From an uncultured Chloroflexia bacterium (GTDB lineage: Bacteria > Chloroflexota > Limnocylindria > Limnocylindrales > CSP1-4), in the NCBI GenBank assembly GCA_963738685.1, contig CAVTXK010000002.1:1042602-1106601 (forward strand): a stretch of 64,000 nucleotides of DNA, given 5' to 3'. Below are positions 1-64,000 of the stretch, piece after piece. The position numbers and the translations under genes were made by a program. A model generated the notes under the pieces. The model had not been told where the DNA came from. It saw only the letters and a list, made by a program, of their open reading frames with translations, and did no database searches. Each line of letters begins with the position of its first letter. Position 1 is the first letter of the stretch.

Positions 1-791
1 CCGGCTCCTATGCCCGGCTCGAGTGGCCGGCGATGAACGCAGGTCATCTCGTCCCACGCCGCCGCACTCGCGTCCGCGAACTCGGCCGCCTTCCGGTCGA
101 AGAAGCTGTGTGGCGCACCGGGATAGGTCACGATCCGATGGTCGATGCCGGCTGCCGTGAGCCCGGCGTCGAACGCCGCCACGGCATCGGAGGAGATGCT
201 CTCGTCCGCGCCGCCGAACAGGCCCAGGACGGGCGACGCGATCGACCCGAGCATGTCCAGCGGCGCCGGGGCGTCGTTCCGCCATGGCCCCGCCAACGTC
301 CCGTACAGCCCGATGACCCCGGCCAGCTCGAGGCCCAGGGTCGCCGCCAGGAACGACATCCGCCCGCCCATGCAGAACCCGATCGTGAACACGGCCTGCG
401 GCCGCTCGTCGTCCGATCCGGGCTCGCCGCGGAGCGTGGCCACGGCGGCCTCGATGTCCGCGGAGATGCCGGCCCACGTCGTCTGTGCCACATGTGGCGG
501 GTTCGTGAAGTCGGCGCCCCGCCGGGCGGCCCCGGCCGTCCGCCCGAACCAGTCGATCGCGAGCGCCTCCACGCCCCGCTCCGCGAACCGCAGGGCGAGC
601 TCCTCGTAATACGGATGGAGGCCGCGGACATCGGGGAGCACGACCACCGCGGCACCGGTCGGCGAAGCCGGTCGCGCCCGGAACGCGGCGAACCGGTTGC
701 CGTCGTGGGCGACCAGCTCCACGAGGGTCCCATCCAGGGCGCCACCCGCGATCGGGGCGATCGGTGGTCGGCTGTCGTGATCGAAGCACAT
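1..791 (-). CDS. dienelactone hydrolase family protein (3' end runs off the window)
   Basis: Absent from the ORF track because there is no stop inside the window. Manual minus-strand translation from the ATG (complement of 789-791) reads MCFDHDSRPPIAPIAGG..VVVLPDVRGLHPYYEELALRFAERGVEALAIDWFGR..AVFTIGFCMGGRMSF..LGLFGGADESI..VTYPGAPHSFFD. This fits the DLH-family layout (G-x-C-x-G nucleophile elbow, late Asp, terminal His). GC3 is very high in this frame. Confidence 0.8.
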   Translation of the reverse strand, partial: MCFDHDSRPPIAPIAGGALDGTLVELVAHDGNRFAAFRARPASPTGAAVVVLPDVRGLHPYYEELALRFAERGVEALAIDWFGRTAGAARRGADFTNPPHVAQTTWAGISADIEAAVATLRGEPGSDDERPQAVFTIGFCMGGRMSFLAATLGLELAGVIGLYGTLAGPWRNDAPAPLDMLGSIASPVLGLFGGADESISSDAVAAFDAGLTAAGIDHRIVTYPGAPHSFFDRKAAEFADASAAAWDEMTCVHRRPLEPGIGA

Positions 792-857
792 GGCGGCGGT
801 CCTCTGAGCGGGTCGGTCGGGAGTGCCCGGAATCGTGCCACGATAGAATGACGGGCG

Positions 858-2120
858 ATGCCCAGGCCCCTCGTCGTCCAGAAGTTCGGTGGTTCGTCGG
901 TCGCCGGCGCCGACCGCATCAAGCGCGTCGCGCGGCGGATCGCGCGTGAGCGGGCCGCTGGCCACGACCTCGTGGTCGTGGTGTCCGCGATGGGCGATAC
1001 CACGGACGAGCTCCTCGGCCTCGCGGCCGCCGTCACGGACGACCCCGATCCTCGTGAGCTCGACGTGCTCCTCGCGACGGGCGAGCACCAGAGCGCGACC
1101 CTCGTCTCGATGGCGCTCCATGCCCTGGGCGTCCCGGCCCTCAGCCTGACCGGACCCCAGGCGGGGATCACGACCGACGGCACATACGGCCGTGCTCGGA
1201 TCGCGGGCATCGAGCCGCGCCGCGTCCGCGCCGAGCTCGAGGGGGGCAAGGTCGTGATCATCGCCGGGTTCCAGGGCCAGAGCGCGACGTCCGCGCTCGA
1301 CCAGGAGATCACGACCCTGGGCCGCGGCGGCAGCGACACGACGGCCGTGGCCCTGGCCGCGGCCCTGCGCGCCGACCGCTGCCAGATCTTCACCGACGTC
1401 CGTGGCATCTTCACGGCCGACCCACGCCTCGTCCCGAACGCCCGGCAGCTGCCGGTCATCGGCTACGAGGAGATGCTCGAGCTCGCCCACCAGGGCGCCC
1501 AGGTCATGCAGGTCCGGGCCGTCGAGCTCGGCTGGGTCAACGATGTCGTCATCGAGGTCCTGAGCTCGTTCGAGGACGCGCCCGGCACGCTCATCAAGGA
1601 GGACCCGCTCGTGGAGCAGCGCAACAAGGTCCGGGGGCTCGCTCACGACCGGAACGTCGCCAAGGTCACGGTCGTGGCGGTCCCGGACCGACCGGGCATC
1701 GCCCGGGCGATCTTCGACCCGCTCGCCGAGGCCGGCGTCAATATCGACCTCATCGTCCAGAACGTCGGCCACGGCGGCGAGACCGATCTGTCGTTCACGG
1801 TGCCCCAGGTCGAGCTCGGCAAGGCCAAGAAGGCGCTCGAGGCGGTCGTTCGCGAGCTCGGTGCGCGCGAGCTGACGACCGATGCGTCGGTCGCCAAGGT
1901 GAGCATCGTCGGCGCCGGTCTGCACAATGCCCCCGGCTACGCCGCCCGGATGTTCGGCACGCTCGCCGATGCCGGCGTGAACATCGAGATGATCTCGACC
2001 TCCGAGGTGCGCATCACCTGCATGATCGCCGAGGATGAGCTCGAGACCGCCCTGCGCGCCCTGCACGAAGCCTTCGAACTGGAGCGACCCGAGCCGATCG
2101 AGGTCGCGGCGGCCGGCTGA
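858..2120 (+). CDS. lysC: aspartate kinase
   Basis: 420-aa ORF with VVQKFGGSSV, VVVVSAMGDTTDELL and two C-terminal ACT-like repeats (VAKVTVVAVPDRPGIA.., VAKVSIVGAGL..). A TAGAAT -10-like hexamer at 844-849 lies only 8 nt before the ATG. Confidence 0.95.
   Translation: MPRPLVVQKFGGSSVAGADRIKRVARRIARERAAGHDLVVVVSAMGDTTDELLGLAAAVTDDPDPRELDVLLATGEHQSATLVSMALHALGVPALSLTGPQAGITTDGTYGRARIAGIEPRRVRAELEGGKVVIIAGFQGQSATSALDQEITTLGRGGSDTTAVALAAALRADRCQIFTDVRGIFTADPRLVPNARQLPVIGYEEMLELAHQGAQVMQVRAVELGWVNDVVIEVLSSFEDAPGTLIKEDPLVEQRNKVRGLAHDRNVAKVTVVAVPDRPGIARAIFDPLAEAGVNIDLIVQNVGHGGETDLSFTVPQVELGKAKKALEAVVRELGARELTTDASVAKVSIVGAGLHNAPGYAARMFGTLADAGVNIEMISTSEVRITCMIAEDELETALRALHEAFELERPEPIEVAAAG
1611..2120 (+). 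CDS. lysC: aspartate kinase beta subunit from an internal in-frame start (predicted)
   Basis: In-frame GTG at 1611 (codon 252) is preceded by AAGGAGG at 1596-1602 (8-nt spacing), just upstream of the first ACT domain. This matches the known nested lysC alpha/beta arrangement of Corynebacterium and Mycobacterium. Confidence 0.45.
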   Translation: MEQRNKVRGLAHDRNVAKVTVVAVPDRPGIARAIFDPLAEAGVNIDLIVQNVGHGGETDLSFTVPQVELGKAKKALEAVVRELGARELTTDASVAKVSIVGAGLHNAPGYAARMFGTLADAGVNIEMISTSEVRITCMIAEDELETALRALHEAFELERPEPIEVAAAG

Positions 2121-2134
2121 GCCGCACGACCCCA

Positions 2135-2968
2135 GTGACCGACTTCCTCGCTCGCCAGGAACGCTTCGCCGTCGTCGGCTCGACCAACGACGTGGTGCGC
2201 GGCTGGCTCGCGGACGGCACCCCGGAGGTCTGCCTCGCGATCGCCGACGAGCAGACCGCCGGCCGCGGGCGCGCCGGACGGACGTGGGTCGCCCCACGGG
2301 GCGCCGCCCTGCTCCTGTCGCTCGGATTCCGGCCGACCTGGTCGGCGCCGGAGCGGGTCTGGCGGCTGGCCGCGGCCGTCTCGCTGGCCATGGCCGACGC
2401 AGCCGAGGCGGCCGCCGGATCGCCGGTCGGGGCCATCAGCCTGAAATGGCCCAACGATCTCGTCACGGACGGGCCTGACGGCGTCCGCAAGCTCGGCGGC
2501 GTGTTGGGCGAGACCGACGGCCTCGGCGGGCCGGACCCGCGCGCGATCATCGGCATCGGCCTGAACACGGACTGGGCGGCCACGGCGTTCCCGCCGAACC
2601 TCGCGGGATCGATGACCTCGCTGCGCGAGGCCTCGGACGGTCGTCCGATCGACCACCGTCTCCTCCTCGACGCGTTCCTGGGCGGGCTCGACAGCCGGAT
2701 CCAGGCGCTCCGGGGCGACCGGTTCGACGACCTGGAGTGGGCTGGGCGGCAGGTGACCACCGGCCGCGCCGTGGAGCTCGTCGCCCCGGACGGGTCGGTC
2801 GAGACGGTACGGGCCGTCGGTGTCGACGCGGCAACCGGCGCCCTCCTGGTCGAGGATGACGGCGCGCCCGGAGGCGAGCGCCCGGTGCTTATCGGCGAGA
2901 TCCGCCACGCCCGGCTCACCGGCACGGACGCACCAGCCACGCCGGCGGCCACCGGGGCAGGGGTGTAA
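2135..2968 (+). CDS. birA: biotin--[acetyl-CoA-carboxylase] ligase (group I, no N-terminal HTH)
   Basis: 277 aa with GTG start. Has FAVVGSTNDV, ADEQTAGRGRAGRTW (GRGRxGR biotin-binding loop) and LKWPNDL. Confidence 0.9.
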   Translation: MTDFLARQERFAVVGSTNDVVRGWLADGTPEVCLAIADEQTAGRGRAGRTWVAPRGAALLLSLGFRPTWSAPERVWRLAAAVSLAMADAAEAAAGSPVGAISLKWPNDLVTDGPDGVRKLGGVLGETDGLGGPDPRAIIGIGLNTDWAATAFPPNLAGSMTSLREASDGRPIDHRLLLDAFLGGLDSRIQALRGDRFDDLEWAGRQVTTGRAVELVAPDGSVETVRAVGVDAATGALLVEDDGAPGGERPVLIGEIRHARLTGTDAPATPAATGAGV

Positions 2969-2972
2969 CGCG

Positions 2973-3623
2973 ATGGCTCGACCGGCATTCAGGAGAGTGG
3001 CACGGCCGGAGGAGGCCGCGCGCTCGCATCCCGCCCGCCTGGACCGCGACCGGTCGATGGTGGAGGAGGCGCGAGCGGACCCGGCGCGCTTCGACGCCCT
3101 GTATCGGAAGTACCTGGCCCAGGTGTACAGCTACGCGGTCTACGAGCTCGGCAATCATCACGACGCGGAGGACGCCACCGAGCGGACGTTCCTCTCTGCG
3201 CTGAGCGGCCTGCCACGGTTCGAGGAGCGGGCCGGCCCCGATGACCCGGAAGGTGCCTCCACGTTCCGCCTGTGGCTGTTCCGCATCGCACGCAACGTCG
3301 TGGCCGAGGGTCGCCGCGGCCGGCGTCGCCACCCCGAGGCGCCCCTGGACCTCCTCGCGGGCACACCCGACCCGGTCGACGTCGAAGGGACGATCGTCCG
3401 GCGCGAGGCGGCCACCGCGGCGCTCCTGGCGGTGGATCGGCTGGGCGGGGACCGACGGCGGGCCGTGATCCTGCGCTTCGTCCACGAACTGTCGACAGCG
3501 GAGATCGCGAGCGTGCTCGGCCGCTCCGAGGGGGCCGTCCGCGTCCTCATCCACCGGGGACTTCGGCGCGTGGCCGCCGACCTCCGCGAGACGGCGTCCG
3601 ACCCGGCCCGGGATCGCGGGTGA
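2973..3623 (+). CDS. ECF-type RNA polymerase sigma-70 factor
   Basis: Frame of ORF 2820..3623; the ATG at 2973 follows the birA stop. Region 2-like YSYAVYELGNHHDAEDATERTF and region 4 HTH LSTAEIASVLGRSEGAVRVLIHRGLRRV. An alternative start exists at 3057. Confidence 0.85.
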   Translation: MARPAFRRVARPEEAARSHPARLDRDRSMVEEARADPARFDALYRKYLAQVYSYAVYELGNHHDAEDATERTFLSALSGLPRFEERAGPDDPEGASTFRLWLFRIARNVVAEGRRGRRRHPEAPLDLLAGTPDPVDVEGTIVRREAATAALLAVDRLGGDRRRAVILRFVHELSTAEIASVLGRSEGAVRVLIHRGLRRVAADLRETASDPARDRG

Positions 3624-4084
3624 CCCGCCCCGAGGCGGGGCGCGACGGAGAGAACGAAGCTTTCGTCGTCGACCGCTATCTCGACTCGTTGCTCGCTCGG
3701 CGACCGACGGACGATGCGGGAGTCGGGCCGGAGCTGCGGCGCACCGCCGAGCTGTTGGCGATGGGCCTGCCGCGGTACCACCCGTCCTTCCGGTTCGAAG
3801 AGCGACTTGCGGCCCGCCTGGAGGCCATCGCTGCCGGCGGGCAAGGCCGGCCGGCGCCCGACGGCACGGTGATCCCGTTTCCGCTGCCCGCCGCGGACCG
3901 TGCTGAGCGCATCGGCCTCGCGGCTCGACCGGCCCAGGTCCACCCGATGGTGATCGGTGGCGTCCTGACGTCCGCGGCCATCTCGCTGGCGGGGGCCGCC
4001 TACGTCGCCTGGCGCCGCAGCCACAACCCGACCGAACCGATGCTCCGCGCCGTGCGAGCGGTCGCTCGCGGATGGATCGCCTGA
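3620..4084 (+). CDS. putative anti-sigma factor / membrane protein
   Basis: GTG at 3620 overlaps the sigma stop (GTGA), in the frame of ORF 3272..4084. High GC3 and one C-terminal TM helix (VIGGVLTSAAISLAGAAYVAW). Function is inferred only from its position next to the sigma factor. Confidence 0.55.
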   Translation: MTRPEAGRDGENEAFVVDRYLDSLLARRPTDDAGVGPELRRTAELLAMGLPRYHPSFRFEERLAARLEAIAAGGQGRPAPDGTVIPFPLPAADRAERIGLAARPAQVHPMVIGGVLTSAAISLAGAAYVAWRRSHNPTEPMLRAVRAVARGWIA

Positions 4085-6072
4085 TGCCACTCAAGTTGCC
4101 CTCGTTCCGGGCCCGCCGCGACGTCTACCCGCCCGACCTGTGGACCCAGTGCCCGACTTGTTCGACGATGCTGTTCAACAAGCAGCTCGAGAAGAACCTG
4201 CGGGTCTGCACCACCTGCGGTCACCACTTCCGCCTGTCAGCCGCGGCCCGCCTCGCCCATCTCCTCGACCCGGGCACCTGGACGGAGCGGGACCCCGGAC
4301 TCCAGTCGGTCGACGCGCTCGGCTTCGTCGACCAGAAGCCGTATCCCGACCGGCTGGCCGCCGCGCAGCTCGCGACCGGGATGCGCGACGCCGCGGTGTG
4401 GGGCATCGGGGCGATCGGTGACACCGACGTGGCGCTGTGCGTCATGGACTTCGGGTTCATGGGCGGCTCGATGGGCGCGGTCGTCGGCGAGAAGGTGACC
4501 CGTGCCGCCGAGCACGCACTCGTCGCCCGGATGCCACTGGTCATCGTGAGCGCCTCCGGCGGCGCGCGGATGCAGGAGGGCACGCTCGCGCTCATGCAGC
4601 TGGCCAAGACCCTGGCCGCACTGGAGCGTCTCCGCGCGGGCGGGGTGCCCTACATCTCGGTGCTGTCCGACCCGACGACCGGTGGCGTCTTCGCGTCCTT
4701 TGCCGCGGTCGGCGACGTGAACCTGGCCGAACCCGACGCCCTGATCGGCTTCGCGGGTGCCCGGGTCACCGCCGGCACGATCGCCGCCGAGTTGCCGCCC
4801 GGCTTCCAGCGCGCGGAATTCCTGTTCAGCCACGGCTTCGTGGACCGGGTCGTGGCGCGGTCGGACCTCCGGGACGAGATCGCCGACCTGCTCCGCCTGC
4901 TCCCGGCGCGGGGGTCCTTCGCCCCGCTCGCCGATCCGGACGAAGACCTGCCCGCCTTCCGGCCGCTGTCGTTCCTCTCCACGATCGCCGATCGCGTCGG
5001 AGAGTTCGCCACGGGCGATGGCAACGGCGCCTCGGAGCCGGCCGCGACCACGCCCCCGGCCCCGGTCCCCGCCACGGACGCGATGTCCGGCCTGGAACCC
5101 TCCACGCCCCTGTCACCCGAGGCCGCGTCCGCGGCGCGGGACGACGTGTGGGCTCGGGTCCAGCTCGCCAGGACGCTGCGGCGGCCGCGGACCCTCGAAT
5201 TCGTCGAGGCCATGGCGGACCAATTCATCGAACTGCACGGCGACCGGCTGTTCGGCGACGATGACGCGATGGTCACGGGCCTCGCCCGCATCGGTGGCCG
5301 GCGGGTCGTCGTCGTCGGACAGCAGAAGGGCGCCGACACGGACGAGAACATCCGGCGCAACTTCGGGATGCCCCATCCCGAGGGCTACCGCAAGGCCATG
5401 CGGGTCATGGAGCTCGCCGAACGGCTCGGGTTGCCGGTCGTCACGTTCGTGGACGTGCCGGGCGCCCACCCCGGCCCGGAGTCCGAGGAGCGTGGCATCG
5501 CCGAGGCCATCGCCCGCTCGATCGGACTCATGAGTCGCCTGCGGACGCCCATCGTCAGCGTCATCACCGGCGAGGGTGGCTCCGGCGGTGCGCTCGCGAT
5601 CGCGGTCGGGGACGTCGTGATCGCGCTCGAGAACGCGGTCTACTCTGTGATCAGCCCCGAAGGCTGCGCCTCGATCCTGTGGCGGACGTCGGACGCGGCG
5701 GCGGCCGCCGCAGCGGCGATGCGCATGTCCGCCCAGGACCAGCACGCGCTCGGAGTCATCGACATCGTCGTCCCCGAGCCCGGCGAGGGAGCGCACGCTG
5801 AACCCGAGGAGACCGCCAAACGCCTCAAGACCATCATCCTCGACCGGCTCGAGGCCCTCGATGCGCTCTCGATGGACGCGCTCGTCGAATCGCGCTACCG
5901 ACGCTACCGGGCCCTGGGCGCCTACACTGAGGTCGCCCAGCCCGACGTTCCTGCGCGCGTCGACCGGCGTCTGACGGACCGCCTACGCGATCTGCTGGAA
6001 CCGGCTCGTCGCGGCATGGCCGGGCCTGAGAGCTGGTCGCGCGACGATCCGCCGGCCCGCGAGGAGGTCTAG
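4084..6072 (+). CDS. accDA: acetyl-CoA carboxylase carboxyltransferase, fused beta (AccD) and alpha (AccA) subunits
   Basis: The N-terminal half has the AccD zinc ribbon CPTCSTMLF..CTTCGHHF and MDFGFMGGSMG. After a P/A-rich linker, the C-terminal half has AccA motifs LHGDRLFGDDDAMV, NFGMPHPEGYRKAMRVMELAERLGLPVVTFVDVPGA and GEGGSGGALA. The ATG at 4084 overlaps the upstream stop (TGATG); an ATG at 4072 is an alternative start. Confidence 0.9.
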   Translation: MPLKLPSFRARRDVYPPDLWTQCPTCSTMLFNKQLEKNLRVCTTCGHHFRLSAAARLAHLLDPGTWTERDPGLQSVDALGFVDQKPYPDRLAAAQLATGMRDAAVWGIGAIGDTDVALCVMDFGFMGGSMGAVVGEKVTRAAEHALVARMPLVIVSASGGARMQEGTLALMQLAKTLAALERLRAGGVPYISVLSDPTTGGVFASFAAVGDVNLAEPDALIGFAGARVTAGTIAAELPPGFQRAEFLFSHGFVDRVVARSDLRDEIADLLRLLPARGSFAPLADPDEDLPAFRPLSFLSTIADRVGEFATGDGNGASEPAATTPPAPVPATDAMSGLEPSTPLSPEAASAARDDVWARVQLARTLRRPRTLEFVEAMADQFIELHGDRLFGDDDAMVTGLARIGGRRVVVVGQQKGADTDENIRRNFGMPHPEGYRKAMRVMELAERLGLPVVTFVDVPGAHPGPESEERGIAEAIARSIGLMSRLRTPIVSVITGEGGSGGALAIAVGDVVIALENAVYSVISPEGCASILWRTSDAAAAAAAAMRMSAQDQHALGVIDIVVPEPGEGAHAEPEETAKRLKTIILDRLEALDALSMDALVESRYRRYRALGAYTEVAQPDVPARVDRRLTDRLRDLLEPARRGMAGPESWSRDDPPAREEV

Positions 6073-6075
6073 CGA

Positions 6076-6669
6076 GTGCCCGAGCCGCTCCCGTCCGACG
6101 CCCGCCCACCCGACCGCACGGCCGCTGAACGTGGCGCGGACCACGCCGCCATCGACCGGTTGGCCGCGGAGCTGCTGCCCGCGCTCATCGGCAAGCTCGG
6201 TGCGAGCGGTCTGGGCGAGCTCGAGGTCCGCGAGGGCGCCTGGCGAGTCCGGCTCCGCCGACCTGCCGGGGGAGGGCCGTCCACGCCGACCGCCTCGACG
6301 CGCGAGCGACGCCCCGGCGAGCGTGGGTCGGGCGAGCGCGGGGCTGACCGTCCGCCCGAACGCGCCCAGCGCGCCGTCCATCATCCGCTCGAGGCCACGA
6401 CGACGCGCAGCGATCGCAACGTGGCCACCTCGCCGGCCGTCGGCACGTACCAGCCCCGTGCCGAGGTCTCGGCCGGGACCCGGGTCCGCGCCGGCGATCG
6501 TCTCGGTGCCGTCGACATGCTGGGCGTGGCCCAGGAGGTCGTCGCTCCGGTCGACGGGATCGTCGGCGCGAGCCTCGTGGAGCCGGGCGACGCGGTCGAG
6601 TACGGCCAGGCACTGCTGGTCATCGAGTTCGGCCCGATCACGATGTCCACGAACGGCACGGGCGCCTGA
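6076..6669 (+). CDS. BCCP-like protein lacking the biotinyl-lysine
   Basis: Co-linear with AccB: N-terminal IDRLAAELLPALIGKLGASGLGELEVREGAWRVRLRR and a C-terminal lipoyl/biotinyl fold VATSPAVGTYQP..GDRLGAVDMLGVAQEVVAPVDGIV..GQALLVIE. The E-A-M-K-M position reads D-M-L-G-V, so no Lys is present. Confidence 0.8.
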   Translation: MPEPLPSDARPPDRTAAERGADHAAIDRLAAELLPALIGKLGASGLGELEVREGAWRVRLRRPAGGGPSTPTASTRERRPGERGSGERGADRPPERAQRAVHHPLEATTTRSDRNVATSPAVGTYQPRAEVSAGTRVRAGDRLGAVDMLGVAQEVVAPVDGIVGASLVEPGDAVEYGQALLVIEFGPITMSTNGTGA

Positions 6670-8039
6670 TGTTCCGCAAGGTCCTCATCGCCAACCGCGG
6701 GGAGATCGCGCTGCGGATCCTGCGCGCGTGCCGCGCGCTCGGCGCCGAGGCGGTCATCGCCTACAGCGAGGCCGACCGCGAGTCGCTGCCGGTCGGGCTG
6801 GCGGACGAAGCGATCTGCATCGGGCCCGCGGACGCGAAGCGGTCGTACCTGTCGGCGCCGGCCGTCATCTCGGCCGCGCTGGTCACGGGCTGCGACGCCA
6901 TCCATCCCGGCTACGGCTTCCTCAGCGAGGACGAGGGCTTCGCCGAGGTGGTGGCCGCCCACGACCTGACGTTCATCGGGCCACCGGCCAACGTCCTGGA
7001 GCGTTTCGCGAGCAAGGCCGGCACGCGGCAGCTGCTCGGCGCCCACGGGTTGCCCACGATCCCGGGCTCGGACGGGATGCTGCGGGACGACCTGCACGCC
7101 CTGAGCGAGGCCGACCGGATCGGCTACCCGATCCTGGTCAAGCCCTCGGCCGGTGGCGGCGGCAAGGGCATGCGCATGGTTCGCACGGCGCGCGAGCTGG
7201 AGTCGGTGCTCGGGGTCTGCCGGAGCGAGGCCAAGGCCGCCTTCGGCGACGACTCGCTGTACCTCGAGAAGTGGCTCGACGAGAACCGCCATGTCGAGGT
7301 CCAGGTCGCGGTCGATCGGTATGGCCATGGCATCCACCTGGGTGAGCGCGACTGCTCGGTCCAGCGCCGTCATCAGAAGATCCTGGAAGAGGCACCCACG
7401 CCGGCGCTCTCGGAAGCGGCCCGGGCCGACCTCGCGGAGCGCGCGGTACGGGCCGTGGTCGCGGCCGGCTACGAGAACGTCGGCACCCTGGAGTTCCTCG
7501 TGGACCGGGCGGGCGACTTCTTCTTCATCGAGATCAACTGCCGCATCCAGGTCGAGCACCCGGTGACGGAGATGCTCACCGGCGTCGATCTCGTGGCCAC
7601 CCAGATGCGGATCGCCGCGGGCGAGCCGCTCGGCATGACCCAGGCCGACATCGAGTTCCGCGGTCACGCCATCGAGTTCCGGATCAACGCCGAGGACCCG
7701 GAGCACGAATTCCGGCCCGGCGCCGGTCTCGTGGAGCGCTACCTCGCGCCCGGCGGCCCGGGCGTGCGGATGGACTCCCATCTGTACAGCGGGTACGACG
7801 TGCCGCCGTATTACGACTCGCTGCTGGGCAAACTCGTCGTGTGGGGCCCCGACCGGGCGACCGCCATCGCCCGCGGCCGCGTCGCGCTCGAGGAGCTGGT
7901 CATCGACGGGCTCGTCACGAATGTCGAGATCCACAAGGCGCTCCTCAGCTCGCAGACGTTCCTCGATGGCGAGATGACGACCAACCTGCTCGACCGGGTG
8001 GGAAGCGCCGCATTCCTGGCGGCGGCCGCGCGCGTGTGA
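6669..8039 (+). CDS. accC: acetyl-CoA carboxylase biotin carboxylase subunit
   Basis: 456 aa. Has MFRKVLIANRGEIALRILRACRALG, the ATP-grasp segment PILVKPSAGGGGKGMR, and EINCRIQVEHPVTE. The start overlaps the upstream stop (TGATG). Confidence 0.95.
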   Translation: MFRKVLIANRGEIALRILRACRALGAEAVIAYSEADRESLPVGLADEAICIGPADAKRSYLSAPAVISAALVTGCDAIHPGYGFLSEDEGFAEVVAAHDLTFIGPPANVLERFASKAGTRQLLGAHGLPTIPGSDGMLRDDLHALSEADRIGYPILVKPSAGGGGKGMRMVRTARELESVLGVCRSEAKAAFGDDSLYLEKWLDENRHVEVQVAVDRYGHGIHLGERDCSVQRRHQKILEEAPTPALSEAARADLAERAVRAVVAAGYENVGTLEFLVDRAGDFFFIEINCRIQVEHPVTEMLTGVDLVATQMRIAAGEPLGMTQADIEFRGHAIEFRINAEDPEHEFRPGAGLVERYLAPGGPGVRMDSHLYSGYDVPPYYDSLLGKLVVWGPDRATAIARGRVALEELVIDGLVTNVEIHKALLSSQTFLDGEMTTNLLDRVGSAAFLAAAARV

Positions 8040-8137
8040 CTCGCCTCCCGGGTGCCGGCATGCAGACCTGCATAGGCTTTCCCGCAGGCGGGCGCTCACG
8101 TCGGCCAGACTGACCATCACATGACCTGGAGTTGCCC

Positions 8138-8677
8138 ATGACCGACGCGATCACCGAGACCCCCGAGACGCCCCCGGCCGAGACGCCACCGGCGCCTGCT
8201 GCGCCCGAGGCGGCCACCCGAACGGACGGGACGATCCACACCGTCCGCGAGATCGAGTCCCTGATCCCGCATCGCCACCCGTTCCTGCTCGTTGACCGGA
8301 TCGTCGAGTACGACCCCGAGGCCAAGCGGATCGTCGGCCTCAAGGGCGTCACCGCCACCGAGTGGTACTTCGCGGGGCACTTCCCGGGCCTGCCGGTCAT
8401 GCCGGGCGTCCTCCAGGTCGAGGCACTCGCCCAGACGATGGCCGTGTACGTCGCCAAGCAGCCCGGCTTCGGCGATCGGATCGGTCTCTTCGCGGGCATC
8501 GACGAGGTCCGGTTCAAGCGCATCGTCACCCCCGGCGACACGCTCCGCCTCGAGGTCACGATGGAGAAGCTCGGCTCGCGCTTCGGACGCGGACGCGGTG
8601 TCGCCAGCGTCGACGGCGAGGTCGCCTGCGAGGGCTTGCTGAGCTTCATCATCCCGCCGGCCGGGGTCCTGCGATGA
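8138..8677 (+). CDS. fabZ: 3-hydroxyacyl-ACP dehydratase FabZ with a P/T/A-rich N-terminal extension
   Basis: Hot-dog motifs IPHRHPFLLVDRI and HFPGLPVMPGVLQVEALAQ. ATG at 8138 has GGAG 7 nt upstream; the track ORF begins at TTG 8132. Confidence 0.9.
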   Translation: MTDAITETPETPPAETPPAPAAPEAATRTDGTIHTVREIESLIPHRHPFLLVDRIVEYDPEAKRIVGLKGVTATEWYFAGHFPGLPVMPGVLQVEALAQTMAVYVAKQPGFGDRIGLFAGIDEVRFKRIVTPGDTLRLEVTMEKLGSRFGRGRGVASVDGEVACEGLLSFIIPPAGVLR

Positions 8678-9420
8678 GCCGCATCGCGGCCCTGTCCGAC
8701 ATCCACGGCAATGCGACCGCGCTCGAGGCCGTGCTCGCGGACGTCGCCAAGGTCAAGCCTGATGCCGTGCTGGTCGCCGGCGACCTCGTCCTCAACGGCC
8801 CGGAGCCCGCGCTCGTGGTCGACGTCCTGCGCAGTCTCGCGGACGACGGTGCGCTCGTGGTCGGGGGCAACACCGACATCGCCGCCGCCGACTTCGACTA
8901 CGCCGCCGCGTTCCCGTGGATGACCGACGGGGTCCCGGATGCGATCGTGGATGCCGCGGAATGGGCGCATGACGCACTCGGAGCGGAGCGCCTCGATTGG
9001 TTGCGCCGCCTCCCCTCGGAGCGCCGCTGGCGCGCCGACGACGACACGCTCGTGCTCGTCTGCCACGGCTCGCCGGGGTCGCAGACCGCCGGCTTCGATC
9101 AGGGCCTCGAGGCGTCCGTGACCATCGAACGGGTCGCCCGGACCGATGCCCGGGTCATCGTCTGCGGCCACACCCACCTGCCCGAGGTGCGCGATCTCGG
9201 CTGGAAGATCATCGTCAACGACGGATCGGCGGGCTACGTCTTCGATGGCGACCCGACCGCCTCGTGGGCCCTCATCGACATCGAAGACGGCGCGGTCAGC
9301 GCCGAGATCCGGCGCACGACGTTCGATGTGCTGTCCGTGGCCAATGCGATCTCGGCCCGCGGACTGGCCGGGGACGTGTACCGGGCCGCAACGGTCCGCA
9401 CCGGGAAGCTCGTCCGATGA
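8674..9420 (+). CDS. metallophosphoesterase (calcineurin-like, YfcE-type)
   Basis: Frame of ORF 8362..9420; the ATG at 8674 overlaps the fabZ stop (ATGA). Motifs SDIHGN, AGDLVLNG, GGNTD, VCHGSP and CGHTH. Confidence 0.8.
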   Translation: MSRIAALSDIHGNATALEAVLADVAKVKPDAVLVAGDLVLNGPEPALVVDVLRSLADDGALVVGGNTDIAAADFDYAAAFPWMTDGVPDAIVDAAEWAHDALGAERLDWLRRLPSERRWRADDDTLVLVCHGSPGSQTAGFDQGLEASVTIERVARTDARVIVCGHTHLPEVRDLGWKIIVNDGSAGYVFDGDPTASWALIDIEDGAVSAEIRRTTFDVLSVANAISARGLAGDVYRAATVRTGKLVR

Positions 9421-10670
9421 CCGATCGCCGCGTGGTCGTGACCGGGATGGGCATGCTGACGGCGCTCGGCAATGACGTGGCGAGCACCTGGGACGGCTTG
9501 CTCGCGGGACGGTCGGGCGTCACGACCATCGATGCCTTCGATCCGTCTCGGCTCAGCGTGCGGGTGGCCGCCCAGGTGCGCGACTTCGACTCCAGCCGCG
9601 TCCTCGACCGCAAGGACCAGCGCCGGACCGACCGGTACATCCAGTTCGGGCTCGTCGCCGCGCGCCAGGCGATGGACCAGGCCGGACTCCCGGACCGCCT
9701 CGAGGGCACGCTCGCCGAGCGCACCGGGGCGATCCTCGGGACCGGCCTGGGGGGTGTCGGGACCCTCAACGACGGCTTCTCGACCAACGCCCTGCGTGGG
9801 CCGGACCGCATCAGCCCGTTCCTCATCCCGATGGGGATCCCCAACACCGGTGCCGGCCAGATCGCCATCAACTTCGGGATGACCGGTCCCAACTTTGCGA
9901 CGGTCTCCGCCTGTGCGACCGGTGGCCATGCGATCGGCGAGGCCTCCGAGACCATCCGGCGCGACGACGCGGACATCATGATCGCGGGTGGCACCGAGGC
10001 CGGGATCTACGAAGCCCTCGTCGGCGGGTTCGCCGCGATGCGTGCGCTTTCGACGCGCAACGAGGATCCGACGGCGGCTTCCCGTCCGTTCGACACCGGC
10101 CGGGACGGCTTCGTGGTCGGTGAGGGTGCCGGCGTCCTCGTCCTGGAGGAGCTGGCCCACGCCCTGGCTCGTGGCGCGACGCCGCTGGCGGAGCTCGTCG
10201 GCTACGGCGCGACGGCGGATGCCTCGCACATCACGTTGCCCGCTCCCGGTGGTATCGGCGCGGTCCGGGCGGCGCGCCGGGCGCTCGTGAAAGCCGGACT
10301 CGAGCCGTCCGACGTCGATCATGTGAACGCGCATGCGACCTCGACACCGGAGGGCGACAAGGCCGAGCTGCAGGCCATCAAGACGATCCTCGGCGAGCAT
10401 GCCGCCGACGTGCCGATCACGGCCAACAAGTCGATGCTCGGGCACACCCTGGGCGCGGCCGGGGCGATCGAGGCCATCGCCACGGTCCTCACGATCCGCG
10501 AGGGCTGCGTCCCGCCGACGATCAACCTGACCGATGCGGACCCCGAGGCCGAAGGGCTCGAGATCGTCACCGGCCAGGCCGCGAGGCGCGACATCGCCGT
10601 CGGCCTTTCCAATTCGTTCGGGTTCGGCGGCCAGAACACGGCCCTCGTCTTCCGGCGGTGGAGCGAATGA
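9417..10670 (+). CDS. fabF: beta-ketoacyl-ACP synthase II
   Basis: Frame of ORF 8997..10670; ATG at 9417 (ATGA overlap). Has RRVVVTGMGMLTALG, active-site Cys in TVSACATGGHAIG, and His residues in NAHATSTPEGD and KSMLGHTLGAAG. Confidence 0.93.
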   Translation: MTDRRVVVTGMGMLTALGNDVASTWDGLLAGRSGVTTIDAFDPSRLSVRVAAQVRDFDSSRVLDRKDQRRTDRYIQFGLVAARQAMDQAGLPDRLEGTLAERTGAILGTGLGGVGTLNDGFSTNALRGPDRISPFLIPMGIPNTGAGQIAINFGMTGPNFATVSACATGGHAIGEASETIRRDDADIMIAGGTEAGIYEALVGGFAAMRALSTRNEDPTAASRPFDTGRDGFVVGEGAGVLVLEELAHALARGATPLAELVGYGATADASHITLPAPGGIGAVRAARRALVKAGLEPSDVDHVNAHATSTPEGDKAELQAIKTILGEHAADVPITANKSMLGHTLGAAGAIEAIATVLTIREGCVPPTINLTDADPEAEGLEIVTGQAARRDIAVGLSNSFGFGGQNTALVFRRWSE

Positions 10671-11257
10671 GCGACGAGCTCACTGGCTCCGAGGCGATCG
10701 ACGACCTGGCCGATGGCGCACCGCCGATGGCGGTCGGGCCAGGTCCGGATCCGGCCGCGCTCGCGCCGGTGCCTGCGCCACGTGACAGCGGCGACGTCGA
10801 CCTGCTCGGGCTCATCGACCGGCTCGCCGTGCTCCTGGATCGCTCCGACCTGACCGAACTCGAGGTGGAGTCGGGAGGCACGGCCCTGGTCCTGCGCAAG
10901 CCGGCGGCGCTTCCCCCGCCGCTGAGCGCCGTCCCCGTGTCCACGGCCTCGGCCGGAGCGGCGTCGGACCCCTCCGCCCCCGCCGCAGCCGCCAACACCA
11001 CGGCCGTCGTCGATGCCCGACCCTCGGTGAAGGCGCCGCTGACCGGGATCTTCTATGCCTCCCCGGCGCCCGGCTCGGCCCCGTACGTCGCGGTCGGGCG
11101 TGAGGTCGCCGTCGGCCAGGTCATCGGCCTGATCGAGGCGATGAAGCTGTTCAACGAGATCAAGTCGGACCTTGCCGGACGGGTCGTCCGGGTCGTGCCG
11201 GAGAGCGGCACGCTGGTCAAGGCGAAGCAGCCGCTCATCGAGGTGGAACCCCTGTGA
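10667..11257 (+). CDS. accB: acetyl-CoA carboxylase biotin carboxyl carrier protein (canonical)
   Basis: ATG at 10667 overlaps the fabF stop. The C-terminus VKAPLTGIFYASPAPG..VGQVIGLIEAMKLFNEIKSDLAGRV carries the conserved EAMK biotinylation motif. Confidence 0.9.
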   Translation: MSDELTGSEAIDDLADGAPPMAVGPGPDPAALAPVPAPRDSGDVDLLGLIDRLAVLLDRSDLTELEVESGGTALVLRKPAALPPPLSAVPVSTASAGAASDPSAPAAAANTTAVVDARPSVKAPLTGIFYASPAPGSAPYVAVGREVAVGQVIGLIEAMKLFNEIKSDLAGRVVRVVPESGTLVKAKQPLIEVEPL

Positions 11258-12459
11258 ACGCCCCCCTCCCGCAGCAGCGTCGCGCCCACGTCACCGGCTG
11301 GGGCCGGTACGTGCCGTCGCAGGTCCTCACGAACCACGACCTCGAGCGCATGGTCGACACCAACGACGAATGGATCGTCGCGCGCACGGGCATCCGCGAG
11401 CGACGAGTCGCGGCCGCGCACGAGACGACCGCCTCGATGGCCGCGGTCGCCTCGATGCGGGCCATCCGCACGGCGGGTATCGAGCCCGACGACATCGACC
11501 TCATCCTCCTGGCGACGCTCACGCCCGATTACTGGATGCCGTCGACGGCGGCGCTGGTCAAGGAGGCCATCGGCAACACGAAGGCCGCGGCGATGGACGT
11601 TGCGGCAGCCTGTTCCGGGTTCGTCTACGCCTACGCCTCGGCCCAGGCGTACATCGCGAGCGGGATGGCGACGCACGTCCTCGTCATCGGCGCAGAGCTG
11701 CTCACGCGCTTCCTCGACTACACCGACCGCAGCACCTGCATCCTCTTCGGAGATGGAGCGGGAGCCGTCGTGCTGTCGGCCAGCGACGACCCGGGCGGCG
11801 GCCTCGGCATCGAGATGACGACGGACCCGCAGGGCGCCTACATGATCTGGCTGCCGGCGGGTGGCGCGAAGAGCCCGCCCTCGGCCGAGACCATCGCCCG
11901 CGGCGAGCACTACATCCGGATGGAGGGCAAGGAGACGTACCGGTTCGCCACGAAGACCATGGCGACGACGGCGCTCGAGAGCGTCCGCCGGTCCGGACTG
12001 GATCCGTCGGACATCGCGTTGTTCATCCCGCATCAGGCCAACATCCGCATCGTCGAGGCGGTGGCGAAGGGCCTTGACCTGCCGATGGAGCGGATGTACG
12101 TGAACCTCGACAAGTACGGCAACACCTCGGCCGCGTCGGTGCCGATCGCCCTGGCCGAGGCGGTCAACGAGGGCCGCGTCCAGGTCGGCGACAACGTCGT
12201 GCTCGTGGCCTTCGGGGCCGGGTTCACGAGCGGCGCCGTCACGATCCAATGGACCGCCGATCCGGCCCGCGGCATCGCCGGCGATGCCGCGGTCGACCCG
12301 GACGAGATCCACGTCCGGCTGCCGGTCGACTGGGACTCGGTCGACCCGATCCCCGATGCCCTGGCCGCGATCATGGCCCAGCCGGGCGGCCTCGACATCC
12401 CGCTCGACGACGTCGCGCCGGGTGAGCCGGAGCCGGCCCACAAGGAGGTCCACGCATGA
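11254..12459 (+). CDS. fabH: beta-ketoacyl-ACP synthase III with a roughly 70-aa C-terminal extension
   Basis: Has GWGRYVPSQVLTNHDLERMVDTNDEWIVARTGIRERR, Cys in AACSGFVYA, His in PHQANIRI and Asn in YGNTSAAS. The extra tail after ..GAVTIQW keeps high GC3 up to the stop, which overlaps the fabG start. Confidence 0.9.
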   Translation: MNAPLPQQRRAHVTGWGRYVPSQVLTNHDLERMVDTNDEWIVARTGIRERRVAAAHETTASMAAVASMRAIRTAGIEPDDIDLILLATLTPDYWMPSTAALVKEAIGNTKAAAMDVAAACSGFVYAYASAQAYIASGMATHVLVIGAELLTRFLDYTDRSTCILFGDGAGAVVLSASDDPGGGLGIEMTTDPQGAYMIWLPAGGAKSPPSAETIARGEHYIRMEGKETYRFATKTMATTALESVRRSGLDPSDIALFIPHQANIRIVEAVAKGLDLPMERMYVNLDKYGNTSAASVPIALAEAVNEGRVQVGDNVVLVAFGAGFTSGAVTIQWTADPARGIAGDAAVDPDEIHVRLPVDWDSVDPIPDALAAIMAQPGGLDIPLDDVAPGEPEPAHKEVHA

Positions 12460-13205
12460 TCGACCTGACCGGCCGGTCGGCGCTGGTGACCGGTGGGTCG
12501 CGCGGCATCGGCAAGGCGATCGCGCTGCGCTTGGCGGGCCAGGGGGCCGACGTCGCCTTCAGCTACAAGGGCAACGCCGCCGCGGCCGCCGAGACGACGG
12601 CCGCGATCGAGGGGCTCGGTCGCCGGGCGCTGGCGATCCAGGGCGATGTCGCGGACGCGGAGGCGGCCGACGGCGTCGTCAAGGCGGCCCTCGAGGCGTT
12701 CGGCAAGCTGGACATCCTCGTCAACAACGCCGGCATCACCCGCGACGACCTGATCATGCGGATGAGCGTCGAGGCCTGGCGCGAGGTCCTCGAGACGAAC
12801 CTGTTCGGGGCCTTCTTCATGACCAAGGCCGTGACCCGGCCGATGCTCAAGGCCCGTGGCGGCCGGATCATCAACATCACGTCGGTCTCCGGCCAGGCCG
12901 GCCAGACCGGACAGGCCAACTACAGCGCCGCGAAGGCCGGGCTCATCGGTCTGACCAAGGCCACGGCCCGCGAGCTCGCCTCGCGGGGCATCACGGTCAA
13001 CGCGGTCGCGCCGGGGTTCGTGCTGACCGAGCTGACCCAGGACCTGCCCGACGCGCTCAAGGACGAGATCACGTCCCGGACGCCGCTGGGCCGTTTCGGC
13101 ACGACCGAGGAGATCGCCAACGCCGTCGCGTTCCTCGCCTCCGACGAGGCGGGGTACATCACCGGGCAGGTGCTTGCGGTCGACGGCGGCCTGGTGATGA
13201 TGTGA
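12456..13205 (+). CDS. fabG: 3-oxoacyl-ACP reductase
   Basis: 249-aa SDR with TGGSRGIGKAIA, NNAGI and the catalytic YSAAKAG. Confidence 0.93.
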   Translation: MIDLTGRSALVTGGSRGIGKAIALRLAGQGADVAFSYKGNAAAAAETTAAIEGLGRRALAIQGDVADAEAADGVVKAALEAFGKLDILVNNAGITRDDLIMRMSVEAWREVLETNLFGAFFMTKAVTRPMLKARGGRIINITSVSGQAGQTGQANYSAAKAGLIGLTKATARELASRGITVNAVAPGFVLTELTQDLPDALKDEITSRTPLGRFGTTEEIANAVAFLASDEAGYITGQVLAVDGGLVMM

Positions 13206-13274
13206 TGGAGGCCCAGCCCTGACCGGTACCTTCGGATGGGTCCGGTGATGTTCGGTGCAGTCCAGAATGCGGGC

Positions 13275-14420
13275 ATGCACCGCCTTCCCGTCACCGGTGG
13301 CCGCCCGCCTGCGGTTCGCCCCTTTCTGACCGCCGTCCTGGTGGTGCTGCTCGTCGCTGCCTGCGGCGGGGTGGCTCCGACCGAGACGCCGGTCGTCGTC
13401 GTCACGCAGACGGCCGTGCCGACCGCCAGCCCGACGCCGACGCCGTCACCGACGCCCGAACCGACCCCGAGCCCCACGCCGACGCCGACGCCGGCCCCAC
13501 CCGTGGTCGGCGCGCTGGATGGGCTGCCCGTCGCTCCGGCGAAGGCGACCCGCCTGCCGCTCGCCGTGCTCATCGATGACGCGCGGCGCGCCCGCCCGCA
13601 GTCGGGCTTCAACGCCGCCTCGGTCGTCTACCAGGCACCGGCGGACGGCTTCGAGACCCGCTACATGATGGTGTTCCAATCCCTGGATGCGAAGGACATC
13701 GGGCCGGTCCGCAGCGGCCGGATGTACTTCGTCCACTGGGCCGAGGAGGTGCACGCGGCGATCGCCCATTACGGCGGCGACTGGAAGACGCATCAGTACC
13801 TCGATCGCTACAACGGGCGCTGGTTCACCGACGTCAATGCGCTCGGCAGGGGCGCCAAGGCCTTCCATCGGATCAAGTCCCGCCGTGCCCCGCACAACGG
13901 CTACACGAACACCAGGGCGCTGTGGGCGCAGGTCAAGCGGCTCAAGGGCCCGGCGAAGATGGACGCGACCCTGGCCCGGCGCACGTTCATCGACCCGCTG
14001 CCCGCCGCGGACCGACCCGCGACGCAGACCATCCGCATCCCGTACAGCACGAACGTCATCAGCTATCGCTACGACCGCAAGTCCGGCATGTATCGCCGCT
14101 CGGTCGACGGCGCTGCCCAGATCGATCCGGCCGACGGCAAGCGGGTCACGACCCGCAACGTCGTGGTGCTGTTCATGCCGTATCGGGTCGACTCGACCAT
14201 CGAGCCCGGCCACGCGCGCCCGGTCGTCGGTTCGGTCGGCAGTGGCAAGGCCTGGGTGTACCGCGAGGGCTCGATCGTGCAGGGCCGGTGGGAGAAGCCG
14301 ACCGACACCTCGCTGACGCGACTCGTCGACAAGAACGGGAAGGAGATCCCGCTGGTCCGGGGTCGGACGTTCTTCCAGATCGTGCCCAAGGGCACCAAGG
14401 TGACCCACAAGTCGTCATAG
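13275..14420 (+). CDS. DUF3048-like secreted lipoprotein
   Basis: Signal peptide plus lipobox (LLVAACGG), then a PT-rich linker (PTPTPSPTPEPTPSPTPTPTPAPP). The body has VLIDDARRARPQSGFNAASVVYQAPADGFETRYMMVF..GPVRSGRMYFVHWA, which I recall as typical of the YerB/DUF3048 family. Start is uncertain; 13236 and 13248 are also possible. Confidence 0.7.
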   Translation: MHRLPVTGGRPPAVRPFLTAVLVVLLVAACGGVAPTETPVVVVTQTAVPTASPTPTPSPTPEPTPSPTPTPTPAPPVVGALDGLPVAPAKATRLPLAVLIDDARRARPQSGFNAASVVYQAPADGFETRYMMVFQSLDAKDIGPVRSGRMYFVHWAEEVHAAIAHYGGDWKTHQYLDRYNGRWFTDVNALGRGAKAFHRIKSRRAPHNGYTNTRALWAQVKRLKGPAKMDATLARRTFIDPLPAADRPATQTIRIPYSTNVISYRYDRKSGMYRRSVDGAAQIDPADGKRVTTRNVVVLFMPYRVDSTIEPGHARPVVGSVGSGKAWVYREGSIVQGRWEKPTDTSLTRLVDKNGKEIPLVRGRTFFQIVPKGTKVTHKSS

Positions 14421-14496
14421 GGCGGTTCCGCATCGTCGCCGACCCCTGACGGCCGACGGCGCGACCGATGGTAGACTTCCGCGCGACTTGAGAACC

Positions 14497-15867
14497 ATGG
14501 CTCACCAACCGTCCACGCGGCGCGAACGATCGCCGCACGTCGCGGCGTTCCTGTCGTTCCTCTGGCCGGGCCTCGGTCATTGGTACGGCGGCCGAGCGCG
14601 CGCGGCGATCCTGTTCGCCGTGCCCGTCTTCGGGATCCTCCTGCTCGTCCTGATCCAGATGGCCGGCGGCCTGGGCCAGGTCGCGCAACTGTTGTTCACG
14701 CCCTCGTCCGCGCTGACGGTGCTCATCCTCGTCGGGCTGCTCGCGGTCTGGCGCCTGCTGGCCATCGTCGACTCGATGTCGACGGGCGGCATCAAGGACC
14801 CACTTCGCCATGCGCCGACACTGGCTACGTTCGGCGTGCTCGCACTGCTCGTGGTGCTGACCCATGGCGCCCTCGGCTACGCGGCCTGGGCGGCCTACGA
14901 CGCGAGCTCGCGGGTCTTCGTGAGCGATACGTCGCCGGATGTTTCGCCCGCCCCGATCGTCGCGCCGGGCCAGACCGTCCCCCCGGATGACGAGTACAAC
15001 GCGAAGCCGGAGGCCACGCCCGAGACCGCCGAAGCGCGCATCAACATCCTCCTCACCGGGATCGACTCCGCGGAGAGCCGATCGACATCGTTGACCGACA
15101 CGATCCTCGTGGCCAGCGTCGATCCGACCACCGGACATGTGGCGCTCATCAGCTTCCCGCGTGACATCACCCAGTTCCCGCTCTACGACGGGCGGACGTA
15201 CACCGGCAAGATCAACTCGTTCATGACGTACGCCCGCAACCACAAGGACGAGTTCCCCGACGGCCCGCTGCACGCGCTGGTCAAGGAGGTCGGCTTCCTC
15301 CTCGGCGCGCCGGTCCACTATTACGCGGCGATCGACCTGGCCGGCTTCCGCCGGATGATCGACCTCGTGGGCGGCGTGACCATCGACAATCCGCGCGCGA
15401 TCAACGATCCACGCTACAACTGGCTCGACGGCGAGCACGGGTTCCGGCTGAGCGCCGGGGAGCACCGCCTCGATGGCCGGACGGCGCTGGCCTACGTCCG
15501 GTCGCGTCAGGGTGCCGGGGACAACGACTTCAATCGCGCCCGACGCCAGCAGCAGGTCCTCCTGGCCCTCCGTGAGCAACTCACCCAGCCCGACGTGCTG
15601 CCCCAGATCCCCGACCTGCTCGACGCGGCCGGCGATACCATCCGAACGAATTTCCCATCGGACCGTGTCGGCGAGATGATCGACCTCGCGCAGCGGATCG
15701 ACACCGACACCGTGACCCAGGTCGTGCTCGGACCCCGCAAGTACGCGTCCGTCCCGCCGCCGTCGGAGACCGGCGGGATCTACGAGCTCCGGCTGAACAT
15801 GGACGCCCTGGCCAAGCTGTCGATCGAGATCTTCGGCGACGCGAGCACGTACGCCGCCAGCGACTAG
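14497..15867 (+). CDS. LytR-CpsA-Psr (LCP) family glycopolymer transferase
   Basis: N-terminal TM helices, then INILLTGIDSAESRSTSLTDTILVASVDP..ISFPRDI and ALAYVRSRQGAGDNDFNRARRQQQVL. ATG at 14497; the track ORF starts at TTG 14488. Confidence 0.88.
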   Translation: MAHQPSTRRERSPHVAAFLSFLWPGLGHWYGGRARAAILFAVPVFGILLLVLIQMAGGLGQVAQLLFTPSSALTVLILVGLLAVWRLLAIVDSMSTGGIKDPLRHAPTLATFGVLALLVVLTHGALGYAAWAAYDASSRVFVSDTSPDVSPAPIVAPGQTVPPDDEYNAKPEATPETAEARINILLTGIDSAESRSTSLTDTILVASVDPTTGHVALISFPRDITQFPLYDGRTYTGKINSFMTYARNHKDEFPDGPLHALVKEVGFLLGAPVHYYAAIDLAGFRRMIDLVGGVTIDNPRAINDPRYNWLDGEHGFRLSAGEHRLDGRTALAYVRSRQGAGDNDFNRARRQQQVLLALREQLTQPDVLPQIPDLLDAAGDTIRTNFPSDRVGEMIDLAQRIDTDTVTQVVLGPRKYASVPPPSETGGIYELRLNMDALAKLSIEIFGDASTYAASD

Positions 15868-15895
15868 CCTGCCCCGGCGTTCGAGTGGGTTCGCC

Positions 15896-17296
15896 TCAGC
15901 GGCCCTGGAGCATCGCCGGGATCGTCCGGAGCATGATCTTGAGGTCCAGCCAGACCGACCAGCGGTCGATGTAGGCGAGGTCGAGCTCGACCCACCGATC
16001 GAAGTCCTCGTCGCGGCGCGCCTCCACTTGCCAGAGGCCCGTGATCCCCGGCTTCATCGACAGCCGGCGGCGGTGCCACAGGTCGTACATCGCGACCTCG
16101 CTCGGGAGCGGTGGCCGCGGCCCGACGAGACTCATCTCACCGCGTAGCACGTTCCATAGCTGGGGCAGCTCGTCGACGCTGGTCGCCCGCAGGATCCGAC
16201 CGGTGCGGGACAGGCGCGGGTCGTCGGTCAGCTTGAACGCGTGGCCCTTGATCTCGTTGCGTTCCTGGAGATCCGCCAGTCGTGCCTCGGCATCGGGCAC
16301 CATCGTGCGGAACTTGACCACCTGGAATGGCCGGCCATGCAAGCCGACCCGGGTCTGCCGGAACAGCACGGGACGGCCGTCCACGATCGCGACCACGAGC
16401 GCCACGATCGCGAGCACCGGGGACAGGATGAGCAGGGCCAGGCCGCCCAGCACGACATCGATGACGCGCTTGGTCAGGAACCCGAGGATGCGGTCCGGCC
16501 CGTAGACCAGCGAGAGGATCTTGCTCCCGTCGAAGTCCTCGAGCCGGCCACCGGCCAGGCTGACCGGAACCTCCCCGACCGGGATCCGGACGATCTTGCC
16601 CTCCTCCTCGCAGAGACGGGCGATCGGCTCGATGCGGCCCAGCTCATCGGCCGGCAGGCAGATCGCGACCTCATCGACGATCTGGTCGTGGAGGACGTCT
16701 TCGATGTCGTCCAGGGAGCCGAGGACCGGCCGGCGGCCGGCCGTCATGGCCCCGGGCCGGACGCTGAGGTGGCCGATGACCCGCAGCCCGAGCTCGCGGT
16801 GGCGCTCGACCCGGTCGGCGAACCGACGGGCCTCCTTGCCGGTCCCCACGACCAGCATGTAGCGCAGGATGTACCCACGGTCGCGGAGGCCGCGCAGCAG
16901 ACTCCGGATCGCGGCCCGGGAGACGACCGTGAGCACGACCTGGGCCAGGAGCAGCCAAAGGATGAACAGCCGGCTGACGTCCGGCAACTTGAGGACGAAC
17001 AGGGCCGAGAACGTGATCAGCCCGAGCAGGACACCGGCTCGCCCGACGTCGAGGATCTCGGAGCGCAGCGTCCAGCGCGCTCGCAGTCGGTACATGCCGA
17101 GGACCCACAACAGGCTGCCCCAGGCCGCCGCGTAGATCGCCGCCGCGATGGGCGCCTCGAGTTGCGCCTGCCGCCAGACCTCGAGCCAGGCGTCGCCGAA
17201 GCGGATCATGCTGATGACCACGAACAGGCCGAACGCGCTGGCGACGTCGGCGACGATGAGGGCCAGGTGCAGCGCGGCGGCGTGTCGGCGGATCAT
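15896..17296 (-). CDS. undecaprenyl-phosphate sugar phosphotransferase (WcaJ/WbaP-like priming enzyme)
   Basis: Multiple N-terminal TM helices and a C-terminal bacterial sugar-transferase domain (RPVLFRQTRVGLHGRPFQVVKFRTM..SLVGPRPPLP..KPGITGLWQV). The ATG at 17296 is chosen so as not to overlap the upstream gene; the track ORF extends to 17419. Confidence 0.88.
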   Translation of the reverse strand: MIRRHAAALHLALIVADVASAFGLFVVISMIRFGDAWLEVWRQAQLEAPIAAAIYAAAWGSLLWVLGMYRLRARWTLRSEILDVGRAGVLLGLITFSALFVLKLPDVSRLFILWLLLAQVVLTVVSRAAIRSLLRGLRDRGYILRYMLVVGTGKEARRFADRVERHRELGLRVIGHLSVRPGAMTAGRRPVLGSLDDIEDVLHDQIVDEVAICLPADELGRIEPIARLCEEEGKIVRIPVGEVPVSLAGGRLEDFDGSKILSLVYGPDRILGFLTKRVIDVVLGGLALLILSPVLAIVALVVAIVDGRPVLFRQTRVGLHGRPFQVVKFRTMVPDAEARLADLQERNEIKGHAFKLTDDPRLSRTGRILRATSVDELPQLWNVLRGEMSLVGPRPPLPSEVAMYDLWHRRRLSMKPGITGLWQVEARRDEDFDRWVELDLAYIDRWSVWLDLKIMLRTIPAMLQGR

Positions 17297-17345
17297 CGGG
17301 TCGGACGGGCCCCTCCGGACGGCGGCCGTAACGCTAAGCGTGCCA

Positions 17346-18407
17346 TCAGGCCAGCATCGACCAGCGAAGGAGGTCGTCGGCGGAGATGTCGACGGCGGCG
17401 GTCTGCCCCACGACCTCATCGTAATGGCGCGGCGAGATGCCGTGGGCGGGTCGCTTCCAGGTCAGGTCGTCGGGGGTGATGACGGTACCGGCTGGGATGT
17501 CGCGCGCGGCCACGAGGCTGCGCCTGGCGTGCTCGCGGGCCGGGGCCTCGCCGGGCAGGGCGGCCTTGTCGAACCGTCCCAGGATCGCCCACAGCTCGTC
17601 GAGGCGACGACCGAGGTCGGCCATGTCGCGCTGGTCCATCGCGTGATAGTGGTCGTTGCCGGGCAGCGTCTTGTCGTGGGTGAAGTGCTTCTCGATGATC
17701 GCGGCACCCAGTAGCGCGGCGGTCGTGGCCACGGTCATCTCCGCGTCGGGAACGGTGTGGTCCGAGTAGCCCGGGACAGCGTCCGGGAAGTGGCGGCGCA
17801 GGTCCAGGAGCATGCCGAGGTTCGCGTCGTGGTGGGCGGTCGGGTAATTGAGGATGCAGTGCAGGAGGGCGACCTGGTTGCCGTGCGCCCGGATGCGATC
17901 GACCGTCTGCCCGATCTCCCACAGGTCCGACGCCCCGGTGGACAGGAGGATCGGCTTGCCGTACCCGCACAGGATGTCGATGAACGGCAGGTTCGTCAGG
18001 TCCGAGGAGGAGACCTTGATGACGTCCATCAGGTCGGCGAGGTAGGCGGCCGACTCCACGTCGAAGGGCGTGCTCAGGAACTCGATCCCGGCCGTCTCGC
18101 AGTGGCGGGCCAGCGCTTCGTACTCGGCCGGGCCGAAGCTGTCGTACCGGCTGAACAGCTCGTGCTGGCTGGTGGTCGGCTCCTTGCTCGTGTCCCAGTA
18201 CGCGGGGCTGTTGCGCGCGGCGATCGTGTCCGCCTTGTAGGTCTGGAACTTGATCGCGTCTGCGCCCGAGCCGGCCGCCTCGTCGATGAGCCGCCGCGCC
18301 GTGTCCATCGAGCCCTCGTGGTTGACGCCGGCCTCGGCGATGATCGCCGGCCGGTGCAGGACGACCGACTCGGGCCGGTGCGCGGCGAACACCTCGATGA
18401 GTCTCAT
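17346..18407 (-). CDS. nonulosonic (sialic/pseudaminic/legionaminic) acid synthase, NeuB/SpsE family
   Basis: Has PAIIAEAGVNHEGSMDTARRLIDEAAGSGADAIKFQTYKADT and a C-terminal SAF-like domain (ARDIPAGTVITPDDLTWKRP). Sugar specificity cannot be assigned from sequence alone. Confidence 0.85.
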   Translation of the reverse strand: MRLIEVFAAHRPESVVLHRPAIIAEAGVNHEGSMDTARRLIDEAAGSGADAIKFQTYKADTIAARNSPAYWDTSKEPTTSQHELFSRYDSFGPAEYEALARHCETAGIEFLSTPFDVESAAYLADLMDVIKVSSSDLTNLPFIDILCGYGKPILLSTGASDLWEIGQTVDRIRAHGNQVALLHCILNYPTAHHDANLGMLLDLRRHFPDAVPGYSDHTVPDAEMTVATTAALLGAAIIEKHFTHDKTLPGNDHYHAMDQRDMADLGRRLDELWAILGRFDKAALPGEAPAREHARRSLVAARDIPAGTVITPDDLTWKRPAHGISPRHYDEVVGQTAAVDISADDLLRWSMLA

Positions 18408-20071
18408 GCGCGTTCGATGGCCTCCTCGATCAAGCGTACGACGCGGGCGGTGCCGCCGCGCAGATCCTCGCGCAGCATCCGTCGCTGCATCTCGCGACGT
18501 CCTTCCGTATTGTCCACGAGGTCGACGAATGCTCGTCGGATCGCTTCGTCGGGGACCTCGGAGCCGAGGCCGAGGTGCCGGAATCCGTGCGCCTCCGAGG
18601 CGAACGTGTGGGTCATCTCGCGGCGGTTCTGGGCGAGCACGATCGCCGGCGTCCCGATGCTGGCGATCTCGAAGATCGTGCGTCCCGCCGACGTGACGAC
18701 GATATCGGCGGCCTGCATCCGCTCGGCCATGTCGCTGACGGCGCGCTCGACGATGAGCTGGGGTGGGTCGCTGGCCGGTGGCTGGTTCGCGTAGCCGCGG
18801 CCGAGCACCACGTCGATGACGATGCCGCGTTCGGCCGCGACCGGCGCGATGGAGCGGGTGACCCGCGCCGTCAGGTCCGACGGATCGACCCCGCCGAAGG
18901 TCACGAGCACGCGCCGAACGGTCTCGTCGACCGGACGAGGGTCGACGGCCCGGAACTCCGGTCGCGCCATGAAGTATCGAGCGCCCACGTGGTGGCCGGG
19001 TCGGGGCTCGGCCTCCGGGTAGATGGCGTTGATCACCAGGTCCGCCTCACGCGCGCCGTCGCCGAGGTCCTCGAACGAGATGACCGTGATACCGGCCGCC
19101 TTGAGCCGGGTCGTGGCTTCGGCTGTGGTGTCCAGGCGATCGTTGATGACGACGTCGGGCGCCAGCCCGATCGCGTCGCCGACGAGGTCGTCGCCGGTGG
19201 AGCGGATCACCTCGTAGTGATGCGCCGCCAGGACCTGCTCGGCGAGATCGCTCCGGGCATCGACGAGGAACCGCACCCGATGACGCACGAGCTCGTTGGC
19301 GATGGCGAGGGCGTTCTGGACGTGGCCCAGCCCGATCTCGGGATAGCCCGACACGATGAACAGCAGGTCGCGATGGGCCAGGTGGTACTCGGCCAGCGCC
19401 CAGTCGTCGCGGGTGTCGATGTCGATCGCCTCGCCGCCGCTCACGAGCACGAGGTCGACCCGCTGGCCGAACCGGCTGCCGCTGGCGATGAGACCGCGCT
19501 GGCAGGCGATGAGGCCGCCGGTCTCGCGGTAGACCGGATCGAGGTACTGGCGGTTGACACGCTCTCGATAGAGCGGCTCGTACCGACCGTCCCGCCTGGT
19601 CCAGGTGAGGTGCGTGTCGTCGACGGCCGTCTGGACGGTGTCGAGGCTCGGATCCTCCAGCAGCCGATCGATGACCCGGTCGAGCGTCGCGCTGCGCACG
19701 AGCGGCGAGGTCGGCTGGAACGTGACGATGACGTCGTGCTCGCGGCCCAGGCTCGCCGCGATCTCGGGGTAGGCGGCGCAGATCGTCGCGTCGAGTGTGG
19801 TGGCGTCGCCGGCCATGACGGGATCGCGCCGGTGGGTCAGGGCCCCGAGTCGGCGGGCGGCACCGAGGATCTCATCGTCGTCGCTGCTGACGACCACATC
19901 CGGCCGGTGGCGCGAGCCGAGTGCCGCCCGGATGGCGTAGGCGATGAGCGGCTGCCCACGCAGGGATCGGAGGTTCTTGCGCGGGATCCCCTTGGAGCCC
20001 CCGCGGGCCGGGATGATCACGACCGCGCGTGGCCCGGCCACCCGGGGCACGGCGGCGTCGTCGGCCGTCAC
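18404..20071 (-). CDS. fusion of a CMP-nonulosonate cytidylyltransferase-like domain (NeuA/PseF/SpsF) with a PseG/SpsG-like GT-B domain
   Basis: The N-terminal domain has VVIIPARGGSKGIPRKNLRSLRGQPLIAYAI..FQPTSPL..IDIDTRDDW. The C-terminal domain has LLFIVSGYPEIGLGHVQNALAIANEL..VLVTFGGVDP..VTSAGRTIFEIASIGTPAIVL. The ATGA overlaps with the flanking genes. Confidence 0.8.
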   Translation of the reverse strand: MTADDAAVPRVAGPRAVVIIPARGGSKGIPRKNLRSLRGQPLIAYAIRAALGSRHRPDVVVSSDDDEILGAARRLGALTHRRDPVMAGDATTLDATICAAYPEIAASLGREHDVIVTFQPTSPLVRSATLDRVIDRLLEDPSLDTVQTAVDDTHLTWTRRDGRYEPLYRERVNRQYLDPVYRETGGLIACQRGLIASGSRFGQRVDLVLVSGGEAIDIDTRDDWALAEYHLAHRDLLFIVSGYPEIGLGHVQNALAIANELVRHRVRFLVDARSDLAEQVLAAHHYEVIRSTGDDLVGDAIGLAPDVVINDRLDTTAEATTRLKAAGITVISFEDLGDGAREADLVINAIYPEAEPRPGHHVGARYFMARPEFRAVDPRPVDETVRRVLVTFGGVDPSDLTARVTRSIAPVAAERGIVIDVVLGRGYANQPPASDPPQLIVERAVSDMAERMQAADIVVTSAGRTIFEIASIGTPAIVLAQNRREMTHTFASEAHGFRHLGLGSEVPDEAIRRAFVDLVDNTEGRREMQRRMLREDLRGGTARVVRLIEEAIERA

Positions 20072-21180
20072 GGCAGTGACTCGATCATCGTGCGCATGGT
20101 CGGGAGCGTGGCACGGACGACGTCCCGCGCGGCCTCGTGGCCGGGAAAGCCCCTGACCAGGTCGATTCGCACGCGTTCGACCATGCGGTCCGCCACGTCG
20201 GGCATCCGAAAGGCAATGGACACCGGTCGCCCGAGTCGGTGCGTCACCGGGCGGTACGCGTTCGCGATGCGTGGCAGGTAGCGCAGCGCGAGCCGATACA
20301 GCGGGCCGTCCGCCCGCTCGCCGAACCCCTGGAAGCCCAGCGGACCGAGCGTCCGGAGCATCCCGACGCCGCGCGAGTCCTCGGCGATGAGGTAGCTCGG
20401 GATCCCGTGGCTGATCGCGTACAGGTGCGCGTGGACGCGATAGCCGACGTGCAGGTCGACGGCATCGAATCGCTCGAAGCCCTCGGCCGAGCCGGTGATG
20501 TCGACGTCCTGCCAGCCCAGATCGTCGGCCAGCCTCGTGAACGGCCGTTGGACCCCACGGTGGTGGACGACGGAGCCCTTGGCGCTCGGGAAAGCGGCCG
20601 CCAGTGCACGGGCCAGCCGGACCGCCTGGTCGAAGTACAGCGGGTTGGCCGGCGGGGTGAAGGCGAGGCTCCCGATGGCCGAGGGTCGGTGGATCGGATC
20701 GTCAAGGTGGGCGAGGTCGTACCACGCCGGATCGCCGGTCATCAGGACCCGGTCGAACCCGTTGGCGGCGAGGATGTCCGCCGTCGTCCGGTCGCGCGCT
20801 CCGAGGTGCGCGGTCCGCCCAGCCACCCCATCGACGAACGCCCGTGACGGCCCGTCGAACCGGAACGACGCAAGCTGTCGCGCGGTTCCCGGGACGACGG
20901 AGCTTCCCAGGGCCAGGAGCACGAGCGGCGGATCGCGCTGGGCATCGAGTCCGAGCGGATAGCGCCCCGGCAGGCCGTTGCCGTAGCCCGGCCCGCCGAC
21001 CACGATGACCGCCCGGGCCGACCGCAGGACACTCGCCCGGACCTGGTCGGCGAGTGGGCGCCAGCCCTCCGCGACCTCGAGGGGCTCATCCGGACGGAAC
21101 GTCTCGATCAACCGGCGGCCACGCTCGAAGATCAGCGCGTCGCCGGCGTTGCGCAGGGCCCTATGGAGCAGCAGGTACAT
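20068..21180 (-). CDS. polysaccharide pyruvyl transferase family protein
   Basis: Has LRNAGDALI, VVGGPGYG, LGARDRTTADILAANGFDRVLMTGDPAWY and VGYRVHAHLYAISHGIPSYLI, which I recall as the CsaB/WcaK-type (PS_pyruv_trans) pattern. Confidence 0.7.
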   Translation of the reverse strand: MYLLLHRALRNAGDALIFERGRRLIETFRPDEPLEVAEGWRPLADQVRASVLRSARAVIVVGGPGYGNGLPGRYPLGLDAQRDPPLVLLALGSSVVPGTARQLASFRFDGPSRAFVDGVAGRTAHLGARDRTTADILAANGFDRVLMTGDPAWYDLAHLDDPIHRPSAIGSLAFTPPANPLYFDQAVRLARALAAAFPSAKGSVVHHRGVQRPFTRLADDLGWQDVDITGSAEGFERFDAVDLHVGYRVHAHLYAISHGIPSYLIAEDSRGVGMLRTLGPLGFQGFGERADGPLYRLALRYLPRIANAYRPVTHRLGRPVSIAFRMPDVADRMVERVRIDLVRGFPGHEAARDVVRATLPTMRTMIESLP

Positions 21181-22492
21181 CGGTCCCCATCGAGGTTGGC
21201 CGGTCGGTCGGGACGTCCCTGGTCCCGATCCAGCCGACGACGAGATGCAGCAGGATCGCGTAGGCGACCATCGCGCTCGCCGTGGCCACGGCCGGACCCA
21301 TGATGCCCCAGCCGAGGCCGACGAGACCGATCCCGAGCGCGACGGCCATCGCGAGGACGACCGCCTGGATCGCGAGGTGGTAGCGCTGGCGGTCCCACAG
21401 GCTCAGGAGATTGCCGTAGGCCGACCCCGTGCTGTAGGCCACCATCCCGACGAGGACGACGAGGATCGGGCCGATCGCTTCGATATAGGCGGGCAGGAAG
21501 ATCGGGATGCCGAACCAGGACGCGACGGCGATCGCGAGCGCCCCGAGGCCGGCCAGCATCCCGGCCAGCAGACCCTGACCGCGAGCCATCCGCAACAGCG
21601 TGGCCGCGTCTCGGCCCTCGCCGTGGGCGAAGGCCAGGCGGGGGTAGAACTGCTGGCTGATCATCGTGGGGACGAGCAGGAGGCTCGAGGCGGCGAGTCC
21701 CACCAGGCCGTAGATGCCGAGCGCCTCCTGCCCCAGCAGCGCGAGCACGACCCACCGATCCACGGTCACGAGCAGGACCAGGAGGATGCCGGCGGCCAGG
21801 AGCGGCAGACCGATCGCCATCAACGCCCGAAGGCGAGCGGCGTCCCAGCGGGGGCGCGGTCGGCGAGCCAGGGTTCGGCCGGCCATTGCCAACGCCACGA
21901 GCACGACCGCCACGCGTGCCAACAACAGGCCGTCGATCCCCCAGCCGGCGAGCAGGAGCGTGACACCCACGACGGCTCCGGCCACGCCCTGCACCGCGAG
22001 CTGCACGGACGCGGGCCGGAAGCGGAGCCGGGAACGGAAGAGGACCTGCTCCAGGAGGAACCCCTGCTGCAGGAACACCGCCACCGCGAGCAGGATCAGT
22101 GTCGAGGCGCCGATGCCGTCATCGCCGACCGCCAGCGGGGCGACCACGAGGGTCACCACGGCCGCGAGCAGCCCGGTGGCGATGATGCCGCCAGTGGCGA
22201 TGTCCTCCGTATCGTCGGCGCGGGCGGCGTCGCCGGCACCCAGGGCGCGCGGGATCTCGCGTCCCGCCCCGTTCGGGATCCCGAGGGTGAGGAAGACCGC
22301 GTACTGGAGCAGCAGTGACAAGGCGACCCATGCGCCGAAGTCGACCGGCCCGAGTACCGCCGCAGCAACGAGGTTCAGCACGAGGCGGCCGCCCTGGTCC
22401 AGGGCCGTCGCGCCGGCGAAGAGCGGGAGGTCCCAGCCGGCGGTCGCGACGGTCCGACGCAGTCCGTGGGTGGCGAACCGGGTCGTGGGCAT
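21161..22492 (-). CDS. polysaccharide flippase (Wzx/MOP family) membrane protein
   Basis: 443 aa, almost entirely hydrophobic helices (about 12-14). Sits in a glycan locus; high GC3. Confidence 0.75.
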   Translation of the reverse strand: MPTTRFATHGLRRTVATAGWDLPLFAGATALDQGGRLVLNLVAAAVLGPVDFGAWVALSLLLQYAVFLTLGIPNGAGREIPRALGAGDAARADDTEDIATGGIIATGLLAAVVTLVVAPLAVGDDGIGASTLILLAVAVFLQQGFLLEQVLFRSRLRFRPASVQLAVQGVAGAVVGVTLLLAGWGIDGLLLARVAVVLVALAMAGRTLARRPRPRWDAARLRALMAIGLPLLAAGILLVLLVTVDRWVVLALLGQEALGIYGLVGLAASSLLLVPTMISQQFYPRLAFAHGEGRDAATLLRMARGQGLLAGMLAGLGALAIAVASWFGIPIFLPAYIEAIGPILVVLVGMVAYSTGSAYGNLLSLWDRQRYHLAIQAVVLAMAVALGIGLVGLGWGIMGPAVATASAMVAYAILLHLVVGWIGTRDVPTDRPTSMGTDVPAAP

Positions 22493-24003
22493 CAGGTCGG
22501 ACCGGTGCGCAGCAGGTGGGCGGCGATCCGCTCGGCGACGTGGCCGTCGAGCGGGCCGGTCGCGCGCTCGACGGCGTCCCGGCGGTCGTCGAGGAATCGC
22601 GCCCGCGCCGCCGGATCCGAGACCTCCCGCACGAGGTCTCGCAGCGCGGCGGACTCGCCGACCTCCGGCAGATCGAGGTCGGCGGGCAGGGCGTCATCCT
22701 CGGACGGGCCCCCGACGGCTCCGACCGCGACCGGCGTACCGGCCGCCAGCGCCTCGATGGCGACGGTCGAACGATGCAGCAGGACGAGGTCGGTCCAGTG
22801 GAGCAGCGGGTACAGGGGTTCGTGCCGGGCGAGGCTGACACGAACCGCTGACGGATCGGCCGAGACGCGCCGGCGGACGGCATCCCAACGGCCGTCGCCC
22901 GGATGCAGCTTCACGATGAGGTTCCCCGCCGCCTCCGCCCCGAGCCAGCCGAGCGCCAGATCGAGTAGCGCCAGGTTGCGTTCGAGGTCGTTCGGGCTCA
23001 GGGCCAGAAGGAGCCGGGGCCGGCCGTTGGCGTCGCGCTCCGTGGCGACCTGCGATCCGGCGACCGAGCGATCGGTACGGACCAGGGCATCGAGCCGGGG
23101 ATTGCCCAGGCGCACGAGTCGATCCGGGGGTGCTCCTCCGGCCAGGAGCCACGCATCCGAGGTCTCGCTCCAGGTCGCGAGCTCATCGGCGACGATCGGG
23201 AGGAATCCGAGCCGGTACTGGGGGAGGCCATGCTGGAGCACCAGGGTCCGGATGCCCCGTTCGTGCGCCAGATCCACGGCCAGGCGGCCGAGCCGATGCT
23301 GGTCGCTAGCCAGGACTAGCCAGCGTGGGCGCAGGGCATCGAGGCGGCGGGCGAGTCCTTCGCGCTCGACGGCCAGCCACGGCACCGAGCGCCGGACGAG
23401 GGGCGCAAGGCGCGGCAGCGCCTGGGCGGCGAGGTCGCGGCCTTCCAGCTCGAACCGCGGTGGCCGTGCCACGAGCGCCGTCCAGCGACGACGGGCGGCA
23501 GGAACGGCGCGGCCCCTGGTTCGGACGGCGGCGCGCCAATCACCGACCAACGGCAGCGGGTCCGCGCCGGCGGCGTGCCACGCTTGGCTGGCCCGTGGAT
23601 CGGCGCTGACCGGGCGGTAGGCGTCGGGCGGCAGGGCGGCCGCGACGGCGAGCATCGGCTCGAGACTCGACGGGGTCGCGAGCTCGGACAGGAACGCGAT
23701 CGGGCGGGGGCCCACCCCGGCCGGCGTGCGGATGCGTGCCTGCACCTCCAGGGCGATCAGGCGGGCGGCTCGGTCCGCGCCGCGGGCCTTCAACGCGCCC
23801 TTGAGCCCGGTGCCCTCCAGATCCGAGGGACGGCCGGAGGCCACGGTCGCCACCGGCAGGAGCAGGTTGAAGACCTCGACGCGCAGTGGCCACGCGGGCG
23901 CGAGGTCGCCGATCGCGAGCCGGTCGGTGCCGTCGGGATCGAGCGCCCAATCGGTCGCCCGGTCGATGGCCCACTCGCGGAGGCCCTCGAAGCTCAGGCT
24001 CAT
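22492..24003 (-). CDS. hypothetical protein, possibly a capsule/GT-B-like transferase
   Basis: Only the C-terminal 503 aa of track ORF 22492..24816 look coding. The ATG at 24003 overlaps the upstream stop (ATGA). Contains RWLVLASDQHRLGRLAVDLAHERGIRTLVLQHGLP..ELATWSE..RLVRLGNPRLD..LIVKLHP..LLHRSTVAIEALAAGTPV. No family is confidently recognised. Confidence 0.65.
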   Translation of the reverse strand: MSLSFEGLREWAIDRATDWALDPDGTDRLAIGDLAPAWPLRVEVFNLLLPVATVASGRPSDLEGTGLKGALKARGADRAARLIALEVQARIRTPAGVGPRPIAFLSELATPSSLEPMLAVAAALPPDAYRPVSADPRASQAWHAAGADPLPLVGDWRAAVRTRGRAVPAARRRWTALVARPPRFELEGRDLAAQALPRLAPLVRRSVPWLAVEREGLARRLDALRPRWLVLASDQHRLGRLAVDLAHERGIRTLVLQHGLPQYRLGFLPIVADELATWSETSDAWLLAGGAPPDRLVRLGNPRLDALVRTDRSVAGSQVATERDANGRPRLLLALSPNDLERNLALLDLALGWLGAEAAGNLIVKLHPGDGRWDAVRRRVSADPSAVRVSLARHEPLYPLLHWTDLVLLHRSTVAIEALAAGTPVAVGAVGGPSEDDALPADLDLPEVGESAALRDLVREVSDPAARARFLDDRRDAVERATGPLDGHVAERIAAHLLRTGPT

Positions 24004-25394
24004 GTCGGTGGGGCGGTCGTTGCTCCGCTGGGGACGGCCACCGGTTGCTCCGCGAACGACCCGGACCGCTCCGCCAGGGACACGGCGATCGCGGTGGCCG
24101 CCCCGATGAGCAGCCACTCCAATGGCCCGTTGCGTGGGTTGATGACGTGCGCATTCGTCGTGGCCGCCAGCGGGATCACCGCCGCGCCGATGACGATCCC
24201 CATGCCGGCCCAGCCGATGGACATCCGGTTCGACCGCGAGATGATCGACCACAGGGTGCGGAGCCCGCAGGCGGCGAGGAGGGCCAGGTACAGCCCGAGG
24301 ACGATGAAGCCGTACTCCGCCGCGATGTGGAGATACGACTCGTGCGCGTCGGCGACGACGACCGGACCGGTCGGGTCGAGCTGGTAGCGAAGGACGTTCC
24401 ATTGGAAGGGGCCGACGCCCACGAACGGTGCCGACTGCGCCATCTCGATCGCCAGGTCCCAGAACTCGCCGCGCGATCGGATCTCGGTCTCGGTTGGCGT
24501 GTCGCCGGGATCCGTCACGACGTCGACGGTGGTCTCGGGGTCGGTGATGACGCTCACGGTCCGGCCACCGGCAGTCGTGAACAGGACCGAGGCGGCCAGC
24601 ACGGCCACCGCGATCGCGCCGGTGATGGCGATGCCCCGGAGCTGGCGGCGGCCGATGCGCCCCGGATACAACACCAGCGCGGCCGCCGCGGCGAAGAGGA
24701 TCACGAGGAACGCCATCCGGGTGCCCGTGGCCGACATCCCGTACAGGCAGGCGCTCGCAACGGCCCCGCAGCCGATCGCCCCCAACCGTTCGATGTTGGT
24801 CCGTGCCTTCGACCACAGCTCGAACGCCATGCCGGCACCGACCACCGAGACGACGGAAAGAGCGATCGCGAACCCGTTGCGCCCGAACGTCTTGGCCGTG
24901 AAGCGCTCGAGCTCGCCAGAGAGGGTCGTGTAGATCCCGTTACCGAGCAGGATCACCCCGCCGGCGACGATAGCCAGCCCGAGGAGCCGGCCCGAGCCGA
25001 GCTCGGTCCGCAGGGCGAGCGCCAGGTAGAGCAGCGCGGGGATCCGCCAGACGAGGACCAAGCCACGGATCCCCGCGGCCGGGTCGAGGCCCTCGGCGAG
25101 ATGGACGAACACCGTGACTGACGCCACGGTCGCGAAGCCGATCGCCAGCAGCACCAGCCGCGTGGCCGTGCTCCCGAGGGAGCGCCGCTCGAGGAGCGTG
25201 AGCACCACGGCCCAGGCGATGAGCACGTCGAGCGAGGTGACGACCGGTGCCAGCGTGTCCCGGATGTCATGCGGGTCCAGTGTCATCTGCGGCAGCAGAT
25301 CGTCGACATTTCCCGGGATCGCGAGCGCCCCGAACGCGAGGGCCGGGAGGCGCCAGGAGCTCCGCACGCAGGCCACCGCAAGGGCGGCGACCAT
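24000..25394 (-). CDS. O-antigen ligase / Wzy-like polymerase membrane protein
   Basis: Polytopic membrane protein with a Wzy_C-like motif ADAHESYLHIAAEYGFIVLGLYLALLAA. The first ATG downstream of the upstream gene's stop is at 25394; the N-terminal 146 aa of the track ORF overlap the GT gene and look non-coding. Confidence 0.75.
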   Translation of the reverse strand: MVAALAVACVRSSWRLPALAFGALAIPGNVDDLLPQMTLDPHDIRDTLAPVVTSLDVLIAWAVVLTLLERRSLGSTATRLVLLAIGFATVASVTVFVHLAEGLDPAAGIRGLVLVWRIPALLYLALALRTELGSGRLLGLAIVAGGVILLGNGIYTTLSGELERFTAKTFGRNGFAIALSVVSVVGAGMAFELWSKARTNIERLGAIGCGAVASACLYGMSATGTRMAFLVILFAAAAALVLYPGRIGRRQLRGIAITGAIAVAVLAASVLFTTAGGRTVSVITDPETTVDVVTDPGDTPTETEIRSRGEFWDLAIEMAQSAPFVGVGPFQWNVLRYQLDPTGPVVVADAHESYLHIAAEYGFIVLGLYLALLAACGLRTLWSIISRSNRMSIGWAGMGIVIGAAVIPLAATTNAHVINPRNGPLEWLLIGAATAIAVSLAERSGSFAEQPVAVPSGATTAPPT

Positions 25395-25476
25395 GAGCAG
25401 CCCGGCGACGAGGATAGCCGTGGTCAAGGCGGCTCCGAGCTTGGGGGGATCATGGATCGGTGGGCGGCATTCTAAG

Positions 25477-26601
25477 TCATCGAGAGGGGCCGCCTCGCAT
25501 CCGCCGGAACAGACGCTCGTACTCGTCGGTGACGTGCTCCCAGGAGAAATTCTTCCTGGCCCGTTCCGCGGCCGCATGGGCCAGGGACTCGCGCAGCAGC
25601 GGGTCGGCGGCGACGGCCCTGAGCTCGGCCGCGAGCGCGTCGGGGTCGTTCCGTGCGTAGTAGCGGCCCGCGTCGCCGAGGACCTCACGATGCTCCGGGA
25701 CGTCGTTGGCGATGATCGTTGCGCCGCGGCCCATGGCCTCCACGAGCGCCGGATGCGTGCCACCGACCTCGGTGGCCTGGACGTAGGCCATGGCATTGGA
25801 CTGCAGCTCGGCGTAGCCGTCGCCGAAGACATATCCGGTCAGGATGACGCCAGGCGTCGCGGTCGCGGCCGCCTCGAGGCCCGCCTTGTACTCGGTCGCG
25901 TAGGGCGCATCACCGACGACCACCAGGGGCGCGCCGAGACCGTCGAGGCCGCCCGCCCGACGATACGCCTCGATGACCGTGTGGGCGTTGTTCTCGGGTT
26001 CGAGGCGGCTGACATACAGGAGGTATCGCCCGGCCTCGAGGCCGAACCGCGCGAGCGTCTCGCCGGGCGGTAGCCGCTGGGCGTCACTGCCGTACGGGAT
26101 GTACACCGTGGGCTTACCGAACCGCGTCTCGAACCAATGCGCGATCACGCGCGCGTCGGAGACCAGCACGATCGGCAGCTTGGGTGACAGCCACGCGCAG
26201 GCTTGGTAGTACCAGCGCCCGAGCCGGTTCCACTTGCCTCGTTCCCACTCGAGGCCGTCGACGTTCAGCGCGACCTTTGCGCCGGCCAGGCGGGGAACCA
26301 ACGCGAATGGCGCATTCGCGTTGTTGCAGATGAGCACGACGTCGAAGCGGCGGAAGAGTCCATCGAGCACGGAGAGTCCGGTGTGCGCGACCGTATCGAG
26401 ATACTTGTGACGGATCGTCGGCAGGACCCGGAGGCGCATCCCGCGGTGCTCCCGCAACCCCGCCGGGACACTGTGCGAACGCCCGTACACCGTGACCTCG
26501 TGGCCGCGTTCGACCAGCCGCGCACCGAGCTGTTCGGCGAAGGTCTCGAACCCGCCGTACGCGGCCGGCACGCCGCGTGTTCCCATGATCGCGATCCTCA
26601 T
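25477..26601 (-). CDS. glycosyltransferase family 4 (DUF1972-type N-terminus)
   Basis: Has MRIAIMGTRGVPAAYGGFETFAEQLGARLVERGHEVTVY and the C-terminal GT1 motif ATEVGGTHPALVEAMGRG. Confidence 0.85.
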   Translation of the reverse strand: MRIAIMGTRGVPAAYGGFETFAEQLGARLVERGHEVTVYGRSHSVPAGLREHRGMRLRVLPTIRHKYLDTVAHTGLSVLDGLFRRFDVVLICNNANAPFALVPRLAGAKVALNVDGLEWERGKWNRLGRWYYQACAWLSPKLPIVLVSDARVIAHWFETRFGKPTVYIPYGSDAQRLPPGETLARFGLEAGRYLLYVSRLEPENNAHTVIEAYRRAGGLDGLGAPLVVVGDAPYATEYKAGLEAAATATPGVILTGYVFGDGYAELQSNAMAYVQATEVGGTHPALVEAMGRGATIIANDVPEHREVLGDAGRYYARNDPDALAAELRAVAADPLLRESLAHAAAERARKNFSWEHVTDEYERLFRRMRGGPSR

Positions 26602-26710
26602 CGGTTTTCATGGTACGGGCGAAGCCGGCACGCCGTGGCCCGCGTCCCGAGCTCGAGCGAACGACAGAACCAGCCGATCGCCGCTCGCCGCCACCGGTAC
26701 CCTGTCATTC

Positions 26711-27775
26711 GTGGCGCGCCCGACCATCATCGGCTGGCTGGAATGGCTGCGCGTCGCGGCCATCATCGGCGTCGTGGTCCTGCACGTCCTGAGCCCGGTC
26801 TCCTTCGCCCACGACCGTCTCGAGTCGCACACCTGGGCCTGGGTCAACATCGCCGACTCGGCGTCACGCTGGTGCGTGCCCGTCTTCATCATGGTCAGCG
26901 GGGCCCTGGCGCTGGGCCGGCGGGAGGCGCCGACATGGGACGGCCAGTCGCTCGCGCGGCGGATCGCCCGAGTCGGGGTGCCGCTCATCGCCTGGTCACT
27001 GTTCTACTGGTGGTACGGCAACGCGGTCCGCGGCCGGACGACGACGCCGCCCGAATTCGCCGCCGAGTTCATCAGCGGCTACCCGTACTACCACCTCTAC
27101 TTCCTGTTCGCGATCATCGGCCTGTACGCCATCACGCCGGTGCTGCGCCCGTTCGTGGACCAGGCTTCGGACCGGACACTGGGTTGGGTCACCATCGCGG
27201 CGCTCATCTGGGCGCTGTTGGCCCGGTTGCTGCTCGAGGTCGGTCTCGGCCACTCGGCCAACGCGATCGAGATGTGGTCGCGCTACCTCGGCTACTACCT
27301 GGCCGGTGCGTGGCTGTTCCGGATGGCCCTGCCCTCCGGTGCTCGCTATGCCCCGCTCGTGGCCATCGCCGCGATCGCCGCCACTGCTCTCGGGACTGCC
27401 GCGCTCGTCGCGTGGTCAGGGACACGCGATCAAACCATCCTTTATTCCTACCAGACGCCCCTCACCGTGATCGCCGCGCTCGCGATCTTCCTGTCAGCGC
27501 GGACCTACCTGCCGCAGGCGCCCCGCTGGGTGATCGCGTGGGCCGGCTTGACATTCGGCATCTACCTCATCCATCCGGCGATCCTCACCTACGCCAACCG
27601 GTTCACGCCGCTCGTCCATGGCCCGCTGCCGATGTTCGTCGCCTTCCTCGTCCAGACGGCCATCACGCTCCTCGTGGCAACGGTCCTGACCATGATCATC
27701 GCGCGGATCCCCTGGCTATCGGCCACGGTCGGGGTGGCGGTGCCCCGGCTGGGCGGTCGCTCAGGACGCCCGTGA
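26711..27775 (+). CDS. acyltransferase family 3 (O-acyltransferase) membrane protein
   Basis: GTG at 26711 in the frame of ORF 26492..27775. Has WLEWLRVAAIIGVVVLHV..RWCVPVFIMVSGALAL and about 10 TM helices. Divergent from the GT4 gene. Confidence 0.8.
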   Translation: MARPTIIGWLEWLRVAAIIGVVVLHVLSPVSFAHDRLESHTWAWVNIADSASRWCVPVFIMVSGALALGRREAPTWDGQSLARRIARVGVPLIAWSLFYWWYGNAVRGRTTTPPEFAAEFISGYPYYHLYFLFAIIGLYAITPVLRPFVDQASDRTLGWVTIAALIWALLARLLLEVGLGHSANAIEMWSRYLGYYLAGAWLFRMALPSGARYAPLVAIAAIAATALGTAALVAWSGTRDQTILYSYQTPLTVIAALAIFLSARTYLPQAPRWVIAWAGLTFGIYLIHPAILTYANRFTPLVHGPLPMFVAFLVQTAITLLVATVLTMIIARIPWLSATVGVAVPRLGGRSGRP

Positions 27776-27809
27776 GGGAAGCGCCTGGGAGCGTGACGGC
27801 GGCGGCAGG

Positions 27810-29973
<2,164 letters not shown>

Positions 29974-30015
29974 CATGGACCCACATCGAGCCGAATCACC
30001 AAGGAGCATCACCCC

Positions 30016-30909
30016 TTGACCCAGGTCCCGATCGCGATCACCGTCTCCACGATCCAGGGTTGGCCGGACATCGAGCGCAACGTCCGCTCCTTCGAGGCCG
30101 CCGCCGATCGGGTCGGTGGCGAGGTGATCATCACCGATGGCAGTGGCCTGCCCGAGCCACCGGCCGGGGCGCTCGGGCCACGGACGCGCTGGATCGCCGA
30201 CCCGGGCACATCGGTGTTCCAGCTCCGACTGACCGGGTACCGAGCGGCGACCGCGCCGATCATCGGGATCACCGAAGACCATTGCCTGTTGCCCGAGGAT
30301 TGGGCGCTGCGCAACCTCGAGGCCCACGCGGCCCATCCGGAGGCGGCGGCGATCGGTGGCTCGATCGTCAACGGAGCCGTCGACTCATCCATCGACTGGG
30401 CGAGCTTCCTGATCGTCCAGAGCGCCTTCGCCGCCCCGATCCCAAGCGGTCCCGCCGCGCGCATCGCCGGTGCCGTCTCCGTTTCGTACAAGCGCGAGGC
30501 GCTCGCCTCGATGGACGAGCACGGCGGGCTCGGCGCGATGGACGTGCTCCATCAACGGTCGATGGCCTCGTCGGGCGGCGCCCTGATCGCCGACGACGCG
30601 ATCCGGGTCATCCACGATCAATCGCTGGGTTTCAGCGGGACGCTGGCGATCCATTACCACGCGGGTCGGACGATCTCGGGCTTTCGGCGACGCCAGATGG
30701 ACACCCGACAGGTGATTCGGATCCTCGCCACGCCCCTCGTCCCGGTCGCGCGCTTCGCCCGACTCGTGGGGATCGCCACGCCGAAGGGCTACGGTCGGAT
30801 CGTCGCTCGGGCGGCACCGGCCATCTGGCTGCTGCTCGTCGCGCAGACGGCCGGTCAGGTCGTCGGCTACGTCGCCGGACCCGGCGACTCCCCCCGACGG
30901 GTGCAGTAG
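30016..30909 (+). CDS. glycosyltransferase family 2-like protein
   Basis: 297 aa with TTG start. Has PIAITVSTIQGWPDIERNV..VIITDGSG..ITEDHC and a C-terminal hydrophobic segment. Family assignment is tentative. Confidence 0.6.
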   Translation: MTQVPIAITVSTIQGWPDIERNVRSFEAAADRVGGEVIITDGSGLPEPPAGALGPRTRWIADPGTSVFQLRLTGYRAATAPIIGITEDHCLLPEDWALRNLEAHAAHPEAAAIGGSIVNGAVDSSIDWASFLIVQSAFAAPIPSGPAARIAGAVSVSYKREALASMDEHGGLGAMDVLHQRSMASSGGALIADDAIRVIHDQSLGFSGTLAIHYHAGRTISGFRRRQMDTRQVIRILATPLVPVARFARLVGIATPKGYGRIVARAAPAIWLLLVAQTAGQVVGYVAGPGDSPRRVQ

Positions 30910-30989
30910 CGCCCGTACTTCCGTACCGATCCACCGCGTACCGATGGTGCGGCGGCAGGAGCCGCTGCGGGTGGGACGATGCGGGCCAG

Positions 30990-33170
30990 ATGAGCGCGCA
31001 CCTCCGTCACCGCGATCCGGTGTCCGGGCCAGGACCCGGGCCGGGCGTCGCCGCGCCCCGGCCATCGCTGTTCCGGCGGCTCGTCGGCGGCTCCGTCGTG
31101 GCATCGCCCGGCGCGCCTACCGCGAGCCTGGAGGCGGAGCTCGCCACACGCCTCGATACCGTCCTGGGCATCGCCGAGCGGCTCGCCAGCTCGCACGATC
31201 GCCGCGAACTGTTCCGCCTGATCGTGGATGAGACGAAGCGCGCGCTGCGCGTGGATTTCGTGACGATCCGCATCCTGGAGGGCGACCGGCTGACCGCCGC
31301 GGCCTGGGCCGGCCTGCCCGAAGAGGTGGCGGCCGGCCTGCCGACGTTCGGAGTCGGCGAGGGGCTGGTCGGGGAGGTCCTGCGGACCGGGCAGGTCATG
31401 GCCTGGTCGGACGTCCGCACGGATCCCCGCCACCGGGCGGACCTGTACGAGGGCATCGTGGACTTCGCCGGCGATCTTGTCGCGCCGCTCATCCACGACG
31501 AGCGGGTGATCGGGGCGCTCTCCGCGGTGACCCGGGAACCGCGCGAGTGGACCGACGGCGACACCGCGTTCATCACGACGCTCGCGACGCACGCCGGGAT
31601 CGCCCTGATCAACGCCGAACTGATCGAGCAGACCGAGATGCGGGCCGCGCAGCTGGCGGTCCTCGCCGCGGCCTCCGGCCGGCTCAACCGCGCGTCCTCG
31701 GTCCAGGCCGTGGGACGGACGGTCGTCGAGGAGACGCGCCGGATCATCGACTACCACAACGCCCGGGTCTACCTCATCGAACCACCCGACCAGGTCGTCC
31801 CGATCGCCTTCGAGGGCCGGGTGGGGGCGTACGAGTACGTTGACCTCGACCTGCTCCGCTGCCGCCTCGGTGAGGGTTTCACCGGCTGGGTGGCTCTGCA
31901 TGGCGAGCCGCTCCTCATCAACGATGCGAACAGCGACCCGCGCGGCGAGACCATCGCCGGCACCGACGACGTCGACGAATCGATGCTCGTCGTGCCGATG
32001 CGCTACGACGGCATCACGGTCGGGGTCATCACGCTCTCCAAGCTCGGCCTCAACGGCTTCGCTGCCGATGACCTGCGGCTGCTGATGATCCTCGCCGACC
32101 ACGCGGTGACGGCGGTCGAGACGGCCCGGCTGCTGACCCGCAGCCAGGAGCTCGCGGGCGAACTTCGTCGCCTGCTCGACATGAGCGGGGAGCTTTCCGA
32201 GAGCCTCGATCCGCGCCAGGTCGCGAACCTCATGGCCGGCCACCTTGCCCGGGCCATGGGCGTGGACGAGTGCGCGATCAGCTACTGGGACCGCGCCGCC
32301 GGGCGGGTCGAGTCGCTGGGCTACTTCCCGCCGCTGCGGATCGACGAGATCGAGCCCTTCTTCATGGTCGCCGGCTTCCCAGAGACGCTCCGGGTCCTCG
32401 AGCACCAGGAGACGGTCATCATCGACGCGGAGGACGCGACGGCGGACCCGGCCGAGGTCGAGCTGTTGAACCGCGACAGGAACCGGGTCCTCGCGATGTT
32501 GCCCCTGGTCGCGAAGGGCCAATCGATCGGTATCGTCGAGATGTTCTCCAAGAGCGCGGTCCGTTGGGACGCCCAACGTCTCGAGCTGGCCCGGACCATG
32601 GCCAATGAGGCCGCGATGGCCCTCGAGAACGCTCGCCTGTACGAGGATGCGCGCAAGCTCGCCGACCGCGACCCGCTGACCGGCTTCTACAACCACCGGT
32701 TCCTGCATGAGCGCCTCGGTGAGGAGGTCGTCCGTTCGCAGCGCGGCCGGCGACCGCTGAGCGTGCTGATGCTCGACCTCGACGACTTCAAGCTCGTGAA
32801 CGACACGTTCGGCCACCTGTTCGGTGACCGGGTGCTGACGTGGGCCGCCGAGCTCATCCGCTCGACCCTGCGCGCGTCGGACATCCCGGCCCGCTACGGC
32901 GGCGACGAGTTCGCGGTGATCCTCCCCGATACGGATGCCGACGAGGCGCGCCGCGCCGCGCAGCGCATCCTGGAAGCGTTCCGGGACCGGCCGTTCATCG
33001 GTGAGCAACGTGGCCCGGTGCCGATCGCCGGGTCCATCGGGGTGGCCACGTTCCCGGCCGACGGCCGGACCGCCACCGAGCTGATCGCCGCGGCCGACGC
33101 CGCGCTCTACCAGGTCAAGCGCGACGGCGGCCACGACGCCGCGACGGCCGGCGAGGGCGCTGCCGCCTAG
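30990..33170 (+). CDS. multi-GAF diguanylate cyclase (GGDEF)
   Basis: Only the last 726 aa of track ORF 28998..33170 are coding (ATG at 30990). It has repeated GAF-like modules (..GEGLVGEVLRTGQ.., ..GEGFTGWVALHGEP.., ..VAKGQSIGIVEMF..). The C-terminus reads DPLTGFYNHRFL..FGHLFGDRVL..LRASDIPARYGGDEFAV, giving an RxxD I-site plus GGDEF. Confidence 0.88.
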   Translation: MSAHLRHRDPVSGPGPGPGVAAPRPSLFRRLVGGSVVASPGAPTASLEAELATRLDTVLGIAERLASSHDRRELFRLIVDETKRALRVDFVTIRILEGDRLTAAAWAGLPEEVAAGLPTFGVGEGLVGEVLRTGQVMAWSDVRTDPRHRADLYEGIVDFAGDLVAPLIHDERVIGALSAVTREPREWTDGDTAFITTLATHAGIALINAELIEQTEMRAAQLAVLAAASGRLNRASSVQAVGRTVVEETRRIIDYHNARVYLIEPPDQVVPIAFEGRVGAYEYVDLDLLRCRLGEGFTGWVALHGEPLLINDANSDPRGETIAGTDDVDESMLVVPMRYDGITVGVITLSKLGLNGFAADDLRLLMILADHAVTAVETARLLTRSQELAGELRRLLDMSGELSESLDPRQVANLMAGHLARAMGVDECAISYWDRAAGRVESLGYFPPLRIDEIEPFFMVAGFPETLRVLEHQETVIIDAEDATADPAEVELLNRDRNRVLAMLPLVAKGQSIGIVEMFSKSAVRWDAQRLELARTMANEAAMALENARLYEDARKLADRDPLTGFYNHRFLHERLGEEVVRSQRGRRPLSVLMLDLDDFKLVNDTFGHLFGDRVLTWAAELIRSTLRASDIPARYGGDEFAVILPDTDADEARRAAQRILEAFRDRPFIGEQRGPVPIAGSIGVATFPADGRTATELIAAADAALYQVKRDGGHDAATAGEGAAA

Positions 33171-33268
33171 CTCGCGTCGCGGCCGAGCCGGTAGGCCAGA
33201 AGTACCATGCCCCGCCGCCATCAGTACTACGACGAGGGAATGGACGGGAGGGCTCCGGAGCCCCATCC

Positions 33269-34486
33269 TTGATTTCCGACGTGAGCCAACCCACCACGCG
33301 CCCCGCGCGCCCCGTGGATCCGTCGGATGAGCGCATCCGCCGGTCCTGGTGGGTCTTCTCCGCGGCCTACCTCGTCGTCATCCTCGCGGCCGTCGTGCGT
33401 GTGCTCGGTCCTGGCGCGGATGCGGTCGACTGGTTCCTGCTCGTGGTCGTGATCGTGGCCGGTGGCGCGGCGCTCCTGTATGCGTCTGCCGTATCGGCGC
33501 TCGACGCGCGGAGTCACGCGGAGGCCGAATCATTCGCCCGGATCCTGTCGGGCCTGTCACGGTCCGTGTCGCCCGACGCGATCGTCGATGCCATCGTGGA
33601 GGAGCTCGGGGAAGCCACTCGGGCCGATCACATCGTGGTCGTTCGTCGGCGCCGGGACGCCCGGCTGCTGGAGGCGCGGCTCGTCAGTTCGCATCCGGGG
33701 GTCCCGGACCACACGACGCTGCTCCCTGCGGGCGACCTCGACGATCCAGGCCCGGGCGGGCGAGCCCCGCTCCCGGACGAGGTCGCCGACCGCCTCGCCC
33801 GGCGGGTTCGCGACGTCTACGGCCTCGCGCAGTCGCTGGCCACGCCGCTCGCGGTCGACGACGTGATCGTCGGGGCGATCGTCCTGTCGCGACGGGTCGG
33901 CGGACCGTGGACCGAGGCGACCCGTCGGATCCTGGGTGCGGCGGCCGCGGAGGCTTCCGCGGCCCTGGCCCGGGCCTACTCCCACCGCGCCGCGGAGGCC
34001 CTCGCCTCGACCGATGCCTTGACCGGCCTGCCCAACCGGCGCTACTTCGACGAGTTCGTGTCCTTGCTCGCCCGGCGCCGGCGGGCCGGTGACGCGGTCG
34101 GGATCCTGATGATCGACATCGACAAGTTCAAGGTGCTCAACGACACGCACGGCCATGCGACCGGGGACGAGGTCCTGCGGGCAGTGTCCGGGGCGATCGT
34201 CTCGGCCGTTCGCGAAGACGACGTCCCGGCACGGTTCGGCGGGGAGGAGTTCGTGGTCCTGTTGCGGAACCCCGATCCGGGCGTGGCGGTCGAGGTCGGC
34301 GAGCGCATCCGAGCGGCGGTCCGCAAGCTGGACCTGCGCGACTATGGGGTCCGCGGCGTGAGCGTCTCGGTCGGCGTGGCCGTCGCGGACGAGCCGGATC
34401 AGCCGATCGAGGACCTGATCGAGACCGCCGACCGGGCGATGTACCGAGCCAAGCGCGCCGGCCGCGACCGGGTGGTCGCCGCCTGA
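33269..34486 (+). CDS. membrane-anchored GAF-like diguanylate cyclase (GGEEF)
   Basis: Two N-terminal TM helices, then DALTGLPNRRYF..IDKFKVLNDTHGHATGDEVL..VREDDVPARFGGEEFVV. Start is uncertain (TTG 33269 or GTG 33281). Confidence 0.85.
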   Translation: MISDVSQPTTRPARPVDPSDERIRRSWWVFSAAYLVVILAAVVRVLGPGADAVDWFLLVVVIVAGGAALLYASAVSALDARSHAEAESFARILSGLSRSVSPDAIVDAIVEELGEATRADHIVVVRRRRDARLLEARLVSSHPGVPDHTTLLPAGDLDDPGPGGRAPLPDEVADRLARRVRDVYGLAQSLATPLAVDDVIVGAIVLSRRVGGPWTEATRRILGAAAAEASAALARAYSHRAAEALASTDALTGLPNRRYFDEFVSLLARRRRAGDAVGILMIDIDKFKVLNDTHGHATGDEVLRAVSGAIVSAVREDDVPARFGGEEFVVLLRNPDPGVAVEVGERIRAAVRKLDLRDYGVRGVSVSVGVAVADEPDQPIEDLIETADRAMYRAKRAGRDRVVAA

Positions 34487-34506
34487 CCTGCCGCGCGTCC
34501 GGTCGT

Positions 34507-34526
34507 CGCCGCCCCCTCGGGCGGCG
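34507..34526 (+). terminator. GC-rich stem-loop after the GGDEF gene (no U-tract)
   Basis: CGCCGCCC-CCTC-GGGCGGCG: an 8-bp perfect stem with a 4-nt loop, starting 21 nt after the stop at 34486. Confidence 0.35.
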
Positions 34527-34580
34527 CCCCAGCCCGCCCGACCAGCCAGCACGGGTCGGCGCGCCGACCTGCGGCGCGTC

Positions 34581-34640
34581 CGATCGAAGGGCGTGCGCCC
34601 CACGCACGCCCGGTCGAAGCGCGTGCGCCCCACGCACGCA
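34581..34640. repeat. 2 x 30-bp tandem repeat carrying the palindrome GTGCG-N5-CGCAC
   Basis: cgatcgaagggcgtgcgccccacgcacgcc / cggtcgaagcgcgtgcgccccacgcacgca. A third, related box ggcgtgcaccccatgcacgcc lies near 34693. Confidence 0.8.
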
Positions 34641-34738
34641 TCGACGAACGACCGCAATCGGCACCGCCGATTCCGACGAATGCGCGGCTCTGGCGTGCAC
34701 CCCATGCACGCCCAGCGAGTGAGGCGCCGGATCCGACC

Positions 34739-34990
34739 GTTCGACCGCGGATACGGGCACCCAGTGCACGCTCGACGCTCGAACGTCGCGCCGCGGGGCA
34801 GCCCGGAGCGTTCGACCGCGGATACGGGCACCTCGTGCACAAGCGACGCCCGAGCGTCACGTCGCGGGGCAGCAAGGAGCGTTCGACCGCGGATACGGGC
34901 ACCCCGTGCACACGCGACGCCCGAGCGTCACGTCCCGGGGCAGCCCCGAGCCTCGGCCGCGGGTACGTACACCCGCGGCATGCGCGACGC
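34739..34990. repeat. about 3.5 x 71-bp tandem repeat upstream of polX
   Basis: Units start at 34739, 34810 and 34881, with a degenerate fourth near 34951. Consensus is GTTCGACCGCGGATACGGGCACCnnGTGCACnnGCGACGCCCGAGCGTCACGTCnCGGGGCAGCnnGGAGC. The period is not a multiple of 3. Confidence 0.85.
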
Positions 34991-35110
34991 TCGAGCGTCC
35001 GCGGCGGGCGACGCCCGAGCGTCCGCGGCGCGCATCGAGCGGCAAGCGCCAGGCGCCCACCCAGCCCCGACCTGGCCGCGCAACGGCGCATCGGCACGTA
35101 CCATCCCCAC

Positions 35111-36988
35111 GTGACCGACGACCCGAATCTGCTCCCGGCCGACGCGGACCTGCGCGAGGATGAGGACGCCGCCGACGAGCGCGACCTCACGAACGGCGAT
35201 CTCGCCCGGATCTTTCACGACATCGGCGACATGCTCGAGGTCAAGGGTGAACTGGTCTTCAAGACCGTCGCCTACCACCGGGCCGCGGACGTGATCGGGC
35301 GTAACCCCGTCGATCTCGTCGCGGCCTATCGCGCGGGCAACGTGCCCAAGGTGCCCGGCGTCGGCCCGGCGATCAGCGACAAGATCAAGGAACTCGCCAC
35401 GACCGGCCGGATGGCCTACTACGACAAGCTGTGCGCCGAGGTCCCGCCGAGCCTCGTCGAACTGCTACGGATCCCAGGCCTCGGCCCCAAGAGCGTCCGC
35501 CAGATCTGGACCGAGCTCGGCATCACCACGGTCGAGGACCTCCGCAAGGCCGCCGAGGCCGGCCGACTCCGCGAACTGCGCGGCCTGTCGGGCAAGACCG
35601 AGGAACTCGTGCTCGAAGGCATCCGGCGCATCGAGTCGAACCCGCAGCGGATACTCCTCCATCGGGCCGAGGCGACCATCAACGGCCTGATCGAGGCCTT
35701 GTCCGCGACCCCCGGCCTCACCTCCATCGAGCCCGCCGGGTCGTTCCGCCGGCGGCGCGAGAGCGTCGGCGATCTGGACCTCCTGGCGGAGACCGACGAC
35801 GGCCCCGGGCTGATCGAGCGGTTCACGACCCTCGGTGTGGTCGACCACGTCGTGAACAAGGGCGGCTACAAGGCCGCCGTCCGGCTGCTCCGCGGCCCGC
35901 AGGCCGACCTCATGGTGATGCCGCCGGGCACCGCCGGCACGTACCGGATCCACTTCACCGGCTCCAAGGAGCACAACGTCCGGCTCCGCGAGCGCGCCCG
36001 CGACCAGGGTTGGAGCCTGTCCGAGAAGGGGTTCCAGCGTATCGGCGAGGATGGCGAGCCGCTGACCGGAGAGGGGGCCGAGCTCCGGACGTTCGCCACC
36101 GAGACCGAGGCCTACGCGTTCCTCGGCCTCCCGTTCGTCGAGCCCGAGTTGCGCGAGGACCACGGCGAGATCGAGGCGGCCCTCGCCGGAACGCTTCCCC
36201 GGCTGATCGAGCTCGCGGACCTGCGCGGTGACCTCCACAGCCACTCCGACTGGTCGGACGGGATGCACTCGATCGAGGTCATGGCCGAGGCCGCCCGTCG
36301 GCGCGGCCACAGCTACCAGGTCCTGACCGACCACTCGCAGTCACTGGCCATCGCGCGCGGCCTGACCCCGGACCGCGTCGAGGATCAGCGCACGATCATC
36401 GCGGCCCTCAACGCCCGGTTCGCGCAGGAGGAGGCCGACGGCACGGCACCGCCGGAGACCCCGGCCGAGGGCTTCCGGCTGCTCCACGGGTGCGAGCTCG
36501 AGATCCGCGCCGACGGCGCGCTCGACTACCCCGACGACCTGCTGGCCCGCTTCGACCTGGTCGTCGCGTCCGTGCATGTCTCGCGACGCCAATCCCGAGC
36601 CGAGCTGACGCGCCGCACGCTCAACGGTATCCGGAGCCCACATGTCGACGTCATCGCCCATCCGGCCGGGCGGATGATCGGGACCCGCGACGACCTCGAC
36701 CTCGACTGGGACGCGGTGTACGCCGAGGCCGCCCGGACCGGCACCGCCCTCGAGATGAACGGCTCGCCCCACCGCCTCGATCTCGCGGTCGAGCGCGCGC
36801 GGCGCGCGGTCGAGATGGGCTGCACGCTGTCGATCGATTCGGATGCCCACAAGACCGCCGAGCTCGACTACCTCCGGTGGGGTGTCAGCCAGGCGCGGCG
36901 CGCCTGGGTCGAGCCCGCGAAGGTGCTGAACACCCGGTCCCGCGCCGACGTGCTCGCCTGGGTCGCCGGCAAGCCGGGCCGGGCGTGA
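35111..36988 (+). CDS. polX: DNA polymerase X family protein with C-terminal PHP domain
   Basis: GTG at 35111 in the frame of ORF 34835..36988; the upstream part of that ORF is the repeat region. Has NGDLARIFHDIGDMLEVKGE, HhH motifs GVGPAISDKI and GLGPKSVRQI, GSFRRRRESVGDLDLL, and PHP motifs DLHSHSDWSDG..ASVH..DSDAH. Confidence 0.9.
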   Translation: MTDDPNLLPADADLREDEDAADERDLTNGDLARIFHDIGDMLEVKGELVFKTVAYHRAADVIGRNPVDLVAAYRAGNVPKVPGVGPAISDKIKELATTGRMAYYDKLCAEVPPSLVELLRIPGLGPKSVRQIWTELGITTVEDLRKAAEAGRLRELRGLSGKTEELVLEGIRRIESNPQRILLHRAEATINGLIEALSATPGLTSIEPAGSFRRRRESVGDLDLLAETDDGPGLIERFTTLGVVDHVVNKGGYKAAVRLLRGPQADLMVMPPGTAGTYRIHFTGSKEHNVRLRERARDQGWSLSEKGFQRIGEDGEPLTGEGAELRTFATETEAYAFLGLPFVEPELREDHGEIEAALAGTLPRLIELADLRGDLHSHSDWSDGMHSIEVMAEAARRRGHSYQVLTDHSQSLAIARGLTPDRVEDQRTIIAALNARFAQEEADGTAPPETPAEGFRLLHGCELEIRADGALDYPDDLLARFDLVVASVHVSRRQSRAELTRRTLNGIRSPHVDVIAHPAGRMIGTRDDLDLDWDAVYAEAARTGTALEMNGSPHRLDLAVERARRAVEMGCTLSIDSDAHKTAELDYLRWGVSQARRAWVEPAKVLNTRSRADVLAWVAGKPGRA

Positions 36989-37839
36989 GCGCCGTGCGCC
37001 GGTTTACCGCGCTGCACGAGGACCGGGCGGGCCGACGGGACCTCGCGCTCGCCGCGGTCACGATGGTCGGGCTGTCGCGTCTGCTCGAGCCGCCCGGGAT
37101 CTGGTTCGTGGCGATCTGCCTGCTCGGCGCGGTGCTGCTGGGCACCCTGCAGGTGCTGGGCGATGAGGCGGCGCACACCGACCGAGGCGCGCTCGGCGTC
37201 CCGATCGAGTCGTTGATCCTGCCGGCGGTCGCCGCCGTGGCCTGCCTCGGGGCCATCCGGCTCGTGCCGTTCGGGCTCGGCCTGGCGCCGGCCCTCGTGG
37301 TCACCGGGGTCCTGGTCGAGCGTTGCCTGGCTCTTGAGGCGCGGATCCTCGCCGCACCCGACGGGTTGGACGCGGACGGCCGCACGACCGTGCTGGTCAC
37401 GACGCTTATCGTCGGGTTCCTCGGGTTCGTGGGCGTGGCCGCGATGGTCCCGGGCGGTCTCGCTCAGCCCGGCGCGGGCGGGGTGGCGGGTGGACCGCTG
37501 CCGGAGCGCGACCTGCTGGCGCTGGCCGCCGCCGATGCGCTCATCGCGTTCCTGCTCGGGTATCGGGCGGCGGCCCTGCGGGTGGCCACGCTACGCGACG
37601 CCCTGTGGTCCGCGGCCACGTATGCGGCGGCCATCGCGATCGCGGCCGCGGCCGTGCGGTTCATGGAGATCCCGCGGCTCGTCGGGCCCGCCATGCTCAC
37701 CCTGACCTTCTACCTGTGGGACGCGTTCCACGGAGCAGCGCCATCGCGCCGGCGGGATGCCCGGTGGATCTGGCAGACGGCGCTCCTGGCGATCCTGGGC
37801 GTGGCGGTCGTCGCGCTCAACCTGATGGCCCGGGCGTAG
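36985..37839 (+). CDS. integral membrane protein, function unknown
   Basis: GTG at 36985 overlaps the polX stop (GTGA). 284 aa with about 7 hydrophobic helices and high GC3. Confidence 0.6.
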   Translation: MSAVRRFTALHEDRAGRRDLALAAVTMVGLSRLLEPPGIWFVAICLLGAVLLGTLQVLGDEAAHTDRGALGVPIESLILPAVAAVACLGAIRLVPFGLGLAPALVVTGVLVERCLALEARILAAPDGLDADGRTTVLVTTLIVGFLGFVGVAAMVPGGLAQPGAGGVAGGPLPERDLLALAAADALIAFLLGYRAAALRVATLRDALWSAATYAAAIAIAAAAVRFMEIPRLVGPAMLTLTFYLWDAFHGAAPSRRRDARWIWQTALLAILGVAVVALNLMARA

Positions 37840-38817
37840 CCAGCGACCGCCCGAAGAAACCGACGAGCCGCCGCTCGTACTCGTCGGCGTGGGTGATCAT
37901 CGCCTCCGTGTGCTCGGCCCCGTCCACGAACCAGCTCTCGACCGATCCGCCATCCGCGCGTGCGGCCGCTTCGAGCCGATGCCCGTAGTCGACGATCAGC
38001 CGCGAGTCGGCGGTGCCATGGGTGATGTAGAGGGGGCGCCCGTCGAGCGCGCGACGGCGTCGAGCGGGCTGTAGGAGGTGAGGTCGTCGCCGGAGATGAG
38101 GCGCGCGGCGAGCACGCCGCCACCTGCGAGGAAGGTCGGGTAGCCCGAGCGGGCCAGCTCGGCGTCGATGGCGCTCCGCAGGTCCGCGTAGCTCGAGTCC
38201 TCCCAGACGGCGGCCACGCCCGGTTCCTGCCCGGCCGCGAGCAGGACGGTCGCCGCGCCGAGGGAGATGCCGACGAGGCCGATGGAGGGCGCCGGGACGC
38301 CCTGTTCGGTGCGGAGCCAGTCCCATGCGCCCAGGACGTCGCGGTATTCGTCCGTCCCGCCGGCGAAACGGCCGTCCTCGCGCGTGGAGTCGCCGTGGTC
38401 GCGCAGGTCGATGAGCAGGACCGAGTAGCCATTTCGATGGAGCATCCCCGCGGGCAGCAGGACGGCGAAGTCGTGTCGACAGGCGGAGAACCCGTGGACG
38501 ACGATGACCGTCGGTGACTTCGCGCCGCCCTCCGCGCCGCCGTCCGCCGCCGCCGGCAGCCACCAGCCCGCGATCTCGATGCCCGGGTCACGGCTGGGGA
38601 TGCGCACCTCGACAGGGGCCGGCATCGCCCATGGCTTCGTGTCGAGCTCGTAGACCTCGGGAACCTCGAAGGCCTGTGGGCTGTTCTCCGCCCATCGGCC
38701 GCCGCATTGCGTGGAGACGCCCGTGAGCTTGTCCCAGACCACGGCGCTCGCGCCAGCGTAGGCAAGGAGCGGCACCGCGATCATCGTGATCGCGAGCAAC
38801 GACCGGCTGCGGGACAT
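37817..38817 (-). pseudogene. alpha/beta hydrolase (S9/DLH-like) interrupted by one frameshift
   Basis: ATG at 38817 gives a signal/TM segment, then VIVVHGFSACRHDF..DLRDHGDS..LVGISLGAAT (G-x-S-x-G) in the frame of ORF 37996..39285. The C-terminal ..LDGRPLYITHGTADSRL..DGAEHTE.. continues in the frame of ORF 37817..38563. The switch lies within the (CG)n run at 38047-38053. Confidence 0.7.
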
Positions 38818-39048
38818 GGGCAGCACCCTCTGATGACCGGCATGGAGCCAAAGCGTTCCGGCGCGTCGCTCGTTGTCGAGACACGCCCTGGATGTGGCTG
38901 TTGCCGCTCGGCCGGCAGCATACGCTCGGCACGTCGGACAACGGCACGTCGGGTGCGCTGGCAGCCGGTCGCGTGTGGCACCAACTGCCACGCGGGGCCG
39001 ACGCCGCGCCGGGCCGACCGGAGTATCGAGGTGGTGCCCGGGCTGAGC

Positions 39049-39300
39049 GTAACTACCAGACACGAGAATGGCACAAGTTCCTCGTGATCCGTCACCCTGG
39101 CGGCAGTATTCCGCAGCCTGGGCATCGGATCGTGCACGGCTGTGCCGAATCGGTGCCTGGGAGTGACACGGGCGGGCGCCCACGCACGGCTGTGCCGAAA
39201 CGGTGCCTGGGAGTGACACGGGTCGGGCGCCCACGCACGGCTGTGCCGAAACGGTGCCTGGGAGTGACACGGGTCGGGCGCCCACCCACGGCTGTGCCGG
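39049..39300 (-). repeat. GTCAC-TIR element copy L1: 121-bp core plus about 2.5 tandem 51-bp half-units
   Basis: Core 39049-39169: gtaactaccagacac..cctcgtgatc..ggatcgtgcacggctgtgcc..cggtgcctgggagtgac. The motif cggtgcctgggagtgacac repeats at 39151, 39201 and 39252. Confidence 0.85.
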
Positions 39301-39497
39301 CCTTCACCCAATGCACCAGCGACTTGAACGGCTTGCTCATGATCGTGCCTTGCGTGGCGCCATGAGCGTTCCAACGGGCGGAGGAACGGGCATTCCACGG
39401 CGTTTGGAACCGTCCGTGTCTCCATTCGACGCCCGAGGAGCCCGCCCATCGCCGTTCCGACGTCGGTTGGAACGGTGGTGGCGCGACCGGGGCCGGA

Positions 39498-39536
39498 CAC
39501 GCGGTGCTGTGCCGAAATGGTGCCTGGGAAGCACAC
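39498..39536 (-). repeat. solo degenerate half-unit of the same family
   Basis: cacgcggtgctgtgccgaaatggtgcctgggaagcacac matches the 51-bp unit of L1. Confidence 0.6.
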
Positions 39537-39710
39537 AGGTCCGGCCACGCCCGGCCAGACCGGTGCCGACGTTTGACGTAGCGGCGCTCCGATGCTAGAA
39601 CTCGATGCTCGCGCTGTGACCCGGGAGACCGTCGCGCGCCTCCATCAGCGACCGCGCCGCGACCGACCCGATCATCCCGGAACCCACGCGCCCGAAAGGA
39701 CATCCCGCCC

Positions 39711-40568
39711 GTGACCTTCCCCGACGTCGAGACCAACGCCCAGAGCCCGGTCAACCTGACCCGGCAGAAGCGGCAGTTGGCCGAGCAGGCCATCGCCCAG
39801 GCCGCCGCCGCCCAGTGGACCGATGCCACCGCCACGAACCGCAAGCTGCTGGAGCTCGGCCCGGACATCGAGGCCGAGAACCGCCTCGCGAAGGCGCTCT
39901 GGGAGCTCGGCATGCTCGCCGAGGCGCGCGAGCATTACCAGACCGCGTTGGCCCTCGATCCGACCAACCGGATCGCCGAGCGCAACATCGATCGGCTCAA
40001 GGTGCTGCTCCACGCGGCCGGCGAGAAGACGGTCGCCGCACAGGAGGGCAGCAAGGCCCCGGTCAGCATCTTCGTCGAGGAGACTGGCAAGACCGGTTTC
40101 GCGTTCCTGACCGACCTCGCCACGCCGAAGGAGCTCGCCCAGGTCAACCCGGGCGACTCGGTGGAGCTGACCCCTGAAGGCAATCGGCTCATCGCGTACA
40201 GCAACGGGAAGCGCATCGGCGTGGTCGAGCCGCGGGTCGCCGCCCGCCTGCTCAAGCTCATGGCCGACGGCAACAAGTACGCCGCCGGGGTGACCAGCCT
40301 CGGCGACAAGGACGTCCGGCTCATCATCCGCGAGACCTACCAGGACCCGTCGAACTACGGCAAGGTCAGCTTCCCGACCGCGGCGAAGTCGACCGACCTC
40401 CGTCCGTACACCAAGGGCACCCTCGTCCGCGAGGAGATGGAGCTCGAGGAGGATCTCGAGGACGACGAGGAGGACGAGGAGATCGAGGACCTCGATCGCG
40501 TCCTGCCGCCCGAGTCGACGACGGACGAGGCATTCGAGGATGAGCCCGACGAGCTCGACGAGCCGTAG
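39711..40568 (+). CDS. TPR-repeat protein with an acidic C-terminal tail
   Basis: 285 aa with GTG start. TPR-like RLAKALWELGMLAEAREHYQTALALDPTN and the tail EEMELEEDLEDDEEDEEIEDLD. High GC3. Confidence 0.75.
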   Translation: MTFPDVETNAQSPVNLTRQKRQLAEQAIAQAAAAQWTDATATNRKLLELGPDIEAENRLAKALWELGMLAEAREHYQTALALDPTNRIAERNIDRLKVLLHAAGEKTVAAQEGSKAPVSIFVEETGKTGFAFLTDLATPKELAQVNPGDSVELTPEGNRLIAYSNGKRIGVVEPRVAARLLKLMADGNKYAAGVTSLGDKDVRLIIRETYQDPSNYGKVSFPTAAKSTDLRPYTKGTLVREEMELEEDLEDDEEDEEIEDLDRVLPPESTTDEAFEDEPDELDEP

Positions 40569-40631
40569 GTCGTCCTGGCGCGGTCGCAGCCGCGTCCGAC
40601 TCGATGGGGCGGTCCGTCCGGTAGCATCTGC

Positions 40632-43333
40632 ATGACGATGACCGGTCGTGCCACCACCACGCGCGTCGAGACGGGGTTCTCACTCCCTGCCTTCGACCGG
40701 CTCGCGCCCGCTCCGTCGCTGGCCCTGCTCGCGGCGCGAATCGAAGCCCACACCGGACCGGGCGACGTCGTCGCCGATCTCGCCGGGCGGGGCGGCTGGG
40801 TGGCACGCGCCGCCCTGGACCGCCAGCGCCGCGCGGTCTCGATCGAGTCGACGCCGCTCACCCGGATGCTGGCCGAGGTCGTCCTCCGCCCGCCGGATGT
40901 CCGCCATCTCGACGCGGCCTTCCAGGGGATGTCCGCCTCACCGCGCCGCGAATCGAGCCTCAAGGTGTCGATCGGCGACCTGTTCGCCACGCGCTGTGCG
41001 ACGTGCGGCCGGATGCTCGTCGCGGACGAGTTCACCTGGTCGACCGAGGGCGACGAACCCGCGCGGGCCGTCGCCCGCCACTATCGATGCACGGTCTGCC
41101 GCGACCAGCGCGGCGGTTCGGAGCAGCGCCAGGCACCGCTGGAGCCCGACGACGTCCGGCGCTCGACCGCTGACGCCGATCTCGAGGCGGCTCGAGCCTG
41201 GGCGCGCGAACGGTTCCCGCCGGTCGAGGGCGCCACGACCCTCGTCGACGAGTTGCTCGAGCTGCATACGCCTCGGCAGCTCATCGCTCTGACCGCGATC
41301 ATGGAACGGATCGAGACCGACCTGCGGGCCGCCCCGGTCCTGGCCGCGCTCCGTCTCGCGCTGTTGCACGCGCTGATCCCGGCCAGCCGGCTGGCGAGCG
41401 GCGCAGGTCGCGGTGGGGCGCTGCGCGTGTCGCGGCGGCCACGTCCGTCTGCCGAGCGCGACCCAGTGGCGCGAGCGCAACCCGTGGCTCGCGTTCGAGG
41501 AGTCGTTCCGGGGTGTGCGTGGGTTCGTGCAGCGCCTCGAGGGCGGCGCGCTGGGCCCGCTCCAGGCCCGCCTCGGCGAGGACCTCCGTTCGCTGGGGGA
41601 GGGGTCGGCGACGGCCGTGCTCGCGGTGGCCAGCCCCTCGGCGGTCCGGGCCCTGAGCGACGGCGGGGCCAGCGCCGGCTGGGACCGCTCCGCGACGCCC
41701 GCGCCGCGCGTCCGGCTGGTGCTCGGCCAGCCGCCCATCCGCCCGAGCCTGGACCGGCTGGCTGCCGCGTACCACGGGACGGCCTGGACCCTCGGCCGCG
41801 AGGCCGCGTCGCTGCTGCCCGTCGATGCCCTGGCCGACACGCTCGCTGCGGGCACCCTGGTCGTGGCAGGCCGTGGCGATCAGTCGCGTCGCTCGCGGCC
41901 GTGGAGCCGGTCATGGCCCGCGATGGTCGGGTCGTCCAGCTCGTCGATGGTGGGATGGAGGCGCTCGCCGCGGTCGCGATCGGTGGCGCGTCGGCCGGGT
42001 ATCGCGTTGCCGTCGCGCGGCTGTCGGATCCGGACGATGCCGCGGCCGGGGTCATCGAGCTCATGCCGCCCGGGTCGGCCGTGCCGCCCGGCCCGCGGAC
42101 CCGGGCGAACGTCGGCTTGCCCGCGGTTCCGGGTGGGTCCGGCGACCCGGACATGGTCCCGGGGCGCGGCCTGTTCGCCCCACCCGAGCGCTTCGACCAG
42201 CGGCCGTTCTCCGTCGCCGATGCGGCCAAGGTCGTGACCGACGCCGCCGTCGAGACGCTGCGAGCCCGCGGCGAGCCGGCCCGCATGGAGCGGCTGTTCG
42301 GCGAGATCCTCGTCGGCCTGGACCGGTCCGGGCAGCTCCGGCGGCTGGCGACGGGGGCCCGCCCCGGGCATGTCGCGCGACGACGCCGCCGGCGACGCCC
42401 ACGCCGGCCGAACCGGCCCCCGACGACGTCATCCTCCGGACCGATGGCGGCGACCCCGTCGAGCGGCTCCTCGCCCTCATCCGCGACGAACTCGCCCGCC
42501 CGGATCAGCGACGTCTCGTCGAGATCGAGCCCGGCCGCTGGTGGCTCGGCGACCAGGCGGATCGGGATGCTGCCGCCGCGCCGCTCGCCGACCGCGTCGA
42601 GTGGGCCGTGTTCAGCCTCCTCTCGACGGCCGGCCCGCTGTCCGAGGCCGCGTTCTACGAGCGGATGGCCACGATGTTCAGCGGTCACGACCTGCCGGAC
42701 GAGACCCTCGTGCGGGCGTGCCTCGAGAGCTACCGGAGCCTCGCGAGCACCCCGGATCGCCTGGTCACCGGCGACGACCTGTTGAAGCGGAGCCAGGAGC
42801 ACTCGGAGCTACTCGCCGCGATCACGGAGGGCGGGCACCGGATGGGGATGCGCGTCTGGCTCGCGGAACGCGAGCAGGCCCGGCGGCACGGCCAGGGCAC
42901 ACTCGGCGACCTGCTCGACGAACGTGAGCGCAACGCCTATCTCGGCAGCATCGGCCGTCCGACCGAGGATCTCGCCGAGATCGATGCGATCTGGTACATC
43001 CGCGGCAAGGTCGCGTTCCTGTTCGAGGTCGAATGGACGGCCATCCTGGGTGAACCGTTGCTGCGCCGGCATGCCCGGATCGGAGCCGACGAGCGACTCA
43101 TCCGGTTCCTCGTCGTGGCCCCGGAGCGGACCGATCTCGTGCGCCACAAGCTCGAGCGCTCGCCGGTTCTCCGGGCCGCGATGGAGGAGGGTGGCTGGAA
43201 CATCATCAAGTGGGACCACCTGCGCACCTTCCTCGAGGCGGAGACCCCCGATCTCGACGACCTCGAGCCACTGCTCGGCCTCGATCCGGTCGTCGAGCGA
43301 GGCGGCGAGCAGATGCCGTTGTTCGGCGGCTGA
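40632..43333 (+). pseudogene. large (about 900 aa) Zn-ribbon methyltransferase-like / nuclease-like protein, at least 4 frame switches
   Basis: Coding signal (high GC3, plausible peptide) runs 40632-~41432 in the frame of ORF 40632. It continues ~41434-41880 in the frame of ORF 41413, 41883-~42355 back in the frame of ORF 40632, ~42370-42418 in the frame of ORF 42370, and 42420-43333 in the frame of ORF 41825. The N-terminus has VVADLAGRGGWVARAA (SAM motif I-like) and CATCG..x..CTVC. The C-terminus has EIDAIWYIRGKVAFLFEVEW. Confidence 0.65.
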
Positions 43334-43417
43334 GAGCGGCGGACGCTACGCTAGCGCTCCACATCCGCGCGGTCGCCTGACCGCGCCCTTTTGCTGCCCC
43401 GGGGAGGCGACCCGACC

Positions 43418-45101
43418 ATGACCGACGACCGTTCCGCCGTGGATGCCCTGTCCGACCGATTCTGGGAGGGCGTGCTCGAGCTCAACCCGACGACCGCCAC
43501 GTTCTACGGCGACCCGCGCTACGCCGATCGCCTCGAGGACCCAGTCGCCCGAGGGACGCGCCAAGGCGCGGGACCTGATGCAGCGAACGGCCGACGAGGC
43601 CGCCGCGATCCCGATCGAGGGCCTCTCGACGGAGGAGCGCATCACCCGCGACATGCTCCAGGTCATCGGAGAGCTGGCGGTCGAGGAGGACGACCAGGGC
43701 CTGCACCAGCTCCGCGTCGTCGACCAGATGGGCGGCCCGCAGCAGCTGCTGCCGACCGCTTACCTCGTTCCAGCCGGTCGACACGCCCGAGCGGCTCGAG
43801 GCGTTCATCGCCCGGTTGCACGCGTACCCCGCGTTCATGCAGGCCAACGCCGACATCCTCCGCGAGGCGCTCGGCACCGGGCTGACGGCGCCGTCGATCG
43901 TGACCGAGCGGACCATCGCCCAGATGGAGCGGATGCTCGCCATCCCGATCGAGGAGGCGATCATCCCGGCCAGCGTCCAGGGCGCGTCCGATGCCGACCG
44001 TGAGCGGATCCGCGAGGTCGTCCGCGACGTGGTCTAGCCGGCCGACGCTGAACTTCCTCGATACGCTGCGCGGCGAGTACCGCCACGCCAGTCGCGAGGA
44101 GCCGGGCATCTGGTCAGCGCCCAACGGCGACCAGATCTACCGGACCGCGATCCGCAGCTGGACCACGCTCGAGATGGACCCGCGCGAGATCCACGAGATC
44201 GGGCTCGCCGAGCTCGAGTCGATCGAGGCCGAGCGGCGCGAGATCTCGCGGGCCGCGGGCTTCGGGGACGACACGAACGCCTACCGGGCGTCGCTCGACG
44301 CCGATCCGACGAATACGCCCGGCACCAAGGACGAGCTCGTGCAACGGGCGCGGGAGGACATCGAGCGGGCGATGGCGGCCGCGCCGCGGTACTTCGGCCG
44401 GCTGCCGGTGGCCGGCTGCGAGGTCCGCGCGGTCGAGGAGTACAAGGAGAAGGACGCGCCCTTCGCGTACTACTACCCGCCCTCCGCGACGGGCAGCCGG
44501 GACGGGCATCTACTACGCCAACGGCTACGACCTGCCGTCGCGCAAGTACACGAAGCTGGCGTCGACGACCTACCACGAGGCGGCGCCCGGGCACCACTTC
44601 CAGATCACGCTCGAGATGGAGAACACGAACCTCAACACCTTCCGGCGACTCGGTTCGCGCATGGTCGGCGGGGCGTATGTCGAGGGCTGGGGCCTGTACA
44701 GCGAGCGGCTGGCCGACGAGATGGGGCTGTATCGGAGCGAGGCCGAGCGGTTCGGGATGCTCGACGGCCAGGCCTGGCGCGCGGCGCGACTCGTGGTCGA
44801 CACCGGGATGCACGCCCTCCGCTGGGAGCGCCAGCGCTCGATCGACTTCCTGCGCAACGACGCCGGCCTGTCCGAGACCGATGCCGTGATCGAGACCGAT
44901 CGCTACATCTGCTGGCCGGGCCAGGCCCTGACCTACAAGCTTGGCCAGCGCCAGATCGAGGCGTTGCGGCGCGAGATCACGGAGCGCGACGGCTCGCGGT
45001 TCGACCTGCGCGAGTTCCACGACCAGGTCCTGGGGCACGGGTCCCTGCCGCTCGCGACGCTGGCCCGCGAGTTGCCGACCTGGGTGGCCACGCCGGCCTG
45101 A
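43418..45101 (+). pseudogene. DUF885-family (metallopeptidase-like) protein with four +1 frame switches
   Basis: ATG at 43418 has GGGGAGG upstream. The peptide MTDDRSAVDALSDRFWEGVLELNPTTATFYGDPRYADRLEDP / SPEGRAKARDLMQ..VVDQMGGPQQLLP / FQPVDTPERLEAFIARLHAYPAFM..IREVVRDVV / RPTLNFLDTLRGEY..YYYPPSATGSRDG / IYYANGYDL..TTYHEAAPGHHFQ..TDRYICWPGQALTYKLG is spread over 5 segments. Switches fall near 43543, 43758, 44035 and 44504. Confidence 0.75.
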
Positions 45102-45102
45102 A

Positions 45103-45146
45103 CCCGCCCCGCCCCGCCGCCCCGCCCCGCCGACACGCCCCGCCCC
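45103..45146. repeat. C-run simple-sequence tract (G-quadruplex-capable on the minus strand)
   Basis: Seven runs of C3-C4 separated by 1-9 nt, starting 2 nt after the DUF885 stop: cccgccccgccccgccgccccgccccgccgacacgccccgcccc. Confidence 0.7.
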
Positions 45147-45156
45147 GCCGACCAAT

Positions 45157-45326
45157 GTCACCACCAGGCACACATTTCGCATAGCCGTGCTTGGCCGGCT
45201 CACGGAGGTAACTCCCAGACAACATCCCGGCACAGCCGTGCACGATCCGATGCCCAGGGTGCATAGAGCCGCGTACGGGGTGATGGACCACGAGGGACCT
45301 GTTCGGATTTGGTGCCTGGTGGTTAC
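45157..45326 (+). repeat. GTCAC-TIR element copy L2: one 51-bp half-unit plus 119-bp core
   Basis: gtcaccaccaggcacac..atagccgtgc at 45157-45207. Core 45208-45326: gtaactcccagacaac..cacagccgtgcacgatccgatgcccaggg..accacgaggga..ggtgcctggtggttac. Confidence 0.85.
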
Positions 45327-45831
45327 GCGACGGTAGGAGCGGGGCGCGGGGGCCTCGCCCGCCCCAGCCGACCTGGGTGGCCACGCCGCCGGCCCCGGCC
45401 TTGGCGACCCCTTCGGCCGAGCCCGGCCGGCCTGGTTGCCACGCGGCCTGACGCGTTGGGCACGTGCCGTCGAAGCCGCCTCGACGGCACGCGTGCCGGA
45501 CAAGTCGTGGGATTCGATCCCCATGCCGGCCCGGTCATGCATCCCATGACTACGACCGCGCCATCGCGGCGCGTACGGCCCAGCGGGCGCGCCTGCGACC
45601 GTGGCTGGGCCATCGATTTCGAGCGTGCACGACCGATCAGACGGCGAGCAGCCACACTGAATGCCCGCTTGCGGGTCTCGATGTGCCTGTCCTGGTCATG
45701 ACGCGAATATCCGGGCTGTGAGCACGCCAGAACCGCGCGCCCGCCACCCGTTGGTCAGCCCTTGGACCAGAGACAGGACCCGTTGCCGCAGCGCACCGCC
45801 AGTTCGGGCGGTGGTCGCTCCCACGCGTGAC

Positions 45832-45853
45832 GTTCACTTGCCGTTAACACCCT
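45832..45853 (+). promoter_or_regulatory. PHO-box-like pair of 11-nt direct repeat units
   Basis: GTTCACTTGCC GTTAACACCCT, 60 nt upstream of the PhoX-like ATG. Resembles actinobacterial PhoP direct-repeat units (GTTCACC core) and the Bacillus TT(A/T/C)ACA-N5-TTAACA pattern. Confidence 0.35.
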
Positions 45854-45912
45854 GTGGGTGGACCATTACGGACCCCAGCGAATGCCCCCGCACCGCACAC
45901 CAGGAGGCCCAC

Positions 45913-47749
45913 ATGAACCGTCCTCGGTCCGCATCCGGACGCGGTCGCGCGCGCCACGTTCTCGCATCGGCCGTCGCCGCGCTGATGCTCTTCGGCTCGG
46001 TGCCGCTCGTCTCGGCCGACGATGACGAGGCCGGGCCCTCGGGCCCGGGATTCGATACGAGCCGTGCGGCGATGCTCGACGGCATGCTGCCCGGGTTCAC
46101 GGTCGATCCCCTGATCACGACGGGCGACACACTACCGAGCGGGTACCGATTCGAATCGATTCCCGATGGGATCTCGTTCCTGCCTTCGAGCAAGGGCGAC
46201 GATGAGCGTCGCGCCTCCGGCGCAACCATCTTCGTCAACCATGAGACCTCGACCGTGCCATTCCCGTTCCCGCTCGACGGCGTCGTCGCGACGGAATCCA
46301 ATTCGCAGAACGACTTCGACAATTCCCAGGTCAGCCGGCTGAGCTTGAACGGCCAGGCGGGGATCGTGTCCGGCGAGATGGTGATCCAGAGCGGAGAGAA
46401 CTTCCATCGGTTCTGTTCCAATTACCTGCCCACCAAGAAGGAAGGCTTCGACCGCCCGATCCTGTTCACCAACGAGGAGGGCGTCGACTGGGTCAACAAG
46501 ACCGGGACCCAGTGGCCGGCGCCGATCGGCGGAGCGACTTCGCGCCAGATCGGTGTCGTCGTGGCGCACGACGTCAAGTCCGGCGACACCCGCAGGATCT
46601 GGGGCATGGGTCGTCTCAACCACGAGAACTCCGTCGCGATCCCCGGGTACAAGGACATCGTGATGCTCACCGGCGATGACACCTTCACGACGACTCCTTC
46701 CCAGTCGCAGCTCTACTCGTACATCGCCGACGACGATGGTGCCGTCTGGCGAGACAAGGGCGATCTGTGGGCGTTCCGCTCGACCACCGACGGCATCACG
46801 CGCTATGACGACTTCGATCCGTTGCTCGGGACGCCCGCCTCGATCACCGGCGAGTACATCAAGGTGCCGCGGCTCATCGCGACCGGCCGTCACGCCAACG
46901 GCGTCGACATCAAGTCGTCCGATCCGGAGGTCATCGCCCTGCTCGGTGGGAACTTCCCGCCACCCGCGGACGGTACCTGGCAGCGCCGGCCCGGCGCGCC
47001 GGTGAACCGAGGCAGGCATGGATGGCCCGCAATGGGTCCTCGAAAAGTGGTCTCAGCTGAATACCATCTTCGACTTCGTCCGCCTGGAGGACATCGCGTA
47101 CGACAAGCGCAAGGGCGAGCAGAACGTCGTGTACCTGGTCGACTCGGGCCGCGGCACCAACGCCACGCCGGCGAAGGGGACCTCGACCAATGGGCGCATC
47201 TGGAAGATGGTGCTCGACAAGAAGGACCCCAAGAAGGTGACGTCGCTGTCGATCCTCATCGAAGGAGACGACAACCCGGTCAGGACCCCGACCGAGATGC
47301 ACCAGCCCGACAACATCGAGTCGACGGAGAACGGGCTGTACTTCACGGAGGACCCGGGTTCCCAGCAGCAGTTCCCCGTCACGTCGACGGATCCGAACGC
47401 GACCACGGCGCGGATCTTCCAGTACCTGTTCAACCCGCCCGCGGCGCAGCAGAACCCTCGCCCGATCTTCAAGGTCAACCAGGCCCAGGACGAGGACATC
47501 GGCTACGACGTCGACGGCAACCCGGCCGTCGAAGGACCGTTCGGCAACCTCGGAACGTGGGAGGCGAGCGGCATCGTGGATGCTTCGGCGGCCTACGGAC
47601 CCGGGGCGTTCCTCGTGACCGTCCAGGCGCATACCCTCTGGATCGAGAAGGCTCCCGGGCCGGACACGATCGCACCAGCGGGTAACCCCGACTGGACCTA
47701 CAAGCGGGAGGGAGGGCAGCTCCTTCTGATTCGCGTGCCGGGCGCCTGA
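45913..47749 (+). pseudogene. secreted PhoX/DUF839-like protein with one frameshift
   Basis: AGGAGG at 45902-45907, ATG at 45913, and signal peptide MNRPRSASGRGRARHVLASAVAALMLFGSVPLVSA. The body has TIFVNHETS..GRLNHENSV.. in the frame of ORF 45661. After ~47008 it continues as ..EAGMDGPQWVLEKW..TENGLYFTEDPG..WEASGIVD in the frame of ORF 47018. GC3 is visibly lower than in neighbouring genes. Confidence 0.6.
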
Positions 47750-47815
47750 CCGGACGGCCGTTCGCCGGCCCCTGCACCGTCGATGAGGCCCGCCGACCGG
47801 CGGGCCTCGTCGTGT

Positions 47816-49219
47816 CTAGGAGTCGAAGCCGATCCCGAGCGCGTCGAGGGTCCGCAGGAGGACCCCACGGCGGCCGTCGTTGCGGTCCGCCCGGTCGAGC
47901 TCGTGGCGGACCGTCTCCACGGCAAGGGAGCGCAACGGCTCGGGCGGGAACGGGATCGGCGGGCTGGTCACGAGCCGAAGCCGGAGTCGGTCCTCGGATG
48001 GGCGCAGGATGAAGTCGCGGACGACCCCGGCGGCCCATCGACTCGCCCCGACGCCGAGCCCGGTATAGCCGAGCGCGTACGTCACGCGGCCGCCCATCGT
48101 CTGCCCGAACGTCACCGTGAAGCGCGATGTCGTATCGATCGCGCCGCCCCATCGATAGGGGAAGCCAAGGCCATCGAGCTGCGGGAAGGCGCGGAAGAAC
48201 TGGGCCGCGAGCTTGTCGAACGTCTGCGGCCGCTGGTCCAGTTCGGGCGCGACGCGACTGCCGAAGTGGTGGATCGCGTCGTAACCGCCCCACAGGATCC
48301 GGTCGTCGGCGGTGAGCCGGAAGTAATGGAACTGGTTGTTGGCGTCGCTCAGACCCTGTCGCCGTTCCCAACCGATCGACGCTCGCTGGGTCGGGGTCAG
48401 TGGCTCTGACACCAGGACGTAGTCGTACACCGGCACGAACAACGAGGAGAGGCGACGGAACCAGCCGGAGTAGGCAGACGTGGCGACGACGACGTGGTCC
48501 GCCCGGACCGTGGCGCCGGCCTCGGTGGTGACGTCGACCCCGCCGGCGCGGCGGCTGAGTCCGGAAACGCGGGTCCGCTCGTGGATGGCCACCCCGCGCT
48601 CCCGGGCCACCCGGGCCAGGCCGCGGCAGAGCTTGGCCGGGTCCACGAGGATGTCCCGGCCGGGCGGCCGGTAGAGGCCGGCGTGCCAGAGCGGGGAGTG
48701 GACCTCGGCCCGGGCAGCTTCCCGGTCCAGGAAAACGAGGTCCTCCCCGTGCTCGGCCGCCTCGTCCACCCAGGAACGGAACTCATCGATCTGGTATGGC
48801 TGGTCGGCCAGCGCCAGGGTGCCCGTCTCCTCGAGGTCGCAGTCGATGCCGTGGGTCCGGGTGAAGTCGATCAGGGCCGCGAGGTTCTCGATGCCCTCAT
48901 GCTCGAGCCGCGCCAGCTCATCGGGGAAGTGCTTGATCCCGTTCGCCAGACCGTGGGTCAGGCTCGCCTCGCAGAAGCCGCCGTTCCGGCCCGAGGCTCC
49001 GAACGCGACCGTCTCGGCCTCGAGGACGGCGACGCGCAACGTGGGGTCGGTGTCGGTCAGCTGGATGGCGGTCCACAGGCCGGTGAACCCGCCACCGACG
49101 ATGACGACGTCGACCTGCCGATGCTCCCCGGGGTCCAGCGGCGGGTCGGCCGTGCCCGCCGGCGCCGGGTTGCGCAACCAGTAGCTGACGGGCGTCGAGC
49201 GACCGGACAGGGGGCTCAT
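47816..49219 (-). CDS. FAD-dependent oxidoreductase (DAO family)
   Basis: ATG at 49219. Has the dinucleotide fold VDVVIVGGGFTGLWTAIQL and FGASGRNGG. 467 aa, intact. Confidence 0.85.
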   Translation of the reverse strand: MSPLSGRSTPVSYWLRNPAPAGTADPPLDPGEHRQVDVVIVGGGFTGLWTAIQLTDTDPTLRVAVLEAETVAFGASGRNGGFCEASLTHGLANGIKHFPDELARLEHEGIENLAALIDFTRTHGIDCDLEETGTLALADQPYQIDEFRSWVDEAAEHGEDLVFLDREAARAEVHSPLWHAGLYRPPGRDILVDPAKLCRGLARVARERGVAIHERTRVSGLSRRAGGVDVTTEAGATVRADHVVVATSAYSGWFRRLSSLFVPVYDYVLVSEPLTPTQRASIGWERRQGLSDANNQFHYFRLTADDRILWGGYDAIHHFGSRVAPELDQRPQTFDKLAAQFFRAFPQLDGLGFPYRWGGAIDTTSRFTVTFGQTMGGRVTYALGYTGLGVGASRWAAGVVRDFILRPSEDRLRLRLVTSPPIPFPPEPLRSLAVETVRHELDRADRNDGRRGVLLRTLDALGIGFDS

Positions 49220-49447
49220 CGGCGCATGGTGCCATGCCCATGGTCCCGTCATCACGCACGTCCGTATCCGCACGGAACCCCGCCAGACCGCGCGGGATTC
49301 GTCGCAGCCGGGTCAGATCGGGACGAATGTCGCGTTGACGTCGCGAACGGCCGTGTGGCACGATGAAACGACGATCGTCCCGTATCGCGCAACGCCCGTC
49401 CCATCGCTCGGGCCGTGCGCCCGACCACCTCCGCACTGAGGAGCCTC

Positions 49448-50848
49448 ATGACCACAGAGCCCGCCGCACGCGCGACCCCGAGCATCCGCCGCGACAAGCA
49501 GCTCGCGCTGTACCGGCGTGCCCTGGAGCACATGCCCGGCGGCACCGACTCGAACTTCCGGGCGTGGGGCGAGAGCACGATCTACGTCGATCGGGGCAAG
49601 GGCGGGCTCGTGTGGGATGTCGACGGCAACGAATTCGTCGACCTGCGGATGGGCTACGGGCCGGTCATCCTCGGTCACGGCGACGAGCGTGTCGACGACT
49701 ACGTCAACGAGCGCATGCGCCGCGGGGTCAGCTTCAGCCTGACGAGCGAGGACGAGGTCCGCGCCATCGACCTCGTGTGCGAGCTCAACGGCTGGGTCGA
49801 CAAGGCGCGCCTGACCGTGTCCGGCACCGAGGCCACGATGCACGCCATGCGGGTGGCACGTGCCTACACCGGCCGCGAGAAGATCGTGAAGTTCGAGGGC
49901 CAGTACCACGGCGTCCACGACTACGCGTTGATCAGCGTCGGACCGGACGACATGTCCGAGCTCGGCGACGCGGACGCGCCCGTGGCCCTGGCGTGGGGTC
50001 GCGGGATCCCGGCCGCCGTCGCTGACACCATCATCCCGGCCCGCTACAACCGGATCGATCGACTCCGCACGTTGTTCGAGCGACAGGGCGATGAGATCGC
50101 GGCGATCATCGTCGAACCCGTCCTGGGCAACGCCCAGGGGATCATGCCCAGACCGGGTTTCCACCAGGAGATGCGCGCCCTGACCGAGGAGTTCGGCATC
50201 CTCCTGATCTTCGATGAGGTCAAGACCGGGTTTCGCTTCGCCAAGGGCGGCGCGGCCGAGTTCTTCGGCGTCAGTCCGGACCTCGGCACGTTCGCGAAGG
50301 CCATGGGCAATGGCTACCCGGCCGCTGCATTCGGTGGTCGCAAAGAGGTCATGAGCGTACTGCCCGACAAGGTCAGCCACGGCGGCACCTACGCCGGGAA
50401 CCGGGTCGCCGCGGCTGCCGCGGTCAAGACGCTCGAGATCATCCGGGACACGAACGCGCTCGACACGATCCACGCCACGGGTCGGACGATCCAGGATGGC
50501 CTGCGCGAGCTGCTCAACCCGGTCGGGATCCCGTACCACTTCACGGGCCACCCGTCGATGTTCGGGATCATGTTCCGCGAGGAAGAGGCGACCGAGTACC
50601 GCGACTGGGCCACGACGGACCACGAGCTGTACGACGCCATCGCCATCGGCATGCACGCTCGGGGCGCGATGCCGGAGCCCGACTCGCGCGAGCCGTGGTT
50701 CATGTGCGAGGCGCACGCCGACGCCGACATCATCGACCGGGTGCTCACCTCGTTTTCCGATTCGCTGGACGCGGCGCTCGAGGAGCGGGCACGCGGCGGT
50801 CTCGGCGCCGATCCGGCGGGTGCGATGTCGCACCCATCGGGCGGCTGA
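49448..50848 (+). CDS. class-III (PLP) aminotransferase, glutamate-1-semialdehyde aminomutase-like
   Basis: GAGGAG 4 nt upstream of the ATG at 49448. Has MPGGTDSNFR, VSGTEATMHAMRVARAYTGR, LIFDEVKTGFR (PLP Lys) and HGGTYAGN. Confidence 0.88.
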   Translation: MTTEPAARATPSIRRDKQLALYRRALEHMPGGTDSNFRAWGESTIYVDRGKGGLVWDVDGNEFVDLRMGYGPVILGHGDERVDDYVNERMRRGVSFSLTSEDEVRAIDLVCELNGWVDKARLTVSGTEATMHAMRVARAYTGREKIVKFEGQYHGVHDYALISVGPDDMSELGDADAPVALAWGRGIPAAVADTIIPARYNRIDRLRTLFERQGDEIAAIIVEPVLGNAQGIMPRPGFHQEMRALTEEFGILLIFDEVKTGFRFAKGGAAEFFGVSPDLGTFAKAMGNGYPAAAFGGRKEVMSVLPDKVSHGGTYAGNRVAAAAAVKTLEIIRDTNALDTIHATGRTIQDGLRELLNPVGIPYHFTGHPSMFGIMFREEEATEYRDWATTDHELYDAIAIGMHARGAMPEPDSREPWFMCEAHADADIIDRVLTSFSDSLDAALEERARGGLGADPAGAMSHPSGG

Positions 50849-50870
50849 CCTGCAGGATGAGGGGGTAGCG

Positions 50871-51674
50871 ATGGTCGTCGACGGCAACGCGGTCCGCTCG
50901 GTTGATCGCGCGGCAGCGCTCCTGTTGGCGCTGGGCGAATCGCAGGGTGAGGCCGGCGTCACGGAGCTCGCCCGGCGGCTCGGCCTGCACAAGTCGACGG
51001 CCTCGCGGCTCCTGGCCACGCTCCAGAAGCGGGGCCTCGTCGAACAGGACGACGAGACCGGCAAGTACCGGCTCGGACTCGTCGTCATCCGATTGGCGGA
51101 ACGAGCGGAGCGGACGCTCGACCTGCGCGGGATCGCGACGCCGGAACTGGAGCGTCTTGCCCGGCTCACTCACGAGACGACCGGGGTGGGCGTGCTGGAC
51201 GGTGATTCGCTCCTGACCGTGGCCCAGGTCGACGGCCCCAACCTGATCGCGGTGGGGGACTGGACCGGTCGCGCGACGCCCCTCCATTGCGTGGCGTCCG
51301 GCAAGGTCCTGATGTCCGCACTGGCCGAGCGGGACGTGCTCCGGATCGTGCGACGCGGGCTCGCCTCGTACACGGAGCGCACGCTCGTGGAACTCGAGCC
51401 GCTCCTGGAGGAGCTGGCCCGGATCCGGCGACGCGGCTACGCAACGGCGATCGGGGAGTACGAGTTGGGGCTCAACGCGGTCGCGGCACCGATCCACGAT
51501 GCGCGCGGGAACGTGATCGCGGCCGTGGACATCTGGGGACCGGCCTTCCGCCTCACCCCGCGGCGCGTCCCGGAGCTCGCGGCCCAGGCCCGCGAGGCCG
51601 CGGCCGCCATCTCGGTCCGCCTCGGCGGCACCGCCCCGGACCGCCAACCGACGCCGGTCACCGCCACGGCCTGA
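50871..51674 (+). CDS. IclR family transcriptional regulator
   Basis: ATG at 50871 in the frame of ORF 50496..51674. Has SVDRAAALLLALGES..GVTELARRLGLHKSTASRLLATLQKRGLVEQD (wHTH) and an IclR effector domain (..YATAIGEYELGLNAVAAPI..). Confidence 0.9.
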   Translation: MVVDGNAVRSVDRAAALLLALGESQGEAGVTELARRLGLHKSTASRLLATLQKRGLVEQDDETGKYRLGLVVIRLAERAERTLDLRGIATPELERLARLTHETTGVGVLDGDSLLTVAQVDGPNLIAVGDWTGRATPLHCVASGKVLMSALAERDVLRIVRRGLASYTERTLVELEPLLEELARIRRRGYATAIGEYELGLNAVAAPIHDARGNVIAAVDIWGPAFRLTPRRVPELAAQAREAAAAISVRLGGTAPDRQPTPVTATA

Positions 51675-51744
51675 CGCCGGCCGGCCCCGGCAGACCTGAC
51701 CGCGGCCTGGGCCCGGGCCCCTGAGCCCTGGCGCCGCGGCCGAT

Positions 51745-51913
51745 GTCACCACCAGGCACGTGTTCCGCGCAGCCGAGCGTGCCACCACGGCCGGTGTCAC
51801 CACCAGACACACTATCCGCTTAGCCGTGCACGATCCGAGGCTCAGGATGCGAAAACGGGCTACAGGTCGATCGATCACGAGGAACCTCTGCCGTTCTTGT
51901 GTCTCGGAGTGAC
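51745..51913 (+). repeat. GTCAC-TIR element copy L3: one 51-bp half-unit plus 118-bp core
   Basis: gtcaccaccaggcac.. at 51745. Core 51796-51913: gtcaccaccagacacactatccgcttagccgtgcacgatccgaggctcagg..gatcacgaggaacctctgccgttcttgtgtctcggagtgac. It ends 13 bp from the stop of the HTH/nuclease-like gene. Confidence 0.9.
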
Positions 51914-51925
51914 GAGCTGCGGGCG

Positions 51926-52707
51926 TCAGGCCGCCATGCGGCGCGCGGCGTCCGCGTAGTCCCGGTATGGAGCCAAGGATCGGCGTCCGTCGACCCGACC
52001 CTTCAGCAACCAATCTCGGCGCTTGCTTGAGGGATCGATCAGAGCAAGGCCCCGGCTCGGCGCCCCGGGCGGCATCTCCCCGAGCGGCGATCTGCAACAT
52101 CTCGGCGGCCCGCATCGGAAACGCCGTTCGGAGCACATCGACATTCGCGCGGATGGCGCCGTCGACTTCATCGCTGGCTAGCACGAGAAGCCACCCAGCG
52201 ACATGACGGATTCGCCACCCGAATCGCCGCGCGACCTCGGAGGCAGATCGTTCGTACCAGCCTAGCTGTCGCTCGATGGCTCCCAGGTCGTCGAAACGCG
52301 TCTTCAGCTCCACGATCAGCAGGATCCCGCTCCGCGGGTCGAACGCCACGAGGTCGATCCACCCGTGACTTCGACCGTAAACGACCTCGACCTCCCGGCG
52401 GACATCCCAACCAGCCCGACGCAGGCGGCGATCGACATAGCCCGAACACCGGGCGTGGACGACGTCGCGCTGTTGCGGGCCGGCGAATACCAGGGGAGGA
52501 CGCGCGACGAAGTCGAGCTCGATGCCGAGACGGTCGGCGATTCGCGACCACGACTTCGAGGGTGGGGTTGGCGCGGCCGCTTTCAATGTCCGCGATGTAC
52601 GCCCGCGAGATGCCGACCGCTTCCCCGAGGACCTGCTGGGTGATGTCCAGCATGGTCCTGGTGTCGAAGCAAAGGCGCGCAAACGTGACTCGTAGCGGGG
52701 AGGTCAT
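51926..52707 (-). pseudogene. XRE-family HTH protein fused to a PD-(D/E)xK nuclease-like domain, two frame switches
   Basis: ATG at 52707 gives MTSPLRVTFARLCFDTRTMLDITQQVLGEAVGISRAYIADIESGRANPTLEVV (frame of ORF 52168..52740). It continues as SRIADRLGIELDF..HGWIDLVAFDPRSGILLIVELKT..WLLVLASDE.. (frame of ORF 50745..52682), then ..PSRGLALIDPSSKRRDWLLKG..AARRMAA* (frame of ORF 51926..52171). Switches lie near 52550 and 52049-52070. Confidence 0.7.
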
Positions 52708-52769
52708 GCGGCATTGAAGCAGGCAGCGCTCACCCGGCACTTATCGCAAGGCCCTGACGGCCAGGGCTC

Positions 52770-53171
52770 GTCACTCCGAGACACAAGAACGGCACACGTT
52801 CCTCGTGATCGATCGATCTGTAGCCCGTTTTCGCATCCTGGGCCGCGGATCGTGCACGGGTGTGCGGATCGTGTGTCTGGTGGTGACACCGGCCGCGGCG
52901 AGACGCTCGGCTGTTCGGATCGTGTGTCTGGTGGTGACACCGGCCGCGGCGCCACGAACGGCAGTGCGGATCGTGTGTCTGGTGGTGACGTCGGCCGCGG
53001 CGCCACGACGGGGTGTGCGCATCGTGTGTCTGGTGGTGACATCGGCCGTGGTGGCACGCTCGGCTGTGCGGACACGTGCCTGGTGGTGACACCGGCCGCG
53101 GCGAGACGTTCGGCTGTGCGGATCGTGTGTCTGGTGGCGACACCGGCCGCGGCGAGACGTTCGGCTGTTCG
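52770..53171 (-). repeat. GTCAC-TIR element copy L4: 118-bp core plus five further 51-bp half-units
   Basis: Core 52770-52887 is the reverse complement of the L3 core, about 90% identical by eye over about 115 bp. GTGAC ends recur at 52887, 52938, 52989, 53040, 53090 and 53141. Confidence 0.9.
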
Positions 53172-53235
53172 TCCCGCACGGACCTCACACGGCCACGGCG
53201 CGGCCGCGGCCGCGGGACTCGCTACCCTTAGCGGC

Positions 53236-54177
53236 ATGCCCGATTTCAGCGAGCCGCCCTGGAGCGACATCGTCGCATTTGCCCGTGAGTACGTCGTTCC
53301 CGTCCTGCTGATCGTCGTCGTCGCGATCATCGCGCTGCGCCTCGCGGACCTGTTCGTTCACGGCATCGTCAAGGCGCTGCTGGATCGCGAGGCGACCGAG
53401 GGCACCGCCCAGGAGCTCAGCGCCGTCGAGCTCAAGAAGCGGATGGACACGCTCGAGGACCTCGGCGTCAACGCGGTCCGCTTCTTCCTGATCGTGATCG
53501 CCGGGTTGATGGTCCTGGGCCAGCTCGGCCTCGACATCGGACCGGCCGTCGCCGGGCTCGGGGTCCTGGGGATCGCCATCGGGTTCGGTGCCCAGACCCT
53601 GGTCCGCGACTACCTCAACGGGGCGTTGATCCTCGCCGAGAACCAGTTCAGCAAGGGCGATGTCGTGCGACTGGCCGGCGTGGACGGCACGGTCGAGGAC
53701 TTCAACCTCCGCCGCACGACGGTCCGCGACATCGACGGCGTGGTCCACACGATCCCCAACGGCGAGATCAAGGTCGCCTCGAACCTCACCCGCGTCTGGG
53801 CCCGCATCAACCAGGACGTCACGGTCGCCTACGGCACGGACATCGACAAGGCCATCGAGGTCGTCGATCAGGTCGGCCGGGAGATGACCGACGACCCGAT
53901 CTGGAAGCGGCGCATCCTCGAGGCGCCTCGGGTCGAGCGCATCGAGGCCCTCGGCGCGTACGGCGTGACGCTGAAGATCCTCGGCTCGGTCCGGGCGCCC
54001 GAGCAATGGGCCGCCGGCGGGGAGTTTCGCAAGCGGCTGCTCGAGGGCCTGGAGGCCAACGGCATCGAGATTCCCCGGCCCCAGCGCGTCGTGCTCGCGC
54101 AGGACCCGGCCGGCGGGCGATCGGTCGAGCTGGCCAACGGTCCCGACGAGGATGACCTGGCCGAGGGGACCGACTGA
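53236..54177 (+). CDS. mechanosensitive ion channel (MscS family)
   Basis: ATG at 53236 in the frame of ORF 52714..54177; the upstream part of that ORF is the repeat array. Three TM helices, then GIAIGFGAQTLVRDYLNGALILAENQFSKGDVVRL..GTVEDFNLRRTTVRDIDG. Confidence 0.88.
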   Translation: MPDFSEPPWSDIVAFAREYVVPVLLIVVVAIIALRLADLFVHGIVKALLDREATEGTAQELSAVELKKRMDTLEDLGVNAVRFFLIVIAGLMVLGQLGLDIGPAVAGLGVLGIAIGFGAQTLVRDYLNGALILAENQFSKGDVVRLAGVDGTVEDFNLRRTTVRDIDGVVHTIPNGEIKVASNLTRVWARINQDVTVAYGTDIDKAIEVVDQVGREMTDDPIWKRRILEAPRVERIEALGAYGVTLKILGSVRAPEQWAAGGEFRKRLLEGLEANGIEIPRPQRVVLAQDPAGGRSVELANGPDEDDLAEGTD

Positions 54178-54732
54178 CTACTCGCCCTCGCGCTGCGCTT
54201 CCTGTTCGCGGTACTGGCTGATCGCATCCCGGAGGAGGTTCTTGGACTTGGCCGAGATCTCCGCTTCCCATCGGACGTCGGCGGCCTTCAACTCCGGGAC
54301 ATCGTCGAGAACGCCGCGCAGCCGCCCGGCGTCCTGCGGCTTGGCCGCGACGAGCAGGAGGGTCCGCCCGTCGCGCATCAGGCGACCCACCTCCTCGAGA
54401 TCGTCACCCTTGAAGCCCGAATCCCGGATCGCCGCCGTGACCGCACCGACGCCGGCTCCGACCGCGATGGCGCCAAGGCCGACCGGCCCCGCGAGCGCCA
54501 GGAAGGCGGCGGCCACGCCGCCGGTGACAGCGCCGCGCTGCGCACCTGGATCGGCGTCGCTGCTCTCCGCGATGGCCAACTCGCCCCCGACGGCCTTGCT
54601 GATGATGGCGTAGTCGCCGACATCGATGAATCGGTCGTTCTGGAGTTCCTTCAGTTCGGCGACCGCTGCCTCCGCGGCCGCACGGTCCGGATATCCGAGC
54701 ACGAACAGGTGCTTCGTCGCGTCGTCGGCCAT
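54178..54732 (-). CDS. DUF1269-like membrane protein
   Basis: ATG at 54732. Has [23 protein letters not shown], the glycine-zipper segment [32 protein letters not shown], and [11 protein letters not shown]. Confidence 0.7.
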
Positions 54733-54921
54733 GGTCTTGCTCCCGCTGCGCGCGTCCCGCGTTCCGGCGAGGACCGGGATCACGGCCCGATGTTCACACG
54801 GCGCGCGCGCGCCGTGCCTCATCCGAACGGTGTGATGGGCCACCGTCCCGGGCACCAGCGGTTCCTACCCGGCCGTCCGGCTAGAATGACCCCGCCACCC
54901 CAGCCTCGAAGAGGATGCCCC

Positions 54922-56901
54922 GTGAGCATCGATCCATCTCCGACGCCGTCACCCGAGATCGAGAACCTCCTCGCCGAGCACCGGACCTTCCCGCCCGATC
55001 CGGCCTTCACGGCCCAGGCCAACGCGACCGCCGACCTCTACGCCGAGGCCGAGGCGGACCCCGAGGCCTTCTGGGCGCGACTCGCGCGCGAGCGGATCGA
55101 CTGGGTCGAGGACTTCCACACGACCCTCGAATGGGACCTGCCGTTCGCGAAATGGTTCGTCGGCGGCAAGCTCAATCTCGCCTACAACTGCATCGATCGC
55201 CACGTCGAGCGCGGGCTCGGCGACAAGGTCGCCTATCACTGGATCGGCGAGCCCGGCGACACGCGCACGATCACGTTCGCCGATCTCCAGCGCGAGGTGA
55301 GCAAGGCCGCCAACGCGCTCCTCGAGCTCGGCGTCCAGACCGGCGATCGCGTCGCGATCTACATGCCGATGATCCCGGAGCTGCCGATCGCGATGCTGGC
55401 CTGCGCCCGGATCGGTGCGCCGCACACCGTCGTCTTCGGCGGCTTCTCGGCCGAGGCGCTGAGCGGCCGGATGAACGACGCCCAGGCCAAGCTCGTCATC
55501 ACCGCCGACGGCGGCTGGCGGCGGGGCAAGGCGGCGCCGCTCAAGCCGGCCGTCGATGAGGCGCTCGAGTCGTGTCCCACCGTCGAGCACGCGCTGGTCG
55601 TGCGCCGTCTCGGCGACGCGCTGGATGGCGGGACGGCCATGCAGGACGGGCGCGACGTGTGGTGGCACGACATCGTCGACCGCCAGTCGGACCAGCACGA
55701 GCCGGTCGCCCTCGACAGCGAGCACATGCTCTACCTGCTGTACACGTCCGGGACGACCGCCAAGCCCAAGGGCATCGTCCACACCAGCGCCGGCTACCTG
55801 CTCGGCGCGAGCTTCACCCACGAGATGGTGTTCGACGTCAAGCCGGACGACGTCTACTGGTGCGCCGCGGACGTCGGCTGGGTGACCGGCCACAGCTACA
55901 TCGTCTACGGGCCGCTGGCCAATGCCACGACCGGCGTCCTGTACGAGGGCACGCCCGATAGCCCCGACTGGGGCCGCTGGTGGCAGATCATCGAGGACTA
56001 CAAGGTCTCGATCCTGTACTGCGCCCCGACCGCGATCCGTGCCCACATGAAGCAGGGCGCGCAGTACGCCGAGGCGCACGACCTTTCGACGCTGCGCGTG
56101 CTGGGCTCCGTGGGCGAGCCGATCAACCCCGAGGCCTGGCTCTGGTACAACGAGCACATCGGTGGCGGGAAGGCCCCGATCGTGGACACGTGGTGGCAGA
56201 CCGAGACGGGCATGATCATGATCACGCCACTCCCCGGGGTGACCACCACGAAACCAGGGAGTGCCACGTTCCCGTTCCCGGGCATCGAGGTCGACGTCGT
56301 CGACCGCGAGGGCGCCTCGGTGCCGTTGGGCGGCGGCGGCCTGCTCGTCCTCAAGCGCCCGTGGCCGGCGATGCTTCGCGGCATCTACGGCGATCCCGCG
56401 CGCTACGCCGAGACGTACTGGAGTCGGTTCCCGGGCATGTACTTCGCGGGCGATGGCGCGAAGCGCGACGAGGAGGGCTACCTCTGGCTGCTCGGGCGCG
56501 TCGACGACGTGATGAACGTATCCGGCCACCGGTTGTCGACGACCGAGATCGAGAGCGCCCTGGTCTCCCACCCGGCCGTCGCCGAGGCCGCCGTCGTCGG
56601 CGGACCAGACCCGATCACCGGCGAGTCGATCAACGCGTTCGTCATCCTCCGCCTCGGCAACGAGCCGACCCCGGAGCTCGGGGAGGAGCTGCGCCAGCAC
56701 GTGTCGACGAAGATCAGCCCGATCGCCAAGCCCAAGACGCTGATGTTCGTGCCGGACCTGCCCAAGACCAGGTCGGGCAAGATCATGCGCCGCCTGCTCC
56801 GCGACATCGCCCAGGGCCGGGCGCTCGGCGACACCACGACGCTGGCCGACAGCGGCGTCGTCGAGACGATCCGCGCCAGTTCGGGCACGGCGGAGGAATA
56901 G
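54922..56901 (+). CDS. acs: acetyl-CoA synthetase (AMP-forming)
   Basis: GTG at 54922 in the frame of ORF 54709..56901. Has [37 protein letters not shown] and [22 protein letters not shown] hexamer lies at 54882-54887. Confidence 0.93.
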
Positions 56902-57030
56902 CGTGCCGTTCGACTTCCTGAAGCGCAAGAAGGAACCTGACGCCGCGGCATCGGGACGCGCTCCGGCAGTCCCAAGGGTCGCGGCATCCCGTTCGACGGC
57001 CTGACCGAGGAGTGGCGCATCGTCGGGCAG

Positions 57031-57543
57031 ATGCACGTCGAGAACCGGTTGTCGGATGCGCTCAACAAGCGCGAGGCGATCACGATCTCGGATGTGCAAT
57101 GGGCCCCGATGGACGGGTCCGAGCCGCTCTCGCCGGCGGCCGGGCTCAAGGCCGTCGATCCGTACGATCTGATCATCGTGCTGGCCGGTGAGGCGACCCT
57201 GCCGCCGCTGACCGAGGCCGAGCGTGAGGCCCACAAGGTCCACAAGATCGCGTACGAGGTGGCGCTCGAGGTGCCGCCGTTCCGCGTCCTCGGCACCGTC
57301 TTCCTCTTCCCGGGCTCGGAGCCGGACCGACTGCTGGACCGCGCCACGGAGATGTTCGTCCCGGTGGTCGATGCGACCGCCTATCTCGGGTCGAACGTCA
57401 TCGGGCCGGAGATGGACGCCGTCCTCGTCAACCGGTTCTACCTGCGCGGCATCGAGCAGATCGACCGCCGGACCGGCGAGCCCCACCAGAAACTCCCCGG
57501 CGCCCCGCTCGGGGGAACGAGCTGGCAGGACCGTTCGCGGTAG
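57031..57543 (+). CDS. hypothetical protein (probably longer at the N-terminus via a frame switch)
   Basis: 170-aa ORF with high GC3. High-GC3 coding signal continues upstream in the same frame to the stop at 56938-56940. A GTG at 56903 opens VPFDFLKRKKEP.. in another frame, suggesting a disrupted 5' end near 56935-56941. Confidence 0.6.
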   Translation: MHVENRLSDALNKREAITISDVQWAPMDGSEPLSPAAGLKAVDPYDLIIVLAGEATLPPLTEAEREAHKVHKIAYEVALEVPPFRVLGTVFLFPGSEPDRLLDRATEMFVPVVDATAYLGSNVIGPEMDAVLVNRFYLRGIEQIDRRTGEPHQKLPGAPLGGTSWQDRSR

Positions 57544-57588
57544 GTTTCCGGCGGCCACATGCGCGAGGCCTCACCGTGGGGCCGGCCC

Positions 57589-57759
57589 GTCACCGCTGGG
57601 CACACATTTGCCACAGCCGTGCACGATGGGCAGGGCCCTCGTCACCACAGGGCACACACTTGATACAGCCGTGCACGATCGAGCGCTCAGATCGCGGATT
57701 CGGGCGATCAGGGAAGGCCATCACGAGGGAGCTGTGCCGATCGTGTGCCTGACAGTGAC
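57589..57759 (+). repeat. GTCAC-TIR element copy L5: one 52-bp half-unit plus 119-bp core
   Basis: gtcaccgctgggcacacatttgccacagccgtgcacgat at 57589. Core 57641-57759: gtcaccacagggcacacacttgatacagccgtgcacgatcgagcgctcag..catcacgagggagctgtgccgatcgtgtgcctgacagtgac. Lies between convergent genes. Confidence 0.88.
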
Positions 57760-57826
57760 ATCGCCGCCTAGGCGGATCTAAGGCCTTCCAGTCGATCGCC
57801 GTCCCGCGTGGCCCGGCCAAGAGCCG

Positions 57827-59058
57827 CTAAACCCGGGCGGCGGCTCGCTGGCGGTTGAAGATCCCGAACCCCGACTTGACCGGCGGCACGTGCTCGGGCG
57901 TCCCGAGGAGGCGATCGGCGAGCGCGTCGAAGTCCTCGCTGATCTTCTCCTTGGGGAACATCTCGATGACGGTGCGCCCCTCGTTCGCCGCGCGGACGAA
58001 CAGCAGGCCGCCAGAGCGGATGAGGGCGAGCGACGGCATGCCGACGGTCCGCTCCATGTCCGCCACCGACACGCCGCTGTTGGCGCGGTTGATGACGAGC
58101 GCGAGCCGCTCGCGGATGCCCGAGCTCGGACGCGATGTCCGACAGCTGCACCGCGGCCCGGATGGCCGGCACGTCGGGCGTGACCGGGACGAGGATGCGG
58201 TCCGCGATCTCGAAGATGGCCTGGTTCAGCGGGCTGTACGACGGATGCAGGTCGACCACGACGAAGTCGAAGCCACGCCGCGCGGCGCTGATCGGCCTCA
58301 GCCACCCGGACCGGATCGAGGATCTCGGTGTGGAGCGGCGACGACGTCAGCGACACCACCCGGAGGCCGGACGGATGCGCCGACGACATCTCGGTCAGCG
58401 TTTCGACCGTGCCACCTTCGAGCTCGTCGCGCCAGCTGTCGACGACCGTGCGGCCCTCGTCGATGCCAAGCGAGGTGGTGACGTGGCCGGTGACCGTGTC
58501 CGCGTCGATGAGCAGCACGTTCTGGTTCTTGTGGAGCTGGAGGGCGCTTGCGAGGTTCGTGGCGACGGTCGTCTTGCCGACGCCGCCCTTCGGATTGAAG
58601 ACGGCGAGCACCGTGGCGCGGCGAGTCCAGTCGTCGGACTCGAGGGAGCCACCCTGGAGGATCGGCCCGGAGCCGTCGTCCACGGTCTGGCTGCGGATGC
58701 ACATCGCCTCGACGCGCCAGCGCAGCGACTCGGCCGAGTACGGACGGGTGACGTACTCGTCCTCGACGCGGCCATGCTGGTGCGCGGCGAGCTGATCGAG
58801 GGTGCGCGCCGACACGACCATGAGGGCCGGGATCGTCAGGCCACCATCGCGCAACAGGCCGTAGTACTCGAGCGACTGGTTGAAGTCGGTCTCGCCGTCG
58901 AGGATCGCGACCGCGACGTCGCGCCGGGAGTTCAGCAGGGCCTCGAGCTGGTCCGGATGCGTGACGGTGACGACCGGGAAGCCGGCTTCGCGGAGCTCGG
59001 CGGCGACCGGGGTCGCCTCGTCGTGCGGAAGCGCGATGACGACGGCAGGTCGAGCCAC
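57827..59058 (-). pseudogene. response-regulator receiver plus ParA/MinD-type ATPase (CpaE-like), two frame switches
   Basis: GTG at 59058 starts a REC-like N-terminus (VVIALPHDE..VAILDGE..), then FNPKGGVGKTTVATNLA and LLIDADT in the frame of ORF 57778..59058. It continues as ..FDFVVVDLHPSYSPLNQAIFEIADRILVPVTPD.. (frame of ORF 57768..58259), then ..IRERLALVINRANSGVSVADMERTVG.. to the stop at 57827. Switches lie near 58292 and at the GGG run (complement of 58119-58121). Confidence 0.7.
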
Positions 59059-59062
59059 GATG

Positions 59063-60556
59063 TCAGCTCTCGGTCTCGGGATCGCGGGCGGACACGGTCA
59101 GCTCGCCATCGGCCTCGGCGGTCACGCGGGCGGAGAAGCCCAGGAAGCGTCGCGATGACGTCCTTCATGGACACGTCCGGGGCGTGGCCGACCGCGAAGA
59201 TGAACTCTCCGTCGGGGCCGGACGAGACGCCGACCGACTGGATGCCGGAGACGCGGGACAGGTGGCGCTTGAACCCGGCGATGCTGGCGACGCTGACCAG
59301 GCCGGTCACGATGAGCTTCGTCGACGCGGACTCGGTCGTGCCCTCGGAGTCGGGGACGAGGCCGGCGAGCCGCGCGGCGAGGGCCTCATCGGCGATGACC
59401 GCGATCTCCTCGGCCGGGGTCTCGTCCGCGCTGAACGCGGCGGCCTCGGCCTCGGCGGCGGCGAAGTCCGGGGCCAGGCCAAGGGCATCCAGCCGCGGAT
59501 CGGCCTCGTCGGCCGGGGCGTCGACCCCGATGCTGAAGAGGTCGCCACCGGCCTCATCCTCGGTGGACGGGGCGTCGTCGGGGGAGGCGTCCTCGGCGAC
59601 CGCCTGGGTCTCGGCGTCGGCTTCCGCCTCGACCGTGGCCTGGGCCTCGGCCTCGACGTGGCTTCCGCCTCGACCGTGGCCTCGGGGGCGTCCGTGTATT
59701 CGACGGGGGCGTCGACGGTGGCTTCGGTCTCCGGCCACGGCTCGACCACGACGCTACGCTCGGCCGGCAGGTCGGGCGTGTCGCCGATCAGGCCGACGGC
59801 CTCGTCGGCTCGTCGCCGTCGAAGCCGGGCGGCTCCGGAAGGCTCTCGGCCATCGACGCGAAGCGGGTCGGATCCTCCTCGGCGAGCAGGCGCTCGAAGA
59901 AGGCGGCCATCTCCGCCTCGAAGGCATCGACCCGGGCCTGGACCTGGGCGACGCGCGGCGTCGATGCTGGCGGTATTCGCCTCGATCTCGCGCTCGAGCC
60001 GCGACTTGCGATGCACGATGCGCTCGTCGGTCTCTTCGCGGATGCGCGCGATCTCGGCCTTGGACCACTCGCGGACCGCCGCGACATCGTCGTCGGCCTG
60101 CTTGCGCAGGTCGGTCGCCTCGTTGGCGGTCGCGGCGTGGATGTGCTCGATGTGGGTCTTGGCGTCCGCGCTGAAGCGGGCCAGGGTGTCGGTGCGGGCG
60201 CTCTCGGCCGCGACCTGCATGGCCTTCGTGAGATCGGCCATGAACTTGTTCTGCTTGCGTACCGGCGCGGGGGCGGGGGCCGGCTCGCTGATCTGGGGGG
60301 ACTCCGACACGGGCTCCGCGGCGACCGACAGGTCGTCGCCAGCAGCCGTGGTGTCGTTGGCGGCGGGCGCGGTGTCGATCATGGCGGGCGTCTCGGTCTC
60401 CTCGTCGTGGTGGGTGCCGTTGCGCTCAGCGGCATCGAGGGTCTCGGACTCGCCGGTCGGCGCCTCGCCGGCGGGCGCGTCGGTAGCGTTCCCGTTCTCG
60501 CTCCGGTCCGGGCTCCACGGGAGCCGGAAGCCGGGCTTGGCGTCGGTCGTGGCCAT
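59063..60556 (-). pseudogene. acidic coiled-coil protein with a C-terminal globular domain, about 4 frame switches
   Basis: ATG at 60556 gives MATTDAKPGFRLPWSP.., then the coiled coil KFMADLTKAMQVAAESARTD..EIARIREETDERIVHRKSRLEREIEANTASIDAA / VAQVQARVDAFEAEMAAFFERLL.. / ADEAVGLIGDTPDLP.. / ..TVEAEADAETQAV..KLIVTGLVSVASIAGFKRHLSRVSGIQSV..FIFAVGH.. / FLGFSARVTAEADGELTVSARDPETES*. Switches lie near 59953, 59810, 59660 and 59150. Confidence 0.6.
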
Positions 60557-60728
60557 GCGTTGGGATCCTCGGTGACGTAGGGTTGCGCTCCAGGGCGTGT
60601 CGGTATGGTGCCAGCGGTGTCTGGTGTGGTGGAGTCCGCTAGAGGTACCAGTGGATAACGCCGGTCGTACCGTCGGGTCGGTGGCGTTGTGAGGCTGCAA
60701 CGGTCCCGACGAGTACGATAGGCGGGCC

Positions 60729-61748
60729 ATGACCCCCCTCGATCGGCTCGGCCGGCCGCTCCACGACCTGCGCATCTCGGTCACGGATCGGTGCAACTTC
60801 CGCTGCACGTACTGCATGCCGAAGGAGATCTTCGGACGCGACTACGCGTTCCTGCCGAAGGACCAGGTGCTCTCGTTCGAGGAGATCGAGCGGGCGGCCC
60901 GGGCGTTCGTGGCGCTCGGGGTCGAGAAGCTGCGGATCACCGGCGGCGAGCCGCTGGTTCGGCGGGACCTGCCGCATCTCGTGGCCATGCTCGCGGCGCT
61001 GCGGACCCCGGACGGCGGCGAGCTGGACTTGACGCTCACGACGAACGGCGCGGCTCTGCGCGCGTTGGCCCGGCCGCTCGCGGATGCGGGGCTCCGGCGG
61101 GTGACCGTGAGTCTCGATTCGCTCGACGACGCCGTGTTCGGGGCGATGAACGGCGTGGACTTCCCGGTCGCCCGGGTGCTCGATGGCGTCGACGCCGCGC
61201 TCGAGGCGGGCCTGACGCCGGTCAAGGTCAACATGGTCGTGCGACGCGGTGTCAACGAGGCGTCGATCGTGCCGATGGCCCGCTGGGCGCGCGAGACCGG
61301 GGTGACGCTCCGGTTCATCGAGTACATGGACGTGGGGCACTCCAACGGCTGGCGGCTCGATGAGGTCGTCCCGGCGGATGAGCTGATCGACCTGGTGAGC
61401 GCGGTGTGGCCTGCCGAGCCGGCGGATCCCGAGTATCGCGGCGAGGTCGCGGGTCGTTGGCGCTATCTCGACGGGCTCGGGGAGTTCGGGGTCATCTCGT
61501 CGGTGACCCGGCCGTTCTGTCGCGACTGCACGCGGGCGCGGCTGTCGGCTGACGGGCAGCTGTACACGTGCCTGTTCGCCGTGACGGGTCGCGATGTCCG
61601 GGCGGTGCTCCGTGACGGGTCCACGGACGAGCAGCTGCTGGTGTTCCTCGCGGACACGTGGCGGGCTCGCGACGACCGCTACTCCGAGCTGCGATCCGAT
61701 GCTACCTCCGACCTGCCCAAGGTCGAGATGTTCGCGATGGGCGGCTAG
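60729..61748 (+). CDS. moaA: GTP 3',8-cyclase (molybdenum cofactor biosynthesis protein A)
   Basis: 339 aa. Radical-SAM motif LRISVTDRCNFRCTYCMP, plus ITGGEPL and the C-terminal cluster CRDCTRARLSADGQLYTCLF. Confidence 0.93.
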   Translation: MTPLDRLGRPLHDLRISVTDRCNFRCTYCMPKEIFGRDYAFLPKDQVLSFEEIERAARAFVALGVEKLRITGGEPLVRRDLPHLVAMLAALRTPDGGELDLTLTTNGAALRALARPLADAGLRRVTVSLDSLDDAVFGAMNGVDFPVARVLDGVDAALEAGLTPVKVNMVVRRGVNEASIVPMARWARETGVTLRFIEYMDVGHSNGWRLDEVVPADELIDLVSAVWPAEPADPEYRGEVAGRWRYLDGLGEFGVISSVTRPFCRDCTRARLSADGQLYTCLFAVTGRDVRAVLRDGSTDEQLLVFLADTWRARDDRYSELRSDATSDLPKVEMFAMGG

Positions 61749-61877
61749 GTCCCGACCGCCCGCGTCCCGCGTGCCGCCGCCGCGCCCGCCCGCGTCCCGC
61801 CGGCGTCGCCGGCCCGCGTCGCCGGCCCGCCGCGCCCGCCCGCGTCCCGCGCGCCGCGCGCCCGCCGCCCCGCGGCG
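61749..61877. repeat. GC-rich low-complexity tract with a 50-bp internal repeat
   Basis: cgcgcccgcccgcgtcccgc occurs at 61781-61800 and 61831-61850, with a partial copy near 61754-61770. It fills the gap between the moaA stop and element L6. Confidence 0.7.
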
Positions 61878-62047
61878 GTAACCACCAGGCACACGTTCGC
61901 GACAGATCCCTCGTGAGCGGTCGCCCTGTACGCGATTTCAGGCGATCTGAGCGATGGGTCGTGCACGACCGTGCGGAATGTGTGTCTGGGAGTTACATCG
62001 GTGCCCTGGTCGTGCACGCCTGTGCGGAATGTGTGTCTGGGAGTTAC
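61878..62047 (-). repeat. GTCAC-TIR element copy L6: 119-bp core plus one 51-bp half-unit
   Basis: Core 61878-61996: gtaaccaccaggcacacgttcgcgacagatccctcgtgagc..gggtcgtgcacgaccgtgcggaatgtgtgtctgggagttac. A second gtcgtgcacgcctgtgcggaatgtgtgtctgggagttac ends at 62047. Confidence 0.85.
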
Positions 62048-62070
62048 GCTCGCGTCCCGGCCCAGCGCGT

Positions 62071-62187
62071 CTAGGCCCCGCTAGGCCCCGCCCGGCCCCG
62101 CCCCCGGCCCGGCCCCGGCCGGCGCGTCACGCGCCGGCCCCGCCCCCGGCCCTGGCCCCGGCCTCCGGCCCCCGGCCCGGCCCCGAC
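62071..62187. repeat. GGCCCCG-type simple-sequence tract around a perfect 10-bp palindrome
   Basis: ctaggccccg is repeated twice, followed by C3-C5 runs. GGCCGGCGCG-TCA-CGCGCCGGCC lies at 62117-62139. Confidence 0.7.
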
Positions 62188-62210
62188 CTCTGTTGTGCCT
62201 CGGCCGGCGC

Positions 62211-62287
62211 TCGTCCACAGGGTTATCCACAGGGTTTCCGAACTCGTGGACAGGGCCGATGGGCCGTCGCGCGACTTCGTGGATAAC
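62211..62287. promoter_or_regulatory. cluster of four DnaA-box-like 9-mers
   Basis: TCGTCCACA at 62211-62219, and TTATCCACA at 62223-62231 (perfect E. coli-type consensus). GTGGACAG at 62246-62253 is the reverse complement of CTGTCCAC. GTGGATAA at 62279-62286 is the reverse complement of TTATCCAC. Orientation is two forward, two reverse. Confidence 0.5.
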
Positions 62288-62291
62288 CGCG

Positions 62292-62321
62292 TTGACCCGT
62301 CCGGGCCCGGTTTCCTAACGT
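62292..62321 (+). promoter_or_regulatory. sigma-70-like promoter candidate
   Basis: TTGACC at 62292-62297, an 18-nt spacer, then TAACGT at 62316-62321. It abuts the last DnaA box and lies about 260 nt upstream of the PNP start. Confidence 0.3.
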
Positions 62322-62579
62322 AGGTCTTGCCCGAAGGGGCCGACAGGACCGCAGGAACCGAGATCGCATCAAGGACCTTCGTTTCGCCGTTCGGTCGCTT
62401 CGGGCGCTTCGTTGCCCGTAGCTTCTCGGCCGTCTCACCACGGTCGTGCCGCGGGGTCGCCCGACGGGACGCGATCGGCATCCCGGTGTCGATACTTCCG
62501 TCGGGCGTACGAAGTCCCCTGACCCTCACGCCGGCCGACCGCCGTCCTGTCATGCTGGACGCCACGCTTGGAGGCCTGC

Positions 62580-63455
62580 ATGCCCGACACCGGCACGCCC
62601 GTGGATCCGTCTCGACCTATCCCGCCCGCGGAGCAACCTGCCCGCCTGGCGGCACTCGTCGCCGCGGTCCGGGAGCGCACATCGCTCGTGCCCGAGGTCG
62701 GGATCGTCCTCGGATCCGGGCTGGGCGGCCTCGCCGACGATCTCGAGGATACCGTCGCGATCCCCTTCGACGCGATGCCCGGATGGCCGGCGGCCACCGC
62801 ACCCGGCCACCAGGGTCGCCTGCTGTTGGGTCGACTCGGCGGGCGGGCCGTGGTCATGCTCCAGGGCCGCTTCCACCTGTACGAGGGCAACGATCCGGGT
62901 CTCGTCATCCAGCCGGTGCTGCTGTTCCACGCGCTCGGGGCCAGAGTGGTGGTGTTGACGAACGCGGCCGGCGGTCTCGACCCGTCGTTCGGGCCCGGGA
63001 CCTTGATGGTCATGCGCGATCACATCAACCTGACCGGTCGGTCGCCGCTCATCGGTCCCAACGCCGACGAGCTTGGGCCGCGCTTCCCGGACCTCACCGA
63101 TGCGTGGAGTCCGCGCCTCCGGTCCCGCCTCCACGCGGCCGCCGCGGCCGAGGGTGTCGAGGTGCGGGAGGGCATCTACGTCGGCCTGATCGGTCCGACC
63201 TACGAGACACCGGCCGAGGTCCGGATGCTGGCCGGACTGGGCGGCGACGCGGTCGGCATGTCGACCGTGCTGGAGTGCATCGCCGCGCGCTGGGTCGGTC
63301 TCGAGGTCTGCGGCATCTCGCTCGTGACGAACGCCGGGGCCGGCTATACCGGTGAGCCGCTGACGCACGAGGAGGTCCTCGAATCCGGTGCCGAGGCCGG
63401 TCCGCGGCTGGCCCGGGTCATCCGGCGCTTCCTCGCTGACCTCACCACGGCGTGA
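62580..63455 (+). CDS. punA: purine nucleoside phosphorylase (trimeric PNP family)
   Basis: ATG at 62580; the track ORF starts at TTG 62568. Has GIVLGSGLGGLAD, GHQGRLLLG, LQGRFHLYEG, GPRFPDLTDAW, GPTYETPAEVRML and GADAVGMSTV. Confidence 0.9.
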   Translation: MPDTGTPVDPSRPIPPAEQPARLAALVAAVRERTSLVPEVGIVLGSGLGGLADDLEDTVAIPFDAMPGWPAATAPGHQGRLLLGRLGGRAVVMLQGRFHLYEGNDPGLVIQPVLLFHALGARVVVLTNAAGGLDPSFGPGTLMVMRDHINLTGRSPLIGPNADELGPRFPDLTDAWSPRLRSRLHAAAAAEGVEVREGIYVGLIGPTYETPAEVRMLAGLGGDAVGMSTVLECIAARWVGLEVCGISLVTNAGAGYTGEPLTHEEVLESGAEAGPRLARVIRRFLADLTTA

Positions 63456-63581
63456 TCGCGGACAGCCCGTGAGACGCGCCGCCGACTCCCGGGTCTGGCT
63501 TGGGCAAGGCGACATCGACTTCGTGCTGTTCTCCGCCAATTCGCTCGAGGCGTTCGACCGGACGCGGGCGGCAACCTGAGC

Positions 63582-64000
63582 GTGGCTGCTCGTTCGTCCG
63601 CTCCGGTGCTCAGCCGGCGTGCCCTCAACCGGACCCTGCTCGGCAGACAGCTGCTGCTGGAGCGGGTCGACCGCCCGGCCGAGGAGGTCATCGAGCACCT
63701 CGTCGGGATGCAGGCCCAGGAGCCGATCGATCCGTACGTCGCCCTGTGGAGCCAGGATCGCGGACTTCGATCCCCTTGAGCTGAGCGCGCTCATCGAGGA
63801 GCGGCGCGCCGTTCGGATCGGGCTCATGCGGACCACCCTCCACCTCGTGACCGCTCGCGACGCCAGGGCACTCTATCCGGTCATGGCGGACGTGCTGCGT
63901 CGCGCCTTTCGGAGCAGCCCGTTCGCCAAGCAGCTCGACGGGGTCGACATGGAGGCCCTGCTCGAGTTGGCACGTACCACGCTCGAGGAGGAGCCGTGCT
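63582..64000 (+). pseudogene. winged-helix YcaQ/DUF1006-like protein, frame switch near 63753, 3' end beyond the window
   Basis: GTG at 63582 gives [47 protein letters not shown]. It continues in another frame as [37 protein letters not shown].. to the window end. Confidence 0.6.

Follow-up and report, generated by a model that had tools for sequence, protein, structure and literature searches.

The closest described parallel to the arrangement analyzed here is the REPIN/RAYT system (RAYT, REP-associated tyrosine transposase). RAYT genes are flanked by their own repeats and are found as one to a few divergent copies per genome, which are vertically inherited and do not multiply as an IS does (PMC2817692, PMC5581495). 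Each RAYT paralogue has its own repeat variant, and the repeats are both dispersed and clustered extragenically (Nunvar 2010, PMC2817692; Bertels 2017, PMC5581495). We analyzed a 64,000-nt stretch of DNA (the window) from a member of the Limnocylindria (Chloroflexota), a group of uncultured bacteria of soil and freshwater, in which a single gene lies between two copies of an ~120-bp repeat. To our knowledge, apart from REPIN/RAYT no case has been well described in which a repeat family persists in bacterial genomes alongside an enzyme gene that is single copy and vertically inherited. Our literature search found no description of an HTH-PD-(D/E)xK family or of the gene-element arrangement described below, and no precedent for them.

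An inverted-repeat search returned two arms of 202 nt (51729-51930 and 52753-52954) that are 88% complementary and contain the cores of the two flanking element copies (Table 1). The earlier note had judged these inverted cores to be ~90% identical by eye, close to the measured value of 92.4% over 118 nt; compared with the remaining copies in the window, the same two cores are just 67 to 76% identical. The GTCACTCCGAGACAC ends of both cores face inward, towards the gene, while 51-bp end modules, one on the left and five on the right, face outward. This geometry, also proposed earlier, was confirmed by the repeat coordinates, with additional end-motif copies on the right at 52924, 52975, 53026, 53076, and 53127, and by TRF, which reported an array at 52857-53168 with a period of 51 and 6.1 copies. 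We counted 19 instances of the end motif GTMACNNNSAGRCAC across the window, versus 0.05 expected. As had been claimed, the 856-bp interval between the cores holds a single minus-strand gene. The motif GCGATAAG..CTGCTTCAAT in the leader that separates its start codon from the upstream element is also found in homologues that lack this element, and the leader therefore probably serves as promoter or 5' UTR of the gene itself. The leader did not match the sigma-70 consensus, and a scan of positions 51500-53400 for promoter and terminator consensus sequences found none.

Table 1. Features of the gene-element locus and solo element copies in the window
Feature	Position	Strand	Remarks
Extra 51-bp end module, n=1	51745..51795	-	36 nt subterminal plus end-motif copy GTCACCACCAGGCAC; directed away from the gene
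Element copy, 118-bp core, directly 3' of the stop codon	51796..51913	-	15-bp inverted ends GTCACCACCAGACAC and GTGTCTCGGAGTGAC
Gene, HTH (Cro/C1, XRE) plus PD-(D/E)xK nuclease protein, ~260 aa	51927..52707	-	Two frameshifts as assembled
Leader, upstream element to ATG	52708..52769	-	Motif GCGATAAG..CTGCTTCAAT, read by eye
Element copy 5' of the gene	52770..52887	+	92.4% identity to 51796-51913, inverted
Extra 51-bp end modules, n=5 plus one partial	52888..53171	+	Directed away from the gene
Solo element plus array of extra 51-bp end modules	39049..39300	+	Core 39049-39167; TRF 39134-39299, 3.3 copies
Solo element plus one extra end module (45157-45207)	45157..45326	-	Core 45208-45326
Solo element plus one extra end module	57589..57759	-	Core 57641-57759; between two convergent genes
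Solo element plus one extra end module (61997-62047)	61878..62047	+	Core 61878-61996

The gene product matches HTH_3 with an E value of 5e-14 (52.4 bits against a gathering cutoff of 23), which identifies a Cro/C1 (XRE) HTH; its closest relatives, at 36% identity over 55 residues, are restriction-modification (R-M) controller (C) proteins, with C.BclI and C.AhdI as the nearest matches, and HipB-type repressors. The D..ExK motif reported in the earlier note is present, and residues E104, D117, E132, and K134 (E..D..ExK) are invariant across the family alignment. In the nuclease domain, helices at residues 81-96 and 140-160 are joined by strands at 100-109, 112-122, and 127-134, with a further strand at 167-175. 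The structure model of this domain has a pLDDT of 95.8, and its top-ranked Foldseek matches are PD-(D/E)xK nucleases (R2 RLE, AF1548, Can2/Card1, XisH, and Hjc). As modeled, the domain has the alpha-beta-beta-beta-alpha-beta core with D...(D/E)xK on strands 2 and 3 that defines the PD-(D/E)xK superfamily, in agreement with the fold suspected from the motif. Among the named nuclease families of Pfam and NCBIfam, NucS_C, MmcB-like, UPF0102, and Hjc gave best E values of 0.017 to 0.05, all below the cutoffs; overall, these two databases returned HTH families and weak PD-(D/E)xK matches only, and no HUH/Y1 transposase. A PDB sequence search matched the HTH part alone, and the PADLOC defense models gave only HTH or controller-protein matches. 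Proteins that carry the label "XRE family transcriptional regulator" in Limnocylindria genomes are probably nucleases.

As assembled, the gene has to be corrected for frame at two places, near 52553 and near 52060-52075. The earlier note was right about the corrections, but of the two causes that it suggested, decay and mis-sequencing, decay does not hold as the likeliest reading: conserved neighboring genes in the window carry 1 to 4 frameshifts each relative to their orthologues, which makes frameshifts poor evidence of decay here. Judging from these neighbors, both are probably assembly or consensus errors.

The element is an ~120-bp unit whose conserved internal core includes the boxes CCTCGTG and GTGCWCGKYTGT. 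Each terminus carries a 15-bp inverted end, in which two half-sites of 5 bp are separated by about one helical turn. Complementarity between the ends was found in 80.8% of cells, compared with 60% in shuffles, as is characteristic of terminal inverted repeats. It is kept at positions 1-5 and 10-15, with 12 to 26 double changes at most positions; positions 1, 10, 11, and 15 hardly vary, and the spacer positions 6-9 are unpaired in 33 to 60% of copies. Since the end pattern has a free spacer, it suggests recognition of the ends as double-stranded DNA by a protein rather than as a single-strand hairpin as in REP. RNAalifold paired the end blocks only and found no conserved internal RNA or single-stranded DNA fold, and no Rfam family matched at the gathering score anywhere in the window. 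The interior, with an ~90-bp core between the sites, is better conserved across lineages than the ends. In some element families, two adjacent sites are present at each end, and in three genomes duplications with a period of 50 to 52 bp occur at the same element end. No target-site duplication is visible in 58 copies. Filled and empty sites are too diverged for their comparison to fix the element boundaries. The possibility that the repeats are coding was rejected: an open reading frame spans the 51-bp units, but other copies do not preserve its frame.

With elements in ~10% of the intergenic gaps at 39-62 kb, one doubly flanked gene per window is not in itself very unlikely, and an abundant intergenic repeat could by chance flank an unrelated regulator gene on either side. 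We compared the window with 47 related loci, all from Limnocylindria genomes assembled from metagenomes. An HMM built from the five window copies alone had 11 matches in other genomes, every one of them directly adjoining a homologue of the gene. With an iterated HMM, 50 of the 61 element copies were within 350 bp of a homologue, a zone that constitutes 3.9% of the 825 kb searched (binomial P ~8e-60). The window-only result and the cross-genome association refute a chance arrangement, as does the specificity of the end motifs for each paralogue, leaving it almost no probability. At least one flanking copy was detected by HMM in 33 of 48 loci, and copies on both sides in 15; most of the remaining loci have weaker copies or end motifs, and in a minority clade (L040-L042 and L046) the flanking repeats are vestigial at most. 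The commonest position of the element is directly 3' of the stop codon. In many loci an upstream copy lies 60 to 180 bp 5' of the start codon; L004 and L005 lack an upstream site altogether. The earlier note had proposed testing whether homologues are flanked by inverted elements. Adjacency is indeed general, but the inverted geometry is not: the flanking copies are in direct orientation in 13 of 16 two-sided loci and inverted in the window, L039, and L028.

Solo copies are rare in other genomes (just 11 in 793 kb), so that the element mostly occurs as a gene flank in the majority of genomes. A pattern scan of metagenome contigs yielded two matches, of which one was due to chance and the other true (L052, a solo copy that has a single extra module). 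Within the window, where four other intergenic copies had been reported and were found, all six element copies are confined to the 39-62 kb part around the gene, and the 1-39 kb part has none. Solo elements have been gained or lost at orthologous intergenic sites: L004 and L005, which are syntenic, have short or empty gaps where the window has the copies at 45157, 57589, and 61878, with the 57589 site empty in both and the gap that hosts the 61878 copy ~500 bp longer than its L004 counterpart. The solo copies of the window share just 67 to 76% identity and are thus old. A search for a second paralogue or gene remnants near them found none.

The prevalence of direct flanking copies, and their frequent near-identity within a locus (96% in L015, 98% in L019, and 93% in L043), would fit a mobile or integrating cassette consisting of element, gene, and element. 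Such a unit could be IS-like or composite, with the ~120-bp repeats as its ends and the solo copies as MITE derivatives; alternatively, it could be att- or LTR-like, with a circle carrying the gene and one element recombining with a solo element to produce direct repeats, and excision leaving a solo copy. The existence of solo copies, the presence of up to four paralogues per genome in differing contexts, and XisH-type excision factors among the fold matches are consistent with this notion. However, the gene occupies the same position between ACS-MscS and IclR in 14 genomes even at protein identities of 55 to 70%, and the order ACS-MscS-gene-IclR-aminotransferase is common to 14 loci; by this shared synteny, the gene is vertically inherited. 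Within-genome paralogues are 48 to 61% identical and never exceed 61%; together with vertical inheritance, this argues that the gene is not IS-like, and near-identical transposase-gene copies in varied contexts, as expected of an insertion sequence, were not found. The solo copies without gene remnants likewise speak against a cassette, as does the clustering of neighboring ORFs (clusters unannotated beyond the syntenic set), in which no partner gene recurred except within that set, and the inverted arrangements would be unable to excise via repeat recombination. We therefore consider a cassette quite unlikely. The neighbors in the window and the syntenic loci are genes for MscS, acetyl-CoA synthetase, IclR, and an aminotransferase, and no methyltransferase adjoins the gene in any of them. 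One unrelated SAM methyltransferase-like ORF is present in L028 only.

The half-sites vary from one lineage to another and, inside a single genome, from paralogue to paralogue; within a locus, they match between the two ends and between the two flanking copies. A solo copy at L036 bears the end type of the other paralogue of the same genome (L047). In Mantel tests, the ends correlated with the HTH (r=0.56; partial r=0.54; p=2e-4), compared with r=0.19 for the nuclease domain. The element ends covary with the HTH and not with the nuclease domain, a relationship that is separable from shared ancestry in part only.

It is conceivable that the protein acts as a transcription factor with autoregulation or as an architectural DNA-binding protein, for which the 15-bp ends would be operators, both beside the gene that encodes it and at sites of a regulon or of structural function; another agent or recombination would spread the elements, and the nuclease-like domain would serve in dimerization, sensing, or unrelated DNA repair. 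The kinship of the HTH to C proteins and HipB-type repressors is consistent with such a role, as are the operator-like bipartite half-sites, the paired adjacent sites at each end in some families, which resemble C-protein operators, and the upstream copies at many loci; arrays spaced by 51 bp could phase bound proteins. Yet throughout a deep family the catalytic E..D..ExK residues do not vary, the commonest site is 3' of the stop codon and not upstream, and two loci have no upstream site. A conserved ~90-bp core between the sites, tandem end duplications, and presence or absence at orthologous intergenic sites are not operator features, and flanking copies that are 92 to 98% identical over 120 to 165 nt suggest that they were copied recently and not that sites were selected. 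A regulatory or architectural role of this kind is thus unlikely.

We give about an even chance to the reading, made by analogy with REPIN/RAYT, that the product of the gene is a sequence-specific nuclease, resident in the genome and inherited vertically, and that the ~120-bp repeats are its cognate nonautonomous element family. The earlier note's interpretation of the repeats as the gene's own element gains support from the association and fold analyses, the paralogue-specific ends, and the HTH covariation; we infer that binding, cleavage, and copying, and hence mobilization, of the elements are caused by the HTH-PD-(D/E)xK protein. A dimer of the C-protein-like HTH domain would read the half-sites of the element termini. 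The conserved PD-(D/E)xK domain, together with the C-terminal tail, would act on the conserved subterminal DNA, with cleavage at the termini or close to them. New copies near the gene, 51-bp one-end duplications, and dispersed solo copies could then arise through repair or recombination by the host. This would follow the REPIN/RAYT logic of a single-copy domesticated enzyme gene among the repeats that it services. We know of no strand-transfer activity among PD-(D/E)xK hydrolases, and without that chemistry such an enzyme cannot integrate DNA alone, so the nuclease reading is without a mechanism for the copying step. Only tentatively do we propose that Limnocylindria harbor a second, independently evolved resident-enzyme and repeat system, built on an HTH-PD-(D/E)xK nuclease instead of a DDE, HUH, or recombinase enzyme, in which a fast-evolving HTH reads the ends and cut-and-repair spreads and duplicates the elements, the 51-bp end duplications included. 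If so, an unrelated fold in another phylum would represent convergent evolution of the partnership, and the route by which a hydrolytic nuclease gets DNA copied to new sites would become a mechanistic question. HTH variants paired with 5-bp half-site variants would constitute a tractable specificity code, and the system would explain an intergenic repeat class, and the resulting assembly breaks, in abundant uncultured soil and freshwater Chloroflexota.

Several known systems share parts of this arrangement. Like integron attC sites (e.g., the ~120-bp VCRs), the elements are imperfect palindromes with two spaced boxes per end and lie in direct orientation around a gene. However, the attC boxes RYYYAAC (R'') and GTTRRRY (R') are not conserved, and on these box sequences we reject an integron reading; the ends are G-NNN-C and lineage variable, the center is conserved here but variable in attC, and solo copies lie among syntenic housekeeping genes rather than in cassette arrays. 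The restriction-like endonuclease (RLE) domain of R2 retrotransposons and the XisH excision factors, which the nuclease domain resembles most closely in structure, work on DNA that is mobile or can be excised. The resemblance is at the fold level only (10 to 20% identity, TM ~0.4), and neither a reverse transcriptase nor a recombinase is present here. R-M C proteins and HTH-fused type II restriction endonucleases share the HTH, the restriction-endonuclease-like fold, and palindromic or bipartite sites, whereas the present gene has no adjacent methyltransferase and its sites are at the ends of repeated elements. As with MITEs and their parent insertion sequences, the elements are short, noncoding, and intergenic, have terminal inverted repeats, and vary in presence between related genomes, but there is no DDE, HUH, serine, or tyrosine enzyme and no visible target-site duplication, the gene is syntenic and not multiplied, and the interior is more conserved than the ends. 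Compared with REPIN/RAYT, the enzyme is HTH plus PD-(D/E)xK instead of an HUH/Y1 (IS200/IS605 TnpA-like) transposase, the units are ~120 bp with bipartite 15-bp ends and a core instead of 20- to 40-bp GTAG/CGTC-headed palindromic hairpins in tens to hundreds of copies, the flanking copies are mostly direct instead of inverted, and the host belongs to the Chloroflexota. What the two systems have in common is an enzyme gene flanked by cognate repeats, one or a few divergent, vertically inherited copies of that gene with no recent duplicates, and paralogue-specific repeat variants that are extragenic, dispersed, and clustered.

We searched 47 related loci, all from Limnocylindria-type metagenome-assembled genomes and mostly spanning 10 kb per side, for the element. 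An nhmmer profile built from only the five window cores gave 11 matches in other genomes (duplicate locus L001 left out of the count), all 11 directly adjoining a homologue of the nuclease gene. After five iterations, 61 copies were found outside the window, 50 of them no more than 350 bp from the gene; such positions amount to 3.9% of the 825 kb scanned. Chance placement around the gene is thus refuted (binomial P about 8e-60), and the suggestion that homologues elsewhere are flanked by the element was confirmed. Usually, one element begins 10-220 bp past the stop codon, and frequently a second ends 60-180 bp ahead of the start codon. Where the profile missed a locus, end motifs, flanking repeats or weaker matches could mostly be seen; in a small clade, L040-L042 and L046, flanking repeats are vestigial at most. 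The earlier note had stressed inverted bracketing. Bracketing recurs, but inversion is the exception: of the loci with a copy on both sides, 13 have them in direct and 3, the window included, in inverted orientation. Direct copies would suit a mobile or integrating cassette bounded by direct terminal repeats; we consider this improbable, and the order acetyl-CoA synthetase, MscS, gene, IclR, aminotransferase is common to 14 loci from different genomes.

In the window, the earlier reading of an inverted core pair, with GTCACTCCGAGACAC ends pointing toward the gene and 51-bp units running outward (a single unit to the left, five to the right), was borne out, as were four further intergenic copies. 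Each 51-bp unit is an end module of 36 subterminal nt and one copy of the 15-bp end. The gene-flanking cores are only 67-76% identical to these other copies. For the degenerate end motif GTMACNNNSAGRCAC, 0.05 occurrences were expected in the window and 19 found, all within 39-62 kb. Across several genomes, G+C-rich microsatellite-like tracts (CCCGCC, GGCCCC and similar) directly abut many copies. Entire elements are also found in tandem, as pairs next to the gene or as solo pairs. One locus (L028) has three copies within 2 kb 3' of the gene, separated by ordinary ORFs, one resembling a SAM methyltransferase; local spread is possible. A 71-bp tandem array, preceded by a 30-bp duplicate, is a separate intergenic repeat family, with no relation to the element in a profile search.

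Coordinates of features (window positions unless a locus number is given)
Feature	Position	Remark
Inverted repeat arms	51729-51930 / 52753-52954	202 nt, 88% complementary (repeat search)
Gene-flanking cores	51796-51913 / 52770-52887	118 nt, 92.4% identity
Nuclease gene	51927-52707	minus strand
Further element copies	39049-39300; 45157-45326; 57589-57759; 61878-62047	
Duplicated end modules	51745-51795; 52888-53171; 39168-39300; 45157-45207; 57589-57640; 61997-62047	also L006, L012, L004, L005, L052
Tandem whole-element pairs	L048 10769-11033; L032 9650-9940; L033 20264-20552; L028 9571-9941	
Three element copies	L028 10917-12739	
Methyltransferase-like ORF	L028 11087-11869	
G+C-rich tracts	45103-45152; 61749-61874; 62074-62185	also flanks in L030, L017, L006
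Conserved leader	52708-52769; L001 4950-5000; L015 9960-10000; L028 9960-10006	
Frameshifted gene	40614-43330	three shifts
Frameshifted gene	43412-45086	four shifts, 82-93% identity
Frameshifted gene	47819-49670	one shift
Frameshifted gene	57854-59307	two shifts
Frameshifted gene	59069-60571	three shifts
Low-GC segment	45330-47800	G+C 0.66
Frameshifted gene in low-GC segment	45661-47749	probable secreted protein
30-bp duplicate	34580-34639	
71-bp tandem array	34738-35008	3.8 copies, 84% matches; region 34580-35033

The 856-bp interval between the cores holds, as first read, a single minus-strand gene with a Cro/C1-type HTH. The gene is spread over three frames, and its joined product of 260 aa matches HTH_3 (E=5e-14) and, weakly, PD-(D/E)xK families (NucS_C, HSDR_N_2); in family profile searches, the nuclease domain fell outside every curated family. 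The AlphaFold2 model places an alpha-beta-beta-beta-alpha-beta domain after the HTH (pLDDT 88; 95.8 for the nuclease domain alone). The top-ranked Foldseek matches of this domain in the PDB were PD-(D/E)xK nucleases, upholding the proposed fold: the R2 retrotransposon RLE (E about 2e-4), AF1548, Can2, Card1, Cdn1, XisH and Hjc. The family of intact homologues (~256-258 aa) comprises 950 matches, the best 120 at 58-75% identity; clustering at 50% identity gave 231 clusters with E<1e-30. Named members are Chloroflexota without exception, mostly Candidatus Limnocylindrales. The residues H83-A-x-C-S, E104, D117 and E132-x-K134 are invariant, and remain so in a more diverse sequence set. The closest relatives of the HTH are the restriction-modification controller proteins C.BclI and C.AhdI (36% identity); that the whole protein is a regulator or architectural protein, with the element ends as its operators, is an unlikely alternative. 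Just 5' of the start codon lies a conserved leader, GATAAGG..GTGCTTSACT, with or without an upstream element; the leader probably belongs to the gene itself, as promoter or 5' UTR.

The earlier caveat that the gene needs frame corrections holds: there are two shifts in 780 bp, one within C3/G4 runs. Decay is the less likely cause, since many conserved genes in 40614-60571 are likewise broken relative to their orthologues in L004 and L005, two loci syntenic with the window over 40.6-63.4 kb. The consensus of the window seems susceptible to indel errors, and as the shifts match the error rate of neighboring genes, the gene is probably intact in the organism itself.

In an alignment of 52 element copies, interior boxes are kept in all lineages (CCTCGTG toward one end, GTGCWCGKYTGT toward the other), and the 15-bp ends differ by lineage: GTCAC..GACAC in the window, and GTTCC..GGAAC, GGTCC..GGACC, GCATC..GATGC, GGTAC..GTACC and GCGTC..GACGC elsewhere. 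Between an element's two ends, complementarity is kept at positions 1-5 and 10-15, with 12-26 double changes at most paired positions and near-invariance at 1, 10, 11 and 15, and spacer positions 6-9 are unpaired in 33-60% of copies. Dimeric XRE-type HTH proteins have sites in which two 5-bp blocks, set one helical turn apart, are constrained and the spacer is free, a pattern that a nucleic-acid stem would not give, and RNAalifold found no internal structure in the aligned elements. The ends thus have the appearance of dimeric HTH sites, and certain element families have two adjacent sites at each end. In three genomes that differ in end type, surplus end modules repeat every 50-52 bp and are confined to the GTGCWCG-box end; the opposite end has none. 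Their constant length and one-sided placement suggest a ruler set by a protein.

Both copies flanking a gene share an end type, and paralogues of one genome have unlike types; a solo copy at L036 carries the type of a second paralogue in the same genome (L047). Over 27 loci, end-motif distance correlated with HTH distance (r=0.56; partial r=0.54 after correction for the nuclease domain, permutation p=2e-4), and its correlation with nuclease-domain distance was weak (r=0.19). The variable part of the protein therefore tracks the variable part of the DNA, and the conserved nuclease and C-terminal part parallels the conserved element core. These sequence comparisons support the view that the HTH recognizes the ends, although shared ancestry may account for some of the signal.

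At solo copies 45157, 57589 and 61878, the matching intergenic gaps in L004 and L005 are short or empty (for example, 82 versus 314 bp, a clean ~210-bp extra segment). Neither target-site duplications at element copies nor gene remnants beside solo copies were seen. Solo copies are scarce elsewhere (11 in 793 kb versus 4 in the 64-kb window), and those in the window are grouped around the nuclease gene. Beside the copy at 45157, about 2.7 kb of lower-GC DNA separates genes that in L004 and L005 are direct neighbors. Genomes with two to four paralogues carry them at 48-61% identity, with no near-identical duplicates. Two with differing end motifs (L015, L034) lie ~12 kb apart on contig JBPPMZ010000078.1, in a genome with four altogether.

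The best-supported reading, to which we give an even chance, is that the resident HTH-PD-(D/E)xK nuclease and the non-autonomous elements form a cognate pair. Its chief weakness is chemistry: joining DNA is beyond a hydrolytic nuclease, so the copying step would have to use host repair or a further partner. Neighbor-ORF clustering (unannotated clusters) revealed no partner gene recurring beyond the syntenic context. We found no earlier description of this family or arrangement in the literature. The inheritance of the gene is RAYT-like, since RAYTs are described as few, divergent, non-multiplying copies, unlike insertion sequences (PMC5581495). The REP/RAYT analogy drawn in the earlier note thus stands for a repeat-flanked, vertically inherited gene but not for membership: the HUH enzyme and REP hairpin that define REPIN/RAYT systems are both absent, which places the pair outside that family, although it would work alike (PMC2817692, PMC5581495).
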